DNA of 64,000 bases from an uncultured Dehalococcoidia bacterium. Its GTDB lineage: Bacteria; Chloroflexota; Dehalococcoidia; SZUA-161. Below the pieces are notes generated by a model. That model ran no database searches and was not told the DNA's origin. It worked only from the letters and a program-made list of their open reading frames with translations. The position numbers and the translations under genes are program-made. The DNA is taken from NCBI GenBank assembly GCA_964574685.1, contig CAZNOI010000004.1, forward strand, positions 64,930 to 128,929. Reading direction: 5' to 3'. Of this stretch, positions 1 through 64,000 are shown one piece after another (positions within the stretch are counted from its first letter, which is position 1; each line of letters begins with the position of its first letter).

Positions 1-90
1 GGGCCACCTTGTTCCCATCAGCCGCAGACCGCGAGGATTATAGCATAGGGCACCGAAGTGGTTCAAGTCTCGATGTCCTTAGTGCTACGC

Positions 91-918
91 TCAGGAGCCA
101 TCATCTATCAGGCTACGGATCACGCCCGGGATGCACCGGCGGGCGATGGCGCGGCTGCTGCCCCCGCAGAGTATGGCCACGAGACCGCCGTGGCACGTCT
201 CGTCGGCCGCATCCCGGATCGCCCCGGCGATGGCCGGATGACAGTCTGGTGTCAGCCCCTTGTCGCCGTAGTCACCGCTCGTGGCATCGTAGCCGAACTC
301 CCAGAACACCATCTCAGGCCCGAAATCGATCAGGCGAGGGACGAGGGCATCCCTGAGCCTGCGCAGGTATTCATCGTCGGTTGTCCGGTACGGGACAGCG
401 ATGTCGACGTTGGTGCCGTCGTCGTAGTCCCGATGGCAGAGGCAGATGTGCAGCACGTCCCTGTCATCCTGGAAGATGTCCCTGGTGCCGTCGCCATGGT
501 GGCAATCGGTGTCCACAATGGCGAAGCGTCTTCCGGCATTGCTGCGGCGCAAGTGTTCAATGGCAAGGGCCGCCCCGTTGAAATGACAGCCGCCTCCGTA
601 GTAGTCCCTGCCCGCATGGTGATCGCCGGTGCCCGTGAAGACGAAGGCGTTCTTGATCTCGCCCTCGGCTATCTTCTGAGCCGCGAGGACCGTGCCGCCT
701 GTTGAGTATAGGGCGGTCTCATAGTATCGGTCGCGCCTGACTGCCTCGACCATCCTCGGAGTGTGCACCGCCAGAAGCAGTTGCTCGGGAGCAGGCCCGA
801 TCTCGTAGAAGGCCTCGTAGAAGCGGATGTCGTCCCGCTCAAGGATGCCTGCGAACTCCTCCGGGAAGTCGTTCAGGCGTTCGCCTATCAGGTACAGGAA
901 GAATATGCCGGTCGTCAC
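91..918 (-). CDS. Histone deacetylase / acetoin-utilisation (AcuC/HDAC-like) family deacetylase
   Basis: 275-aa ORF with the arginase/deacetylase-fold signature DTDCHHGDGT and the downstream HHGDG-type metal-binding region. Confidence 0.7.
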   Translation of the reverse strand: MTTGIFFLYLIGERLNDFPEEFAGILERDDIRFYEAFYEIGPAPEQLLLAVHTPRMVEAVRRDRYYETALYSTGGTVLAAQKIAEGEIKNAFVFTGTGDHHAGRDYYGGGCHFNGAALAIEHLRRSNAGRRFAIVDTDCHHGDGTRDIFQDDRDVLHICLCHRDYDDGTNVDIAVPYRTTDDEYLRRLRDALVPRLIDFGPEMVFWEFGYDATSGDYGDKGLTPDCHPAIAGAIRDAADETCHGGLVAILCGGSSRAIARRCIPGVIRSLIDDGS

Positions 919-935
919 TGGATTTGTGGGCAGTA

Positions 936-964
936 GGGGTATGCTGGTATGCCCGGCATACCCC
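936..964. repeat. GC-rich hairpin GGGGTATGC-N11-GCATACCCC (internal tandem GGTATGC)
   Basis: Perfect 9-bp inverted repeat immediately after the stop of the small ORF and 17 nt before the HDAC-like start (minus-strand reading). Confidence 0.45.
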
Positions 965-1125
965 TACTCGGTGTCCTTCTTTCGATTCTTGAGCATTGCG
1001 TTCTTGTATATGCGGACGAGGCTGCGGCCGTGTTGAGTCATGCGGTCACGCCTCCGGCGAAGCTTCTCGCTGCGCCTTTCCTGGCGGGTCTTGGTATGGT
1101 TCTGCGCATCTTCCCGATCGCTCAT
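964..1125 (-). CDS. Small highly basic hypothetical protein (53 aa, Arg/Lys-rich)
   Basis: ATG 7 nt after the uvrB stop, with GAGG 4 nt upstream. The ORF is uninterrupted: MSDREDAQNHTKTRQERRSEKLRRRRDRMTQHGRSLVRIYKNAMLKNRKKDTE. It is too short for the supplied ORF track and could be spurious. Confidence 0.25.
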   Translation of the reverse strand: MSDREDAQNHTKTRQERRSEKLRRRRDRMTQHGRSLVRIYKNAMLKNRKKDTE

Positions 1126-1131
1126 GATGCC

Positions 1132-3102
1132 TCAGACCACCTCTCGGCGAAGCTCGACGATCTGGTCCCGAAGCAGGGCCGCCTTCTCGAATTCCAGGTT
1201 CCTGGCAGCGGTCTTCATCTGGCTTTCCAGGGACTTGATGAGACGCGCGACCTCGTCCTTCGGTATCTCGCTGGACACAGTGTACGTCGCTTTGGTCTCA
1301 GCAACGGCCTTGAGCTGGTCGGTGATGCCCTTGATGGCCTTTCTGATGCCGAGTGGAGTTATGCCGTGCTCGAGGTTGTAAGCTTCCTGAATGCGCCGCC
1401 TGCGATAGGTCTCATCGATGGCGCGGCGCATCGACCCTGTGACTTCGTCGGCGTACATCATGACCTGCCCGTCGACATGGCGCGCGGCTCGGCCGATTGT
1501 CTGGATCAGCGCGCTCTCGGAGCGCAGGTATCCCTCCTTATCCGCATCGAGTATGGCGACAAGGCTTACCTCGGGCAAATCGAGTCCTTCCCGCAGCAGG
1601 TTGATCCCTACAACCACGTCGTAGACGCCGAGCCGGAGGTCCCGAAGTATCTCGACCCGCTCCAGGGTATCGACCTCGGAGTGGAGGTAGTGGGTCCTGA
1701 TCGCCATTTCCTTGAGGTAGTCGGCGAGCTGCTCCGCCATCCTCTTGGTGAGCGTGGTGACGAGACAGCGCTCGCCCCGCTCCGTCCTCGCCTTGATCTG
1801 ATCGAGGAGGTCGTCGATCTGGCCTCTGGTGGGCTTGACCTCGATAGCCGGGTCCAGCAGGCCGGTGGGCCTTACGACCTGTTCGACGACCTGCCGGCTG
1901 TGCTCGTACTCATAGGGCCCGGGCGTCGCCGATACGTAGATAACCTGGCTGAGATGATTCTCGAATTCTTCGAAGTTGAGTGGTCGATTGTCGAGGGCCG
2001 AGGGGAGGCGGAAACCATAGTCGACGAGCACTTCCTTGCGGGAGCGGTCCCCGTAGTACATGCCCCTGATCTGAGGCAGGGACATATGCGACTCGTCTAT
2101 GAACATCAGGAAGTCGTCGGGGAAGTAGTCGAGCAGCGTGAAGGGCGGGCTGCCAGCGGGACGACGCGCAAGATGACGAGAGTAGTTCTCCACGGCGGTA
2201 CAGTAGCCGACCTCACGAAGCATCTCCAGGTCGTAGTTGGTGCGGCTCTCCAGCCGCTCTGCTTCAAGTGGTTTGCCCTGGCTCTTGAACCAGGCGACCC
2301 TGTCCTCCATCTCTGACCTGATATCTTCAAGTGCGGCCGTCAGCTTGTCGAGCGACGTGACGAAGTGCTTGGCGGGGTAGATATCGATGTGCTCCCGGTC
2401 GGAAAGAAGCTCGCCGGTCAGTGGATCGATCTCGACGATGCGCTCGACCTCGTTGCCCCAGAACTGGATGCGGACCGCGAGTTCCTCATACGCAGGCTGT
2501 ATCTCGATCGTGTCCCCCCGAACCCTGAACTTCCCCCGGGTGAAGTCGTAGTCGTTCCGCTCGTACTGCATGTCGACTAGTTGGCGGACCGTGCGGTCGC
2601 GATTCCTCTTCTCGCCCTTGGAGAGATTCAGCACGAAGCTGTAATATTCCTCGGGGGAGCCTAGGCCGTATATGCACGAGACAGACGCCACAATGATGAC
2701 ATCGCGGCGGGACATGAGAGAGCGCGTGGCGGCGTGTCGCAGCTTGTCGATCTCGTCGTTGACATCGGTATCCTTCTCGATATAGGTGTCGGTGCGGGGC
2801 AAATAGGCCTCGGGCTGATAGTAGTCGTAGTAGCTCACGAAGTACTCGACTGCATTCTCGGGGAAGAAGTCTCGAAACTCGGAGCAGAGCTGGGCGGCAA
2901 GAGTCTTGTTGTGGGCCAGCACGAGAGTGGGTCTTTGCATCTGCTGGACGACGTTGGCCATGGTGAAGGTCTTACCGCTTCCCGTAACACCGAGAAGGGT
3001 TTGTTTGCCGTAGCCCTTCCGGAGCCCGTCGACGAGCTTCTCGACTGCCTGAGGCTGGTCTCCGGTCAGGCCGAACTCCGAATGTATGTTGAAGTATGAC
3101 AT
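1132..3102 (-). CDS. uvrB: Excinuclease ABC subunit B
   Basis: 656 aa with N-terminal GDQP..., a GSGKT Walker A helicase motif and a C-terminal UvrB/UvrC-interaction coiled coil. Confidence 0.95.
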
Positions 3103-3203
3103 GGCCGCGATTTGCCTGTCCCAACAACGATTCTAAGGCAGTGGTGTTATGGGCGCAACGACGTTACCTGGGCCGCGACGGTCGTGGTGTCGGAGGGGGC
3201 GAC

Positions 3204-4472
3204 CTACTCGGTACGAAGGGCCTCCACGGGGTCCATGCGGGAGGCGCGTAACGCGGGATAGAGTCCGGAGAGCATGCTGATTGCGAGGGAGATGCCCACG
3301 GCTATCACAACCCAGTCGAGCGGCAGCTCGCCCGGGACATCGAAAAGCATGGGCACTATGGTGTAGGTCCCCGCCGCCGCAATTGCAAGGCCGATCAACC
3401 CGCCCATGAAGCCGATGAACCCGGCCTCGAACAGGAAGGATATGAGGACCTGGTGGTTTCTAGCCCCGACAGCCTTCATCACGCCGATCTCGCGGGTGCG
3501 CTCGGCGACGGTAACGAGCATTACGTTGGCTATGCCGATGCCGCCCACCAGGAGGGATATACCGGCGATGGCGACGAGGGCGATCTGGATCATGCCGGTG
3601 ATATCCTCTGATATCTCCAGAACGTCCTCCTGTGTTGTGATGACGTATTCCTCGTCCCCGGTCGGCATGCCCATGTCGATGCCGAAGAACCCTTGAGATT
3701 GCTGGTCGTCTTCACCTATGGTCCTGTCAGGCTCGACCTGAAGTATCCTGTCCAGGGTCTCGCGGGCCCCGTCCTCGACCTTGTCTATGTCATCCACGTC
3801 GCTGGCGAAGAGAGTGATCTCGTCATACCCGTCTTCGCCCAGTATGGAGTTGAGAGTCCTGATGGGCACGTAGACCATGCCGACCTCGATGCCTACGTCG
3901 GGCTCCTCCACAATGCCCTTGATACGGAACCTCTCCGTGACGTCAATGTCGTCGGCGGAGATGGTGAGGTCGAAGTGGGTCATGAGTGCGGGGCGCGAAG
4001 ACGGCATCGTTGTGTCACCAATGACAGCGTTCCACGTGTCTTGAGGCCGGAGGGCCTCGCCGGCGACGAGGTCGCGGTTCCTGGCTTTCAGATAGCCGGG
4101 TTCAACGCCCACTATGAAAACGCTCGCCTCTTCACCGCTGTACTTCATGGTGCCGTACGTCGTCCTGCTGGCAGTGGCGTCCTGGACGTAGGGAAGCTGG
4201 CGCACTGAATCGAAGAGACGGGCGTCAAGGGTCTCGGTCTCGTCGAGCTGCGGGCCCATGACCCCGACGCTGGAGCCGGGCCTTATGGTGACGAAGTTGG
4301 AACCTAGGGCCTGCATCTGGTCCTCGAAGTACGCCCGAAAGCCCTCGACCATGGCCGCGTTGACGAGGACGGCGGTGATGCCGATGAGGATTCCCAGCGT
4401 CACCAGAAAGGAGCGCAGCTTATGGGCGGCTATAGATTCAACCGCCATTGAGAGGAGGGTTACTGGGTCCAC
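3204..4472 (-). CDS. ABC transporter permease, FtsX/MacB-like
   Basis: N-terminal TM helix with the KLRSFLT-like motif, a large extracytoplasmic domain and three C-terminal TM helices (FtsX fold). The start is either GTG at 4472 or ATG at 4448. Confidence 0.8.
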   Translation of the reverse strand: MDPVTLLSMAVESIAAHKLRSFLVTLGILIGITAVLVNAAMVEGFRAYFEDQMQALGSNFVTIRPGSSVGVMGPQLDETETLDARLFDSVRQLPYVQDATASRTTYGTMKYSGEEASVFIVGVEPGYLKARNRDLVAGEALRPQDTWNAVIGDTTMPSSRPALMTHFDLTISADDIDVTERFRIKGIVEEPDVGIEVGMVYVPIRTLNSILGEDGYDEITLFASDVDDIDKVEDGARETLDRILQVEPDRTIGEDDQQSQGFFGIDMGMPTGDEEYVITTQEDVLEISEDITGMIQIALVAIAGISLLVGGIGIANVMLVTVAERTREIGVMKAVGARNHQVLISFLFEAGFIGFMGGLIGLAIAAAGTYTIVPMLFDVPGELPLDWVVIAVGISLAISMLSGLYPALRASRMDPVEALRTE

Positions 4473-5944
4473 CGTCTTCGTCTCCGGACCAGCCAGATGA
4501 GCAACAGCAGGAGGACCACAACCACGGGTGGTACTATATATACGAGTGGACTGGACTCTTCGGGCTCAGTCAGATTGATGGTCACAGTGAGTGGCTCGGT
4601 TTCGAGAACTCCTCTCGAAACCCGGTAGACGACCTTAAACTGGAGATGGTCTCCGTTTTCCAGGTCATGCGTAGGGACTCTGAAATTGGCGGGCAGAAAG
4701 TCGTCAGGAGACATACCTCCTATGAAGAACTCGGAGGGCGTGATTCCCATGTTATTGAGAGGCACTACGCTGACGGACTGCACCTCAACGGGGAGGTTGT
4801 TCGCAACGTGCAGAGTGACGACTGCGTCGTCGCCGGCAACGGCTTCGATCCGCTCCGCCAGGATCAACTGGATAGAGGGAGCTTCCAGCACCAGTGTATC
4901 TACTCCGAACTCCTGCTCGACAAGCTTGCTGCCGAGTCTGTATGACATCAGGAAGTCTAGGGTCTGTGTCCCCACACTGGGCTCTCTGACCTCGAAGGTC
5001 AGTTCGCGACCGCGTACGGCGCGATCGAGTTCGTCTTCACCTTCGCCACCGGAGGAGCCTGTGAGCAGCGACTCGACCTCGAATTCCTCCAACTCCTCTT
5101 CGGCGGCTACGTCTCCGCCAAGGTAGTATCCGCCCGGCTGCACCACGCCGTTCAGCGCTCTCAGCTCGAGTTCCGCAATCTCGGCCTCTTCAGCGGCGGC
5201 GATGACTATGGACATCTCGAGCGTCTCAGGAAGGTAGGTGGATGAGCTTATCGAGCCGAGGTACGCCCGCACCGCTGAGGTGGCAGGAATGACCTCATAG
5301 GTGATGGTGACGGGAGGGGCAGTGCCGCGCTCGTGCTCGGCCACCAGCTCGAGCGTATTCGTTCCTATCTCGTAGTCTGTAAGCCGGAGGGCGATCTCGC
5401 GCACCTCATTGGCCTCCAGAGCCCCAACCTGATAGAGATTCCTGCCGCCGCTCTGGATGCGGGCGCCCGCGACGGAATCTAATCGCAAGTTCTGTATCTG
5501 CAACTGGGCTGTGTAGACCATACCTTCGAAGATTGACTCCGGGGACTCAATCACACGGAGGGTTACCGACTGCTCCGGGGGCCGGACGTCGAAGGTGACT
5601 GTCCAGGTAGGCGACTTGCCTTCGGTATACTCAGCGTAGATATCGACGCTGTTAGCTCCCAGGGTGTACTCCTTGAGATAGAAGGTAACCTCCTGCTGGC
5701 CCTCGGGGGCGATATCGCCCAGGGTCCTCTTCTCGTCGGTGGAGGACTTGATGACAACATTGGCTGCCTGATTCTCCCCAACGTTCAGGACCCTCACATT
5801 GATCGGAACGCGGTCACCGTCGAACACAAGCGACGGGTAGTCCAGGATTTCCAACTCGAGTGTGGTCGCCTGGGCGTGAGCAATCGGGACCTGGCCGAGC
5901 AACACAGCAATGGTGAGCACGAATATCAGCAGACTACGTCTCAT
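4460..5944 (-). CDS. Secreted CARDB/DUF11-like repeat protein with C-terminal membrane anchor, partner of the ABC transporter
   Basis: Signal peptide MRRSLLIFVLTIAVLLGQVPIAHA. Repeated VLNVGENQAANV-type beta-sandwich repeats. C-terminal hydrophobic helix followed by RRRRRW. Overlaps both flanking ABC genes. Confidence 0.6.
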   Translation of the reverse strand: MRRSLLIFVLTIAVLLGQVPIAHAQATTLELEILDYPSLVFDGDRVPINVRVLNVGENQAANVVIKSSTDEKRTLGDIAPEGQQEVTFYLKEYTLGANSVDIYAEYTEGKSPTWTVTFDVRPPEQSVTLRVIESPESIFEGMVYTAQLQIQNLRLDSVAGARIQSGGRNLYQVGALEANEVREIALRLTDYEIGTNTLELVAEHERGTAPPVTITYEVIPATSAVRAYLGSISSSTYLPETLEMSIVIAAAEEAEIAELELRALNGVVQPGGYYLGGDVAAEEELEEFEVESLLTGSSGGEGEDELDRAVRGRELTFEVREPSVGTQTLDFLMSYRLGSKLVEQEFGVDTLVLEAPSIQLILAERIEAVAGDDAVVTLHVANNLPVEVQSVSVVPLNNMGITPSEFFIGGMSPDDFLPANFRVPTHDLENGDHLQFKVVYRVSRGVLETEPLTVTINLTEPEESSPLVYIVPPVVVVLLLLLIWLVRRRRRWTQ

Positions 5945-6665
5945 TTTCGACGATCCTCCCGTCTCTTATACGTATGGTACGGTCAGCCCAACCGGCGATC
6001 TCCGGGTCATGCGTTACGACCACCAGCGTGCGACCCTGGTCATTCAGCCCTCTAAGGATCCCCATGATTTCAGACGAGCTGGCGGTGTCAAGGTTCCCTG
6101 TGGGCTCGTCAGCGATGATTATGGTCGGGTCGGCAACCAGGGCCCTTGCAATCGCCACGCGCTGCTGCTCGCCCCCGCTCATCTGAGAAGGCGTGTGCCC
6201 GACGCGATGACCGAGCCCGACTTCGTTGAGAAGTGCTGTCGCCCTGCTGGCGCGGTCAGCCGGAGAGACCCCCTGGAAGACAAGCGGAAGCTCAACGTTC
6301 TTCTGAGCTGTCTTCCTGGGCATCAGGTTGAACTTCTGGAAGATGAAACCTATCTTCCTGGCGCGTATCTCCGCAAGCTGGTCCTGCGACAGGTGGGATA
6401 TGTTGACCCCGTCTACGATGACCCGGCCGCGCGTGGGGCGCTCGAGACACCCCATGACGTGCATCAGGGTTGACTTGCCGCTGCCGCTGGGGCCGATGAT
6501 CGCGACGAACTCGCCTCGCCCGACGTCGAGGTTTATGCCGCGCAGCACTTCCACCTGTATCCTGGTGCCGTACACCTTCCAGACTTCGCTGGCCTGTAGC
6601 ACATGCTGGCCGGCTGTGTCAGTGCCCTGGGACTTCACCATATCTTCAGCACGGGAAGAGGCCAT
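5934..6665 (-). CDS. ABC transporter ATP-binding protein (MacB/LolD-like)
   Basis: Walker A GPSGSGKST, signature LSGGEQQRVAIARAL and Walker B IIADEPTGNLD. Start chosen at the ATG preceded by GGGGAG; the longer track ORF has no Shine-Dalgarno sequence. Confidence 0.85.
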   Translation of the reverse strand: MASSRAEDMVKSQGTDTAGQHVLQASEVWKVYGTRIQVEVLRGINLDVGRGEFVAIIGPSGSGKSTLMHVMGCLERPTRGRVIVDGVNISHLSQDQLAEIRARKIGFIFQKFNLMPRKTAQKNVELPLVFQGVSPADRASRATALLNEVGLGHRVGHTPSQMSGGEQQRVAIARALVADPTIIIADEPTGNLDTASSSEIMGILRGLNDQGRTLVVVTHDPEIAGWADRTIRIRDGRIVENET

Positions 6666-6790
6666 AGGCTCCCCGCCAGTATCATATCTTACGCCATGGA
6701 CGTTAGTGCCCCATAAGGACAGCATTAGAAAGGGACAAGACCTACAGGTCCATTATACACAGAAGGATTCGAGCGCGCTGCCCGAGGTGC

Positions 6791-7447
6791 CTACCAGCCG
6801 AGCCAGTTCCTTATGCCTTCAAAGAGACCGGCTCCGGCGAAGGCGAAACCGAAGGACTTGATGGTCTTGCCGGCCCAGCAGAAGAGGAAGAACCTCCACA
6901 GCGGATAGTGGAGGCTGCCGCTTGCGGTCGTTGCCAATCTTACCAGGAAGTTCGGTATCGCCGACACCAGGAAGATGGTCAGACCACCCCAGCGTCTCAT
7001 CCAGTTCTGGACCTTCACGTACCACTTCCAGCGCTCCGTTGGAAGCTGGGACATCCCACCGTAGCCGACCAGATAATAGGCTACCTCGCCTATGGGTTCT
7101 CCAAAGCCGGCCGCGAGCGCAATGAATACCGGGTTCAAGCCCAGTCCCGCGGCGATGAACGCCGCCCATGACCCTGGGAGCGGCCAGACAGGTGCTGCAC
7201 TTCCCATGATAGCCATCAAGAAGACACCAGAATAGCCCGCGCTTTCGAGATACTGTTCTGCATTGGTCGGCCTCTGCACCAGTATCGTAACCAGCAAGAT
7301 AACCACGGCGGCAACCGCCAGCATACCGAAGTACGCAAGGCGCTTCCTCCGGGTGATGGCTGGCGCGGGCGGCGTTGCTTCAAAGCACCCCCGGGGGGGT
7401 TCCGCGGGGTCTGGAGGCAGTGGTTTGTCGCTTTCACGGTAGCTCAC
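6791..7447 (-). CDS. DedA/VTT-domain family inner-membrane protein
   Basis: Polytopic membrane protein with DedA-like motifs (G..YYLVGYGG, and RLATTASG...FFLFCWAGKTI resembling RfiP.vR...G). Confidence 0.5.
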   Translation of the reverse strand: MSYRESDKPLPPDPAEPPRGCFEATPPAPAITRRKRLAYFGMLAVAAVVILLVTILVQRPTNAEQYLESAGYSGVFLMAIMGSAAPVWPLPGSWAAFIAAGLGLNPVFIALAAGFGEPIGEVAYYLVGYGGMSQLPTERWKWYVKVQNWMRRWGGLTIFLVSAIPNFLVRLATTASGSLHYPLWRFFLFCWAGKTIKSFGFAFAGAGLFEGIRNWLGW

Positions 7448-7537
7448 AGCCTAGCTAGGGTAAGCCGGGAAGGCCCCCAAGTCAACCCCATCGCGAGGGG
7501 GTGCTGCTCGCAGCGGTGGCAGGCCGGTGCACTCAGG

Positions 7538-9430
7538 TTGCGGCCGGTATGCGCCAAAGCTATAATCCGATACGTGTTTGGAGACAGGCTTGTGGACCTC
7601 GACCCGATCCTCAGGAGAGTGACGCGGCCCGCGCGCTACACCGGAGGCGAGTGGAACGCGGTTACGAAGGACTGGGAGGCGGCTTCTCTCAGAGTTGCAC
7701 TGGCGTATCCGGATACTTACGAAGTGGGGATGTGCAACCTCGGCCTTATGATCGTCTATGACCTGCTGAACCGGATGCCGGACGTATTGGCGGAGCGCGT
7801 CTTCGCGCCGTGGATCGATATGGAGGAGGAGATGAGGCGGCACGGTGTGCCCCTATTCGCCATCGAGTCGAGGCGGCCCGTGTCGTCGTTCGACGTGCTC
7901 GGGTTCTCGCTGGGCTACGAACTGACTTACACAAACGTCCTCAACATGCTCGACCTGGCTGGGCTGCCCGTCCTTAGCCGCGAGCGTGGTGAGGAGTGCC
8001 CTCTTGTGATTGCCGGTGGCAGCGATGCCATGAACCCCGAGCCGATGGCCGATTTCGTAGACCTGTTCGTGGTCGGTGATGGTGAGGAGGCAGTGCCGGA
8101 GCTTGTTGAAGTCCTGAAGTCGTGGAAGGCGGGCAGTATTCCGGACAGGGAGGGACTTCTATGTGAAGCGGCGGCGGTAGAAGGCGTCTACGTCCCCCGA
8201 TGCTATCGGGTCTCCTGCACCGAAGAAGGGGTTATCAGGTCTGTGGAACCCACGGCAGAAGGAGTGCCTCCAGTGGTCAGGCGGCGGATGGTCGATGCCC
8301 TTCCTCCTCCCGTGACCCGTCCGGTGGTGCCGTACGTCGAGGTGATTCACGACAGGGGAGCTGTCGAGATTCAGCGAGGTTGCTCCAAGGGTTGCCGGTT
8401 TTGCCAGGCTGGAATGATCTACCGTCCGGTGCGCGAGCGTCCCAGGGAAGAAGTGGTGCGAGCGGTCGATGAGATCATCAGGAACTGCGGCTACGAGGAG
8501 ATATCCCTCTTGTCTCTCAGCACAAGTGATTACGGCGAGATTGCGGAACTCGTGACCACGCTGTCGAGGAAGTACGGGAGCCGGTACCTGGCCCTATCCC
8601 TGCCCAGCCTGAGGTTGGACAGCTTCTCGGTTGCTCTGGCGAATTCGCTTCAGGAAGGGAAGAAGGCTGGATTCACGTTTGCACCGGAGGCGGGTACAGA
8701 AAGACTGCGCCGGGTGATCAACAAGAACGTGAGCGAAGACGAGATACTGCGGGCTGTGGAGACGGCATTCGAACGCGGATGGAAGAGCATCAAGCTGTAC
8801 TTCATGATCGGTCTTCCCACCGAAAAGATGGAAGACGCTGAGGCTGTTGTCGAACTCGTGAGGAGGATAAGGGCTGTCGGCAGGGGAAGGCTGAACGTCA
8901 GGGTTAATCTCTCAACCTTCGTGCCGAAACCGCACACGCCGTTCCAGTGGTGCGCACAGGCCTCAGAGGATGAGCTTGGAGAGAAGATAGCCCGCGTAAG
9001 GTCCGGACTTAAGCGAACAGGTGCGCAGTTGTCCTGGCATGACCCGAGGGTGAGCCTGCTCGAGGGAGTGCTGTCGCGGGGCGACCGAAGACTGGGGCAG
9101 GTGATACTGTCAGCCTGGCGGAATGGCTGCAGATTCGACGCGTGGAGCGAGCTGTACGACTGGGAGAAGTGGGCAGCAGCCTTCTCAGATTGCGCACTCG
9201 ACCCGGCCTTCTACGCGCAGCGGGAACGGGCGCTTGACGAGGTGCTTCCGTGGTGCCACATCGATGCCGGCATTGATGTCGAGTTCCTGCGAGACGAATA
9301 CCGCCGGGCCCTGTGCGAAGAGGAGACCGGCGATTGTCGGGCGGGCCCCTGCAACTACTGCGGCTTACAGGAGACGGCCCCTTGTCGAGAGAAGCTGCGT
9401 AGCACTGATCCCGGGACTACGAGTGGGTAG
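7538..9430 (+). CDS. B12-binding-domain radical SAM protein, uncharacterised family (TIGR03960-like)
   Basis: N-terminal Rossmann-like B12-binding region followed by a radical-SAM core with CxxxCxxC (GCSKGCRFCQAG) and a long C-terminal domain. Start uncertain; in-frame GTG/TTG candidates lie downstream. Confidence 0.75.
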   Translation: MRPVCAKAIIRYVFGDRLVDLDPILRRVTRPARYTGGEWNAVTKDWEAASLRVALAYPDTYEVGMCNLGLMIVYDLLNRMPDVLAERVFAPWIDMEEEMRRHGVPLFAIESRRPVSSFDVLGFSLGYELTYTNVLNMLDLAGLPVLSRERGEECPLVIAGGSDAMNPEPMADFVDLFVVGDGEEAVPELVEVLKSWKAGSIPDREGLLCEAAAVEGVYVPRCYRVSCTEEGVIRSVEPTAEGVPPVVRRRMVDALPPPVTRPVVPYVEVIHDRGAVEIQRGCSKGCRFCQAGMIYRPVRERPREEVVRAVDEIIRNCGYEEISLLSLSTSDYGEIAELVTTLSRKYGSRYLALSLPSLRLDSFSVALANSLQEGKKAGFTFAPEAGTERLRRVINKNVSEDEILRAVETAFERGWKSIKLYFMIGLPTEKMEDAEAVVELVRRIRAVGRGRLNVRVNLSTFVPKPHTPFQWCAQASEDELGEKIARVRSGLKRTGAQLSWHDPRVSLLEGVLSRGDRRLGQVILSAWRNGCRFDAWSELYDWEKWAAAFSDCALDPAFYAQRERALDEVLPWCHIDAGIDVEFLRDEYRRALCEEETGDCRAGPCNYCGLQETAPCREKLRSTDPGTTSG

Positions 9431-9459
9431 AAGCAGGTGGTAGCAGCCGTCTCCCCCAT

Positions 9460-10071
9460 CTATGCGATGTAGAGAAATCTGCCCGCCTTCAGGGCCAGAG
9501 AGGGGATTGGCTCTGTTCTGGGCATGAACAGCTTCGATATCAGCAGGGCGGTTGACACTCCGACCACAACCCCGGCCATAATGTCCACGGCGAAGTGTAT
9601 GCCTGCGTAGAAGCGCGCCACGGCCCAGATTGTGGCAAGAGCGTACAGCAGGAGCCCGGCCTTTCGATGGCCCAGGAAGACGCCCGTTGCGGCGGCGAAT
9701 GCTATTGTGGCGCCGTTGCTGGGGAAGGTCGGGTCGTGGGGGAAGTAGAAGACGATCTCGGCTGCCCGTGCGGCGCTGGCACTTATCAGGGAGTCGTCCA
9801 CCAGGAACGGGCGTGGCCAGAAGTCTCGCATGTTCAGGACCCTTACGGTCAGAGTGGAGATGCCGATCGCCACGGCGGCATTCATGATTGTCTTCTGCAG
9901 CGCCTCTCGTCGCACGGGGTCAGAGTGCCCCAGCCAGAGGCCGAGCATGACTAGGCAGATGCTCACGGGAATGAAGAAGTCGCTCACGAACAGGCTCATG
10001 GCCTCATCGAGGGCGGGCACCTTGCCGACGAACCCCGTGATCCAGAGGGTCCACCCAGAGAGCGGCGGCAT
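9460..10071 (-). CDS. PAP2-family membrane phosphatase (undecaprenyl-/lipid-phosphate phosphatase-like)
   Basis: Six-TM profile with PAP2 motif remnants (PSNGA, and YAGIHFAVDIMAG resembling SR..HxxxD). Confidence 0.6.
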   Translation of the reverse strand: MPPLSGWTLWITGFVGKVPALDEAMSLFVSDFFIPVSICLVMLGLWLGHSDPVRREALQKTIMNAAVAIGISTLTVRVLNMRDFWPRPFLVDDSLISASAARAAEIVFYFPHDPTFPSNGATIAFAAATGVFLGHRKAGLLLYALATIWAVARFYAGIHFAVDIMAGVVVGVSTALLISKLFMPRTEPIPSLALKAGRFLYIA

Positions 10072-10077
10072 TTCGTA

Positions 10078-10527
10078 CTACCTCCGCAGGCGCGGCCTGA
10101 TGCTGCCCAGTATGCCGCCTATCAATGTCGTGTGCTTCAAGGTTTCCATTCCCAGGTCCCACTGTGGCGTGTTGTCCGGCCTTCGTGCGAGGCGTGTCGC
10201 GCCAAACTGGATGAGCGAAGCCAGGATGCCGGTGACGATGTATGCTGTGACGATGCCGAACAGGAAGAGGCCGAGTTGCTGTGTACCTTCAACCGAATGC
10301 TGCAGGTGATTGCGGTTCGGTTCAGAGAGGAAGAACCAGACGAAGGCGCCCGCTATCAGGGCTGCACCAAGTAGCACCTGCGACCAGTGATTGTGGAGAA
10401 AGCCGATTCCCTTGAGTCCTGCGAAGACGGAGGCTATCTGATACAGGCCAATTGACGAGATGCCGACGAGTATCAAGTAGTCGAGGGTCCAGGACTCCGC
10501 CGTTGCCTGCGCAATCTCGGGAGGCAT
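10078..10527 (-). CDS. Small polytopic membrane protein of unknown function
   Basis: Four predicted TM helices. ATG at 10527 lies 1 nt after the upstream GT2 stop. The longer track ORF upstream is a low-complexity read-through. Confidence 0.45.
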   Translation of the reverse strand: MPPEIAQATAESWTLDYLILVGISSIGLYQIASVFAGLKGIGFLHNHWSQVLLGAALIAGAFVWFFLSEPNRNHLQHSVEGTQQLGLFLFGIVTAYIVTGILASLIQFGATRLARRPDNTPQWDLGMETLKHTTLIGGILGSIRPRLRR

Positions 10528-10528
10528 G

Positions 10529-11635
10529 CTAGAGCTCCCTCTCCTGCCAGGTCCAGTGGACATTGACAAAGAAATTCCAGAGCATCGCCGTGGCGATGGC
10601 GAGGATAGCAGAGAAGATGTAGAAGAGCCCGGCGACCTCCGTGAAGAAGGCAAGAATGGCCTCATGGATGCCCCAGCCCACAAGGCTGACGAGATTGAAC
10701 TTGACCGCACGAATAGGGATGGAGCCGCGAGCGGTCTTCCGCTTGTCCCCGAATGTCCACAACTCGTTGAGCGTGAAATTCGTGAGAATTGAGACCTCGT
10801 AGCCGATTGCCGCCGAAATGAGGTAGTGGATTCCGACCACTTCGGTAAGCAGAGTGAGCAGCCCGAAATACACCAGCGTCCCGCTGGCCCCGACCATGGA
10901 ATACTTGATGAAACGCTTGACCTGGCCGGATATCCATGCCAGGCGGGCGAGGTGGACCAGGTAGTTGATTTGCTCTCCGAGCGTTAGATTGCTCTGGCCG
11001 TGCTCGCGCCCTCGGAAGGTGAAGGGCACCTCGACAACCGACCTGGCGTTGGTGCGGATGAGGACTTCGAGCAGTATCTTGTACCCGATAGGCGACAGCG
11101 TGACCCCGTCGATCAGTTCACTCCGGAACAAGAAGAAGCCCGAAAGGGGATCACGGATGCCCGAAAGCGATGGAAAGAGAAGCGATGCTGGCAGCTTGGC
11201 GCCTCGCGACATGACCTCGCGCCACAGATTCCAGTCCTCGGTTCCGCCTCCGGGCACATAGCGGCTGGCTATGACGACGTCTGCTCCATCGGCGGCTGTC
11301 TTCACCATGTCCGGCAGCATCTCCGGCGGATGCTGAAGATCGGCGTCGATGACCCCGAGCAGCCGTCCACGTGCCTCGCGGAACCCTGCCACTACGGCCG
11401 AGGCCAAACCTCGCTCAGCCGTGCGCACGACTACTCGGACGGGGTATTGGGCTGAAAGCTTCCGGGCGATTTCGGCTGTGCCATCGGGGCTGTTATCGTC
11501 GACGACTATGACTTCGTAATCATAGCCGGACAGGGCTCTGTTCACCCTTTCGAGGAGCGAAGGAATGTTGTCAGCTTCGTTGTATGTGGGGACTATGAGG
11601 GAGAGGTCGGGGCCCGACGTGCTATCGGACGTCAT
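10529..11635 (-). CDS. GT2 polyprenol-phosphate glycosyltransferase (Dpm1/Ppm1-like) fused to a C-terminal GtrA-like membrane domain
   Basis: LSLIVPTYNEADNI, DDNSPDGT and a DAD-type DxD motif, followed by four TM helices with the GtrA signature RFIKYSMVGASGTLV...FTLNELWTFG. Confidence 0.8.
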   Translation of the reverse strand: MTSDSTSGPDLSLIVPTYNEADNIPSLLERVNRALSGYDYEVIVVDDNSPDGTAEIARKLSAQYPVRVVVRTAERGLASAVVAGFREARGRLLGVIDADLQHPPEMLPDMVKTAADGADVVIASRYVPGGGTEDWNLWREVMSRGAKLPASLLFPSLSGIRDPLSGFFLFRSELIDGVTLSPIGYKILLEVLIRTNARSVVEVPFTFRGREHGQSNLTLGEQINYLVHLARLAWISGQVKRFIKYSMVGASGTLVYFGLLTLLTEVVGIHYLISAAIGYEVSILTNFTLNELWTFGDKRKTARGSIPIRAVKFNLVSLVGWGIHEAILAFFTEVAGLFYIFSAILAIATAMLWNFFVNVHWTWQEREL

Positions 11636-11674
11636 CCTGCAAAATCCCGCTGTCTCTTCGCAACTCGTCAGCGG

Positions 11675-12607
11675 TCACGTTCTGGCCAGATTGGCGCAGA
11701 CAGGGGTGCACCACTCTATGTATTTCTTGTTTCTCCCCTGCTCCACCCCGAAGTAGATATCCTGAAGCTTGCGCGTTATCTTGCCGACGCTGCCGTCGCC
11801 GACTGTGCGATGGTCGATCTCAACAACAGGGGTGACGTGTGCAGCAGTGCCCGTCAGGAAACACTCGTCGGCAAGGTACAACTCGCTGCGGTCTACGTGA
11901 CGCTCGACGGTCTCGATGCCCAGTTCCTCTCTTGCCAGGGTAATGATGGTATCTCGCGTTATGCCCATCAGTATCCTGTCGTAGCTCGCCGGGGTTACCA
12001 GCCTGCCATCGATGACGAAGAATATGTTCTCACCGCTGCCTTCCGAGACATGCCCGTCGGCTGTGAGCATGATGGCCTCGTCATAGCCGTTCTCTATGGC
12101 TTCAGTCTTGGCGAGCGCATTGTTGACATAAAGCCCGCATATCTTCCCACGGGGCGGCATGGTCTGGTCGTCAGGCCGCCGCCAGGACGAGGTGCAGCAC
12201 CTTATCCCTGCACTGGAGTCGAGATACGGGCCAAACGTGGTGACCAGAATGCTCAGGTCGTCCTCAAGGTCGTGGACCCTGACGCCGAAGACCTCCGAGC
12301 TCTTATAGGCAATGGGGCGAAGGTAGACATCCTCGCGGTAGCCGGACTTCTGCACAAGCTCCACCGTGAGCCTGCACAGATCGTCTACGGAGAACGGCAC
12401 CGATATCTTCATCAGCTTGGCGCTCTGCATTAGCCGGCGGTAGTGATCGGGGCATCGGAAGATGTACATCTCCTCTTCGTCGGAGTTCCAGTTGGCGCGT
12501 ATGCCTTCGAAACAGGCGGTTCCGTAGTGGAGGGCGTGCGTCATTAGGCCTATCCTGGCTTCCACCATTGGAACCAACTTGCCCTTGAAGTAGGCGTAGG
12601 GTGGCAT
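11675..12607 (-). CDS. ilvE: Branched-chain amino acid aminotransferase
   Basis: Fold-type IV PLP enzyme; conserved GTACFEGIRA and LTGTAAHVTPV regions. Confidence 0.85.
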   Translation of the reverse strand: MPPYAYFKGKLVPMVEARIGLMTHALHYGTACFEGIRANWNSDEEEMYIFRCPDHYRRLMQSAKLMKISVPFSVDDLCRLTVELVQKSGYREDVYLRPIAYKSSEVFGVRVHDLEDDLSILVTTFGPYLDSSAGIRCCTSSWRRPDDQTMPPRGKICGLYVNNALAKTEAIENGYDEAIMLTADGHVSEGSGENIFFVIDGRLVTPASYDRILMGITRDTIITLAREELGIETVERHVDRSELYLADECFLTGTAAHVTPVVEIDHRTVGDGSVGKITRKLQDIYFGVEQGRNKKYIEWCTPVCANLART

Positions 12608-12736
12608 TGGCTTGCTCCCGGCAAGTGACTGATGCTAAGTATAACGGCCGCCTTCGGCAAAGACAAGCCTTGAGGAGCGCTGAGGTTGAACATGAAGCTG
12701 GTTGATGCTAGCATACACCCCAAAGGGACTGAACCA

Positions 12737-13925
12737 TATGAAGAGCAATCGATACGATGTCGTGGTGGTGGGTGCGGGTCCGATTGGCAGCTACCTCTCG
12801 TCGCGTCTGGCGGGCCTCGGCTATGAGGTAGCGGTCCTCGAGCGCTGCGCAGATGTCGGACACGGCGTTTGCTGTACCGGCATTGTCGGGAGGGAGTGCT
12901 TCGACAGGTTCGATCTTCCCAGAGAAACCGCCGTATTTGAGGGGAGGACGTGCAAGGTACACTCGCCCTCAGGTGGAATGATGAGCCTGGCGAGGGATGA
13001 CGTGCAGGCGTATGTGGTTGACCGTCCCGCTCTGGACAGGGAGTTGGCTTCCCGGGCGCAGCGTCAGGGTGTGGTGTACCATCTGTCTACAAAGGTGAGC
13101 GGGCTGCACGCCAACAACACCGGTGTTGACATAGGCGTTCAGCGAGACGGCCAAGAGGAGTGGATGGGAGCGCGCCTTGCCGTCGTCAGCAATGGATTTG
13201 GCTTTGCGCTGACCAGGCGTAGCGGCCTGGGACAGGTAGGTGACTACGTCCTGGGAGCACAGGCAGAGGTACGAGGCCGTGGGGTGCACGAGGTTGAGGT
13301 GTACCTGGGGAAGGACGTGGCGCCTGGTTTCTTCGCGTGGCTGGTGCCGAAGGCGGACGGCGCCGTCCTGGTAGGCGTACTGACAAGGCGCACACCGGGC
13401 GTGTATATGAAGAAGCTGCTGGCAAGGCTCGAAGACCAGGGACTGGTTGAGGCTGACCAGCCGAGGATAGCCTATGGCGGAATCCCCCTCAAGCCTCTGC
13501 CAAGGACCTACGCCGACAGGATGGTGGTGGTGGGAGACGCCGCCGGTCATGTCAAGCCCACCACCGGTGGCGGGATATACTACGGGCTGCTCGGTGCCGA
13601 TATTGCACTTGAGACCATTGACGGAGCCATGAAGGACGGCGATCTGTCGGCGAGAAGGCTGAAGAGGTATGAGAAGGGGTGGAGAGAGGCGCTCGGCAGG
13701 GAGTTGGAGACAGGCTACTGGGTTAGGCGCCTGTATGAGCGCGTATCGGACCAGCGTATCGACGAGGTATTCGAAATAGTCGAGCGGAATGGTGTGCACA
13801 AAGCCCTCCTCCAGGCAGACGACTTCTCGTTCGACTGGCACGGACGTTCAATTGCTAAGGCCCTGCGGCACAAGGAACTGCGCTCCGCCGTGTGGTCTGC
13901 CGCTCGCTCTCTGCTCATCCCCTGA
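12737..13925 (+). CDS. Geranylgeranyl reductase family FAD-dependent oxidoreductase
   Basis: N-terminal FAD dinucleotide-binding motif YDVVVVGAGPIGS, the GD...GGI region and ChlP/GGR-like length. ATG at 12737 preferred over the longer track ORF. Confidence 0.75.
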
Positions 13926-13997
13926 ATCGCAGGCTGGTGTCTACCTTCGTCCGCCTTGCGTTGACGGGGCGGACGGCGTCCGGTAAGATTGTTCACA

Positions 13998-14026
13998 AGG
14001 GGCGCCCTCGAGGCCCCTTTTCTTCT
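13998..14026 (+). terminator. Rho-independent terminator AGGGGC-N9-GCCCCT followed by TTTTCTTCT
   Basis: GC stem plus T-tract 73 nt after the reductase stop. Confidence 0.5.
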
Positions 14027-14057
14027 GCCCTTAATTCCTAGCAGGACTTGATGCGAT

Positions 14058-15323
14058 ATGTACGAGAGACATGTGCTTGACAACGGGCTCAGGCTGCTCA
14101 CCGCGTCTATGCCGCACACCAGGTCGGTGAGTGTCTGTTTCTTTGTGGGAGTAGGTTCGAGATACGAGTCAGAGAAACAGGCAGGCCTGTCGCATTTCGT
14201 CGAGCACGTCTGTTTCAAGGGCACGAAGCGCAGGTCCACGTCCAGGGAGATATCCGAGACAATTGACTCGGTTGGCGGTGTGCTGAACGGTGGAACCGAC
14301 AAGGAACTCACCGTATACTGGGCCAAGGTCGGACGGCAGCACCTGGAACTGGCGCTTGACCTTCTATCAGACATGCTGCGACAGTCCAGGGTTGAGCCCG
14401 TTGACGTAGAGAGAGAAAGGAAGGTCATCATCGAGGAGCTCAATATGTGTTTCGACCTGCCTCAGAGCCGGGTCGAGCTTCTGATCGATGAGGTCCTTTG
14501 GCCCGGTCAGCCGCTGGGTAGGGATGTAGCGGGCAATAGAGAGACAGTCAGTTCCTTCGATCGACAGGCCATCCTTGACTATATGACGGCCCACTACTCG
14601 CCCAACAACACAGTTGTGAGTATAGCAGGCGATCTGACCCAGGACGAGTCAGTTCATATGGTGGAGCGGTGTCTGGGCGACTGGCGCAGCAGGGATGGGC
14701 AGACCTGGGTCGCGGCCGACGGGCACCAGACGGAATCCAGGCTGTTTGTCGAGCGTCGCAATACGGAGCAGGCGCATATGTGTTTGGCTGTGCACGGAGT
14801 TGATGCACATCACCCCAAACGGTTCAGTCTGGAAGTGATGAACGTGCTCCTCGGCGAGGGCATGAGTAGCAGGCTGTTCATGGAGATACGGGAACGTCGA
14901 GGACTGGCGTATGAGGTTCAGAGCCACGTCAGCTACTTCCATGACTCAGGTGCCCTGACCGTCTACGCGGGCATAGACCCGGCGAATGTCGAGGCGACGG
15001 TTGAAGCAGTGTTGCACGAGCTTGTTCGACTGCGCGACGAGCCCGTTTCGGAGGGGGAACTGAACAAGGCAAAGGAACTGGGAAAGGGCAGGCTGATGCT
15101 GCGGATGGAGGATACCAGGAATGTCTCGGGCTGGCTTGGCGGACAGGAGTTGTTGACATGCCGCGTGCGTACTGTAGACGAGGTGCTGTCGCTGATAGAC
15201 GGTGTTACCCCAGGCGACCTGCAGGCTATGGCACGTGACCTTGTTCGCAGCGATGGGTTGAACCTGGCTGTCGTGGGACCGGTACCTGGTGAGGGACGCT
15301 TGAAGGACCTGCTATCGGTCTAG
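14058..15323 (+). CDS. M16-family zinc metallopeptidase (insulinase/PqqL-like)
   Basis: Inverted zinc-binding motif HFVEH and the downstream E, with two M16 lobes. Confidence 0.8.
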   Translation: MYERHVLDNGLRLLTASMPHTRSVSVCFFVGVGSRYESEKQAGLSHFVEHVCFKGTKRRSTSREISETIDSVGGVLNGGTDKELTVYWAKVGRQHLELALDLLSDMLRQSRVEPVDVERERKVIIEELNMCFDLPQSRVELLIDEVLWPGQPLGRDVAGNRETVSSFDRQAILDYMTAHYSPNNTVVSIAGDLTQDESVHMVERCLGDWRSRDGQTWVAADGHQTESRLFVERRNTEQAHMCLAVHGVDAHHPKRFSLEVMNVLLGEGMSSRLFMEIRERRGLAYEVQSHVSYFHDSGALTVYAGIDPANVEATVEAVLHELVRLRDEPVSEGELNKAKELGKGRLMLRMEDTRNVSGWLGGQELLTCRVRTVDEVLSLIDGVTPGDLQAMARDLVRSDGLNLAVVGPVPGEGRLKDLLSV

Positions 15324-15356
15324 TCGTGTCGTGCCGCAATGCGGACCTTCCTGCTT

Positions 15357-17549
15357 CTAGACAGGAGGAATCACTACTTCGATACCGGCCTCGTTCTCGC
15401 TGATGTCGAACCGAGTGACATCTCCTTTGCGGTCGAAGTGCAGATTGACTGTGCCCTCTCCAACCCGAAGTCCGCGCACTGTGGCCTGATGAAGCCATCT
15501 CGGCAGGCGTGGTGTCAGGTAGACTCTTCTGGCGTATGCATCGACCTGCAGGCCAAGCATCGACTGGAACAGCAGAAGGGCGCAACCGGCCGACCCGGCG
15601 TACGGACTGCAACTGACCGGATATTGAGCCGGAACAGAATATGCCTCTCTGTCTCTGGGGAAACCGCAGTACAGCTCGGGGAGGCGATTGTAGTCGAAGT
15701 GCTGGCTGGCCTCGAATATCTGGGTAACCAGCTCCTCGACTTCCCAGTGATAGCCGTACTGCTTCATGCCGGCGACGATAATCGAGTTGTCCGCGGGCCA
15801 GACGCTCCCCCAGCGGTAGCTCATCGCGTTGAATCTGGGTTCCTTTCGGCTGACGGTGGTAACACCCCATCCACAGGCCATGTCAGTGCTGCTGAGGCGT
15901 GCTGTGACGTAAGCGGCCTTCTGTTCATCGATCATCCCACAATAGAGGCCGTGGCCCGCCTTCGAGGTTACCACTGGGACCTGCCGGTGGTCGGAGTCCA
16001 GAGCCTGGGCGAAGTAGTGATGTCGGTCCATCCAGAAGTCGTCATTGAATCTGGCCTTGAGCGATGTCGCTCGTCGAAGAAGGCTATCGGCGAGTGCGGC
16101 CTCGCCCTTGCGACCGAAAAGCACCGCAGTCTCGGTCATGGCCTTGTATGCATATGCCTGCACCTGCATCAGCCTCACCGGCTGGTTGACAGGAGTGCCA
16201 TCGGGATAGAAGACGACGCCCCGGCTGTCCTTCCAGCCGTCGGGCTGGCTGTCGCTCTGCGATCGAGAGACATACTCGATATAGCCGTCGCCGTCTGAAT
16301 CGCCGTACTCCTCCATCCAGTTCAGAGCAGCCTTGACTGCCGGAAGCAGCTCCTGGTACAGCTCATTGTCGTCCAGCCAGTTCATTGTCTCTGCGAAGAG
16401 AATGAGGAACCACAGGGTGGAGTCTACGCTGCCGTAGAACGCCGAATGGGGGATTTCTCCGGCGCGTGACATTTCACCGAGCCTCATCTCATGGACGATC
16501 TTGCCCGGCTCCTCGTCGCGCGTTGGGTCGTCCCGATGCCCCTGATGCGCCGCAAGATGGCGAAGCGTATCAACCGCGATACTCGGGTTCAGGATCAGTG
16601 TCTGTATTCCACTGAGACAGGCGCTGGGGCCCTTCACACAGGCGTACCAGGGAATGCCCGCGAGGGGTATCTGCCCTTCCGGTGTGGGACTCATGAGCAT
16701 CTGGATGTCGAGTGTACTGCGCTGAAGAAGCTGATTGAAGAGCTCATTGTCCGTCTCCATGAAGGTGCATTCGTCGGTCCAGCGATCATACCTGCGGCAG
16801 GCAAAGGGGAACTGCTGTCCGAAGTCGGCCACCGCTTCCACCTGATGATCTTCGGTGGCGAACACGTGGAAAGTCAGATGGTGCGGTTCTCCGGGCTCGA
16901 GAGTGAGCTGCCATCTGGCCGTGGCTGTCGGCGGGTGAGACACCGTGACCGTAGCGACTTTGATGGACTCGGGCAGGAAGGTGGTCGGCCTGGTCAGAGA
17001 GGTGGTGGAGGGTTCCTGGATGTCCACATCGTGTGGAGCGTCGTCGAGAACGACCTCCGTTCTGCGTAGAACGCCGTCGAGACCCTCATAATCGAAGCGC
17101 ACGCGACCCTCTGAGAACACAGGCCTGTATGCGGTGCCGTGTTTGGGTCGTTCCAGGCCCCTGACCTCAAGCATGTCGAGGAAGTCGGCCCCGAAGGTGA
17201 TGGACAGCTCAAGAGGAACGGGAAACGCATTGTAGTTGTACAGAGTGATCCGTTCGTGGAGGCCTGCGCTGACAAAACGGCTCCGCTGTATGCTGATGGT
17301 TCTGGCCAGGGCGCTTCTACCGTCCGGAAGCTCTATGGTGCGGTTGGCCAGTTGCTTGTCGCAAAGGCAGTTCTGATGACACGAGGAGGCCATCAGTCTC
17401 GGCTTCTTCCCGTTTATCGCGATTTCGAAGACCGACAGGTGTCGCGTGTCTCTGTAGTAGAGTCCGAGCCTTCGCCTGGCCTCCGGTATGTCGCCAAGCT
17501 CATCGCTGACGACGAAGAGGTCATCTTCCTTGAGTACACGCTGTTCCAT
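15357..17549 (-). CDS. Glycogen debranching enzyme / amylo-alpha-1,6-glucosidase family protein (GDE N- and C-domains)
   Basis: 730 aa with an N-terminal GDE_N-like region and a C-terminal (alpha/alpha)6 barrel glucosidase-like domain. Confidence 0.65.
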   Translation of the reverse strand: MEQRVLKEDDLFVVSDELGDIPEARRRLGLYYRDTRHLSVFEIAINGKKPRLMASSCHQNCLCDKQLANRTIELPDGRSALARTISIQRSRFVSAGLHERITLYNYNAFPVPLELSITFGADFLDMLEVRGLERPKHGTAYRPVFSEGRVRFDYEGLDGVLRRTEVVLDDAPHDVDIQEPSTTSLTRPTTFLPESIKVATVTVSHPPTATARWQLTLEPGEPHHLTFHVFATEDHQVEAVADFGQQFPFACRRYDRWTDECTFMETDNELFNQLLQRSTLDIQMLMSPTPEGQIPLAGIPWYACVKGPSACLSGIQTLILNPSIAVDTLRHLAAHQGHRDDPTRDEEPGKIVHEMRLGEMSRAGEIPHSAFYGSVDSTLWFLILFAETMNWLDDNELYQELLPAVKAALNWMEEYGDSDGDGYIEYVSRSQSDSQPDGWKDSRGVVFYPDGTPVNQPVRLMQVQAYAYKAMTETAVLFGRKGEAALADSLLRRATSLKARFNDDFWMDRHHYFAQALDSDHRQVPVVTSKAGHGLYCGMIDEQKAAYVTARLSSTDMACGWGVTTVSRKEPRFNAMSYRWGSVWPADNSIIVAGMKQYGYHWEVEELVTQIFEASQHFDYNRLPELYCGFPRDREAYSVPAQYPVSCSPYAGSAGCALLLFQSMLGLQVDAYARRVYLTPRLPRWLHQATVRGLRVGEGTVNLHFDRKGDVTRFDISENEAGIEVVIPPV

Positions 17550-17602
17550 TGAGGACAGTCCTGCCTGTTAGCGGCCGATCGTGGTAGCAGCACCCCGGAT
17601 AG

Positions 17603-17634
17603 AGAGAAGCCGCGACCATTGTCGCAGCTTCTCT
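17603..17634 (-). terminator. Stem-loop downstream of groEL (14-bp stem, one mismatch, 4-nt loop); no clear U-tract
   Basis: AGAGAAGCCGCGAC-catt-GTCGCAGCTTCTCT, 50 nt after the groEL stop. Confidence 0.3.
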
Positions 17635-17683
17635 ACGAGCGTGCAAGTCTGACGCCGGCAGATGATGCCGACCGACGTTTGTT

Positions 17684-19318
<1,635 letters not shown>

Positions 19319-19343
19319 CTATGGTGTGTGTAAGGCTCTTCGC

Positions 19344-19640
19344 CTACTTGGACAGCTTTGCTAGGATGTCGCTCTCTCGCAGAATGAGATACTCCTCATC
19401 GCCCTGCTTCCACTCGGTCCCGGCGTACTTGGCGTAGATCACCTTGTCACCCTTCTTGATCTCCATCTCGGTCCGCGTGCCGTCCTCGGTGAGCTTCCCC
19501 GGTCCAACGGCGACGACCTCACCTTCCTGTGGCTTCTCCCTGGCCGTGTCGGGTAGTACGATGCCACCTTTGGTCACTTCCTCCTTGGTTATGGGCTTCA
19601 CTACCACCCGGTCAGCCAAGGGCTTCAAGTTGACTGCCAT
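19344..19640 (-). CDS. groS: Co-chaperonin GroES
   Basis: 98 aa beginning [16 protein letters not shown]..., with AGGAGG 6 nt upstream of the ATG. Confidence 0.95.
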
Positions 19641-19685
19641 CAGCAACCTCCTTCTGCACAAGTGTTCATCGCTTGTTACGCAGCA

Positions 19686-19712
19686 TTAGCACTCTCATCG
19701 AGAGAGTGCTAA
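19686..19712. promoter_or_regulatory. CIRCE operator (HrcA binding site) TTAGCACTC-N9-GAGTGCTAA
   Basis: Perfect match to the CIRCE consensus, 46 nt upstream of groES. Confidence 0.9.
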
Positions 19713-19723
19713 TGACCGCTAAC

Positions 19724-19751
19724 AAGATACCTCACACATGATCGCATAGCA
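19724..19751 (-). promoter_or_regulatory. Putative sigma-A promoter of groESL (TTGCTA-N16-TATCTT)
   Basis: -35 and -10-like hexamers immediately upstream of CIRCE on the minus strand. Confidence 0.35.
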
Positions 19752-19894
19752 AATCCATCTAGGGCGATGCATGTGAATTTAGGGCATTGGAGGGACATGT
19801 AGAGATATTTATGTCTTATTCTCAGCCGAAGTGCGTGAAGACACGATTACTTCGGAACACAGCCATGAGGTCTCGGCTGGAGTGATGTGGATAA

Positions 19895-20782
19895 TCAGTC
19901 CTTGCGGGCGACTATGCCGTGTGAGATGAGGAACTCGATTATCTCATCTGCCGCCTGCGCGGGTGGCTTCTTGACGACCTTGGAACCTTTGTCCTGGACG
20001 CCACCGGAGGCGATGAGCTTCATCCTCTCGTGAGTAGCGAAGAATCCTCCTCCGGCAGAACCACCGGTGGGAATTGACGCGGTCTTCTTGAGGCGCGGCT
20101 TCGGCTGGGTGACGGTCATCTCGCCGAAGGCAGGGGAAAGGCCGGATGCTACCTGCGTATCGGCACTCACATCCACCTTATCTATGGGCTTTCTGCGACC
20201 CGTGAGGATGGTACGCAGCTTGGGGTAGATGGGCTTGGAAAGGACGGTCTCGACGGTGAAGACGGCGGGCAGGGGCGTCTCGACTATCTCCCTGTTGCCG
20301 GCTTTGAGGCGCCTGTGCACGACTGCGGAGCGTGTGTCAGCGAAGATGTCGACCCTGGTGACGGCAGTGCAGACCGGAAGGCCGAGTTCCTCAGCGATAC
20401 CGACGCCCACGTAGCCGTTGCCTTGGTCCATCGACTGGTTCCCACAGAGAATGACATCATACGGCAACCGGCCGATATGCTTCGCCACTATGGCGGCGAT
20501 GGAGGTCGGATCGCGATGCTCTGCGTCCTCATCCAGAAGATGAATCGCCCGGTCTGCGCCCATCTTCAGGCATGTTCTGAGGACCTCCTCCGCTCTTCGG
20601 GGGCCCAGGGTTATTGCTGTGACCTCTCCTCCGTTCTTCTCCCTGATCCTGATGGCTTCGCTGAGTGCTATTTCGTCGATGGGGTCCAGTATGTAGCTGA
20701 CATTTGTCAGGGTCTTCGAAACGATATCGTATTTGACGACAGTGGAATCGGGAACTTGCTTGGCGCAGGTTACAACTCTCAT
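19895..20782 (-). CDS. etfB: Electron transfer flavoprotein beta subunit, with ~40-aa C-terminal extension
   Basis: MRVVTCAKQVPD... AMP-binding fold of EtfB, plus an extended Gly-rich, charged C-terminus. Confidence 0.85.
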   Translation of the reverse strand: MRVVTCAKQVPDSTVVKYDIVSKTLTNVSYILDPIDEIALSEAIRIREKNGGEVTAITLGPRRAEEVLRTCLKMGADRAIHLLDEDAEHRDPTSIAAIVAKHIGRLPYDVILCGNQSMDQGNGYVGVGIAEELGLPVCTAVTRVDIFADTRSAVVHRRLKAGNREIVETPLPAVFTVETVLSKPIYPKLRTILTGRRKPIDKVDVSADTQVASGLSPAFGEMTVTQPKPRLKKTASIPTGGSAGGGFFATHERMKLIASGGVQDKGSKVVKKPPAQAADEIIEFLISHGIVARKD

Positions 20783-20820
20783 CTTCTAGTCGGCCGTCTC
20801 TGTCGGTATCGTGGGAACCG

Positions 20821-21885
20821 TCAACTGGTCGACTTCGCGACCTCTCGCAGCTTCTTCACGAGTTCGGGGATCACCTTTTGCATGTCACCGACCACCATGA
20901 GGTCGGCCATACTGGATATGGGCGCCTTCTCGTCCGTGTTTATCGCGACCTTGAGCTGTGATCCCTTGATGCTTAGAGTGTGGTGGAAAGCACCGGAGAT
21001 GCCACACACGAGATAGAGCCTCGGCGCAATCGTCTTGCCGGTGAGGCCGATCCTGCGCTCGTCCGCCACCCATTTCTCATCGGTAGCACGCCGGCTGGCC
21101 CCGATGGAGGCCCCCAGCAGTCGGGCCAGTTCTTCCACGGCTTCGAGGTTCTCGGCGCTGCCCAGGCCCTTGCCGACTCCAATCACGACCTCTGCCTCGC
21201 TTGGGCAGACAGCGCACGGGTCTGCCTTCAGATAGTCGATCACCTTCGTCCTTGTCGACCGGGGTGAGATCGCTATCCTGGGCTCTATCAGGCAGGGTTC
21301 CTTCTCTTCTTTGGCCTTCTGCGTGGTGAGGGTCTGAGCGTCGATCGTAGCCACGAGCGGCTTTCGCAGTACAGGAGAGGTCGAGCTGGCGTTGCCGCCG
21401 TGAATGGACTTCCTGACGGACATGGATCTGTCCCTGGCAACCTCGATCTCGGTGTAGCACCCGGCGAAGGCGGCTCTCAGCCTGGCAGCGAGCCTCGGCG
21501 CCAGGTCGTTGCCGACAGTGGTCGCTGCAAACAGGACCACCGCCGGATTGCCTGCCCTTACGAGTTGGGCGAGGACGTCCGCGTACGCTTCCCCCGAGTA
21601 CTCGTATAGCTGACCATACTCGGCAACGAATGCATTATCGATTCCGTACGGGGCAAGACTGCCTGCGGTCTTCACGAGGTCGCCCCCTCCCACAAGCAGA
21701 GCGAAGGTAGTCCCACCGAGCTTGTCCGCCAGAGTCCTGGCCTCGGTGGCAAGCCTGAAGGCTGAGTCCTCCAGCTTGCCGTCCCTGTGCTCGGCAAAGA
21801 ACCAGACGTCGTTCCGAGCGTCCGAATCTGAGGCTTGGGCGGCTTTCCCCGTATCAGGGGCAGGGGCAGTGTCGCGTTCAGTCAT
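20821..21885 (-). CDS. etfA: Electron transfer flavoprotein alpha subunit, with ~28-aa N-terminal extension
   Basis: EtfA N-domain (VWFFAEHRDGKL...) and the C-terminal FAD-binding region (SIKGSQLKVAINTDEKAPI...MADLMVVGD). The weak Shine-Dalgarno sequence at the annotated ATG leaves the start uncertain. Confidence 0.85.
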   Translation of the reverse strand: MTERDTAPAPDTGKAAQASDSDARNDVWFFAEHRDGKLEDSAFRLATEARTLADKLGGTTFALLVGGGDLVKTAGSLAPYGIDNAFVAEYGQLYEYSGEAYADVLAQLVRAGNPAVVLFAATTVGNDLAPRLAARLRAAFAGCYTEIEVARDRSMSVRKSIHGGNASSTSPVLRKPLVATIDAQTLTTQKAKEEKEPCLIEPRIAISPRSTRTKVIDYLKADPCAVCPSEAEVVIGVGKGLGSAENLEAVEELARLLGASIGASRRATDEKWVADERRIGLTGKTIAPRLYLVCGISGAFHHTLSIKGSQLKVAINTDEKAPISSMADLMVVGDMQKVIPELVKKLREVAKSTS

Positions 21886-21948
21886 AACTCCGGCTTGCTA
21901 CACAGTGGCTGCCCCCGTCGAAGGAGATTGTTGGGCCAGCCGACGATA

Positions 21949-22030
21949 CAACAGGGACAGCCTGTCAACTACTCCATTCTAGACGACTTGGGCGCCTATG
22001 TCTATCGTAGCTCAAGGCTGTCCCTGTTGA
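21949..22030. repeat. Perfect 14-bp inverted repeat CAACAGGGACAGCC / GGCTGTCCCTGTTG separated by 54 nt, between the OYE-like gene stop and the etfA start
   Basis: Both arms read directly from the sequence, with an ACAGG-gacag-CCTGT sub-palindrome inside the left arm. Confidence 0.6.
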
Positions 22031-22048
22031 CCGCTATTCCATTTGGGA

Positions 22049-24052
22049 CTAGAGCAACCTCCCTATGAAGTGCCCGTCCCTGTTGGCGTCACCCATCTGG
22101 TGCGGGCAGCGGGCGTCGCCGATCTTGTATATCTCCTTCACCTTGCCCTGTAGTTCATTGTACAGGCTGTCGTTGGGTGTCTTGCCGCTGAGAAGCACCA
22201 CCGTGTCGACATCCGGGATCTCCCGCATTTCCATGCTGTGGATGTTGATCACGGTACAGGTCTTCTCGACGACCATGACCATGAAGGTCTGGGCATGTAC
22301 CCGAACACCCTTGTTGAGCATTCTCGGCATGACGTGGAACCAGGTCATGTCCTTGATCATGTCGATGCCACCATAGTTCGGATGTGGGGAGACCAGGTCA
22401 ACCTCCAGACCCTGGTCGGCCAGCATCTCGGCTAAAGCCGCGGCTGTCACGTCTCCCCTGGTGTCGAAGATGAGGGCCTTCTTGCCGAAGTCCTTGCCCT
22501 CGGCTATGCCCTTCACGATCTGATCGCCGGAGTAGACATGGTCCTGCTCCCAGCCGGTCACCTCCATCTGGCTGCCGCCGTTGTAACCGTTGCGCATCCA
22601 CGTTGACCCCGTTGCTATGACAACAGCATCGGGGTTCTGGTCGAGGATGGTCTGGGCGGTGGCTTCCGTACCGCTTATCGCCTTGACCCCAACCTGTGGC
22701 AACTGTATCTTCTGCCATCGGATGAGGCCGCCCATTTCCTCCCTGCCGGGCAACTGCTCGGCCAGCAGCGCCTGTCCGCCCAACTCTTCGGCCTTCTCGA
22801 AAAGGGTAACGTCATGTCCCTTCAGGGCGCACACGCGAGCGCACTCCATGCCCGCCGGTCCGCCGCCAACGATCACGACCTTCTTCTTCTGCGGGGCCTG
22901 CTTGTAGCCCCCAATGCCCCAGCCCCAGTGCTCCATACCGACTGTGGGGTTGGCGACGCATCGTATTGGGGCACCATCCATCATGAATTTGATGCAGTTC
23001 TGGTTACAGCCCTGGCAGGGACGGATGTCATCCAGCCGTCCCTCTCTTGCCTTGTTGGGCAACTCGGGGTCCGCGATAAGGGGTCTGGCCATGGCAATCA
23101 TGTCGGCCTTGCCCTCAGCAAGCGTGCTCTCCGCGATCATGGGGTCGTTGATCCTGCCGACTGCCACAATGGGTATGTTCTTGACGACTTCCTTGATCTG
23201 CTCAACGGCGTACATCTGATATGCCGGGGGCAGATACAGAGGGCCGAAGTACATATGCATGGACTGGGTCTCTCTACCGACGCCGCATATCAGCCAGTCG
23301 ACCTTTTTGTCCTGGTCAAGCAGCTTCGCGAGTTCGACGGCGTCCTCCGGGACAATGGAGCCGGGAAGCAGGTCGTCCACCGTGAGTGTGTAGCCGATGG
23401 CCATCTTGTCGCCGACCACCTTGCGCGCGACGTCGATGGACTCGAGGAGGAACTTGGCGCGCTTCTCCACTGTCCCGCCCCATTCGTCGGTACGGGAGTT
23501 GATCGTGGCCGAGAGGAAGTCTGCCACCAGGCCTGAGTGATTGTGGATATCTATGGCATCGACTCCGGCTTCCTTGAGATTCTCGCAGCAGATCGCCCAG
23601 TACTCGAAGAAGCGCTTGAAGTCCTCGTCGGTCATCTCCTCCCACATCTGGTCCCCGAAGTTCGGATCGGGCTTGACGGAGGGACCTCGCTTGTTTCCCA
23701 GACTCATACCCATGAACTGAAAGCTGCAATAGGCACCCTGCTCGTGGATGCCTTCGGCTATCCTCTTGAATCCGGGTACGATTTCCTTCTTCCAGGTCCA
23801 TATGTGCCTGTCGTAGTGGCCGCCGTTGTGCTTCATGAAGATGATGTCGCGTGGCTCCGTGTAGCCGACCGACATCCCCACCCAGCCTGCACCACCCTTC
23901 GCCTTCTCGATCTCATAGTGGATGAACTCATCTGTCGGTATCCCGTCATGGTTCATGAGCGGGCCATGCGGCGATACCATGATCCTGTTCTTGACCGTGA
24001 ACGGTCCTATCTGTATGGGAGTGAAGAGGTACTTGAACTGCTGGGCGCTCAT
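22049..24052 (-). CDS. Old-yellow-enzyme family FMN/FAD/[4Fe-4S] oxidoreductase (2,4-dienoyl-CoA reductase FadH-like / dienoyl-CoA:acceptor oxidoreductase-like)
   Basis: 667 aa with an N-terminal OYE TIM barrel, the CQGCNQNC iron-sulfur motif and a C-terminal FAD/NAD(P) Rossmann domain (VVIVGGGPAGMECA). Confidence 0.8.
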   Translation of the reverse strand: MSAQQFKYLFTPIQIGPFTVKNRIMVSPHGPLMNHDGIPTDEFIHYEIEKAKGGAGWVGMSVGYTEPRDIIFMKHNGGHYDRHIWTWKKEIVPGFKRIAEGIHEQGAYCSFQFMGMSLGNKRGPSVKPDPNFGDQMWEEMTDEDFKRFFEYWAICCENLKEAGVDAIDIHNHSGLVADFLSATINSRTDEWGGTVEKRAKFLLESIDVARKVVGDKMAIGYTLTVDDLLPGSIVPEDAVELAKLLDQDKKVDWLICGVGRETQSMHMYFGPLYLPPAYQMYAVEQIKEVVKNIPIVAVGRINDPMIAESTLAEGKADMIAMARPLIADPELPNKAREGRLDDIRPCQGCNQNCIKFMMDGAPIRCVANPTVGMEHWGWGIGGYKQAPQKKKVVIVGGGPAGMECARVCALKGHDVTLFEKAEELGGQALLAEQLPGREEMGGLIRWQKIQLPQVGVKAISGTEATAQTILDQNPDAVVIATGSTWMRNGYNGGSQMEVTGWEQDHVYSGDQIVKGIAEGKDFGKKALIFDTRGDVTAAALAEMLADQGLEVDLVSPHPNYGGIDMIKDMTWFHVMPRMLNKGVRVHAQTFMVMVVEKTCTVINIHSMEMREIPDVDTVVLLSGKTPNDSLYNELQGKVKEIYKIGDARCPHQMGDANRDGHFIGRLL

Positions 24053-24226
24053 CGAGACATCCTCCTAGGACTTGATATACGGAAAACGGACGGGTCTGGC
24101 GGGCGGACTACAAACAGCCTTCGCTGATTTGCGCCACTATAGCACCGGCCGTCCGAAGTTGTCAAGTTCAGGTGCCGGCGGCCGAACGGACGGGCGCGAG
24201 TGACACAACTGAGTGCGCCGAACGGC

Positions 24227-25201
24227 TCAGCGCAGCCAGGCTGCGGCATCCCTGGCGTGATAGGTTATCACGATATCGGCTCCAGCCCTTCTCATCGCCG
24301 TGAGGCTTTCCATCACCACGTTGCGCTCATCCACCCAGCCCTTTGCGGCGGCTGCCTTCACCATCGAGTACTCGCCGCTGACGTGGTAGGCAGCGAGCGG
24401 GTGCGGGAACGTGTCTCTGACCTGCCGTAGCACATCGAGGTACGGCAACGCTGGCTTCACGAGCACCATGTCTGCGCCCTCGGAGAGGTCCAGTTCCACT
24501 TCCCGGAGGGCTTCGCGGGCGTTGGCCGGGTCCATCTGGTAGCCGCACCTGTCGCCGAAACCCGGCCTGGATTCGGCGGCGTCGCGGAAGGGACCGTAGA
24601 ACGCGGACGCATACTTGGCGGCGTATGACATGATTGCGGTATCGTGGTAGCCCTCGTCGTCAAGCGCCTCGCGGATTGCGGCCACTCTGCCATCCATCAT
24701 GTCGGAGGGAGCAACGATGTCGGCCCCGGCTGCGGCGTGAGATACTGCTGTGCGGGCAAGCAATGCCAGGGTCTCGTCGTTGTCCACAGCATCGTCCACC
24801 ACCAGCCCGCAGTGCCCATGGCTCGTGTACTGACAGAGGCAGACATCGGTTATGACAGCCAGGTCCTCGACCTCACGCTTGATGGTGCGCACTGCCTCCT
24901 GTACGATGCCGGAGGGATCATAGGCGGTGGTGGCTGTATCGTCCTTTGACTCGGGCAGACCGAACAGGATGACAGCAGGTATCCCCAGGCCGAAGATATC
25001 GCGCGCCTCGTCAAGCAGGCGGTCGGTCGAAAGGTGGAATATGCCAGGCATCGAGGGGATTTCGCGCCTGACGTCAACTCCGGGCACTACAAACAGCGGC
25101 TGGACGATGTTGTCGACGCTTAGTGACGTCTCTCGTACCAATCTCCTCATGGACGGCGTCCGACGAAGCCGCCTCATCCTGATATCGGGGTACATCGCCA
25201 T
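24227..25201 (-). CDS. hemB: Porphobilinogen synthase (delta-aminolevulinate dehydratase)
   Basis: Conserved RRLRR...PLFV N-terminus, the active-site lysine region and 324 aa length. Confidence 0.9.
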
Positions 25202-25251
25202 TCCCGTGACCTCTGTTCTGCCCGAAGGCCTCTCGCTGAGTTGCAGTCGCT

Positions 25252-25809
25252 CTACTTGCTCTTGACCAGGGACAGGAACTCAGAGCGCGTGGCGGGGGTT
25301 CGCCTGAATAGCCCTCGCATCGCGGACGTTACTACAGTGCTGCCCGGCTTCTTGACCCCTCGCATTGTCATGCAAAGATGCTCGGCCTCAACCACAACCG
25401 CAGCTCCCTTTGGCTGCAGGACTTCGACGATTGTATCAGCTATCTGACTGGTTAGCCGCTCCTGAAGCTGCGGTCTCTTGGCCAGGACGTCGACGACTCT
25501 GGACATCTTGCTCGCGCCTACTACCCACCCGTTGGGTATGTAGCCAACATGGACCAGGCCGTGGAAGGGCAGCAGGTGATGCTCACACATGGAGTAGAAC
25601 GGAATGTCCTTGAATATGACCATCTCATGATGGTCTTCCTGAAAGCCTACCCGTAGATGCTCTCTGGGGTCGCTGTTTATGCCGCTGAATACCTCGGCGT
25701 ACATCTCTGCGATTCGTGCGGGGGTGCCCACCAGACCCTCGCGGTTCAGGTCCTCGCCTATGGCCTGGATGATGGATTCAACTGCCTTTCTGACTGTCTC
25801 CCGGTCCAC
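25252..25809 (-). CDS. folE: GTP cyclohydrolase I
   Basis: [22 protein letters not shown] and HLCMTMRG motifs. Start placed at the GTG preceded by GGAG; the longer upstream extension is rejected. Confidence 0.8.
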
Positions 25810-25856
25810 TGTGCTGATTCTCCTGACTGTAGCTGTGCGCGGACAGAGCCCTGCAG

Positions 25857-26906
25857 CTAGTTGCCGAGCATAATCCTCTCGACCGTATCGTAGTCGGCCG
25901 GTATCTCCTGGACCGATGGGGCCTGCCTGAGAGCGGTGTCGGGGTCCTTGAGTCCATTTCCGGTTATGATGCAGACCACAGTCTTGCCTGCCAGGTCCAG
26001 TCCCATACTGCAATGCTTGATCAGTCCCGCCACTGATGCGGCTGAGGCTGGCTCGCCGAAGACGCCTTCGCTCGACGCAAGCCGGGAATAGGCGCTTAGT
26101 ATCTCGTCATCGGTGACGCAGTCGATTACACCACCGGACTCATCGCGGGCCGCAACGGCCTGCTTCCAGCTCGCCGGATTGCCTATCCTGATAGCGGTTG
26201 CGACTGTCTCCGGATGCTCGACGACAGCATCGAGGACGATTGGCGCAGCACCGGCTGCCTCGAAAGCCATCATCCTGGGCAGGCTGCGGGATTGACCGGC
26301 GCGGTGGTACTCGGTGAAGCCTTTCCAGTATGCGGTGATGTTCCCGGCGTTGCCGAGCGGTATGAAGAGATAGTCGGGGGCCTTGCCGAGTGAATCTACG
26401 ATCTCGAATGCCGCGGTCTTCTGGCCCTCGATGCGGTACGGATTCAGGGAGTTGACCAGGGTGATCGGATGCTTCTCCGTCACCTGGCGTACCATCGTCA
26501 GCGCGCGGTCGAAATTGCCGTCGATGCTGATGACCTGCGCTCCGAAGATCATTGCCTGCGCCAGCTTCCCGAGAGCGATGTTGCCCTTGGGCACCAGGAC
26601 GAATACCCTCAGGCCGCAGCGCGCTCCATAGGCCGCTGCGGATGCGCTTGTGTTGCCCGTCGAAGCGCAGGTGAGAGCCTTGCTCCCCTCCTCTACGGCT
26701 TTGGCGACCGCAACGACCATTCCCCGGTCTTTGAACGACCCGGTCGGATTGCAGCCTTCGAGCTTGAAGTAGAGTTCGCCACACCCGACTTCATGTTCGA
26801 TATGATGCGACCGCACGAGGGGTGTGTCGGCTTCGCCTATGGTGAAGATGGGCGTGTCGGACGTTATGGGAAGGTAGTCGCGGTACCTGTCGAGTATGCA
26901 GCGCAT
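25857..26906 (-). CDS. thrC: Threonine synthase
   Basis: PLP lysine motif SFKDRG, a TGNTSAS-type glycine loop and ~350 aa length. Confidence 0.85.
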
Positions 26907-26911
26907 ACCAC

Positions 26912-28210
26912 TCAGTCCTCTACCCGGATGAGGTTGCTCACGTCCTTGACCACATCGAGTCGGCCGATTTGAGTGATAGCATGTTGCATGTTTCGCTCGC
27001 TCGACCGGTGGGTCATGATCACTATCTCGGCGGTCTGCGACTCTTCGTCAGTCTCCTTCTGGATCGCGGACGAGATGCTTATCTCCTTCTCACCCAGTAT
27101 TCGGGTGATGTTCGCAAGAACGCCGGGCTGGTCGGCTATCCTGAGGCGGATGTAGTAGCGGGTCCAGATGTTGTCAATCGGCTTGATCCGCCTGTCAAGG
27201 CCGGATGGCGGCTCGGGCTTCCCGCAACGACCCAGGACTATATTCTGCGCGATCTCTATGGCATCGGCGACGACAACGTTCGCCGTGGGCTCCGAGCCCG
27301 CGCCGCGACCGTAGAATATGACTCTGCCCGAAAGGTCACCCTCAACCTGCACCGCGTTGAACACCCCATCCACCTTTGCCAGGAGCATACTGTCGGGAAT
27401 CAGTACGGGGTGTACCCTTGCTTCCACGTCCCGGCCGTCGCTCTTGGCAATGCCGAGCAGCTTAATTGCATACCCCAACTCCCGTGCGTATCGGAAGTCC
27501 TGGGAGGCCGTGCGTGAGATCCCTTCTCTGTACACGTCCTCCGGGCGAACTTCCGTATTGAAGGCGATCGTCGCCAGTATCGCGATCTTGTATGCTGCGT
27601 CGAATCCTTCGACGTCGCTTGTGGGGTCGGCCTCGGCGTACCCGAGAGACTGCGCTTCACTCAAAGCGGCTGAGAACTCCAGCCCTTCAGAATCCATCTT
27701 GGTGAGGATGTAGTTAGTAGTGCCGTTGATAATGGCGTGGATCGCAGAGATGTCGTTGATCTGAAGGTTGCGCTTCAAAGGCGCTATGAGCGGTATGCCG
27801 CCCCCTACGCTTGCCTCGTACAATAGCCCCAGGCCCCGGGAGGAAGCCAGCCCCATCAGCTCAGGGCCGTGCTTGGATATGACCTCTTTGTTGGCGGTGA
27901 TGACGTGTTTGCCGCTCTTGAGGGCTTCTTGGATGTAGTGCAGGGCCGGTTTCTCTCCCCCTATCAACTCGATGAGGATATCGATGCTGTTGTCTTCGAT
28001 TATGTCCTCGGCGCGCGATGTGAAGCCGCCCGGTGGGATGTGGGGGGAGTTCTCCCTGGTGCGGTCGAGGTCGGCTACGGTCTTCAATCGGAGGGACGCC
28101 CCGACGTGCCGGGCAATGGTGTCGCTCTTCTGGGAGAGTATACTGGCTACCCCGCTGCCGATGACGCCGAGGCCGAGGAGACCGACGTTTACGCTCTCAC
28201 GGGAAGCCAT
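26912..28210 (-). CDS. hom: Homoserine dehydrogenase with C-terminal ACT domain
   Basis: N-terminal NAD(P) motif VGLLGLGVIGSGV, a catalytic domain and a C-terminal ACT domain; translationally coupled to thrC. Confidence 0.9.
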   Translation of the reverse strand: MASRESVNVGLLGLGVIGSGVASILSQKSDTIARHVGASLRLKTVADLDRTRENSPHIPPGGFTSRAEDIIEDNSIDILIELIGGEKPALHYIQEALKSGKHVITANKEVISKHGPELMGLASSRGLGLLYEASVGGGIPLIAPLKRNLQINDISAIHAIINGTTNYILTKMDSEGLEFSAALSEAQSLGYAEADPTSDVEGFDAAYKIAILATIAFNTEVRPEDVYREGISRTASQDFRYARELGYAIKLLGIAKSDGRDVEARVHPVLIPDSMLLAKVDGVFNAVQVEGDLSGRVIFYGRGAGSEPTANVVVADAIEIAQNIVLGRCGKPEPPSGLDRRIKPIDNIWTRYYIRLRIADQPGVLANITRILGEKEISISSAIQKETDEESQTAEIVIMTHRSSERNMQHAITQIGRLDVVKDVSNLIRVED

Positions 28211-28228
28211 AGTGCCTCGGTGCCGGGC

Positions 28229-29176
28229 TCATTTTGTCTTGTCGCGTGCCCACTGTATCTTGGATGAGTCGAGGTAGTCCTCAACCGTACTGGAGAGCCG
28301 GAAGTCTTCCAGCCAGTCGTCGAACTTCCTGTTTCCGAGGACGTTCCGATGTGCGTCGGTGATTTCCATGGCCTCATCGATCTCGACCACCTTAAGTACC
28401 TCGTAACCCCGGTCCGTACTGACCGGCCCACCCAGTTGGCCGGGCTGGAGATCGAAGGCGACAGGGTCAAGCTGCTCAAAGACCCCCTCGGGCACCCAGC
28501 CGATATCACCGGACTCCAGTTGCGCTATCGCGGTCTCGTTGCCAGCGTTGACCTGGTCGAGGAAGTCCTGCGCCTCCTCTTCCGTTGGTTTGGCAACCCG
28601 CTGGAGGTGTACATGCTTGGCTTCATCAGGGACCTTGTTCTCTCGGAAGTACCAGCGCAGTTCTCGGTTGAGGAGATCGGACTCAAAGATGGCTCTTGCC
28701 TCCGCGTCGGTGAGCCCGGTATAGTCAAGGAAGAAGGAGTACATGTCCGCGAGTTCTTCCTCGGTCGGGTCCGGGTTGCCCTGGCTTCCGTAGCTGCTGA
28801 TCAGGAAGTCCTCCACCGCGTCTGTCACGTTACCGGGTAGTACACTGATGCCGAGCTGTTCGGCGCCCTGCCGGAATAGCTCCTCCTCCTGGATGTTCTG
28901 GATAACCTCGTAGGGACTCGTGTCGGGTGACACGGTGCGCAGCCGCTTCACATAGTAGTCCATATCGAAGACCGTATCGTTGACTCGAACAGCGGGCTCG
29001 CGCCATGCCGCAACGTAGTTGTCGTAGGCCCAGTACCCGACCAGACCTGCCACGATGATGACCACAACGGGGATGATGATGGAGATGGCAAGAGATATGT
29101 TCCTGTCTCGCTGCCATCGGGGCGCCCGGCGCTTCGAGCCGGACGAATCGAAAGGCGTCTTGAGTTTCTTGCTCAC
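28229..29176 (-). CDS. Membrane-anchored PpiC/parvulin-type peptidyl-prolyl isomerase (PrsA/SurA-like foldase)
   Basis: N-terminal TM anchor, a SurA-N-like region and a parvulin motif (VAFDLQPGQLGGPVSTDRGYEVLKV). Confidence 0.6.
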   Translation of the reverse strand: MSKKLKTPFDSSGSKRRAPRWQRDRNISLAISIIIPVVVIIVAGLVGYWAYDNYVAAWREPAVRVNDTVFDMDYYVKRLRTVSPDTSPYEVIQNIQEEELFRQGAEQLGISVLPGNVTDAVEDFLISSYGSQGNPDPTEEELADMYSFFLDYTGLTDAEARAIFESDLLNRELRWYFRENKVPDEAKHVHLQRVAKPTEEEAQDFLDQVNAGNETAIAQLESGDIGWVPEGVFEQLDPVAFDLQPGQLGGPVSTDRGYEVLKVVEIDEAMEITDAHRNVLGNRKFDDWLEDFRLSSTVEDYLDSSKIQWARDKTK

Positions 29177-29235
29177 AACGAGTCAGTATCCAAAGGGGTC
29201 TCGGACTGCGCGACCGGGAACCGGCCTGCAGCCGG

Positions 29236-29703
29236 CTACTCGGCGGCCTGCTCCTGTTCTGTTTCTGTGCTGGTTGCGGCCTCGGCAGAGAGAGGTGGGC
29301 TTGATGCAGGCGCCGGGCTCGGAGCAGGGGCGGGAGTGGGGGGGGGACCGTGACTTCGCCCCGGACCTCCTCCTGACCTGGCGTACCTGTCCCCCGAGCG
29401 CTGGTATTCTCTGGAGGGCACGATGCCAGACTGCCGAGCGTGTTCATGGTTGTAAGGCAGGAGTGCCATGTAGCGGGCCCTCTTCAGCGCCTGGCTGAGA
29501 GTACGCTGATGCTTCGGACACACGCCTGTCTTGCGCCGGGGCTCTATCCGCCCACGGTCCGATATGAATCGCAGCAGCATCTGGACGTTCTTGTAGTCGA
29601 TGTACTGGCTCTTGTCGGCGCAGAAGATGCATACCTTCCGTTTCGGAAAGTACCTCCCTCGGCCTCGCCTGTCCCTGCCGCCCTTCCTCATAGGTCTCGG
29701 CAT
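29236..29703 (-). CDS. rpsR: 30S ribosomal protein S18 with ~70-aa Pro/Ala-rich C-terminal extension
   Basis: S18 core ([43 protein letters not shown]...ALLPY) followed by a low-complexity acidic tail. Confidence 0.85.
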
Positions 29704-29754
29704 TTAGCTGTCTTCCTCCAACTGGATGTCACCGGCTACGCCGGTGCGATATCG

Positions 29755-30162
29755 CTAAAAGGGAATGTCGCCTGGATCGATGTCTTCGTCTCCGGCGGGT
29801 TCGCTTCCGACTTCCGGCAGATTGCCAACCGGGCGCTTGTCCAGGAACAGAACACTGTTGGCGACAATCTCTACCCGTGTGTGCCTTTGCCCGTCCTGCC
29901 CTTCCCAGTTGCGGGTTCGCAATCTGCCCTCTACATAGGCGCGCTGGCCCTTCGTGAGATACTGGTTGCACGTCTCCGCGAGGCGGTTCCATGCGACCAC
30001 GTCGAACCAGTCAGTGTCCTGTCTTCTCTCACCGTCTGAGGTGGTGTAATTGCGATTCGTGGCGATGCGAAACGAAGTGACAGGATTTCCGTTCGGGGTG
30101 AACCTCATCTCAGGATCGGTACCAACGTTCCCGATGACCATTATCTTGTTCAGACCCACCAT
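29755..30162 (-). CDS. ssb: Single-stranded DNA-binding protein
   Basis: OB-fold (NKIMVIGNVGTDPEMRFTPNG...) and an acidic C-terminal tail DIPF. Confidence 0.9.
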   Translation of the reverse strand: MVGLNKIMVIGNVGTDPEMRFTPNGNPVTSFRIATNRNYTTSDGERRQDTDWFDVVAWNRLAETCNQYLTKGQRAYVEGRLRTRNWEGQDGQRHTRVEIVANSVLFLDKRPVGNLPEVGSEPAGDEDIDPGDIPF

Positions 30163-30185
30163 ACGGATACTCCTTCCACCGGCCC

Positions 30186-30473
30186 CTACTGGTCCTTTCG
30201 AACCAGCACGTGGCGGAGGACCTTCTCGAGAATCCTCAGATTGCCCTCTAGCTCTGAGATGCTTTCGGGCTCCAACTGCACCTGCTCGAGGATGTAGTTC
30301 CCTTCCCTGAAATGCTTGATGGGATATGCCAATCTGCGGATACCCCAGTGATTGGTCTCTGTGACAGCGCCACCCTTTGCGCTTATGTAGCCGTTGACCT
30401 TCTCAAGGGTATTCGGCAATTCCTCCTCGGTGACTTCAGGGCTGATTATCATCAGCAACTCGTAGTCCCGCAA
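30186..30473 (-). CDS. rpsF: 30S ribosomal protein S6 (TTG start)
   Basis: S6 family sequence; AGGAGA 5 nt upstream of the TTG. Confidence 0.9.
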   Translation of the reverse strand: MRDYELLMIISPEVTEEELPNTLEKVNGYISAKGGAVTETNHWGIRRLAYPIKHFREGNYILEQVQLEPESISELEGNLRILEKVLRHVLVRKDQ

Positions 30474-30518
30474 TAGCGCTCTCCTTTGTGTGGGATGCGT
30501 TTGGCCGAAAGTCGGCTC

Positions 30519-30547
30519 ATTATACCATGGAGCATCGACCGCAGCAA
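30519..30547 (-). promoter_or_regulatory. Putative promoter of rpsF-ssb-rpsR (TTGCTG-N17-TATAAT)
   Basis: Perfect -10 hexamer and a good -35 with 17-nt spacing, ~45 nt upstream of the rpsF start. Confidence 0.45.
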
Positions 30548-30558
30548 GATATTCGGAG

Positions 30559-31803
30559 CTAGCCCACGATGCCCGGGATAGGGAAGGCGGCTGTCATCTC
30601 AGCGACCTGAGCGGCTGCGCGTTCCCTGACCTGAGCACTCTCCGGATTCCCCAGCACGTCGACTACCAGTCGTGCGACCTGCCTTGTCTCGTCGACTCCG
30701 AACCCTCGTGTCGTGATAGCGGGTGTTCCAAGCCTGATTCCGCTGGCCACTCTGGGCGGCCTCGTGTCGAACGGGATGGCGTTTCTGTTGGACGAGATAC
30801 CCACCGATTCCAAGGCCAGTTCAGCGTCCCTGCCGGTAATTCCTGACCGGGTCAGGTCTACCAGTACTATGTGATTGTCGGTTCCGCCGGTGACAATACG
30901 GAAGCCTGCATGATGAAGCTCCTCTGCCAGCACCGAGGCGTTCTGGATTACGGCCTTCTGGTATTCGGCGAACGATGGACGAGAGGCCTCCATGAATGCC
31001 ACAGCCTTGGCCGCTATGACGTGCATAAGCGGGCCGCCCTGCATTCCGGGGAAGACGCTGGCGTCGATGCCCGAAGCGATGTCCGACCGGCATATGACAA
31101 AGCCGCCCCTTGGCCCTCTTAGCGTCTTATGCGTGGTGGACGTGACAACATCTGCGTGCGGGATGGGAGAAGGGTGCATTCCACCGGCGACTATACCGGC
31201 CAGGTGCGCCATGTCAATCATGAGTCTGGCGCCGACTTCGTCCGCGACCTCACGGAACCGGGCGAAGTCGATGACGCGCGGGTACGAGCTTGCACCGGCC
31301 ACGATCAGCCGCGGCCTCTCTTGCCTCGCCAGCCCGGCTATCGCGTCGTAGTCAAGGAGTTCCGTATCCCTGTCCACACCGTAAGTGGCAAACCTGTAGA
31401 GCTTGCCGGAGAAGTTGAACCCGCCACCGTGTGTCAGATGACCGCCATGGGCGAGGCTCATCGCAAGTACGGAATCGCCGGGTTGCAGCAGAGCGAAATA
31501 GGCGGCCATGTTCGCCTGCGCGCCGCTGTGCGGCTGTACGTTGGCGTGATCAGCCCCGAAGAGGTCTCTGGCGCGACTAACGCAAAGCCTTTCCACTTCG
31601 TCGACATGCTCGCAGCCGGCGTAGTAGCGCTTTCCGGGGTATCCTTCGGCGTACTTGTTCGTGAGAAGCGAGCCCTGGGCCTCCAGAACGGCAGCAGAGG
31701 CGTAGTTCTCGGCTGCAATGAGGTCGATCTGCCTCTCCTGGCGCAGCCGTTCCCTGTCGAGAGCAGCCGCCAACTCGCTATCGGTCTTCTTGAGTGGAGT
31801 CAT
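30559..31803 (-). CDS. glyA: Serine hydroxymethyltransferase
   Basis: TNKYAEGYPGKRYY and the PLP site TTHKTLRGPRGG. ATG at 31803 matches the N-terminal spacing of characterised SHMTs. Confidence 0.95.
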   Translation of the reverse strand: MTPLKKTDSELAAALDRERLRQERQIDLIAAENYASAAVLEAQGSLLTNKYAEGYPGKRYYAGCEHVDEVERLCVSRARDLFGADHANVQPHSGAQANMAAYFALLQPGDSVLAMSLAHGGHLTHGGGFNFSGKLYRFATYGVDRDTELLDYDAIAGLARQERPRLIVAGASSYPRVIDFARFREVADEVGARLMIDMAHLAGIVAGGMHPSPIPHADVVTSTTHKTLRGPRGGFVICRSDIASGIDASVFPGMQGGPLMHVIAAKAVAFMEASRPSFAEYQKAVIQNASVLAEELHHAGFRIVTGGTDNHIVLVDLTRSGITGRDAELALESVGISSNRNAIPFDTRPPRVASGIRLGTPAITTRGFGVDETRQVARLVVDVLGNPESAQVRERAAAQVAEMTAAFPIPGIVG

Positions 31804-31829
31804 GATAGTCAGCCTGCAGGCACTGTGGT

Positions 31830-31864
31830 ACAAAACAGAAGGCCACGTTCGACATGCGTGGCCT
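31830..31864 (-). terminator. Intrinsic terminator-like hairpin AGGCCACG-N9-CGTGGCCT followed by TTCTGTTTTGT, located in the glyA leader
   Basis: Perfect 8-bp GC stem plus U-tract on the minus strand, 27 nt upstream of the glyA ATG and ~150 nt after the ferredoxin stop. Confidence 0.5.
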
Positions 31865-31907
31865 TGACCTGTCGGTCTCGCCCGGAGCGGGAATCATCAC
31901 CGAACTG

Positions 31908-31936
31908 ACTGTACACCAGCCGTCAGGCAGTGTCAA
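31908..31936 (-). promoter_or_regulatory. Putative promoter TTGACA-N17-TACAGT upstream of the glyA leader hairpin
   Basis: Consensus -35 and acceptable -10 on the minus strand, ~40 nt upstream of the terminator-like hairpin. Confidence 0.4.
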
Positions 31937-32014
31937 CTCCGATGACGGTGCCGAGTATGGGGTCGCCGCTCCGGCATTCGCGGGTTGGAAGGTACTGACA
32001 AAGGTGTGGAGCAG

Positions 32015-32341
32015 TCACCATGAGTGTCGGATGGCGCCGGACGGGCATACTGTCACACACGGCAATTCAACCGGACCTGTTGTAGGCTTGCAGGGCGCGC
32101 AAACGTACTTCAGGTTCTTGCTGTGCTCTTCCCTGACGGTCACCACCATGTCACCATAGTCGTCCTCTATTACTTCGAGGACGTCCTGGGGACAGGCTTC
32201 GACGCACTTGCCGCAGCCGTCGCACTTGTCACTATCAAGGATTATGTAGTAGTCGCCGGAACCGTCGGTGTAGCCGTAGTTGGCAATGTACGACAGCGAC
32301 ACCATCAGCTTTCGTACCAGCCTATAGAGCATGAGTATCAC
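32015..32341 (-). CDS. 2x[4Fe-4S]-type ferredoxin, last gene of the BCR-like operon
   Basis: CDGCGKCVEACP and CAPCKP...CVTVCP cysteine clusters. The start may be the internal Met (MVSLSY...). Confidence 0.7.
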   Translation of the reverse strand: MILMLYRLVRKLMVSLSYIANYGYTDGSGDYYIILDSDKCDGCGKCVEACPQDVLEVIEDDYGDMVVTVREEHSKNLKYVCAPCKPTTGPVELPCVTVCPSGAIRHSW

Positions 32342-32353
32342 CGCACTCTCGTT

Positions 32354-33223
32354 CTACTTCCGCGACTTCAGCAGGAGGTCCTTCGCGAAGCAGGCAGCGC
32401 CAAGGGCACCTGCAATCTGCGCATCCGGCTTCAGGGGGATGGGATCCTCTATGCCGAGCTCCTTCAAGATTCGGCTCGTCACGCCGACGTTCTTGGAGAT
32501 GCCTCCTGTGATCGTGAAGTCCTTCTCGATGCCGATTCGCTCGAGGAGACCGACGACTCTGTGAGCCATCGCCGCGCAATAAGCTGCCAGCACCATGTTC
32601 TTGGTCCATCCACTGCGGAGCAGTCCAATGGCCTCTGACTTGGCGAAGATGACGCATGTGCTGCTGACCGGAGGAGGCTCTTCGGCTACGTCGAGGGACA
32701 TCTGCCCGACGTCCACAATCGGGATCTGGAGCAGCTCAGCCATGACCTCCATGCCACGGCCCGTACCGGCTGCGCACTTGTCATTCATCAGGAACTGGGT
32801 GACCTTGCCCTTCTCATCGCAGTGGATTCCCTTGAGGTCCTGGCCGCCCATATCCAGGATGGTCCTGATCGTGGGCCCGCCCATGAAGTTGGCGCCCCGT
32901 GCATGGCACGCGATCTCAGTTATGGCCTTTTTGGCCATAGGGATGTTGACCCTGCCGTATCCCGTGCCAACGATGAACTGGAGGTTCTCCTGCTTGATCT
33001 CGGTCTCGCCAAGGGCGATATTGAGGGCATTCGAAGCGCTGTCCGGGCTGTTGGACCCGGTTCGAGTATTGGAGTAGCAGTAGAGCTCGCCGTCCGCGAG
33101 AATCACCGCCTGGGAACTCACTGACCCGACGTCTATGCCGGCGACCAGTGTATCGGCCTTGCGCCAGTCGATGTCCGGGCTCTTCCAGGCGTACTCTGTC
33201 CACCTATAGTACTCAGTCGTCAT
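32354..33223 (-). CDS. BadF/BadG/BcrA/BcrD-type ATPase (HgdC-like activase), subunit 2 (BcrD/BzdP-like)
   Basis: ASKHA ATPase fold (LVAGIDVGSVSSQ) with both cluster-bridging Cys contexts (NDKCAAGTG and STCVIFAKSE). Confidence 0.8.
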   Translation of the reverse strand: MTTEYYRWTEYAWKSPDIDWRKADTLVAGIDVGSVSSQAVILADGELYCYSNTRTGSNSPDSASNALNIALGETEIKQENLQFIVGTGYGRVNIPMAKKAITEIACHARGANFMGGPTIRTILDMGGQDLKGIHCDEKGKVTQFLMNDKCAAGTGRGMEVMAELLQIPIVDVGQMSLDVAEEPPPVSSTCVIFAKSEAIGLLRSGWTKNMVLAAYCAAMAHRVVGLLERIGIEKDFTITGGISKNVGVTSRILKELGIEDPIPLKPDAQIAGALGAACFAKDLLLKSRK

Positions 33224-33244
33224 CTTTTCTCCCTCTCTACTCGG

Positions 33245-34009
33245 TTAAGCTGCCGCAGAAAGCGCGGCGCCCAGGGCACTGACGTATTGAGCGTTCTCGG
33301 GGATCAGGACGTCCGTGCCGAGGTGTTTCTTCATCACATCGACGATTGCTGCATTGTTAGCAACCCCGCCGATGAGAGCCACGTCATTCTGTACAGAAAG
33401 CCTTCGGACCATGGAAGAGACCCTGGATGCTATCGCATCGTGCACTGCGTGTGCTATGTCCGCCTTCGCGATCCCGGAGTGTATGAGCGATACAACCTCG
33501 GATTCTGCGAAGACCGCGCAGGTCGCGTTTATGGGAGCGTCCTGGGTGGACTTCAGCGACAGGTCGATCATCTCCGGGACCTTGATCTCGAGCGCTCTCG
33601 CCATGCTCTCTACGAAGGCTCCGGAACCGGCCGCGCACTTGTCGTTCTTGGCGAAGTCCAGCACCTTGCCCTGCTCGTCGGTGCTGATCCCACGGGCTTC
33701 CTCGGCACCAATATCTATGATTGTCCTGACGGAAGGATGGAGATGGGTGATGCCTCTGGCGTCGGCCGTTACCTCGGTAACTGTCTTGTTGGCCCAGGGG
33801 AGCGATTTGCGGCCCGCGCCGGTGGCGACGATTGCCTGCACGTCCTCGCTCTTGATACCGGCCTGATTCACTGCTTCCTTGTACAGCTTGTCAGCCGTTT
33901 CAACGGGCTCGAAGCCTGTGTAACCCACGGTGCGTGCCAGCACCTTGTCACCATCGAAGATGACAACCTTGATGGAGTGTGCTCCCATGTCTACGCCGGC
34001 AGATATCAT
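33245..34009 (-). CDS. BadF/BadG/BcrA/BcrD-type ATPase (HgdC-like activase), subunit 1 (BcrA/BzdQ-like)
   Basis: ASKHA fold (MISAGVDMGAHSIK) with the NDKCAAGSG and ATCAVFAESE Cys motifs. It is a paralog of, not identical to, the adjacent ATPase. Confidence 0.8.
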   Translation of the reverse strand: MISAGVDMGAHSIKVVIFDGDKVLARTVGYTGFEPVETADKLYKEAVNQAGIKSEDVQAIVATGAGRKSLPWANKTVTEVTADARGITHLHPSVRTIIDIGAEEARGISTDEQGKVLDFAKNDKCAAGSGAFVESMARALEIKVPEMIDLSLKSTQDAPINATCAVFAESEVVSLIHSGIAKADIAHAVHDAIASRVSSMVRRLSVQNDVALIGGVANNAAIVDVMKKHLGTDVLIPENAQYVSALGAALSAAA

Positions 34010-34046
34010 TTGGATCTCACCTCAATGTATTGTTAGGGGCCTTTCC

Positions 34047-35375
34047 CTAGACCGTCTCCACGAGCTTGGTTATGCCCTGACCTTCGAGGAATGCTTCCAG
34101 TCTGTCCAGAACTCCTGTCTCGTCGATGTCGCGGCAATCCGCGAAATTGCCCTCAAACATCGCGACAGGTATGCCGTGTGCCTGCATGTCTCTCTGGAAG
34201 TCATACATGTTCGTCGTCATGGGCACACAGCCGCGATTCAGAAGGAGCAGGTAGGAATTCGCCTGCCAGTGGTTGTACATGATGATGTACTCCTTCTTCC
34301 TCGTGTCCAGGTGCGACTGGAAGGGATGCTCGTAGCGCCATCTTGCCACCGTCCGGCAAAGATCCTCTCGTGTCTTCATCTCGGGCCAGCCGGGCCTCTC
34401 CTCGGGGACAGTGGCGGGTACGACCCTGTTCTCGTCGTAGAGGAACTTGACCTCACCGGAGTTAATCAGGTACACATACGTCCCTACGAACACCACTCCG
34501 AAATTCTCCAGATAGCGGAACACCTTGAGAAAGCTCCAGGGCGGCGGAGTGAGCATGCACATCCGATAGCGTTCGGTCGATACCGCCGCTATCTGGTTGT
34601 CGATGCGATCCTTCATCTCGTCCCTGAGTGCTGTCAGGAACCTCGTGCCTATCTCTTCGTGCCTCCTCAGCATCGATATGGGCATCAAGGCGAACATGCT
34701 CTTGATATCCAGTGGGGCCGGGATCGCTCCGTTGAGCAGGCATATCTCGCCCCACAGGGCCTCGTTGCGGAAGTAGTTCCGCATGGCGTTGATCGCCTTC
34801 TCATCATCGTACGTGCGTCCCGTGACTTTCTCCATCCATTCGATGGAGTCCATGTACTGTCCCGCGATGTAGTCAATGCGATGCTCATCATCCCCGGCCT
34901 CGGCGAGCATTGACTCGTCGTCGACATAGTTCATGGGCATGCCCTGATAGTCTGACACAATCTCGTGCCACTTGGGGTGCCCTGCCGGACAATGGCGCAC
35001 GCTCCAGGCGAAATCGAATTTGGGGAAGGATCCTCCTGTGAAGTAGTACTTGTCCAGATACATGGAGCCGAGGAAGTTGCGCATGTAGCCGCACATGTCG
35101 CGCGAGTACCCCTTGGCCTCGAAAGCCTCCATGCAGGGGATCGAGAACGGCGGGTCTGCGGCCACGCTCGCTCCGTAAGGTTCGCCCGCCAGGAACACGA
35201 AATCGCCCAGACCGGCGAGCATGCCGTATGGAGTTGCAGCACAGCCGAGGATCATGAGCTTGTCCTCTTCGTGGCCGGAGACCAGCTCCTGGTATGCCTC
35301 CAGCCTCAACTCCTTGCCCCACTGCCAGCAATCCAGGGGCTTGGTCTTGTACTTGTAGATGTCGGTCGTCGTCAT
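34047..35375 (-). CDS. 2-hydroxyacyl-CoA dehydratase / benzoyl-CoA reductase family large catalytic subunit (HgdA/BcrB-like)
   Basis: 442 aa of the PF06050 HGD-D type with a conserved Cys-containing core (RDMCGYMRNFLG). Its size matches BcrB/BzdO. Confidence 0.8.
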   Translation of the reverse strand: MTTTDIYKYKTKPLDCWQWGKELRLEAYQELVSGHEEDKLMILGCAATPYGMLAGLGDFVFLAGEPYGASVAADPPFSIPCMEAFEAKGYSRDMCGYMRNFLGSMYLDKYYFTGGSFPKFDFAWSVRHCPAGHPKWHEIVSDYQGMPMNYVDDESMLAEAGDDEHRIDYIAGQYMDSIEWMEKVTGRTYDDEKAINAMRNYFRNEALWGEICLLNGAIPAPLDIKSMFALMPISMLRRHEEIGTRFLTALRDEMKDRIDNQIAAVSTERYRMCMLTPPPWSFLKVFRYLENFGVVFVGTYVYLINSGEVKFLYDENRVVPATVPEERPGWPEMKTREDLCRTVARWRYEHPFQSHLDTRKKEYIIMYNHWQANSYLLLLNRGCVPMTTNMYDFQRDMQAHGIPVAMFEGNFADCRDIDETGVLDRLEAFLEGQGITKLVETV

Positions 35376-35420
35376 TGTTGAGATGCCTCCAGATGTATAT
35401 TGGGAAGAGTCAGAATCTGC

Positions 35421-36548
35421 TTAGAGTACCTCCAGTTCGGCCATCTCGATGAAGGCCTCTATTCGTGTTCGGAACTGGCCGAAGGGAACGGTCACGTCGA
35501 ATTCAAGGACCACCGTCGGTATGTCGTTCTCCTTAAACATCTCAACGAGCTTGGGGATATCGAACTCGTGAGGATCGCACCACTTCTGCTGATAGAGGAG
35601 GACACCCTGTACGTCCCACTCCTTGGCCATGTCCAGTATCCGCTGGAACCGGGCTCCGGGAGGTCGTCCTATAGCAGGGCACGGCCACCTTGTCACGTAC
35701 CGCTCTGCGATCGCAGCGACTCGATCATCCTGCGGCACGACTTCATCCCAGAAGTACCTGCTGCCGCTGCAGTGCTCGTCGGCGACAAAGGTGCAGTTGA
35801 GCTCCTCTACCTTGCGCACAAATGAGATGTCGGTCATCTCGCTGCCTACCATCATCAGGCGTACACCGACCTCGCGGTCCAGCTTGCGAGACGGCAGCTC
35901 CCGGAGCAGGTCGTCGAGCAGTTTGTTGTGCTCGGCGACGTCCATTATCTGCCCGGCTACCACCATCTCCATCGCTTCCGCGCCGGTAATGGGGGGCTCT
36001 TCCTGCTTGCGGAACTCGTACACCTGCTTCATCAGCCGACGTCGGGTGTTGTAGAGTTCTATGGCCTTGTCCAGATCGTCGTTGGAAAGCTTCTTTCCTG
36101 TGAGCTCCTCCAGGCCAGCGATGACGTCCCTGTACTCACCTGCGAGGCACGGCTGGGCCCGCTTGCTGTCCGTGTGACCCGGCATCCATATGTACTTCAT
36201 GTATGGGAGCGGCACATAGTTGCGCCAGTTGTCGTAGGTACCCTGAATATGCATGCACGTACGACCCATCATCAGGCCGTCCAGGTAGTCATATCTGCCC
36301 TTGAGCCCCTGCGCGAGCGTGTCACGGCAGAAAGGACACACTGTGGGAAACAGGTAGCGGTCCGTCATATCCTGGACCTCGTGTGAGCCGAGCACGCGTA
36401 CCGGCAGGATGCCGAAGGCGTAGAGCAGCTCTTCGGGGACGTAGGTGCAGAGCTCGCCAATTGCCTTGCCGCCGGTGCGTTGCTTCCAATCCTTGGCGTA
36501 CTGGTGTCGGTTCGCCAACACCTCCTGAAACTTCTCGATTGCGCCCAC
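35421..36548 (-). CDS. 2-hydroxyacyl-CoA dehydratase / benzoyl-CoA reductase family small catalytic subunit (HgdB/BcrC-like), GTG start
   Basis: 375 aa with the N-terminal ...AKDWKQRTGGKAIGELCTYVPEELLYAFGILPVRVLG typical of HgdB/HadC/BcrC. It is a paralog of the 58867 gene. Confidence 0.8.
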   Translation of the reverse strand: MGAIEKFQEVLANRHQYAKDWKQRTGGKAIGELCTYVPEELLYAFGILPVRVLGSHEVQDMTDRYLFPTVCPFCRDTLAQGLKGRYDYLDGLMMGRTCMHIQGTYDNWRNYVPLPYMKYIWMPGHTDSKRAQPCLAGEYRDVIAGLEELTGKKLSNDDLDKAIELYNTRRRLMKQVYEFRKQEEPPITGAEAMEMVVAGQIMDVAEHNKLLDDLLRELPSRKLDREVGVRLMMVGSEMTDISFVRKVEELNCTFVADEHCSGSRYFWDEVVPQDDRVAAIAERYVTRWPCPAIGRPPGARFQRILDMAKEWDVQGVLLYQQKWCDPHEFDIPKLVEMFKENDIPTVVLEFDVTVPFGQFRTRIEAFIEMAELEVL

Positions 36549-36580
36549 TAGTAGTTGCTCCTCCTTTTCTTCCTTGTCAT

Positions 36581-36629
36581 GAAGAGAGGCACTGTCAAGT
36601 CCGGCACTGGTCGACTGACATGCCTCTTC
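36581..36629. promoter_or_regulatory. Operator-like nested repeats upstream of the BCR-like operon (GGCACTG x2 direct; TGTCA-N18-TGACA; imperfect outer palindrome GAAGAG(AG)GCA/TGCCTCTTC)
   Basis: Read directly from the sequence, 33-80 nt upstream of the GTG start at 36548. Confidence 0.4.
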
Positions 36630-36885
36630 CTAGGTACATTCGCAAATGAGCATCTTCGGGCGACCCAAGTCTCCGTGCCTGCGTGCAACAGGCGAACAAC
36701 TGCGGGTGACAGCTTCCTCAAATCCAGTCTAGCGATGGCAAATAGGGCTGTCAAGCGCTAGCTTCGAAAATCGTCGGTGGTGGTGCATCCGTGCACGCCG
36801 CTCGGGTACGCGTGTCGGAGCGGCTTACGACGCGGGGGAGACTGCTGCGACGATTGGCACAGCCGAGTGCCACATCTGTTCGAAG

Positions 36886-36915
36886 TTGACGCCTCGCTCA
36901 TCAGTGGCCTAAAAT
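36886..36915 (+). promoter_or_regulatory. Putative promoter TTGACG-N18-TAAAAT upstream of ribF
   Basis: Hexamers with 18-nt spacing, followed by AAGGAG at 36924-36929. Confidence 0.35.
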
Positions 36916-36950
36916 ATAGGTTCGAAGGAGTTTGGTTCATCGCAGACAAG

Positions 36951-37898
36951 GTGCAGGTAGTCGACGAGCTGGCAAGGTACACCCCGGAGCGTGAGACGGT
37001 ACTCTCCATCGGGGTATTCGATGGTGTCCACTTGGGGCACCAGCGCCTGCTGTCTCGCCTTGTAGAGCGGGCGTCAGCGGCGGGACGCCTGAGCGGAGTT
37101 GTAACCTTCAGCAACCATCCCAAGAGCGTCTTGTCTCCAGACGGCAGGCTTGGGCGCTTGACCACTCCGGGCGAGCGGTCGACGCTGCTCAGACGACTTG
37201 GCGTGGACATAGTAGTCCCACTCACGTTCCATGAGAAGCTTGCCCATCTCACTGCTCGGGAGTTCGTTGAGTTGCTGATTCGGCATCTGAAGATGAGGGG
37301 TATGGTGGTGGGGCCGGATTTCGCTCTCGGCAGGGGACGAGAGGGCCATCACGCGATGTTGAAGCTGCTCGGCGATGAGCTAGGTTTCACAGTCGAGGTA
37401 GTGGAGCCAGTCACGCAAGACGGCACAATCGTGAGCAGCACGGCGGTCAGGCGCGCTATATCGGGCGGCGAAATGGCGGCGACGTCGAGACTGCTCGGCA
37501 GGCACTTCTCGCTAACGGGAAGGGTAATAGGCGGGACGCAGCGCGGACACTGGCTCGGCTATCCGACGGCCAATCTGAGCGTCGATGAAGAGCAGGCACT
37601 CCCACGGGATGGAGTGTACGCCACGATATGCCACCTCGGCGGCCGGGCGTATCCCTCTGTGACCAATATCGGATCGAGGCCCACCTTCAGCGAAAAGGGC
37701 AGAACCATTGAGGTATTCCTGATCGGTTTCGATGAAGAGATATATGGTGAGGAAATGACGATAGAGCTGGTCGAGCGGATGAGGGGTGTGCTAAAGTTCG
37801 ACAGCCCTGATGAACTGGCCCGACAGATAGGCAAGGATGTTGAGAAGGCCGGGCCGATCCTGCAGAGCGCTCTGGCAGGTGTTACCGACAATGGATAG
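36951..37898 (+). CDS. ribF: Bifunctional riboflavin kinase / FMN adenylyltransferase
   Basis: The VLSIGVFDGVHLGHQ nucleotidyltransferase motif and the C-terminal riboflavin kinase domain (PTANL...GVY). The GTG at 36951 gives E. coli-like N-terminal spacing; the long upstream track ORF is rejected. Confidence 0.8.
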   Translation: MQVVDELARYTPERETVLSIGVFDGVHLGHQRLLSRLVERASAAGRLSGVVTFSNHPKSVLSPDGRLGRLTTPGERSTLLRRLGVDIVVPLTFHEKLAHLTAREFVELLIRHLKMRGMVVGPDFALGRGREGHHAMLKLLGDELGFTVEVVEPVTQDGTIVSSTAVRRAISGGEMAATSRLLGRHFSLTGRVIGGTQRGHWLGYPTANLSVDEEQALPRDGVYATICHLGGRAYPSVTNIGSRPTFSEKGRTIEVFLIGFDEEIYGEEMTIELVERMRGVLKFDSPDELARQIGKDVEKAGPILQSALAGVTDNG

Positions 37899-39129
37899 TC
37901 ACCTGGAATACATCTTCAGGCGTGGTGTAACGGAGATCATAGTCCAGGATGAACTCCTTCGTATGCTTGCCTCCGGGAAGAAGCTCCGGTTGAAGATGGG
38001 TTTCGACCCGAGTCGTCCGGACATCCACCTCGGGCATGTGGTGGGTATGAGGAAGCTGCGCCAGTTCCAGGAGCTGGGCCACCAGGTAGTGCTCATAGTG
38101 GGAGACTGGACCGCGCAGATTGGTGATCCGAGCGGCGCATCTCAGACCAGGCCTATGCTGACGGCGGAAGAGGTGAGGGCAAACGCCGATACCTACATGG
38201 CGCAGTTCTTCAAGGTAGTGGACAGCGAGAAGACGGAGGTAAGGTGGCAGACCGAATGGTTCCGGGATTTCAGCCTGGCTGACGTCGTCAAGCTGACCAG
38301 CAAGTTCACGGTCGCACAGCTACTCGCGCGAGAGGACTTCAGCAAGAGGTACCAGGCGGGACGGCCGATAGCGGTGACAGAACTGCTGTACCCGCTGCTG
38401 CAGGCCTATGACTCGGTGATGATCGAGTCGGACGTCGAATTCGGCGGCATCGACCAGAAGTTCAACTGCCTGATGGGGCGGGAGTTGCAGGAGATGGTGG
38501 GCCAGCCCAGACAGCAGGTGTTTCTCATGCCGCTGCTCGTTGGTACCGAGGGCCGGCAGAAGATGAGCAAGAGCCTGGACAACTACATTGCAGTCGAGGA
38601 ACCCCCGAACCACATGTATGGGAAAGTGATGTCGGTCCCAGACCATGTGATGATGGACTACTTCGAGCTGCTCACGGATGTACCTGACGAGGAGTTGTCC
38701 GAAATGGGTCGGGCGATCCAATCCGGATCGTCGAACCCCATGGAATTCAAGAAGCGCCTGGCCGTGGAGATAGTGACTCAGTTTCACTCGGGGGACGCAG
38801 CCGCTGAGGCGGAAGAATTCTTCGAGAGCACGGTTCAGAGAAAGCAGATACCGGCAGACATCCGTGAGATCCCGTGTCTTCGTGAGGGCGGCAGGCAGAC
38901 TATCGACCTGCCGGGAGTACTGTGTATGAGCGGCCTCGTCAGAAGCAAGAGCGAAGCACGTTCGCTCATGAATACCGGCGCAATTCGGCTCTGGCCCGAT
39001 GGAGACACCACCACACAACCTGTGACCGCTCCGGACCGTCTGCTCGAAGCTGAAGTTGAGCCGGGGGCAGTGGTCAACAAGGGCAAGCTCGCCTGGTTGA
39101 GGCTCGTTGAGGCTTCAAGGCAGGACTAG
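37891..39129 (+). CDS. tyrS: Tyrosine--tRNA ligase
   Basis: Class I HIGH (HLGH) and KMSKS motifs, a GDPSG region and a C-terminal S4-like domain. The ATG overlaps the ribF stop (ATGGATAG). Confidence 0.9.
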   Translation: MDSHLEYIFRRGVTEIIVQDELLRMLASGKKLRLKMGFDPSRPDIHLGHVVGMRKLRQFQELGHQVVLIVGDWTAQIGDPSGASQTRPMLTAEEVRANADTYMAQFFKVVDSEKTEVRWQTEWFRDFSLADVVKLTSKFTVAQLLAREDFSKRYQAGRPIAVTELLYPLLQAYDSVMIESDVEFGGIDQKFNCLMGRELQEMVGQPRQQVFLMPLLVGTEGRQKMSKSLDNYIAVEEPPNHMYGKVMSVPDHVMMDYFELLTDVPDEELSEMGRAIQSGSSNPMEFKKRLAVEIVTQFHSGDAAAEAEEFFESTVQRKQIPADIREIPCLREGGRQTIDLPGVLCMSGLVRSKSEARSLMNTGAIRLWPDGDTTTQPVTAPDRLLEAEVEPGAVVNKGKLAWLRLVEASRQD

Positions 39130-39147
39130 GGATTCGATGCCCTTTGC

Positions 39148-39516
39148 CTAGTTCTCCACTCTTATCTCGACCACGCTCTGACGCGCTATGCTCCGCTCGT
39201 GGTCATCCTGACGGACCGTGACGTGCATAAGCCCCAACACCTCATAGTCTCCGTTCTCGAGACCCGAGGTGTCCCAGGTGACAGGAAAGTTGTTGGCCTT
39301 GTCGTCTGACTCCCCGATCTTGATCCAGGTGTCCGCGTGCGTAGCACGGTAGTACCACGGATTCGAGATCCGGACTATCGGCCCGGACAGGCCCAGAGCG
39401 GCCAACTCCCTCTGAAGCAGTTCCTCATCAAGGTTCTCACGCAGCTTCACGATGCCAGAGTACTTGGTCAACACTTCCGAAGGTACGATGAAATGGGGGC
39501 CCCAATCGTATGACAT
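39148..39516 (-). CDS. Hypothetical protein (122 aa), first gene of the small accessory insertion
   Basis: Intact ORF preceded by a 127-bp AT-richer intergenic region. No recognisable motifs. Confidence 0.5.
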   Translation of the reverse strand: MSYDWGPHFIVPSEVLTKYSGIVKLRENLDEELLQRELAALGLSGPIVRISNPWYYRATHADTWIKIGESDDKANNFPVTWDTSGLENGDYEVLGLMHVTVRQDDHERSIARQSVVEIRVEN

Positions 39517-39643
39517 GTGCGCCTCCTTCCCCTGAGAGCTCTACCTTACATATATACGACAGGCGCATTACGCTGTCATTGCAGCATTGTTACGTTGATG
39601 TGATATCTACGCCGTGGAGGTGGGGGAATGCCGGTGGGGGATG

Positions 39644-39898
39644 TCAATGCCGGTCGTGACTCTCTCGTATGGGCATCTCAAGGACCTCTTTCACGTCGTC
39701 GGCCTTGAACCTCCGGTCAGCCCTGGGGCCGATTCTGTAGGTCTTGATCAGACCCAGGTTGCTCCAGCGCCTTAGGGTACTCACGTGCACGTTCAGCATG
39801 CGGGCGGCCTGAGTCAACGTGAGCAGAGGCGAAGCCGTTGAACTGATCAACTCTTCGAGCCGCTCCTTGTCGTAAGGTCCTTTGTGTCGCACAGTCAC
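39644..39898 (-). CDS. Excisionase/MerR-type helix-turn-helix DNA-binding protein (HTH_17-like), GTG start
   Basis: LTLTQAARMLNVHVSTLRRWSNLGLI helix-turn-helix. The GTG start overlaps the stop of the upstream zinc-ribbon gene (GTGA). Confidence 0.6.
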   Translation of the reverse strand: MTVRHKGPYDKERLEELISSTASPLLTLTQAARMLNVHVSTLRRWSNLGLIKTYRIGPRADRRFKADDVKEVLEMPIRESHDRH

Positions 39899-40170
39899 GA
39901 GTTTTCCTCTTCCGTATCCGATTCAGGTTCCGCTAGCTCTTGGATCTGTCTTCCCCTGGCATGTGAATGCCGTTGCGTCTTCGACCCTATGGCCTTGTAT
40001 TCAATGTAGTTCTTGAACTCACACGTCAGCCCGCAATGCTTACAGACCCCCATGCTGACCGGGCCGTCGGCCTTTTCGATTATCCAGTGATGCCTGCAAG
40101 GCCTCTGCCGTGGCTTGGGCCTTGTTCCGGCATGCTTCCTTGCCTCGTTACCTGCCATGTCCAGCCTCAA
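39895..40170 (-). CDS. Small zinc-ribbon protein (CxHH-N14-CxxC)
   Basis: PCRHHW...GVCKHCG cysteine/histidine pattern; translationally coupled to the HTH gene. Confidence 0.45.
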   Translation of the reverse strand: MRLDMAGNEARKHAGTRPKPRQRPCRHHWIIEKADGPVSMGVCKHCGLTCEFKNYIEYKAIGSKTQRHSHARGRQIQELAEPESDTEEENS

Positions 40171-40306
40171 CTTGATAATACCTCCCGGCTCTGTTATAGG
40201 GTGTGACTTTTGTCACTGCGGTCGCCGAAACAGAGATACCGGCAGTGGTGGTAGAGACGGACGATACGCGCCGGATCGATAGGGGATGAAGAAGCGCGGG
40301 GGCTGA

Positions 40307-41335
40307 CTAGGCTTCTACCACTTCAATGGCCTCCTGGAGCACAAGCGGTGCCTTCCAGGGGGCTTCGTCGATATCGGTGATCTCGGCCACGCGACGCAGA
40401 AAACGTCTCAGGCTTATGTTGCCGAAGTGAGCCTCGAAAGCCGGTATCCCCCCACGAGAGGATTGGTCTTCCGGGAGTAATTCGTGCGCCGCGAGCAAAT
40501 CGAGACCTCGCTCACAGACATCGGCGTTGAGGGCGCAGGTAGAATACGCGTCGGGAAAGCAGATGCGGAGGCATGTGGCGAAGGTGTGAGCCCGCTCCCA
40601 CAGAGATGGTAGTTCGCCGGACAGGTCATCCGACTGGTAGGCCTCCGGCACGTGTCTGGGCTCTAGCGCGTTCAGCAGGCGTATCATCCGGCGCGGGTTG
40701 CCATCCGAGGCCGCGAGGAGCATGTTGATGTTGGGCTTTCGGAGTTGCAGCCGTTCCAGGCAATCCGAGTACGCTCCCAGAAGTCGGCTTTGGCTGATGG
40801 GAGGCATGTCGAATTGCTTCAGTACCAGGCGGTCGAGATACTGCCTGCCATAGGCCGCGATCGCCAACATGCCGAAGAACGACGAAATGGAGTGCTCGAG
40901 GTATGCCCTGTTACCGGCAAACACCGGAACGCACCTGTCTCGTACGGCGGGCTCTGTGCATACGTCAATGGCTGCAACAAGGTCAGCGGGAAGACATTGG
41001 TCCAGCTCGTCGACAAGCAGGAAGAGGCCCTTCTCTGCCGCTGACTCCTGGACGCGCTCGATCTTGCCCTTGAAGTGCCGCCGAACAGCCTCCGAATCAG
41101 CGCGGTTGCGTGCCGCCTGATTCGCGGATATCGCAACCACTGCCGCATCCAGCGCCTGCAGTTCCTCCGCCATGAAGTTCAGGAAGCAGGTCTTGCCTGT
41201 GCCGGCCGCGCCGAATACCGCCGCCGCGAACTGCTCGTTTGGAGCCGTGGCAATGGCCTGGGCGAAGGCCCTGGCGTGCGGAGCGAAGCCGAACAGGTCT
41301 TCCGCGCACGCCCTCTTTGGCCTGTCCTGAATCAT
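40307..41335 (-). CDS. KAP-family-like P-loop NTPase (compact, no TM insert)
   Basis: N-terminal DLFGF..ARAFAQAI followed by Walker A GAAGTGKT, Walker B LLVDELD and an NPRRMIRLLN motif resembling the KAP NPR..KR..N signature. Confidence 0.6.
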   Translation of the reverse strand: MIQDRPKRACAEDLFGFAPHARAFAQAIATAPNEQFAAAVFGAAGTGKTCFLNFMAEELQALDAAVVAISANQAARNRADSEAVRRHFKGKIERVQESAAEKGLFLLVDELDQCLPADLVAAIDVCTEPAVRDRCVPVFAGNRAYLEHSISSFFGMLAIAAYGRQYLDRLVLKQFDMPPISQSRLLGAYSDCLERLQLRKPNINMLLAASDGNPRRMIRLLNALEPRHVPEAYQSDDLSGELPSLWERAHTFATCLRICFPDAYSTCALNADVCERGLDLLAAHELLPEDQSSRGGIPAFEAHFGNISLRRFLRRVAEITDIDEAPWKAPLVLQEAIEVVEA

Positions 41336-41389
41336 TGTCGACTCCTACCGGCCCGCCCGGTCGGTGCGTCAATATGCTGGAGGTAGAGG

Positions 41390-41418
41390 ATACCGAAACG
41401 CCCTGCGTTTCGCAGCGT
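41390..41418 (-). terminator. Hairpin CGCCCTGCG-N11-CGCAGGGCG downstream of the EF-G paralog, followed by TTTCGGTAT on the minus strand
   Basis: 9-bp GC stem 33 nt after the EF-G stop. Confidence 0.35.
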
Positions 41419-41450
41419 CGCAGGGCGTCAGACGTGAATCACCTCGGAGT

Positions 41451-43493
41451 TCAGGACTTGTCGCCTTCCTTCTTGGACTCCTCGACTATCTTCTGCGCCA
41501 GATGTGCCGGCACTTCCTCGTAGTGGCTGAATTCCATGCTGTAGGTCCCTCGACCCTGTGTGATCGAGCGGAGGTCCACCGAGTATTTCTGCATCTCCTC
41601 TTGAGGTACCTGCGCATCTATTGTGTTCCGGCCGTCGCCCGGGTTCATGCCCAGAACGCGGGCGCGCTTGGAATTCAGGTCACTCATGACGTCGCCGGTG
41701 TACTGCTCCGGGACTGTGATATGGACGTTCATGATGGGCTCCAAGAGTACCGGCTGAGCCTGCAGGACGCCCTTCTTCGTCGCATGTAACGCAGCGAGCT
41801 TAAAGGCCATGTCGGAGGAGTCGACCGGATGAGAACTCCCGTCGTATAGGGTCACCTTCATGTCCGTCACAGGATAGCCCGCCATCACCCCATCGTTCAG
41901 GGCCTCCATCACGCCCTTCTCGACAGCCGGGATGTAGTTCTTGGGCACCGAGCCACCCACGACCCTCTCACCGAACTCGAAGCCGCTGCCGCGGGGGAGA
42001 GGCGCCAGCTCGATGAGTACATGGCCGTACTGACCGTGGCCCCCCGTCTGCTTCTTATGCTTGTACTCCGCGTTCGTCTGGGTCTTGATCGTCTCCTTGT
42101 ACGGTATCTTTGGAGTGGCGATGGTAACGTCGACCCCGAACTTCCTCTTGAGCCTGTCCACCGACACATCGAGATGAGTGTCGCCGACTCCAGTCAGGAC
42201 TGTTTCCGACGTGACCGGGTCCTTATGAACTGACAGCGTCAGGTCCTCCTCAACCAGCCTCTGGAGCGCGGGGCCCATCTTGTCCAGGTCTCCCTTGGTC
42301 TTGGGATATACGGCCACACTCAGATTCGGCGAAGGGAACTCCAGGCCTTCGAGTATGAGTGGGTGCTCCTTCGTGCAGAGGGTGTCGCCGGTGACGGTCT
42401 CGGCGAGTTTGGCCACAGCGCCGATATCACCGGCGGGTATTTGCGGCACGGCCTCCTGGTTCTTGCCTCGGATGAGGAAGAGTTGCCCTATCCTCTCACC
42501 AGTCTCTCTGTTCGCATTCCAGACGGTCGAATCGCTGCTGAGGGTTCCGCTGTAGACGCGCAGGTACGTAAGCTTGCCCACGTACGGGTCGGCGGTGGTC
42601 TTGAAGACAAGAGTTGCGAGCGGCCCGCTCTCATCGGCTTCGAGAGCCTCCTCCTTGCCCGTCTGGGGACTCTTCGCCTCAACGGGCCCCCGTCCCCTGG
42701 GGGAGGGCAGGTACTTGCATATGGCGTCCATGACGGCTTCGATGCCCTTGGACTGCGCGACCGAACCGACGAGTACCGGCACGATGCTGCCCTGTGTGGT
42801 CCCGGCAAACAGGCCGCGCCGGATTTCGTCCTCGGTGAGTTCCTCGCCTTCGAGATACTTCGTGGTCAATTCGTCGTCGGATTCGGCTATGGCCTCCATC
42901 AGCTTGTCATAATATCCGGACACCTTGTCGGCGACACCAGCCGGCGCTTCGCCGGACGACAACAAGTCGTAAGTCCCTTCGAAGCTGCTCTCAGCCCCGA
43001 CAGGCAACTGGATCGGTACGCATTTCCTGCCGAGGACCGACTCGATCTGGCCCATCGTCTTGTAGAAGTCTGCGTTCTCCCGGTCCATTTTGTTGACGAA
43101 TACCAGGCGGGGCAGTTGCTTCTCCTCTGCGAGCTTCCAGGCGAGTTCAGTTCCGACTTCCACACCAGACGCGGCGCAAACGACAATCACCAGGCCTTCC
43201 ACGACCCGGAGAGCAGCCTTCACCTCGCCGAGGAAGTCGGCATAGCCGGGGGTGTCGATGAGGTTGACCTTGGTCTGGTTCCATTCGAACGGCAGAAGGG
43301 AGACATTGATACTGATCTTCCTCTTCACCTCGTCAGGGTCATAGTCTGAAGTGGTGTTACCGTCTTCTACGCTGCCCAGCCTGCTGATGGCCTTGGTATG
43401 GGAGAGGATCGCCTCCGATAGCGAGGTCTTTCCGGCTCCGGAGTGTGACAGCATTGCGACGTTACGTATCTGGTCGCTCGTGTACTTCTTCAT
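41451..43493 (-). CDS. fusA: Elongation factor G paralog (EF-G2-like translational GTPase)
   Basis: G1 AMLSHSGAGKTS, DTPGYADF, NKMD and all five EF-G domains. No str-operon context, which suggests the second-copy type. Confidence 0.85.
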   Translation of the reverse strand: MKKYTSDQIRNVAMLSHSGAGKTSLSEAILSHTKAISRLGSVEDGNTTSDYDPDEVKRKISINVSLLPFEWNQTKVNLIDTPGYADFLGEVKAALRVVEGLVIVVCAASGVEVGTELAWKLAEEKQLPRLVFVNKMDRENADFYKTMGQIESVLGRKCVPIQLPVGAESSFEGTYDLLSSGEAPAGVADKVSGYYDKLMEAIAESDDELTTKYLEGEELTEDEIRRGLFAGTTQGSIVPVLVGSVAQSKGIEAVMDAICKYLPSPRGRGPVEAKSPQTGKEEALEADESGPLATLVFKTTADPYVGKLTYLRVYSGTLSSDSTVWNANRETGERIGQLFLIRGKNQEAVPQIPAGDIGAVAKLAETVTGDTLCTKEHPLILEGLEFPSPNLSVAVYPKTKGDLDKMGPALQRLVEEDLTLSVHKDPVTSETVLTGVGDTHLDVSVDRLKRKFGVDVTIATPKIPYKETIKTQTNAEYKHKKQTGGHGQYGHVLIELAPLPRGSGFEFGERVVGGSVPKNYIPAVEKGVMEALNDGVMAGYPVTDMKVTLYDGSSHPVDSSDMAFKLAALHATKKGVLQAQPVLLEPIMNVHITVPEQYTGDVMSDLNSKRARVLGMNPGDGRNTIDAQVPQEEMQKYSVDLRSITQGRGTYSMEFSHYEEVPAHLAQKIVEESKKEGDKS

Positions 43494-43677
43494 AGCGTCT
43501 CCCCGGCGTGATTATCGTCCTATTCTACTTTATAAGTCCATCGGGGTGCAAGGTGAGCGCTGCTTCGGCACCAGAGGGCATCCAGGCTGTGGGCGGCTTC
43601 GCCAGGGATAGAGCGTGAGTGCGCGATACTGACTCCCATAGTCGCCACGGAGGGACTGCACCGACCCCTCGTGCTCG

Positions 43678-43707
43678 TTGACAGTAAACCATCGGGTATC
43701 CTACAAT
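43678..43707 (+). promoter_or_regulatory. Promoter TTGACA-N18-TACAAT for the CoA-transferase/mutase operon
   Basis: Near-consensus hexamers ~100 nt upstream of the ATG at 43806, with AAGGAG 8 nt before the start. Confidence 0.5.
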
Positions 43708-43805
43708 ACTTCTGTTTTGCGTGCATTCGGGCCCGCTTCTCACCTGGACCGTCTGGAGAGCACATTGCGGCTCTGGAATCCCCTATAAGGAGAGTGAGAT
43801 AGCCT

Positions 43806-45596
43806 ATGACAGGTCACACGAAGCTAGGCAAGCTGAGTGACATCGGAGAGTTCATCAAGAACGGCAGTTTCGTCGCCATCGGAGGCGGCTGGAGTTGCAA
43901 CAAGCCCATGGCCATTGTGAGGGAGATCATCAGGCAGAAGATAGCCGACCTCAAGGTGATGTCCATCACGGGCGGGTGGGAGATGGAGTGGCTGCTGGCG
44001 GCTGGCGCAGTGGATCATCTGGTCTTCAGTTTCCTGAGCCTGGAAGCATTCGGATTACCTCCCAACTTCCGGCGTGTAGCGCAGGGCAGCCTTATCAAGC
44101 TCACCGAGATCGAAGGCTGCAGCATGATCAAGGGGCTGCAGGCAGCCGGTCGCGGCCTGCCGTTCGCCGCCTTTGCCGGCCCGCGAGGGTCGGACATAGT
44201 AGCGGAGGCGCCTGACCTCTACAAAACCGTCACATGTCCCTTCACGGGGAACGAGTTGACCGCGATCCAGGCCATCGCGCCGGACGTCGCCATCATCCAT
44301 GCGCAGAAGGCAGATGAGCGGGGCAATATCGAGCTGATAGGAACCTCGGCTTCTGATCTGGATATGGCGATGGCAGCAAAGTCCGTAGTCGTAACAGTCG
44401 AGGAGATAGTCTCGGCTGATAAGATCCGTGCAGAGAAGACAGCGACGCAGGTATTCCGGCCGGAGGTATCGCTTGTCATTCCCCAGCCGCTCGGCGCAAC
44501 TCCGTGTAGCTGCGTGCCCTACTACGCGCCTCACCTCACACAGATGATGAAGGACCTCCAGGGCATCGGAAGCCCCAAGACGGCGGGCGACTACATACCG
44601 GGCCTGATTGGGAAGAGCGAAGAGGAGTACCTGAACAATGTCGGTGGAGAGGACACCAGGAAGAAGCTCGCGAGCCTGGCGAAGAACACGAAGCGTGTCA
44701 GTATGCCGGCTTCCCGGACCGAGGAGCCTGCAACCGACTTCGATCAGTCGGCACAGATGGTTGCCAGCCTCGCCCGGACTGTAGACGATGGGGACTCGAT
44801 CATACTCGGGTCTTTCACTCCGCTGGCCTACGCCGCCTACATGCTCGCGAAGCTGACGCACGCCCCCAATGCCTTCGTGGTCGGATACAGCGGCGTCGAT
44901 CCGCTGCCTTTTCAGCTTAGCTTCCATTCATCGGAGGCGGCCTGCACGGAGTTCGCGGCAGGCCTCTGGTCGATGACCGAGTGCATCGAAGCCCTTCACC
45001 TGCGAGGGATGGGCGACGTTGAGGCTGTATCCAGCGCTCAGTTGGACGCCAACGGCGACATCAACATATCATGGCTGGCAACGCCGGTGAAGGACGCGGA
45101 AGGCAATCCAACCGGTGAGATGAATCCCAGGGGACTGAGGCTGCCGGGCGGCGCCGGCGCGCCGGTCGTCTACGGCCTGCACCGCAAGAGTGTTGCTTAC
45201 TTCGCGGCACACTCGAAGCAGGTCTTCGTTCCAAAGGTCAACTACATAACCGGCACACGCTACTACTTCACCGACGAGGAGAGGAAGGCACAGGGACTGC
45301 GGCCCGGGCCGATGACAGTCGTGACCAATCTCTGCGTCATGCAGATGGTTGAGCGAGGGAAGTGGAAGGTGCTCTCGCTGCACAGGGGCGCAACCGCGGA
45401 CGACGTCAGGAACAATACAGGCTTCGAAGTGGACGTGCCCGCGGACTGCCCGACCACGAAGCCTCCCACGAAACAGGAGCTGGAGCTGATCGAGCTGATA
45501 GACCCGCAGGGCATCAGGTTCCTGGACTTCATGAGCGGCAAAGAGCGGGCCGGCAAGCTTCCTTCAATCATACAGGCCGAGTGGGACGCGGCCTAG
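43806..45596 (+). CDS. Family I CoA-transferase with fused A and B subunits (glutaconate CoA-transferase GctA/GctB-like)
   Basis: 596 aa whose N-half resembles GctA (KLGKLSDIGEFIKNGSFVAIGG) and whose C-half resembles GctB. Confidence 0.8.
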   Translation: MTGHTKLGKLSDIGEFIKNGSFVAIGGGWSCNKPMAIVREIIRQKIADLKVMSITGGWEMEWLLAAGAVDHLVFSFLSLEAFGLPPNFRRVAQGSLIKLTEIEGCSMIKGLQAAGRGLPFAAFAGPRGSDIVAEAPDLYKTVTCPFTGNELTAIQAIAPDVAIIHAQKADERGNIELIGTSASDLDMAMAAKSVVVTVEEIVSADKIRAEKTATQVFRPEVSLVIPQPLGATPCSCVPYYAPHLTQMMKDLQGIGSPKTAGDYIPGLIGKSEEEYLNNVGGEDTRKKLASLAKNTKRVSMPASRTEEPATDFDQSAQMVASLARTVDDGDSIILGSFTPLAYAAYMLAKLTHAPNAFVVGYSGVDPLPFQLSFHSSEAACTEFAAGLWSMTECIEALHLRGMGDVEAVSSAQLDANGDINISWLATPVKDAEGNPTGEMNPRGLRLPGGAGAPVVYGLHRKSVAYFAAHSKQVFVPKVNYITGTRYYFTDEERKAQGLRPGPMTVVTNLCVMQMVERGKWKVLSLHRGATADDVRNNTGFEVDVPADCPTTKPPTKQELELIELIDPQGIRFLDFMSGKERAGKLPSIIQAEWDAA

Positions 45597-45633
45597 CGGC
45601 CTGCAATCGATAGAACCTCATTGAGGAGGCACT

Positions 45634-46428
45634 ATGGCATACAAGGTCTTCAAGGTAGAGAAGAAGGAAGGCAATATCGCTGTAATCACTTTCAATCGCC
45701 CGGACAAGTTCAATGCGGCCAATGACCAGATATTCAGAGAGCTGGCGGCGGCAGTAGAGGAGTTGGATGCCGACAAGGAAGTCGGCTGCATAATTCTGAC
45801 CGGGCAGACGTTCACACATCCCAAGAAGGGCACACCATACCCGGTGTTCTCAGCGGGTGCTGATGTGGAACAGTTCGCGGCGGTGGGCCAGACCGAGGCA
45901 GGCTTCGAGTTCATCAAGCTATGCTTCATGCCCTTCAAGGCGATTGAGCTCGCCGAGACGCCCATCATAGCGGCGGTTAACGGTTCGGCGTTCGGCTTCG
46001 GTTTCGAGATCGCCGGGTGCTGCGATATGTCGTTTGCATCCAGGAGCGCGAAGTTCGCGCTGAAGGAGATCAATCACGGTGCGGTGCCCGCCTGGACGAT
46101 TACCCGGGGGCTGGAGAAGTACGGAAAGGCCGTTGTGGCCTATCTCTGCCTATCGGCGAATGAGATAGAGCCCGAGGAAGCGAAACGCCTCGGCATCGTG
46201 ATAGACGTGTATGAGGATGCCGAGCTCCTTCCCAAGTGTGAAGAACTCGCCAGGAGGATCGCTGCAAACAGCTACATGGCCAAGACGTTCATCAAGACCA
46301 CGCTCAACCGGCGTGCCATCGAGGAATACCAGGATGCCGAGCGATTCATGCCCTCCGTCTTCGCAACGCAGTTCATGCAGGGGGCTTTCGCACGGTTCCT
46401 GAAGGGCGATACGCGAGGCAAGCAGTAA
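45634..46428 (+). CDS. Enoyl-CoA hydratase/isomerase (crotonase) family protein
   Basis: ITFNRPDKFNA... oxyanion-hole region with both catalytic Glu positions present. Confidence 0.85.
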   Translation: MAYKVFKVEKKEGNIAVITFNRPDKFNAANDQIFRELAAAVEELDADKEVGCIILTGQTFTHPKKGTPYPVFSAGADVEQFAAVGQTEAGFEFIKLCFMPFKAIELAETPIIAAVNGSAFGFGFEIAGCCDMSFASRSAKFALKEINHGAVPAWTITRGLEKYGKAVVAYLCLSANEIEPEEAKRLGIVIDVYEDAELLPKCEELARRIAANSYMAKTFIKTTLNRRAIEEYQDAERFMPSVFATQFMQGAFARFLKGDTRGKQ

Positions 46429-46487
46429 AAAGCCCCGTCCTTCTGTGAGTGCGCCGCTGCCTGGAAGGCTACTAAGGAGGAGACTGA

Positions 46488-48194
46488 ATGTTCGACGACA
46501 AGACCGTGGAAGCATGCCGGAAGATGATGGAGAAGCACGATGAGCTAATCCAGACCCGCTATCAGGGCAAGGATTTCTCTTCTGCTACCGGATCATCAGA
46601 GATACCTGTGAAGCCTTTCTATACCCCTGCCGACATCGAAGACGTCGATTTCGAGAAGGACATCGGGCTTCCAGGACAGTATCCGTATACTCGAAGCAAC
46701 TACCCCATCCACTATCAGTTCCAGCCCTGGATAAACCAGCCGGTTCACGGCTACGGGCTACCGGAGCACACCCGTGAGAGGATGGACATGCTGGCGAAGG
46801 CCGGTATGGAGGGCTACTTCGGTGGCAGGGCATACAACCTTGTCTGGGACGTGCCAACCTACTTCGGCGTCGATCCCGACGAGCCGGATGCTCAGGGCTA
46901 CCAGGGAAAGGACGGGGTCTGTTGCGTTACCGATGAGGACTTCGGGCGGATGCTCCATGACATCGACCTTTCCAAGACCAACATAGTGCTCATCAACGGC
47001 GATACACTGCCCATTCTAGCCCACTACATCGCCTACGCGGAGAGCCAGGGGGTGCCTCGCGACCAGCTTCGCGGCAACACCATGAACTGGGAGTTCACTG
47101 CGTGGTACGCACCCAACTTCCTCTGGGAGACGGAGGGGGCGCTGAAGCTCGCGACGGACTTGATTCACTTCTGCAGCAACGAGATGCCGAAGTGGAACCA
47201 CACGAACATCCAGGGGCACGGAATCTCGGAGACTGGGGCCGATGCAGTTCACCAGATGGCCTACTCGATAGCCTGTGCGCGCGCTGTGGCCGATTCCTGT
47301 GTGAAGGCGGGCATTGAGCCGGACGCATTCCTGCCTGGCATAGGGTTCCAGATTGCCCAGGGCAACGATTTCTTCGAGTACATCTGCATGTTCCGAGCCT
47401 GGCGAAAGCTCTGGGCCACGGTATGCCGCGAGCGGTTCGGGGCGAAGAAGCCGTCGTCTATGCAACTCAGGACGCACACTCATACGTCATGCTTCGAGCT
47501 GACGAAGCAGCAACCACTCGTCAATCTGATTCGGAGCGCCTACCATGCCCTCGGTGCTGCGCTTTCCGGGACGACCGCGATGGAGATTCCGGGGTACGAT
47601 GAGCCCATCGGCATCCCGACGGAGGAGTCCGCTGTGCTCGCTCTTCGGATCCAGCAGGTGCTCCGGCACGAGACGGGTATAACCAAGGTCGGCGACCCGC
47701 TGGCCGGGTCCTACTATGTGGAGTGGCTGACCAAGAGGATGGAGGAAGAGGGCGCGGCGATACTGAAGGAGATTGACGATGCCGGCGGATTCGTCAAGGC
47801 GCACAAGAGCGGTATGCTCATCAGCAACCTCCGCAAGAGGGCGAACGAGTGGCGGAAGAAGGTGGACAGCGGCGAGCTGACCATCGTCGGCTGGAACAAG
47901 TACATCGTGGAGGAGGAAGAGCCTATCCAGGCTTTCAAGCCGGACCCGGAGGTGGGCAGGATTGCGGCCGAGCGCATCAAAGAGTACAGGGCAAGACGAG
48001 ACCAGGCCAAGACGGACGCTGCGTTGAACGCTCTGGTGGCCGCAGCCGAGAAGCTGGACAAAGGCGAGTACGGGAACGTGATGCCCGCATGTGTCGAGGC
48101 TGCCAAGGCAAAGGCGACGGCCGGTGAGATCTCGAAGGCACTGCGCAAGGTGTTCAAGTGGGGGCCCGAGTACAGCGTCTCGCTGCCGCACTAG
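46488..48194 (+). CDS. B12-dependent acyl-CoA mutase large (substrate-binding) subunit, split HcmA/IcmA type
   Basis: 568-aa methylmalonyl-CoA-mutase-like TIM-barrel domain lacking its own B12 domain. The sizes match the split IcmA/HcmA + IcmB/HcmB architecture. Confidence 0.85.
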   Translation: MFDDKTVEACRKMMEKHDELIQTRYQGKDFSSATGSSEIPVKPFYTPADIEDVDFEKDIGLPGQYPYTRSNYPIHYQFQPWINQPVHGYGLPEHTRERMDMLAKAGMEGYFGGRAYNLVWDVPTYFGVDPDEPDAQGYQGKDGVCCVTDEDFGRMLHDIDLSKTNIVLINGDTLPILAHYIAYAESQGVPRDQLRGNTMNWEFTAWYAPNFLWETEGALKLATDLIHFCSNEMPKWNHTNIQGHGISETGADAVHQMAYSIACARAVADSCVKAGIEPDAFLPGIGFQIAQGNDFFEYICMFRAWRKLWATVCRERFGAKKPSSMQLRTHTHTSCFELTKQQPLVNLIRSAYHALGAALSGTTAMEIPGYDEPIGIPTEESAVLALRIQQVLRHETGITKVGDPLAGSYYVEWLTKRMEEEGAAILKEIDDAGGFVKAHKSGMLISNLRKRANEWRKKVDSGELTIVGWNKYIVEEEEPIQAFKPDPEVGRIAAERIKEYRARRDQAKTDAALNALVAAAEKLDKGEYGNVMPACVEAAKAKATAGEISKALRKVFKWGPEYSVSLPH

Positions 48195-48232
48195 GCCCGG
48201 CCCAATCCGAGCTACTTAGGAGGTAATGACAA

Positions 48233-48631
48233 TTGAGTTCGAACGACAAGCCCAAGGTATTGCTCGTCAAGCACTGGATGGAGATTCACGATCGGGGCGT
48301 GAAGAGCGTCGTCGCGAGGTTGAGGGACGCCGGCTTCGAGGTCATATACATGGTGTACATGCGCCCCGAGGAAATCGTGGCCGCCGCACAGCAGGAGGAC
48401 GCCAAGGTCATCGGAATGAGCTTCTCCACGGGAGCGTATGATGCTCACGTGCCCGAGGTAATGCGTCTGCTGAAGGAAAAGGGCATGGGCGACGTGACCG
48501 TAGTGCTGGGCGGCCTGATTCCCGACGAGGATGTGCCTAGTCTGAAGGCACAGGGAGTCAAGGAGGTCTTCGGAGCCGGCTCAAACCTTGACGAGTTGAT
48601 CGATCTTCTGAGCGCGATTCCGGCGGGCTAG
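48233..48631 (+). CDS. Acyl-CoA mutase small subunit, B12-binding domain
   Basis: 132 aa with a ...EIHDRG... variant of the DxHxxG cobalamin His-ligand motif and a Rossmann-like fold. Confidence 0.8.
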   Translation: MSSNDKPKVLLVKHWMEIHDRGVKSVVARLRDAGFEVIYMVYMRPEEIVAAAQQEDAKVIGMSFSTGAYDAHVPEVMRLLKEKGMGDVTVVLGGLIPDEDVPSLKAQGVKEVFGAGSNLDELIDLLSAIPAG

Positions 48632-48676
48632 AGCCATCGCTTGTGGCTCAGGCCCAATCCATATAGGGAGGAGAAC

Positions 48677-49477
48677 ATGCACCACTACGAGACCATCCTT
48701 TTCGAGAAGAGCGATGGTGTTGGCAAGATCACCTTCAACCGTCCCGACAAGCTCAACGCCTTCAATCCTCAGATGTCTCAGGAATTGAGAGACTGTGTCC
48801 GGCAGGTCGCCGGAGACGCAGAGGTCAGAGTGCTCATACTGACCGGGTCCGGCGACAGGGCGTTCATGGCAGGTGCCGATATCGACAAGACGATTCTGGC
48901 ATGGGTGGAGATGACCCGAAAGGGCGGCAGGGTCCTGGATGATCACCGGGAGTTCTTCTCCCCGACTATGCTGGAGGACCTGCCCCAGCCGGTCATCGGA
49001 GCCATCAATGGAATCGCCTTCGGGATGGGCTGTGAGATAGCCCTGGGTTGCGACGTCAGGATCGCTTCGGAGGCGGCCCAGTTCGGCCAGCCTGAGATCA
49101 AGCTCGGTATCATGTGCGGCGGAGGCGGCAGTGTCAGGCTCACCCGGCTGGTCGGCAAGGGCAAGGCAATGGAGATGTGCCTGACAGGTGACCCCATCGA
49201 TGCTCAGGAGGCTTACCGCGTCGGCTTGGCCAACCAGGTGGTTCCGGCTGCCGAGCTCGAGAATGCCGTGGCTGCGATGGTGAAGAAGCTGATGGCCAAG
49301 GGTGCTGTGGCTGTGGACTACACGAAGCGGTCAGTCAACGGGGCCATGAATATGGGCCTTCACGACGCGATAGAGAATGAAGCCAGACTCTTCTCCGAGG
49401 TATTCAGGACTGAGGATGCCCTGGAAGGAGCCAACGCATTCCTGGAGAAGAGAAAGCCCAACTTCCAGCACAAGTAG
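48677..49477 (+). CDS. Enoyl-CoA hydratase/isomerase (crotonase) family protein
   Basis: ITFNRPDKLNAF and GAINGIAFGMGCEIAL motifs. ATG at 48677 preceded by AGGGAGGAG. Confidence 0.85.
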   Translation: MHHYETILFEKSDGVGKITFNRPDKLNAFNPQMSQELRDCVRQVAGDAEVRVLILTGSGDRAFMAGADIDKTILAWVEMTRKGGRVLDDHREFFSPTMLEDLPQPVIGAINGIAFGMGCEIALGCDVRIASEAAQFGQPEIKLGIMCGGGGSVRLTRLVGKGKAMEMCLTGDPIDAQEAYRVGLANQVVPAAELENAVAAMVKKLMAKGAVAVDYTKRSVNGAMNMGLHDAIENEARLFSEVFRTEDALEGANAFLEKRKPNFQHK

Positions 49478-49506
49478 TGTCAGGACGAGCTGAAGCATTA
49501 GGAGAA

Positions 49507-49534
49507 GGGGCCTCGACGAGGCCCCTTCTCGTTT
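49507..49534. terminator. Bidirectional intrinsic terminator GGGGCCTC-gac-GAGGCCCC + TTCTCGTTT between convergent operons
   Basis: GC hairpin flanked by T-tract on the plus strand and A-rich/GAGAA on the other side; lies between the crotonase stop and the abfD-like stop. Confidence 0.55.
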
Positions 49535-49554
49535 GACGCGGAACTGGTTCCAGG

Positions 49555-51063
49555 CTAGGCGCAGCGGAAGTCCTTGAAGTACTCGTCCTCGGTCTTGCCG
49601 GTTATGCCCTCGAAGTGCCTGTCTTCCTTGATCCCTACTATGGTCTCGGCTATTTCCTTCTTCTTGTCGAGGGCGGCGCGCCGGCCGATCATCATCTTCT
49701 GAGCCTGGGGCGACCCCGCTCCGTGGAGGGCCTCGGGGAGGCCGGCTCCCACGGCCATGTTCTCAATGAGTCGCACCATGTGTATCCTGTCTCGCGTCGC
49801 GCTGCCTTCTTTGCCGCAGAAGTACTTCTCGATGTATGGGCCGACTTCCGGGTTCATGCAGTCTTTCTCCGACGGCAGAGTAATGAGCAGGCCCCCGGCG
49901 ATGTCTTGAGCCAGACGCATCCACTCATAGGTGTTTCGGGTAATGTTCAGCTTGACGACGTTCGCCAGAAGGGGGCTGATCGTATAGGCTCCGGAATTCG
50001 TCTTGGTACCCTCGTAAGAGCACGCCAGCGAGCATGACCAGCAGGTCTCAGCCATGCCGACCATCTCGGCCAGCAGGTCGCGTATGTAGGGGGCCTTCTC
50101 AATGCCGTTGTTCTCGGCTACCCAGTAAGCGGCCCCCGTCACGACGTCGGCAAGGCCGACCTTGCATCCACCGTAGTTGCTGCGGTGGAAGCCCGCAAAG
50201 GTCTCTACGAGTTGGCCGGTGAAATCGTACTCGCCACACATGAACACCCGGTCCCAGGGCACGAAGACGTTGTCGAATATGATCAATGTCTCCCCGCCGA
50301 CTATACCGTACTTCGCATTCCCGCAGTCGATCTCGCCGTCAAGCCGACGGGTATCGTTCGTCTGGCGGCCGAACACAAGGGTGACGCCCTCGGCATCTAC
50401 CGGGACGGCGAAGCATACGGAGTAGTCCTTGTCCTCTTCGCCCATTGTTCTCGTCGGCATTGCCAGTATCTCGTGCGAATTCACAGTCCCGGTGATATGG
50501 GCCTTGGCGCCCCGCACAACGATCCCGTCGTCTCTTCGCTCCACTACGTGAACGTATACGTCGGGGTCCGGCTGCTGGTGGGGCCGCAGGCTGCGGTCTC
50601 CCTTGGGGTCCGACATGGCGCCTGCCAGCATGAGATCGTTGTCCTGTACGTACTTCAGGTAGTTCTTGAAGCGCTGGTGATAGTCCGTGCCGTGCTTCTT
50701 GTCCATGTCATAGGTGGTGATGTAGACGGCGTTTAGCCCGTCCAGTCCCACACATCGTTGGAAGCACGTGCCTGTCTTCTGGCCGAGCAGCCTCATCATC
50801 CTGACCTTGTTCACCAGGTCGTCGATGCTGTGATGTATGTGGGTGAACCTGTTCACCTTCTCTCCGGTGAGGCTCGAAGTAGCAGTCATGGTCTCGGTGT
50901 GCTCAGGGTCGTTTGCCAGCTCGTAGGTCATGGCCGCCGCGTTGATATGCGGCTGGAACAGGGGATAGTCGACAACGTTCTCCACCAGTTCACCGAAGGC
51001 GTAGACCTTCGGGTGGAGCTTTCGGAGACTCTCAATGTACTCTTTGCCCGAGTTGATTCCCAT
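49555..51063 (-). CDS. 4-hydroxybutyryl-CoA dehydratase / vinylacetyl-CoA delta-isomerase (AbfD-type, HpaB fold)
   Basis: 502 aa. Cys100/Cys104 (CFQRC) and His293/Cys300 (HRSNYGGC) align with the C99/C103/H292/C299 [4Fe-4S] ligands of characterised AbfD. Confidence 0.8.
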   Translation of the reverse strand: MGINSGKEYIESLRKLHPKVYAFGELVENVVDYPLFQPHINAAAMTYELANDPEHTETMTATSSLTGEKVNRFTHIHHSIDDLVNKVRMMRLLGQKTGTCFQRCVGLDGLNAVYITTYDMDKKHGTDYHQRFKNYLKYVQDNDLMLAGAMSDPKGDRSLRPHQQPDPDVYVHVVERRDDGIVVRGAKAHITGTVNSHEILAMPTRTMGEEDKDYSVCFAVPVDAEGVTLVFGRQTNDTRRLDGEIDCGNAKYGIVGGETLIIFDNVFVPWDRVFMCGEYDFTGQLVETFAGFHRSNYGGCKVGLADVVTGAAYWVAENNGIEKAPYIRDLLAEMVGMAETCWSCSLACSYEGTKTNSGAYTISPLLANVVKLNITRNTYEWMRLAQDIAGGLLITLPSEKDCMNPEVGPYIEKYFCGKEGSATRDRIHMVRLIENMAVGAGLPEALHGAGSPQAQKMMIGRRAALDKKKEIAETIVGIKEDRHFEGITGKTEDEYFKDFRCA

Positions 51064-51128
51064 TCCGTCTTCCTGCCTTTCCAGCTCCCCCGCCGATTTC
51101 CGTTTGGCCCCAAGCCCTTACACGGGGC

Positions 51129-51989
51129 CTACTTCTTAGTATAGTCGTAGAAGCCCTTTCCTGTCTTGCGCCCCAGATGCCCGGCTCTTACCATCTGCCG
51201 CAGAAGCAGGGCGGGCCGATACTTGGGATCCCCATATTCCTCGTAGAGGTGCTCCATGCAGTAGAGGAGCGTATCCAGCCCCACGAAGTCGGCAAGCTCG
51301 AGTGGCCCCATCGGATGGTTCATGCCCAGTCTCATGCCCTTGTCGATATCCTCTGCGCTTGCGATGCCCTCAGCGAAGGCGCATATCGCCTCGTTCTGAA
51401 GCACCCCTATAAGTCTCGTCGTAGCGAACCCGGGGGTGTCATCAACCACGATAGCTTCTTTCGCCATTTTGGAGGAAACGGACCGGATCACATCGATCGT
51501 ATCCTGTGATGTACTGTAGCCACGCACGATCTCAACCAGAGGCATCATCGGCACGGGATTGAAGAAATGCATGCCTGCGAACCTGTCCGGACGACTCGTG
51601 CACGAGGCCATCTGCGTGATGCTGAGCCCGGAGGTGTTAGAAGCGAAAATCACGCTCTCCGGGCAGACTTTGTCGATTGCCTCGTAGGTCTGCTTCTTGA
51701 GATCGAAACTCTCCGGTATCGCTTCGATCACCAGGTCTACGTCCTTGACAGCCTCGGCCAGGTCTGTCGTCGCCTTGATCCTGGCGACCGCAGCATCGGC
51801 ATCAGCCTGGCCCATCTTTTCCTTCTTGACGAAACGCGCCAGGCTCTGCTTGATGGTGTCCATGCCCTTCTCGACGAACTTGTCCTCAATGTCGCGCATT
51901 CGCACTTCCAGGCCTACCTGTCCGGCGACCTGCGCGATTCCCGCCCCCATGATGCCGGCCCCGAGGACCCCGACTCGCTTCACCTCCAT
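51129..51989 (-). CDS. hbd: 3-hydroxybutyryl-CoA dehydrogenase
   Basis: NAD Rossmann motif [14 protein letters not shown] and a 3-hydroxyacyl-CoA dehydrogenase C-domain. Confidence 0.9.
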
Positions 51990-52031
51990 GCTACAAGGAC
52001 CTCCTCGAATATGAATTCCACGAATACCGCA

Positions 52032-52784
52032 TCAGACGGCCATCCAGCCGCCATCGACGAATATCGTCTGACCGGTAATGAAGTTCGAGTCGCTTGAAGC
52101 GAGGAAGACCGCTGCACCGACTATCTCCTCCGGCTGTGCGAACCTCTTCATCGGGTTCATGTTCTTCAGGCTCTCGTAGATTCGCTCGTTGTCGCGTAGT
52201 CCGGTGGTGAACTCCGTCTCGACGTAAGACGGGCCGATGCCGTTCACCTGGATATTGTGTTCGGCCCACTCGGCAGCCAGCACCTTCGTGACCAGAACGA
52301 TACCCCCCTTGCTGGCACAGTAGGCGACCAGTCTGGGCAGGGCCACTTCACCGCCGACGGAGGTCATGTTGATGATCTTGCCGCTCTTCTGCTGGATCAT
52401 GACTCGTCCGGCAGCCTGGCAGCACAGAAAGGTCCCGGTGAGGTTCGTCCGCATGATCTGGTCCCACGTCTCCAGCGGCGTGTCCTCGGCCCTCTTGTAG
52501 ATCGGACTGATGCCCGCGTTGTTGACGAGTATGTCGATGCGCCCGAATCGCGCAACCACTTCGTCGAACACCTGGGCTATGCTGTCACCATCAGCGACAT
52601 CGAGCCGCATTGCCAGTGCCTTCTTGCCCTGGTTGGTCAGTTCCTCGGCAAGGGCATTCGCGAGGTCGACCGACCGTCCGCATACCACGACGGTTGCCCC
52701 CTCGTTCGCGTAACCTTCGGCGATGGCTCTCCCGATCCCTTTTGTGGAACCGGTAACGACGGCTATCTTGTCCTTGAGTCTCAC
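52032..52784 (-). CDS. Short-chain dehydrogenase/reductase (FabG-like 3-oxoacyl reductase)
   Basis: TGSTKGIGRA coenzyme-binding motif, NNAG and the YxxxK catalytic motif. Confidence 0.85.
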   Translation of the reverse strand: MRLKDKIAVVTGSTKGIGRAIAEGYANEGATVVVCGRSVDLANALAEELTNQGKKALAMRLDVADGDSIAQVFDEVVARFGRIDILVNNAGISPIYKRAEDTPLETWDQIMRTNLTGTFLCCQAAGRVMIQQKSGKIINMTSVGGEVALPRLVAYCASKGGIVLVTKVLAAEWAEHNIQVNGIGPSYVETEFTTGLRDNERIYESLKNMNPMKRFAQPEEIVGAAVFLASSDSNFITGQTIFVDGGWMAV

Positions 52785-52898
52785 TGGCGGCCCCCTCCCA
52801 GTGTGGAGCGTTCCTCTATGAGTGGCAGATGGAGAACAAGTTGCATTCGTGTGGCTAGTCAGTAGCAGGCAGTACGTTCAGTCGCTGTCGCTCGGAAC

Positions 52899-52974
<76 letters not shown>

Positions 52975-53068
52975 TCGCGGTGTATCTTACTACATCGGAG
53001 TTGACCAATCAACACGCAGCGGCAGTCAGTACGCGCACGCAACCGCAATACCCTGCTGTTCCCTAATG

Positions 53069-53098
53069 TTGACACTCCAGACTGGCCTACGATATACT
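53069..53098 (+). promoter_or_regulatory. Promoter TTGACA-N18-TATACT for the 2-hydroxyacid dehydrogenase-POR-ligase-dehydratase-ACAD operon
   Basis: Consensus -35 and a strong -10, ~160 nt upstream of the ATG at 53256. Confidence 0.5.
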
Positions 53099-53131
53099 AT
53101 CCTGCGAGAATGACCAGCTCATGCGGCCATA

Positions 53132-53173
53132 AATGCGGGTAGGCTTCGTCCAAAACAGGACGCTACCCGCATT
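53132..53173. promoter_or_regulatory. Perfect 11-bp inverted repeat AATGCGGGTAG-N20-CTACCCGCATT in the leader of the 53-64 kb operon
   Basis: Read directly from the sequence, lying between the predicted promoter and the start codon. Confidence 0.55.
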
Positions 53174-53255
53174 CTGATGTCCGAAGGCTATCCGCAAGGC
53201 GCTGACACCACGGGAACCCGATTTCCGCCCAGGCGTCCGCATGGAAGGGGGTGTC

Positions 53256-54242
53256 ATGGAAAAGCGAGATCACTACCGGATACTCATCACGGACCCGCTG
53301 GTGAACCGGATGGTGGAGGAGGCGAAGCAGAAGTTCCCAGAGGAAAGCAAGAAGGTGGAGTTTCTGCTGGTGGACAAAGGAGACGAGCAGGAGCTGGCAG
53401 GGAAGGTTACCGGAGTTGACATCCTTGTGGGGGCCAGGAATCGGATGTCCCGCGCCGTACTGGAGAAAGCCGACCGGGCAATCTTCATCCAGCAGTGCAG
53501 CGCAGGCTATGATAACATAGATATGAAGGCAGCGACCGAGAAGGGCATCAAGGTGTCCAATGCCGGCGGTGCGGGTGTCATACCGGTTGCCGAGCATACC
53601 ATCATGTTGATGCTGGCTGTCTCGAAGAACCTGCCCAGAGCGCACAACACTATGAAGCAGGGCGAGTGGATATTCGGGGAGTGTGTGGGCAAGGTCTATG
53701 AACTGCGTGACAAAACACTGGGCGTGGTGGGACTCGGCAAGATAGGCGCACAGGTGGCGCGCCTCGCGCATGCCTTCGGCATGAAGCTGCAGTACTTTGA
53801 CCCCTATCGGAAGGAAACCAGCGATCTGGAGTTCCCGATAGCCAGTGTATCGCTGGACGAGCTGCTGAAGACCTCGGACTACGTCACCATACACTCGCTT
53901 CTCACTCCCGAGACCAGGGGCATGATCGGAAGGAAGCAACTCGAGATGATGAAGGAGACCGCATACCTCATCAACACGTCGAGGGGCGCGGTAGTGGACG
54001 AGGAAGCTCTGGCCGAGATACTGGCGGCAGGGAAGATAAGGGGCGCCGGGCTGGATGTGTTCGGCGACCATGGAGACCCGCCGGACAAGTCAAGCGGGCT
54101 GCTCAAGTTGGACAACGTGGTACTGACACCCCACGTAGGTGGTGTGACCGCAGAGGACATCTACCGCAACTTCTACGTGACGTCCCTGGGAAACATAATG
54201 TCCGTTGTCAGGGGCGAAGAACCCAAGTACGTTTTGAACTGA
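53256..54242 (+). CDS. D-isomer-specific 2-hydroxyacid dehydrogenase (NAD-dependent; PGDH/HicDH/FldH-like)
   Basis: NAD motif VGLGKIGAQVARLA and the catalytic R...E...H triad region (LTPHVGG). ATG at 53256 preceded by GGAAGGGGG. Confidence 0.85.
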   Translation: MEKRDHYRILITDPLVNRMVEEAKQKFPEESKKVEFLLVDKGDEQELAGKVTGVDILVGARNRMSRAVLEKADRAIFIQQCSAGYDNIDMKAATEKGIKVSNAGGAGVIPVAEHTIMLMLAVSKNLPRAHNTMKQGEWIFGECVGKVYELRDKTLGVVGLGKIGAQVARLAHAFGMKLQYFDPYRKETSDLEFPIASVSLDELLKTSDYVTIHSLLTPETRGMIGRKQLEMMKETAYLINTSRGAVVDEEALAEILAAGKIRGAGLDVFGDHGDPPDKSSGLLKLDNVVLTPHVGGVTAEDIYRNFYVTSLGNIMSVVRGEEPKYVLN

Positions 54243-54304
54243 GGACTCGGGACCGGCCCGACGGGTCAGTGTCTACTACCGCTTTGATGTAAGGTGCTTG
54301 GACT

Positions 54305-54844
54305 ATGGTCAAGATAAGGGTACACGGCAGAGGAGGGGAGGGCGCTGTCACCTTTGCCCACATTTTGGCAGCGTCGGCCACCTATGACGGAAAGTGGGGC
54401 CAGTCCTGCATGGGGGCGGCGGTCGAGAGGCGGGGGGCGCCGGTGGAGGCATATGCAAGGATTGACGGCCGCAGGGTCGCGGAACGCGGGACCATTACCA
54501 GGCCCGACATCGTCGTGGTGCTGAATCCATCTCTGGCGGGCACGGTGAACCTTGAGGCCGGCATGAACGATAAGGGCGAGCTGGTGGTGAATTCGCCAAA
54601 GGGGCTGGACCTGAAGCACCCTGCCAGGTACGTTGACGCCACATCGATTGCCAGACAGATACTGAAAGTCCCCATCACCAATACGGTGATGCTGGGCGCA
54701 TTCGCGGCGGCAACCGGACTCGTCACTCTGGAATCGCTGGAGAAAGGCGCTCGGCTGTTGCTTGCGCCTCGCTTTAGTGAAGACAAGCTGCAGCGCAACT
54801 TCGAGGCGATCAGAGCGGGATACGAAGGAGTCAAGGGTGGCTAA
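54305..54844 (+). CDS. 2-oxoacid:ferredoxin oxidoreductase gamma subunit
   Basis: PorG-like sequence with the GRGGEGAVTFAHILA motif. Confidence 0.85.
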   Translation: MVKIRVHGRGGEGAVTFAHILAASATYDGKWGQSCMGAAVERRGAPVEAYARIDGRRVAERGTITRPDIVVVLNPSLAGTVNLEAGMNDKGELVVNSPKGLDLKHPARYVDATSIARQILKVPITNTVMLGAFAAATGLVTLESLEKGARLLLAPRFSEDKLQRNFEAIRAGYEGVKGG

Positions 54845-55133
54845 GACATATATCAGAGGCTCGGGTATCCACGCCGGTGGCACCATAGCGCTGGTCAACA
54901 AGACCGGGACCTGGCGCATCTACGATCCCGTCGTAGACCAGGAGAAGTGCATCGGCTGCAAGATATGCTCGCAGTTCTGTCCTGATGACTGCATCAGGAG
55001 GCTGGGGGTTGACAAGTCGGCTCCGGCGGGAACACCGCGCATCGAGATCGACATGGTTTACTGCAAGGGGTGCGGCATATGTGCCCAGGAGTGCCCCAAG
55101 GGCGCTATTCAGATGGTGTTGTGTGAGGCCTAA
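54837..55133 (+). CDS. 2-oxoacid:ferredoxin oxidoreductase delta subunit (2x[4Fe-4S] ferredoxin)
   Basis: CIGCKICSQFCP and CKGCGICAQECP clusters. The GTG start overlaps the porG stop, and GAAGGAG lies 7 nt upstream. Confidence 0.8.
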   Translation: MAKTYIRGSGIHAGGTIALVNKTGTWRIYDPVVDQEKCIGCKICSQFCPDDCIRRLGVDKSAPAGTPRIEIDMVYCKGCGICAQECPKGAIQMVLCEA

Positions 55134-55135
55134 CT

Positions 55136-57214
55136 ATGGACATGTTCCTTTCAGGTAACCAGTGTATTGCACAGGGCGCCAAGCTCTCCAAGGTTGAGGT
55201 GATAAGCGCCTATCCGATTACTCCTGCAACCCCGGCTTCGGAAGAACTCCACGACATGGTAGCAAGGGGGGAACTGGACGCCGATATAGTGAATGCCGAG
55301 TCAGAGCTGGGGGCAATGGGTATTTGCACCGGGGCTGCCGCCGGCGGGTGCCGTACCTTCAGTTGTACGTGTTCGCAGGGTTTCGCCCTCATGCGTGAGA
55401 TGCTGTGGGCTGCTTCGGGCATGGCTCTGCCGGTCGTGCTGGCGCTTGACAGTCGCGAGATCGGTCTGCCGCAGGGGCTGTTGAGCGACCACTCGGATGC
55501 TCTTTCGGAAAGGGATGCCAGCTTTCTGCAGTTCTACGTGGAGAACGGGCAGGAGATCATAGACTCGATCATTATGGCCTACAGAATCGCGGAGGACGAC
55601 AGGGTCCTGCTGCCCGCGCTGGTAGTGGCCGAGGGCCACCGGATGAGCCACAGCTTTGAGCCTGTGGAAGTGCCCGATCAGGCGAGGGTGGACAAGTTCC
55701 TGCCCAGATACAATCCGAAGCACGTCTTCATTGATCCCGACTATCCTCAGACCCAGGGCCCGGCCGTGATGGCGCAGTACCCCTGGATGAAGATGCAGCA
55801 GTACCAGGCGCAGCAAGAGGCGAAGAAGGTCATCAAGGAAGTCTGCGAGGAGTTCGCCAGGGAGTTCGGGCGTGAGTACGGACTGATCGAGGCCTACCGG
55901 ACCGAGGATGCGGAGATGGTCATGGTGGGAATGGGCAGCGCCGTCAGTATCATGCGCGAGAAGGTCGATGAGTACAGGGAGAAGGGACACAAGGTCGGTC
56001 TTCTCAAGATCCGGGCGTTCAGGCCGTTCCCGGAGGAGGAAGTCAGGAAGGCGCTGTCGGGAGCCAGGAAGGTCCTGGTGATTGAGCGGGCATGCTCGCC
56101 GGGCAACACCTACGGCGTAGCCTGCATAGAGGTTCGATGCGCCCTGCAGAAGTCCCCCACGACCATATCGAATGTCATCATCAGCGGCAAGGACATCGGT
56201 GGCGACGATATCGATGACATATTCGAACAGTGGCTGGCACGGGACGATGACTACGTTGAGTGGTACAAGATGGAGTATGACCAGCAGGCGGCGACCATGT
56301 GTGGCTATGACAACTGGGCCGGGCTGCTTGCTGGGGAGAAAGTGAACCGGGACGTCATAGCGCATGGCGAGGGATGTCTGAGCAAGGGAACGGCTTCCTG
56401 CGCAGGTTGCATAAGCCTCGGGGTCATCCGGGAGGCCTTAAGCGTCTTCGGCAAGGATGTCGCGGTTGTTGCGAACGCTGGCTGCCTGATGGCGGTAGGT
56501 ACGTTCTTCCCGCTGACAGCCTGGAAGGTCCCGTTCTTCTACTATACCTACAGTCACGCCGGTGCCGCGGCAAGCGGCATGGAAGTTGCGATGAAGAGGA
56601 AGGGCGTCAAGGCTGACCTCGTGCTGGTGGCTGGAGACGGCGCCATCTTCGACATCGGCCTCCAGACGTTCTCGGCGGCTCTTGAACGGGGTCATCGTAT
56701 CATATACCTCTGCTACGACAACCAGGGCTATATGAACACGGGAGTGCAGCGAAGCGGGTCCACGCCGCACGGCGCTCGGACCAAGACAACCCCCGAGGGT
56801 CGTACCGGGCGAATCAAAGATATCGAGCAGATAGTCGCGGCGCACGGAGATGTGTATATCGCGACAGCTTCGCCGGCCTATCCTGACGACCTGATCAAGA
56901 AGATGAAGAAGGCAAGGAGCCTGGACAAGCCGTCATTCATCCACGTGGTGTGCCCGTGCCCGCCGGGATGGGAATACGATCCGGCGATCGGTATTGAGAT
57001 CGCTCGGCTGGGGGTCGAAACGGGGGCTATCGTCCTGTATGAGTGGGAAGACGGGCAGGTCAAGCTGAGCCGGGTGCCGAAGGAAAGGAAGCCGGTGCGC
57101 GAGTACCTGGCGAAGCAGGGTCGCTTCGACCATCTGTCTGAGGCTGACTTGCAGTATATCCAGGAAGAGGTGGATCGGGAATTTGCCAGGCTGACTGCCG
57201 GAAATCCATCGTAG
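55136..57214 (+). CDS. 2-oxoacid:ferredoxin oxidoreductase, fused alpha-beta subunits
   Basis: 692 aa whose N-half is PorA-like and whose C-half is PorB-like, with the TPP-binding GDG (VLVAGDGAIFDIG) and the cluster cysteines CLSKGTASCAGC. Confidence 0.85.
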   Translation: MDMFLSGNQCIAQGAKLSKVEVISAYPITPATPASEELHDMVARGELDADIVNAESELGAMGICTGAAAGGCRTFSCTCSQGFALMREMLWAASGMALPVVLALDSREIGLPQGLLSDHSDALSERDASFLQFYVENGQEIIDSIIMAYRIAEDDRVLLPALVVAEGHRMSHSFEPVEVPDQARVDKFLPRYNPKHVFIDPDYPQTQGPAVMAQYPWMKMQQYQAQQEAKKVIKEVCEEFAREFGREYGLIEAYRTEDAEMVMVGMGSAVSIMREKVDEYREKGHKVGLLKIRAFRPFPEEEVRKALSGARKVLVIERACSPGNTYGVACIEVRCALQKSPTTISNVIISGKDIGGDDIDDIFEQWLARDDDYVEWYKMEYDQQAATMCGYDNWAGLLAGEKVNRDVIAHGEGCLSKGTASCAGCISLGVIREALSVFGKDVAVVANAGCLMAVGTFFPLTAWKVPFFYYTYSHAGAAASGMEVAMKRKGVKADLVLVAGDGAIFDIGLQTFSAALERGHRIIYLCYDNQGYMNTGVQRSGSTPHGARTKTTPEGRTGRIKDIEQIVAAHGDVYIATASPAYPDDLIKKMKKARSLDKPSFIHVVCPCPPGWEYDPAIGIEIARLGVETGAIVLYEWEDGQVKLSRVPKERKPVREYLAKQGRFDHLSEADLQYIQEEVDREFARLTAGNPS

Positions 57215-57223
57215 GGGGAGAGC

Positions 57224-58864
57224 ATGCTGGAACTTAAGCAGGGTGATACGCTGGCGAGTATCATCAACAGGATGGCAGAGCAGTTTCCGAATCAGGAGGC
57301 GGTGGTCTGCGGCGCGCAAAGGATCAAGTACAGCGACTACCAGGACAAGATCAACTCGATGGCTGACGCCCTTGTGAAGCTAGGCGTCAAGAAGGGCGAC
57401 AAGGTCGCGATATGGATGAGTAACATTCCCGAGTGGCTTTACGCCCACTTCGCATGCATCAAGATTGGTGCTCCGGTGGTGCCTCTGAATACGAGATACA
57501 GGACGCACGAACTCGAGTACATACTAAGGCAGTCTGACAGCACTACACTGGTCATGATGGACAGGTTCTTGAAGATTGACTTCATCCCTATGATCTACGA
57601 AGTCCTGCCGGAACTGAACGAATGCAAGCCGGGCGAACTGAAGTCGAAGGCACTGCCTCAACTCAAGCGCGTGATCATGGTTGGCGAGAAGGAGTATCCG
57701 GGCACCTTGCCCTTCAACCAGGTTCTCGAATCCGGTAGAGGCGATACTGATGCGGTCAAGAAGGCTGAGCAGGCAGTGAAGCCTGAAGATGTTTACATAA
57801 TACCCTTTACATCGGGTACCACTGGATTTCCAAAGGGAGTGGTGACTACGCACTACCAGTACGTGCGCACGATTGAGGCGTTCAGTCGCCGATTCGAGAT
57901 GACCGAGAAGGACCGCATACTCGTTGTGTCGCCCTTCAACCACAACATGGGGAACATGACCGGGATGACGCTCGGTGCCTGTCATGCGGCCTGCATTCTG
58001 CCGATGGAGCAGTTCGACCCGGGCGAGGCGCTGCGCCTGATCGAGGAGGAGAAGGTAACGAACTTCACCGGCTCCCCGACGATGTACATCATGATGATGG
58101 ACCATCCCGATTTCCCGAACCGTGACACCACCTCCATAAGGAGTTGCATCATAGGCGGCGCCGATGTCAATCCGGACCTTGTCAGGGCCATCATGGAGAA
58201 GATGGGAATCAAGGATGTCATCTCGGCGTATGGAATGACGGAGAACACGGGCATCAGCACGTATTCCCGTCCGGGCGACTCGGTCGATCGGATTGCTCAT
58301 ACCGCTGGCAAGCTGATCCACGACGACTGCGACATGAAGGTGCTCGACCCCGAGACGGGGGAGGAAGTACCGCGCGGCACGCAGGGCGAGATATGTACCA
58401 AGGGCTGGTTTGTGATGAAGGAGTACTACAAGCAGCCCGACGAGACTGCCAGGGCGTTCGACAAGAACGGCTGGTTCCGTACCGGAGACCTCGGCGTCAT
58501 GGACGAGGACGGCTATATCAAGATCACCGGTCGATTGAAGGACATGTTCATAACCGGCGGTGTGAACGCCTACCCGGCTGAGATCGAGAACTTCCTGATG
58601 ACCCATCCCAAGGTCGCGATGGCGTCCGTCACAGGGGTCCCCGACAGGCGCATGGGTGAGGTAGCGATGGCTTTCATAAAGCTGAAGGAGGGCCAGGAGG
58701 CTACTGCCGAGGAGATCATCCAGTTCTCCCGAGAGAAGATGGCGAACTACAAGGCACCCAAGTACGTCAAGTTCGTGGATGACTTCCCCATGACGGCGAC
58801 CGGCAAGATACAGAAGTTCGTGCTCAGAGATGAGGCGGTGAAGGAACTCGGACTAGAGCAGTAG
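57224..58864 (+). CDS. AMP-forming acyl-CoA synthetase (FadD/MenE-like ligase)
   Basis: AMP-binding motif FTSGTTGFPKGV and the C-terminal PKTATGKIQK lysine motif. Confidence 0.85.
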   Translation: MLELKQGDTLASIINRMAEQFPNQEAVVCGAQRIKYSDYQDKINSMADALVKLGVKKGDKVAIWMSNIPEWLYAHFACIKIGAPVVPLNTRYRTHELEYILRQSDSTTLVMMDRFLKIDFIPMIYEVLPELNECKPGELKSKALPQLKRVIMVGEKEYPGTLPFNQVLESGRGDTDAVKKAEQAVKPEDVYIIPFTSGTTGFPKGVVTTHYQYVRTIEAFSRRFEMTEKDRILVVSPFNHNMGNMTGMTLGACHAACILPMEQFDPGEALRLIEEEKVTNFTGSPTMYIMMMDHPDFPNRDTTSIRSCIIGGADVNPDLVRAIMEKMGIKDVISAYGMTENTGISTYSRPGDSVDRIAHTAGKLIHDDCDMKVLDPETGEEVPRGTQGEICTKGWFVMKEYYKQPDETARAFDKNGWFRTGDLGVMDEDGYIKITGRLKDMFITGGVNAYPAEIENFLMTHPKVAMASVTGVPDRRMGEVAMAFIKLKEGQEATAEEIIQFSREKMANYKAPKYVKFVDDFPMTATGKIQKFVLRDEAVKELGLEQ

Positions 58865-58866
58865 AC

Positions 58867-59967
58867 ATGGTTTCCGAATTCGCCGAGGCGTACAACAGAA
58901 GACACGAGCTTGCCCAGGAGTGGAAGAATCAGGGAAAGAGGATACTCGGCTACTTCTGCAACTACAGTCCGGAAGAGATCATATACGCGGCGGACATCAT
59001 TCCGGTGCGTGTCAGGGGCGGGACAGAGAACGTAGAACTCGTTGACGCGCATCTGCCCGCCTATTGCTGTTCCTTCATCAGGACGGCACTGGAGCAGGCG
59101 CTGAAGGGCAAGTACAGCTATCTGGACGGCGCCGTGTTTCCGAAATCCTGCGACATGACCCGCGTGCTTCCCAGCATATGGAAGCGCAATATGAACCCCA
59201 GCTTCGAGTACTTCATACCCGTCCCGGGCAGGATCAGCGACGAGGCTGTGGACTTTCTGGAGCACGAGTTGGGCGTGTTCAAGGAAGCGCTCGAAGCCTA
59301 TGCCGGCAGGAGGATCGAGGAGGCGGAGCTCCGGCAGGCAATTCGAGCCTACAACACCAACCGAGAGTTGATGTCGAGAGTCTACGAGCTGACTCTGTCT
59401 GACGCCCCACATTTCAAGGGCAGTGACCTCTTGGCAATCGAGTTGTCGGGACTCATCATGCCCAAGGACCAGCATAACGAAATGCTGCGCCGACTGCTCG
59501 ACAACCCGCCTCGTACGGAACAAGGTGATGGGTTCAAGCGCCTCATGCTGGTTGGCAATACCTTCGAGACGATTGAGATGCTGAAGGTGATCGAAGGCGC
59601 AGGTGGAAACATGGTGATCGACGACCTAGACATCGGCACGAGGTACTACACCACGCTTGTTGACGAGAGCAAGCCGCCCCTGAGGGCGCTGGCGGAGAGG
59701 TACGTCCGCAAGGTGCCGTGCCCGTGCAAGCATCCGACTCAGGCTCGAATGGAGCACATCCTGAAGCTGGCCGGGGAATACCGTGTGCAGGGCGTGATCC
59801 TCGTGAATCAGAAGTACTGTGACAGTCATTTGTACGACCGGCCCTGGATTGAGGGGACGCTGAAGGAGCACGGCTTTCCGGTGCTGTTCGTAGAGCACTC
59901 GGACATCGGGTGGGCCGGCGGGAAGTTCAGGACGATGGCCGAGGCTTTCATGGAGATGATGGGGTAG
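58867..59967 (+). CDS. 2-hydroxyacyl-CoA dehydratase / BCR family small catalytic subunit (HgdB/HadC/BcrC-like), paralog of 35421-36548
   Basis: N-terminal EWKNQGKRILGYFCNYSPEEIIYAADIIPVRVRG is co-linear with the cluster-1 subunit; 366 aa. Confidence 0.8.
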   Translation: MVSEFAEAYNRRHELAQEWKNQGKRILGYFCNYSPEEIIYAADIIPVRVRGGTENVELVDAHLPAYCCSFIRTALEQALKGKYSYLDGAVFPKSCDMTRVLPSIWKRNMNPSFEYFIPVPGRISDEAVDFLEHELGVFKEALEAYAGRRIEEAELRQAIRAYNTNRELMSRVYELTLSDAPHFKGSDLLAIELSGLIMPKDQHNEMLRRLLDNPPRTEQGDGFKRLMLVGNTFETIEMLKVIEGAGGNMVIDDLDIGTRYYTTLVDESKPPLRALAERYVRKVPCPCKHPTQARMEHILKLAGEYRVQGVILVNQKYCDSHLYDRPWIEGTLKEHGFPVLFVEHSDIGWAGGKFRTMAEAFMEMMG

Positions 59968-59974
59968 CGACTTC

Positions 59975-61228
59975 ATGGAGAAGAAGCAGGACAAACCGGA
60001 AGGTCAGGCCAAGCCCCCGAGGCTGGCGTCCGCGGCGGCACTCGGCCCGATAAACGAAGAGTATTACCGTGATCTGGCGAACGCCAGAGAACAGGGACGT
60101 CCCGTATTCTGGATCACGTCCATGGCTCCGATAGAGCTTGTCTATGCCTTCGACGGCATAGCTTTCTTTCCCGAGAACTATGCCGCGCTGTGCTCCTCCC
60201 GCAAGGTCGCCCCTGAGTTCGTGGATGCGGGCATCGCCCAGGGCTACGCCGCCGGGATATGCTCTTACGCTCTCAACACGTTCGGCTTCATTGAACTGGG
60301 GCGCGGGGCTTTCGGCGACCAGGCGCCTGCACCGCCGGACATCCTTCTTGCTACCGAGGGGGCGTGTATTACGCATCCCAAGTGGTGGGAGGCTTTGCAG
60401 CGCATCTACAACTGCCCACTTGTGATAGTCGATGCTGCCTATACCGTGGATACCGACACCCTGTCAGAGCACCAGAGACGGTACATGGCCTCGGAACTCG
60501 AGAGGGCTGGCAAGGAAATCGGCCGGCATCTGGGGAAGGAGTTCGATCTGGACAAGCTCCAGGAAGTCGTCAGGCTGTCGGATCGCGCAAGCGAGCTCTG
60601 GGACGAAATCGATGCCATGAGGGCCGCCGTGCCGTCACCTATCAGCCAGATCGACGTCTTCACGCTGCAGTTCCCTCTTGTGACTCTTAAGGGCTCCCGG
60701 ACTGCCGCTGAGTTCTACGAACCGGTGCGCGACGAAGTTAAGCAGCGCGTGGACAACGGCGTAGGATTCCTCCAGGACGAAAGGTTCCGTCTTATGTGGG
60801 ACCTGTTTCCCGTGTTTCACAATCTGCGTCTCTTCAACTACTTCGCCGAGTACGGGGCCGCATTCGTCACGGACCTGTACGGCAACGCTTTCAGCGGTCG
60901 GCTCGATCTGGCAGACCCCCTGGGCAGCATGGCTGCCCGCTACCAGAGCTTCTTCATGCGGTCCGCCTCGTGGGGCAAGGCGGAGATATACAAGGAACGC
61001 GCGAAGAGGTATAGGGTTGACGGTATGGTATTTCATGCAAACCGCTGCTGCCGATGCTTCTCAGCCGAGCAGCCGGAGGTCGGCCAGATACTCAGGCAGG
61101 AACTGGGAATACCGTGTATGTCCTTCGAGGCCGATATGGTCGACGTGAGGGCGTACGATGATGTTCAGGTCAAGGCACGAATTGATGCCTTCATAGAGTT
61201 GCTCGAATCCAGGAAGTATCCGAAGTAG
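59975..61228 (+). CDS. 2-hydroxyacyl-CoA dehydratase / BCR family large catalytic subunit (HgdA/HadB/BcrB-like)
   Basis: 417 aa of the HGD-D family with the AAGICSYALNTFG Cys region. It is a distant paralog of 34047-35375. Confidence 0.8.
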   Translation: MEKKQDKPEGQAKPPRLASAAALGPINEEYYRDLANAREQGRPVFWITSMAPIELVYAFDGIAFFPENYAALCSSRKVAPEFVDAGIAQGYAAGICSYALNTFGFIELGRGAFGDQAPAPPDILLATEGACITHPKWWEALQRIYNCPLVIVDAAYTVDTDTLSEHQRRYMASELERAGKEIGRHLGKEFDLDKLQEVVRLSDRASELWDEIDAMRAAVPSPISQIDVFTLQFPLVTLKGSRTAAEFYEPVRDEVKQRVDNGVGFLQDERFRLMWDLFPVFHNLRLFNYFAEYGAAFVTDLYGNAFSGRLDLADPLGSMAARYQSFFMRSASWGKAEIYKERAKRYRVDGMVFHANRCCRCFSAEQPEVGQILRQELGIPCMSFEADMVDVRAYDDVQVKARIDAFIELLESRKYPK

Positions 61229-61260
61229 TCGGCGTCCAAACATACAAGGAGGACAGGATA

Positions 61261-62382
61261 GTGGATTTCAATCTGACCCAGGAACAGGAGATCTTCCAGA
61301 AGGAGGTCAGGAAGTTCGCGGATAGCGAACTGGCGCCCTTCGTGGAAGTGATGGATGTCCAGAACGAGTTCCCGCAAGAAATCCGGCCGAAGCTGGCCGC
61401 AATGAACCTCTATGGGGTCCCATGGGACCCGAAGTACGGAGGTGCGGGCTCTGATCACTTCCACCTTGTGCTCGCTCTGGAGGAGATCGCCAAAGTACTG
61501 GCTGCTGTCGCGATTCACATTCAGCTTCAGCACGTCGTCGGCGACAGGTTCAACAAGCTGGCCACCGAGGAGCAGAAGCTCAAGTGGATGGTGCCGATCT
61601 GCGAGGGCACAAAGGTCGGCTGTTTCGGATTCACGGAGCCCGATACCGGCTCGAACCCGAAGATGATCAGGACCACCGCAGTGGAAGAGGCCGATTGCTA
61701 CGTGATCAATGGCACGAAGCGGTTCATCACCAATGCCCCGTTCGCGGACGTCATGTGCGTTTTTGCGAAGCTGGAGGGCGATATCAGTCTGTTCTTCATA
61801 GAGGCGGACAAGCCCGGTTTTTCAACCGACAAGAAGATGGACAAGCTCGGGCTGAGGGGTACCGACCTCTCCGACGTCATATTCGAGGATGTGCGCGTCC
61901 CGAAGGATCACCTGATGGGCGGCAAGGGCGGCAAGTTCGACGCTCTCAAGGACGCCATGACCATCGGCAAGCTCTGCCTGAGCGCTCAGTGCGTAGGTCT
62001 GATGCAGGCCTCTCTGGAAGAGGCGATCAAGTACTCCGTGAACCGAATGCACTTCGATGAGCCCATATTCGACCTTCAGGCTATTCACTGGCTTCTGGGA
62101 GAGATGGCGTCGCGGCTGGAGGCAAGCCGGTGGCTGACCTATAGGGCTGCGTTTCTGAAAGACCAGGGTATGGACACGATCAAGGACATGGCAATCACCA
62201 AGCTGTTCGTCACCCAGACAGCAGTCGACGTGTGCAGGTTCGGAATGCAGGTCCACGGTGCGTACGGCATAAGCAAGGAGTACAAGATAGAGCGACTGTT
62301 CAGGGACGCCAAGATGTACGAGTTGCTGGAAGGTACGTCCGAGATACAGCGTGAGCTGGTTGTCAAGAGGCTTCCGCGATAG
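61261..62382 (+). CDS. Acyl-CoA dehydrogenase (short/medium-chain, butyryl-CoA dehydrogenase-like)
   Basis: ACAD N/M/C domains with a catalytic Glu near the C-terminus (YELLEGTSEIQR). Confidence 0.9.
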   Translation: MDFNLTQEQEIFQKEVRKFADSELAPFVEVMDVQNEFPQEIRPKLAAMNLYGVPWDPKYGGAGSDHFHLVLALEEIAKVLAAVAIHIQLQHVVGDRFNKLATEEQKLKWMVPICEGTKVGCFGFTEPDTGSNPKMIRTTAVEEADCYVINGTKRFITNAPFADVMCVFAKLEGDISLFFIEADKPGFSTDKKMDKLGLRGTDLSDVIFEDVRVPKDHLMGGKGGKFDALKDAMTIGKLCLSAQCVGLMQASLEEAIKYSVNRMHFDEPIFDLQAIHWLLGEMASRLEASRWLTYRAAFLKDQGMDTIKDMAITKLFVTQTAVDVCRFGMQVHGAYGISKEYKIERLFRDAKMYELLEGTSEIQRELVVKRLPR

Positions 62383-62445
62383 CACTACTTGATCAAGTGA
62401 AGTCCCAGTGATAGCTGGATTTGGAGAAGGCAAATGTCCCACAGT

Positions 62446-62480
62446 CACAGGGCCGGGGTCGCGAGACTTCTGGCCCTGTG
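62446..62480. repeat. Stem-loop CACAGGGCC-N17-GGCCCTGTG between two ACAD genes
   Basis: Perfect 9-bp inverted repeat with no U-tract. Confidence 0.4.
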
Positions 62481-62512
62481 TACTGTCTGATGCTCCAGGA
62501 AGGAGGGCGTAG

Positions 62513-63700
62513 ATGGACTTCAGACTCACGGATGAACAGAAGAAGCTGCGTCAGGAGTTCTTCAATGTGTGTGAGGAGCTCGCGAAAAAGCGGCCAGAGG
62601 GGTTCACCGGCCTGGAAGGGTGCTACGACACTGACGAGGGCTGGGAGTATCACCTGAGTTGCGCAAAGGAGTTTGCCAAGAGGAATTGGCTCGCACTCGG
62701 ATGGGACAAGGAGTATGGCGGGCAGGGCACCATCATGGACAAGGTGTTCCTTTCCGAGGCCACGGGATACTACGACGTTCCGGGCGTCGATATCTTCGGT
62801 GTTGACATGCTGGCGCCCACCTTGCATGCGGCGGCCAGCGACGAAATCAAGCGCGAGTACCTGCCGAGCATCAGGTCGGGTGAGCGCATGTGGTGCGAAC
62901 TCTGGAGTGAGCCGAACGCGGGCTCAGACCTGGCGGCGCTGACATCCTCCGCCGTCAGGAAGGGTGACGAGTACGTCATCAACGGCCAGAAGATATGGAG
63001 CACCGGTGCCCATAGAGGTCACTGGGCATTCGCGCTTGTCAGGACGGACCCGCATGCGGACCGGAAGCAGAAGGGTATCACCTTCATATTGATGGATATG
63101 AAGACCCCGGGCATAACGGTGAATCCGCTGCACTATATGGATGGGGGGCACCTGTACAACGAGGTATTCCTCGATGATGTGAAGGTGCCTGTGGACCAGG
63201 TAGTGGGCAAGGAGAACGAGGGCTGGGCTGTGACCCAGACCCTGGCGAACTTCGAGAGGTCGAGCCTGGGAGCAATCATGGCAATGCACCGGCAGCTCGA
63301 GGAGCTGGTGCAGTACTGCAACGAGACCAAGGTGGCCGGTGAACCGATCGCCAGAAAGCCACTGGTGCGGAACAAGCTCGCCGAACTGGCCTGCGAGCTG
63401 TGGGCGGCGCACTCACTGGCCTACAAGATCGTAGACGCTCAGAGCCGACATGAAATGGCCGCGTTCGACGCGTCGGCCGTCAAGGTGATCTCGGGCGAAC
63501 TGCAGGCCAAGTTTGGTCAGGTCGGTTGCGAGATACTCGGGCCCTACGGTCAGGTAAAGCACTCCAGGTGGTCGGAGTTCGAGGGCTTCTTCGAGAAATG
63601 GTACCAGCAGTCCTTCATCCTCAACGTAGCGATGGGCACCAACGAGATCCAGCGGAACATCATTGCCTGGTACGGACTCGGCCTCCCGAGGATGAAGTAA
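62513..63700 (+). CDS. Acyl-CoA dehydrogenase family protein
   Basis: ACAD fold with the YLPSIRSGERMWCELWSEPNAGSDLA FAD/substrate region. AGGAAGGAGGG ribosome-binding site. Confidence 0.85.
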   Translation: MDFRLTDEQKKLRQEFFNVCEELAKKRPEGFTGLEGCYDTDEGWEYHLSCAKEFAKRNWLALGWDKEYGGQGTIMDKVFLSEATGYYDVPGVDIFGVDMLAPTLHAAASDEIKREYLPSIRSGERMWCELWSEPNAGSDLAALTSSAVRKGDEYVINGQKIWSTGAHRGHWAFALVRTDPHADRKQKGITFILMDMKTPGITVNPLHYMDGGHLYNEVFLDDVKVPVDQVVGKENEGWAVTQTLANFERSSLGAIMAMHRQLEELVQYCNETKVAGEPIARKPLVRNKLAELACELWAAHSLAYKIVDAQSRHEMAAFDASAVKVISGELQAKFGQVGCEILGPYGQVKHSRWSEFEGFFEKWYQQSFILNVAMGTNEIQRNIIAWYGLGLPRMK

Positions 63701-63730
63701 GGCGTATTCCCAGCGAGAAGGAGCGTTGAG

Positions 63731-64000
63731 ATGGACATAAAGTTCACCGAAGAACAGGAGATGCTGCAGAAGACGGCATTCGATTTCCTTTCGACGGAGC
63801 TTCCCAAGACCAAGGTAATTGAGCTGGAAGACGACGAGAAGGGCTACTCACCGGATATCTGGAAGAAGATGGCCGAACTGGGCTGGCAGGGCCTCATGAT
63901 CCCGGAGGACTACGGTGGCATGGGAATGACATTCCAGGACCTCACTGTCCTGCTCGAGCAGATGGGCAGGAACGTAACGCCGGGCCCGTTCTTCTGCACT
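63731..64000 (+). CDS. Acyl-CoA dehydrogenase family protein (N-terminal part; runs off the window end)
   Basis: MDIKFTEEQEMLQKTAFDF... typical ACAD N-terminus. The ORF is open at 64000. Confidence 0.7.
   Translation, partial: MDIKFTEEQEMLQKTAFDFLSTELPKTKVIELEDDEKGYSPDIWKKMAELGWQGLMIPEDYGGMGMTFQDLTVLLEQMGRNVTPGPFFCT

Follow-up and report, generated by a model that had tools for sequence, protein, structure and literature searches.

An operon of an uncultured Dehalococcoidia bacterium encodes a D-2-hydroxyacid dehydrogenase, a 2-oxoacid:ferredoxin oxidoreductase (OFOR), an AMP-forming acyl-CoA ligase, a pair of HGD-D subunits and three acyl-CoA dehydrogenases (ACADs), and it lacks an activator ATPase gene of its own throughout this lineage. 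We put at about one in two the probability that the operon handles a 2-oxoacid through (R)-2-hydroxyacyl-CoA dehydration by the HGD-D pair with an ATPase acting in trans, for which BzdP/BzdQ-like proteins encoded elsewhere in the window (the whole 64,000-nucleotide stretch analysed, to which coordinates refer) are the best visible candidates.

The genes at 53241-64000 all lie on one strand and are tightly spaced, with intergenic gaps of 2-62 nt except for 130 nt ahead of ACAD 2. Pfam and NCBIfam assignments gave the following layout:

53069-53098, + strand: sigma-70-like promoter TTGACA-18-TATACT, 11 of 12 positions matching
53132-53173, + strand: leader inverted repeat (5' UTR hairpin) with 11-nt arms and a 20-nt loop
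53241-54242 (alternative start 53256), + strand: D-isomer-specific 2-hydroxyacid dehydrogenase (PF02826, PF00389)
54305-54844, + strand: OFOR gamma subunit (PF01558; TIGR02175, 159.9 bits, cut-off 81.1)
54837-55133, + strand: OFOR delta subunit, 2x[4Fe-4S], 98 aa (TIGR02179, 87.4 bits, cut-off 60)
55136-57214, + strand: OFOR fused alpha-beta subunit, 692 aa (POR_N, PFOR_II, TPP_enzyme_C)
57224-58864, + strand: AMP-forming acyl-CoA ligase (PF00501, PF13193)
58867-59967, + strand: HGD-D small subunit, BzdN-like (PF06050)
59975-61228, + strand: HGD-D large, substrate-binding subunit, resembling HadB overall and having the Glu/His pair of BzdO
61261-62382, + strand: ACAD 1, AcrC/Bcd-like (three ACAD domains)
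62513-63700, + strand: ACAD 2, PimC-like large subunit (best NCBIfam pimC_large, 222.6 bits, below cut-off)
63731-64000, + strand: ACAD 3, PimD-like (pimD_small, 200 bits), interrupted by the window end

This order is the one that the preliminary description had given for a single operon. L001, a Logan contig identical in sequence to the window and reaching 1.66 kb further, agrees with the call of the delta subunit gene and carries ACAD 3 complete (378 aa; L001 10802-11938), followed by a terminator-like hairpin and a convergent ORF; the operon therefore ends ~870 bp beyond the window end, and the "at least three" ACADs described earlier number exactly three. Beta-oxidation genes, including those for a hydratase and a 3-hydroxyacyl-CoA dehydrogenase, neighbour the operon.

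The promoter sequence is one of only two such sites within 12 kb, and the same hexamers at 17-18 nt spacing are kept 5' of the first gene in seven other Dehalococcoidia loci. What had been described as an 11-bp perfect palindrome in the leader is instead an inverted repeat whose arms (53132-53142 and 53163-53173) flank a 20-nt spacer. The stem is kept in relatives, where it is followed by a run of T6-9 and then the RBS, forming a terminator-like element; the window copy lacks the U-tract, has a fold z-score of only -1.1 and yielded no match in an Rfam search.

Activator-type ATPases were found by tblastn over the window solely at 32354-34009, as claimed before, and none lies in the operon or directly past the window end, where a cognate activator was looked for on the additional 1.66 kb of L001, up to and beyond the operon end. 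The same operon, in HicDH-OFOR-ligase-small-large-ACAD order, is present in 24 Dehalococcoidia loci, and a search at E<=0.01 of up to 10 kb around it gave zero ATPase matches in these loci and likewise none in a second lineage, L043. Since all 24 loci are without a match, the absence of an activator is a conserved lineage trait and not a window-edge artefact.

The window's ATPases belong to a complete bzdN-O-P-Q cluster with a 2x[4Fe-4S] ferredoxin at 32.0-36.5 kb, and a reading of the 32-36 kb genes as a dehydratase with two activators was rejected. This cluster and the ETF genes of the window are as follows:

35421-36548, - strand: BzdN-like subunit with all six double-cubane Cys (TIGR03190, 393.8 bits, below the cut-off of 453.8)
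34047-35375, - strand: BzdO-like subunit (TIGR03191, 297 bits, below cut-off)
33245-34009, - strand: BzdP-like ATPase, candidate trans-acting electron-activating subunit (TIGR00241, 221.6 bits, cut-off 125.4)
32354-33223, - strand: BzdQ-like ATPase, candidate trans-acting electron-activating subunit (TIGR03192, 420.9 bits, cut-off 380.2)
32015-32341, - strand: 2x[4Fe-4S] ferredoxin (Fer4 families) directly 3' of bzdQ, a BzdM-like position
19895-21885, - strand: etfB (19895-20782) and etfA (20821-21885), with NCBIfam ETF and AcrA/AcrB-like matches

The BzdN-like subunit groups with BzdN at 100% bootstrap, and the BzdO-like subunit is 34% identical to BzdO and retains its Glu, His and three Cys. 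The BzdQ-like ATPase shows 80-92% identity over ~90 further protein clusters (built at 90% identity), the named ones being Dehalococcoidia, and the N-O-P-Q-ferredoxin-glyA order is kept in L052-L065. The remote ATPases are thus part of a complete and highly conserved bzdNOPQ-ferredoxin unit. The window also holds a family-I CoA-transferase gene at 43806-45596.

Judged by its sequence, the operon's HGD-D pair is a distinct clade with mixed Had and Bzd features. The small subunit scores higher with BzdN (8s02_B, 217 bits) than with HadC (159 bits), retains BzdN Arg53, Arg267 and His330, and carries double-cubane-type ligands in the pattern C-C-C-D-C-C, that is, five of the six [8Fe-9S] cysteines, whereas HadC has three; the Asp at the position of BzdN Cys263, the sixth ligand, is invariant (24/24 Dehalococcoidia orthologues). 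Most cluster-binding Cys are also shared with the double-cubane cluster protein DCCP of C. hydrogenoformans, whose reductase is DCCP-R (PDB 6ENO; PMC7317905), although the double_cubane score of 183 bits is below the cut-off of 350. DCCP differs in forming a homodimer, in its 7-Cys motif and in an N-terminal extension closing the CoA channel (PMC7317905), whereas the enzyme here is a heterodimer with a HadB-like CoA-binding partner. For the large subunit the best match is HadB (3o3m_A, 187 bits, versus 156 for BzdO), with which it shares three Cys, Glu, Tyr and a basic position 381; its conserved residues in BzdO numbering are E65, C95, Y97, C128, H131, Y298 and C380. It thereby combines the 3-Cys [4Fe-4S] site with the BzdO Glu65/His131 pair, of which the His is missing in MbdO and in HadB (Val in our alignment, Ala according to PMC11971306), and both the thioester-binding Gln274 and the pocket residue Leu302 of BzdO are replaced by Phe. 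In an NJ tree the large subunit falls apart from BzdO, in a clade with 97% bootstrap whose neighbours are HadB and the pair+ATPase+ligase clusters of Bacillota. Against the HadB and HadC equivalogs the pair reaches 205 and 183 bits (cut-offs 750 and 700), and its scores against the Bzd equivalogs are likewise below cut-off. The small-then-large gene order is shared with BzdNOPQ of Aromatoleum (PDB 8S02; PMC11971306). The BzdN-like double-cubane small subunit and the BzdO His of the large one speak against a simple "HgdB/HgdA-like" label as given earlier; paralogy with the 32-36 kb pair stands, but is distant (35% identity between small and 23% between large subunits).

The gene context of the pair varies by lineage. 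In L043 (51% identity) the order is TetR-HicDH-OFOR-ligase-small-large-MaoC-ACAD-ligase, with the MaoC hydratase following the pair, while L037 (Bathyarchaeota) has, immediately 5' of the pair, a 2-oxoacid reductase of the PanE/ApbA type in place of HicDH. In L046 (49% identity) two family-III CoA-transferases stand where the ligase would be expected, a divergent HicDH-OFOR unit is retained (57 and 60% identity), and a P-like and a Q-like ATPase lie directly downstream of the pair. Upstream of the pair are therefore, by lineage, the non-homologous 2-Hacid_dh or PanE/ApbA families together with a ligase or family-III CoA-transferases, and downstream a MaoC hydratase or ACADs, a setting that fits dehydration of a 2-hydroxyacyl-CoA better than reduction of an arene.

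Three features count against a dehydratase: both subunits fall far short of the HadB and HadC equivalog cut-offs, the small subunit is BzdN-like with double-cubane-type ligands, and the large subunit keeps the His that in BzdO is the acid/base at the aqua-[4Fe-4S] cluster. On account of the latter two, reductase-like chemistry has to be weighed. The pair would then be a BCR-like, ATP-stoichiometric two-electron reductase of an aromatic or unsaturated acyl-CoA made by the ligase, with BzdPQ as its ATPase, and the OFOR, perhaps with the dehydrogenase, would mainly keep the low-potential electron donor reduced, which in Thauera is the role of KGOR towards BCR. We consider this unlikely, even though the small subunit's best score (with BzdN), its five of six [8Fe-9S] ligands, Arg53, Arg267 and His330, and the Glu65/His131 pair of the large subunit agree with it, as do the orthologous L046 cluster, whose four genes are arranged like N-O-P-Q and include two distinct ATPases, and the bzdNOPQ paralogue within the same window. 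The nearness of the large subunit to HadB, the replacement of Gln274 and Leu302, and an operon without dch, had or oah-type genes, set in 2-oxo/2-hydroxyacid rather than dienoyl-CoA metabolism, argue against it, and an arene reductase would not readily account for the two unrelated 2-oxoacid reductase families directly upstream. In addition, the distal-cubane ligands decay inside the clade (T-C-C-E-A-C in L023 and L043), and not every BCR has a double cubane, MbdN possessing the three proximal Cys alone.

With dehydration as the preferred chemistry, the source of the ATPase is the next point. The ten-residue active-site signature of L046, E-C-Y-C-H-F-Y-F-C-R, is identical to that of the window pair, which marks the L046 enzyme as a predicted functional orthologue and, given its P-like and Q-like ATPases, indicates an enzyme type that uses a two-gene ATPase module. 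Given that L046 has two adjacent ATPases and the Asgard relatives one, the window pair probably needs an ATPase as well, supplied in trans. In L037, P and Q lie 7 kb from the clade member and are 56-58% identical to those of the window. The ATPases adjacent to the clade's pairs (L046 ATPase2 and the Asgard ones) are 53-56% identical to each other and only 42-44% to the window's BzdQ, so that BzdPQ is not their orthologue. This identity gap is in keeping with a dedicated HgdC-like activator outside the 64-kb window, with the chemistry as proposed and BzdPQ serving BzdNO only; such an activator may exist elsewhere in this genome, because other Chloroflexota hold further ATPase-containing HGD-D clusters and can thus have several BCR/HAD systems, and homologues of the L046 ATPase at 57-58% identity occur in Chloroflexota and Dehalococcoidales MAGs. 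We nevertheless regard this arrangement as improbable, given that both Chloroflexota homologues examined are embedded in other ATPase-large-small clusters instead of being free-standing, and that none lies within the up to 10 kb searched around the operon in 24 loci.

In the preferred dehydration route, for which we infer chemistry, substrate, flux direction and ATPase from the comparisons above, the dehydrogenase (nearest NCBIfam/PDB entries phosphoglycerate dehydrogenase, glyoxylate reductase and McyI, all below family cut-offs) would convert a 2-oxoacid to the (R)-2-hydroxyacid, and the ligase (nearest PDB entries feruloyl-CoA, fatty-acyl-CoA, malonyl-CoA and oxalyl-CoA synthetases) would form the 2-hydroxyacyl-CoA; there are weak hints that the substrate may be a dicarboxylic acid. 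The pair would then eliminate water through a ketyl radical at the three-Cys [4Fe-4S] cluster of the large subunit, its low-potential electron coming from an ATP-hydrolysing ASKHA-type ATPase. The resulting 2-enoyl-CoA would pass to the three ACADs, one AcrC-like (best NCBIfam acryloyl-CoA reductase AcrC, 344 bits, below cut-off; 81-89% identity among orthologous loci) and two forming a PimCD-like pair, probably with the ETF at 19.9-21.9 kb, a possible redox partner by inference only; alternatively, it would enter beta-oxidation via the neighbouring hydratase and 3-hydroxyacyl-CoA dehydrogenase. The OFOR would oxidise part of the same 2-oxoacid pool to yield reduced ferredoxin.

The operon anatomy bears out the resemblance to Had/Fld logic noted previously: as in HadBC/HadI of C. 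difficile (PDB 3O3M) and its relatives FldBC/FldI, HgdAB/HgdC and LcdAB, two adjacent homologous HGD-D subunits are found, and dehydrogenase, CoA activation, dehydratase pair and ACAD occur together, with ETF nearby. In contrast to the Had system, the operon includes an OFOR, the activator does not adjoin and a ligase is present in place of a family-III CoA-transferase. This last replacement is not unprecedented, as the fldLAIBC cluster of C. sporogenes includes an acyl-CoA ligase (PMC12064059). An AMP-forming ligase step in every turnover means a high energy cost for a fermentative pathway and counts against our proposal. The opposite direction, an anaerobic alpha-oxidation in which ligase and ACADs make a 2-enoyl-CoA that the pair hydrates, followed by CoA loss, oxidation by the dehydrogenase to the 2-oxoacid and decarboxylation by the OFOR to an acyl-CoA one carbon shorter, would suit the ligase and three ACADs (no thioesterase or transferase being required at the start), the invariable OFOR linkage and the neighbouring beta-oxidation genes, but is very improbable, as it is without precedent, the operon has no thioesterase/CoA-transferase to release the 2-hydroxyacid, and gene order from dehydrogenase to ACADs runs the reductive way.

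As the dehydratase route is proposed here, the ATPase, absent from the operon in this lineage, must act in trans, and the BzdP/BzdQ-like ATPases with their ferredoxin (32015-34009) would be the best visible candidates. For BZD-type enzymes, the ATPase dimer and the catalytic dimer are predicted to form only a transient complex (PMC11971306), an interaction that would permit module exchange. Sharing of BzdPQ between both enzymes is plausible, and if BzdP/BzdQ and the ferredoxin serve the pair, they would form a module common to it and to the adjacent BzdNO-like enzyme.

ORF listing together with Pfam and NCBIfam scans confirmed that the genes between 53241 and the window end lie in series on one strand, with the content that the preliminary description had assigned to them. 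The features relevant here are the following:

43806-52784, acyl-CoA metabolism island upstream of the operon
52899-52974, tRNA-Ala(GGC), after the island
53069-53190, promoter/leader element, with a promoter-like site TTGACA-18-TATACT at 53069-53098
53241-64000 (+ strand), operon: D-2-hydroxyacid dehydrogenase (HicDH) as first gene, POR/VOR-type 2-oxoacid:ferredoxin oxidoreductase (OFOR; gamma, delta and fused alpha-beta subunits), AMP-forming acyl-CoA ligase, two HGD-D (PF06050) subunits and three acyl-CoA dehydrogenases (ACADs)
58867-59967 (+ strand), small HGD-D subunit, 366 aa
59975-61228 (+ strand), large HGD-D subunit, 417 aa
32015-36548 (- strand), remote bzdNOPQ-ferredoxin cluster, with BzdP at 33245-34009, BzdQ at 32354-33223 and, after bzdQ, a 2x[4Fe-4S] ferredoxin at 32015-32341

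Intergenic gaps in the operon are 2-62 nt, except for one of 130 nt ahead of the second ACAD. A 12.7-kb Logan contig identical to the window (L001) reaches 1.66 kb past the window end, where the third ACAD (378 aa) is completed and is followed by a terminator-like hairpin with a 12-bp stem and then a convergent ORF, so that the operon ends there. Thus, of the "at least three" ACADs described previously, three are present and no further ones follow, and the cognate activator gene that might have lain just past the window end was not found in the additional 1.66 kb. Similarly, the 11-bp palindrome reported behind the promoter does have 11-nt arms but is an inverted repeat with a 20-nt spacer. 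Promoter hexamers and leader hairpin (..TGTGGGTA..N20..TACCCACA) are kept upstream of the operon in seven other Dehalococcoidia MAGs (L003 1792-1915; L004 2160-2280; L010 3037-3155; L013 1823-1955; L014 1817-1950; L016 1568-1690; L026 1827-1957), with one compensatory C-G to U-A change in the hairpin. In the relatives' leaders a stretch of 6-9 T comes after the hairpin, immediately 5' of the RBS, in the manner of a terminator-like attenuator; the window copy has no U-tract. When the leader region was compared with Rfam, only the neighboring tRNA-Ala was matched, so that the hairpin has no Rfam family, and since the window leader fold alone is unremarkable (z = -1.1) we make no claim of a riboswitch.

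The nearest homologs of the large subunit were found in Dehalococcoidia and Chloroflexota MAGs, and scanning one genome per species gave 41 loci. A tblastn synteny map showed the core ligase-small-large-ACAD1-ACAD2-ACAD3 in 24 Dehalococcoidia loci, and the full set from dehydrogenase to third ACAD wherever the contig was long enough (L004, L010, L013, L014, and L026). No ATPase was detected at E<=0.01 in any of the 24 Dehalococcoidia loci, and a second lineage (L043, 51% identity), arranged as TetR-HicDH-OFOR-ligase-small-large-MaoC-ACAD-ligase, again has none; therefore, the absence of a local activator is a conserved trait. The earlier claim that the operon lacks an activator gene thus holds for the operon, for the 1.66 kb beyond the window and for the 24 orthologous loci, and tblastn with both ATPases matched only 32354-34009, in agreement with the claim that the only activator-type ATPases in the window lie at 32.3-34.0 kb.

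The map also revealed variation around the core. In many orthologous operons (L013 3523-5151; also L003, L004, L012, L014, L016, L017, and L026) the 98-aa OFOR delta subunit is replaced by a 542-aa protein in which a Fer4_20 and Pyr_redox_2 (GltD/NfnB-like NAD(P)H) module is inserted between the delta ferredoxin halves, which suggests a pyridine-nucleotide-linked version of the oxidoreductase. One contig (L015) carries two inverted ligase-small-large-ACAD copies (86-6047 and 7256-15980); in the large subunit at 2040-3290 the catalytic Glu, one cluster Cys and Tyr97 have been replaced (E65K, C95T, Y97V), and this copy may be a decaying duplicate. In MAG B_CHL_03 (L026 17689-21234) the orthologous operon is immediately followed by a second OFOR with unfused gamma/delta/alpha/beta subunits and by a further ACAD.

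Both ORFs of the pair are PF06050 proteins along their entire length (262.9 and 212.6 bits). Against solved structures the large subunit scored 187 bits with HadB and 156 bits with BzdO, and the small subunit 159 bits with HadC and 217 bits with BzdN. The NCBIfam equivalog cut-offs were widely missed for HadB/HadC (205.3 vs. 750 and 183 vs. 700 bits) as well as for bzdN/bzdO (215.9 vs. 453.8 and 164.8 vs. 448.6 bits), and the small subunit fell below the cut-off of the DCCP model NF040772 (183 vs. 350 bits). In a neighbor-joining tree with 100 bootstraps, the remote BzdN- and BzdO-like proteins grouped with BzdN and BzdO at 100%. The operon large subunit lies outside the BzdO clade (split supported at 100%) in a separate clade (97%) that joins a Bacillota set (72%) and next, with weak support (26%), HadB, while the small-subunit clade (100%) is a weak sister to BzdN (42%).

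Residues were compared using the reference positions of the BzdNO structure paper (PMC11971306), in BzdN and BzdO numbering. The small subunit keeps Cys36, 73, 100, 293, and 327 together with Arg53, Arg267, and His330, i.e., five of the six Cys of the BzdN [8Fe-9S] set, the sixth (Cys263) being an Asp that is invariant in 24/24 Dehalococcoidia orthologs. Its Thermodesulfobacteriota and Asgard relatives have 6/6, including Cys at 263; HadC and MbdN have neither the distal ligand Cys36 nor the Cys263 position. In HadC, position 36 is Pro, 263 Ala, 53 Gly, and 330 Glu; the small subunit, with C36, C293, Asp263, and, as in BzdN, Arg53 and His330, differs from a HadC-like accessory subunit with its single three-Cys [4Fe-4S] cluster. 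All members of the HicDH/OFOR-linked clade share the three proximal Cys but differ in the distal set, the ligand string being C-C-C-D-C-C in Dehalococcoidia, C-C-C-C-S-C in L046 and, with the distal set further degraded, T-C-C-E-A-C in L023 and L043. The large subunit keeps Glu65, Cys95, Tyr97, Cys128, His131, Tyr298, and Cys380, its own E67 and H134 aligning to the Glu65 and His131 of BzdO, and the equivalents of C95, C128, C380, and E65 (the three-Cys [4Fe-4S] site and Glu of the dehydratases) are invariant in the clade. At the His131 position MbdO has Phe and HadB has Val in our alignment (Ala according to PMC11971306). The thioester and ring pocket of BzdO is not retained, since Gln274 and Leu302 are both replaced by Phe and Glu-Gly-Leu at 381-383 by Arg-Cys-Phe, residue 381 being basic as in HadB. 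The Trp46 position was left aside because MAFFT columns and the HMMER pairwise alignment conflict. Together, these mixed scores, residues and tree positions place the operon pair in a clade of its own, mosaic in character, within the BCR/HAD family.

Like HadBC, HgdAB, and FldBC, the pair consists of two adjacent homologous PF06050 subunits and is encoded together with an (R)-2-hydroxyacid dehydrogenase, an enzyme for CoA activation and an acyl-CoA dehydrogenase, but the single-gene (homodimeric) ATPase activator of those systems has no counterpart in the operon or the 24 orthologous loci. That a dehydratase cluster can include a ligase is already known from fldLAIBC (PMC12064059). In BZD-type BCR the N, O, P, and Q genes occur together, whereas the operon has only N-like and O-like genes; DCCP is a homodimer with a 7-Cys motif, whereas here a heterodimeric pair is encoded and one ligand Cys is replaced.

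Several relatives do carry ATPases. In the L046 locus (large subunit 49% and small subunit 43% identical to those of the window), genes for two family-III CoA-transferases and for the pair are followed by two dissimilar BcrAD_BadFG ATPase genes, P-like before Q-like, and there is a divergent HicDH-OFOR unit (57 and 60% identical to that of the window). Asgard archaeal relatives (44-45% identity) are arranged small-large-one ATPase; the ATPase shares 53-56% identity with the Q-like one of L046 but only 42-43% with the window BzdQ. Bacillota relatives (34%) show small-large-ATPase-ligase, and other Chloroflexota have distinct ATPase-large-small(-ATPase) clusters. On a Bathyarchaeota chromosome (L037; CP070765.1, 34-11173), P and Q proteins 56-58% identical to those of the window are encoded 7 kb upstream of a clade member whose small-large pair directly follows a PanE/ApbA-type 2-oxoacid reductase; between P/Q and this reductase lie an 835-aa Fer2/Fer4/Fer4_20/Pyr_redox_2 flavoprotein, a thiolase, a hydratase and a 3-hydroxyacyl-CoA dehydrogenase, in that order.

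The window, L002, L023, L043, and L046 have one and the same ten-residue active-site signature, which argues for one shared function of these pairs whatever their ATPase arrangement. Since L046 combines this signature with ATPases of the P and Q kinds, most probably this class of enzyme depends on an ATP-driven electron donor. The genomic context in turn argues for 2-hydroxyacyl-CoA dehydration as the predicted reaction. Ahead of the pair, different lineages have a 2-oxoacid reductase from one or other of two unrelated families, 2-Hacid_dh or PanE/ApbA. The pair is accompanied by a ligase or by family-III CoA-transferases (the family to which HadA and FldA belong) and is followed by enoyl-CoA-using enzymes, either ACADs or a MaoC hydratase (L043). 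The reading we favor, at a probability of about 0.5, is a dehydratase with a trans-acting ATPase, such that in Dehalococcoidia the ATP-driven electron donor for the pair would come from outside the operon. The BzdN-like cluster site and BzdO-type His leave reductase-type chemistry open, and a BCR-like reductase is a minority prospect, given the changed BzdO pocket and the dehydration-type gene context. That the pair dispenses with any ATPase in this Dehalococcoidia lineage, as an ATP-independent ketyl-radical dehydratase or reductase whose Asp-substituted double cubane would receive its electrons straight from the low-potential ferredoxin module in the operon's OFOR, is very improbable.

For a dehydratase activated in trans, the candidate donor is the BzdPQ-ferredoxin module, which would account for roughly half of the probability of that reading. 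It is favored because no other ATPase of this kind is encoded within the 64 kb, because ATPase dimers of the BZD type are predicted to bind the catalytic dimers no more than transiently (PMC11971306), because window-type P and Q occur near a clade member in L037, and because BzdQ is unusually well conserved. It is disfavored by its lack of orthology to the clade's own adjacent ATPases and by the fact that the window covers 64 kb, with most of the genome unseen. That a single BzdPQ-ferredoxin module serves two different catalytic modules is a tentative proposal within the favored reading, less likely than not.

The remote locus is itself a complete, four-subunit bzdN-O-P-Q-like cluster. Its BzdQ scores above the NCBIfam equivalog cut-off and its N and O below theirs; the BzdN-like protein has all six double-cubane Cys, and Glu, His and all three Cys are likewise present in the BzdO-like protein. 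The two HGD-D pairs of the window are indeed paralogs, as proposed, but distant ones (small 35%, large 23% identity). The order N-O-P-Q-ferredoxin-glyA-rpsF-ssb-rpsR is repeated on many Dehalococcoidia contigs, and in the window and in L052-L065 the cluster sits between ribF and glyA-rpsF-ssb-rpsR, a housekeeping neighborhood in which no dch, had, or oah genes were found. In relatives whose GlyA is only 64-67% identical to that of the window, BzdQ is 86-89%, BzdO 84-88%, BzdP 76-77%, and BzdN 72% identical, and such conservation above GlyA is odd for a peripheral aromatic-degradation enzyme. When assembly accession prefixes were compared to look for genomes with both the operon and bzdNOPQ, the BzdQ homologs examined came from other assemblies (DUEY01, JBAROL01, and CP070667). 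On the 2.79-Mb Dehalococcoidia chromosome CP070667.1 (L051, 10001-11202), a BzdQ-like gene, annotated as partial in the source and with a locus copy whose translation did not give the query, and a ferredoxin precede glyA with unrelated genes upstream in place of N, O, and P. The bzdNOPQ genes of marine Chloroflexi have already been reported (PMC5736913).

As for the substrate, the dehydrogenase, ligase and OFOR have generic PDB and NCBIfam neighbors. Weak hints of a dicarboxylic substrate come from the PimC-like and PimD-like ACADs, the succinate-glutarate-type and mesaconate-type transferases in L046 and the PGDH-like dehydrogenase. The island upstream of the operon encodes a fused family-I CoA-transferase, two enoyl-CoA hydratases, a 3-hydroxyacyl-CoA dehydrogenase, an SDR, the large subunit of an MCM-like mutase, next to which no B12 subunit is obvious, and, just upstream of the operon, an HpaB-fold protein (4-hydroxybutyryl-CoA-dehydratase fold family).

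Our literature searches found no paper joining Dehalococcoidia with 2-hydroxyacyl-CoA dehydratase, no description of this operon or clade and nothing on an MbdON structure. The operon is an uncharacterized variant within a known enzyme family and not a new kind of system. To our knowledge, only a handful of enzymes of the BCR/HAD radical family have been characterized. The clade mixes the hallmarks that separate dehydratases from reductases, combining a HadB-like catalytic subunit that has the BzdO His with a BzdN-like double-cubane subunit that has Asp at a ligand position, and it occurs with two adjacent ATPase genes, with one or with none; it is therefore a natural test case and a useful experimental target. 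A "benzoyl-CoA reductase" annotation in Chloroflexota metagenomes should accordingly not be taken to show aromatic degradation. The clade could address what the double cubane is for, whether ATP-driven "archerase" modules are exchanged among catalytic partners, and how the abundant Dehalococcoidia of sediments process 2-oxo and 2-hydroxy acids.
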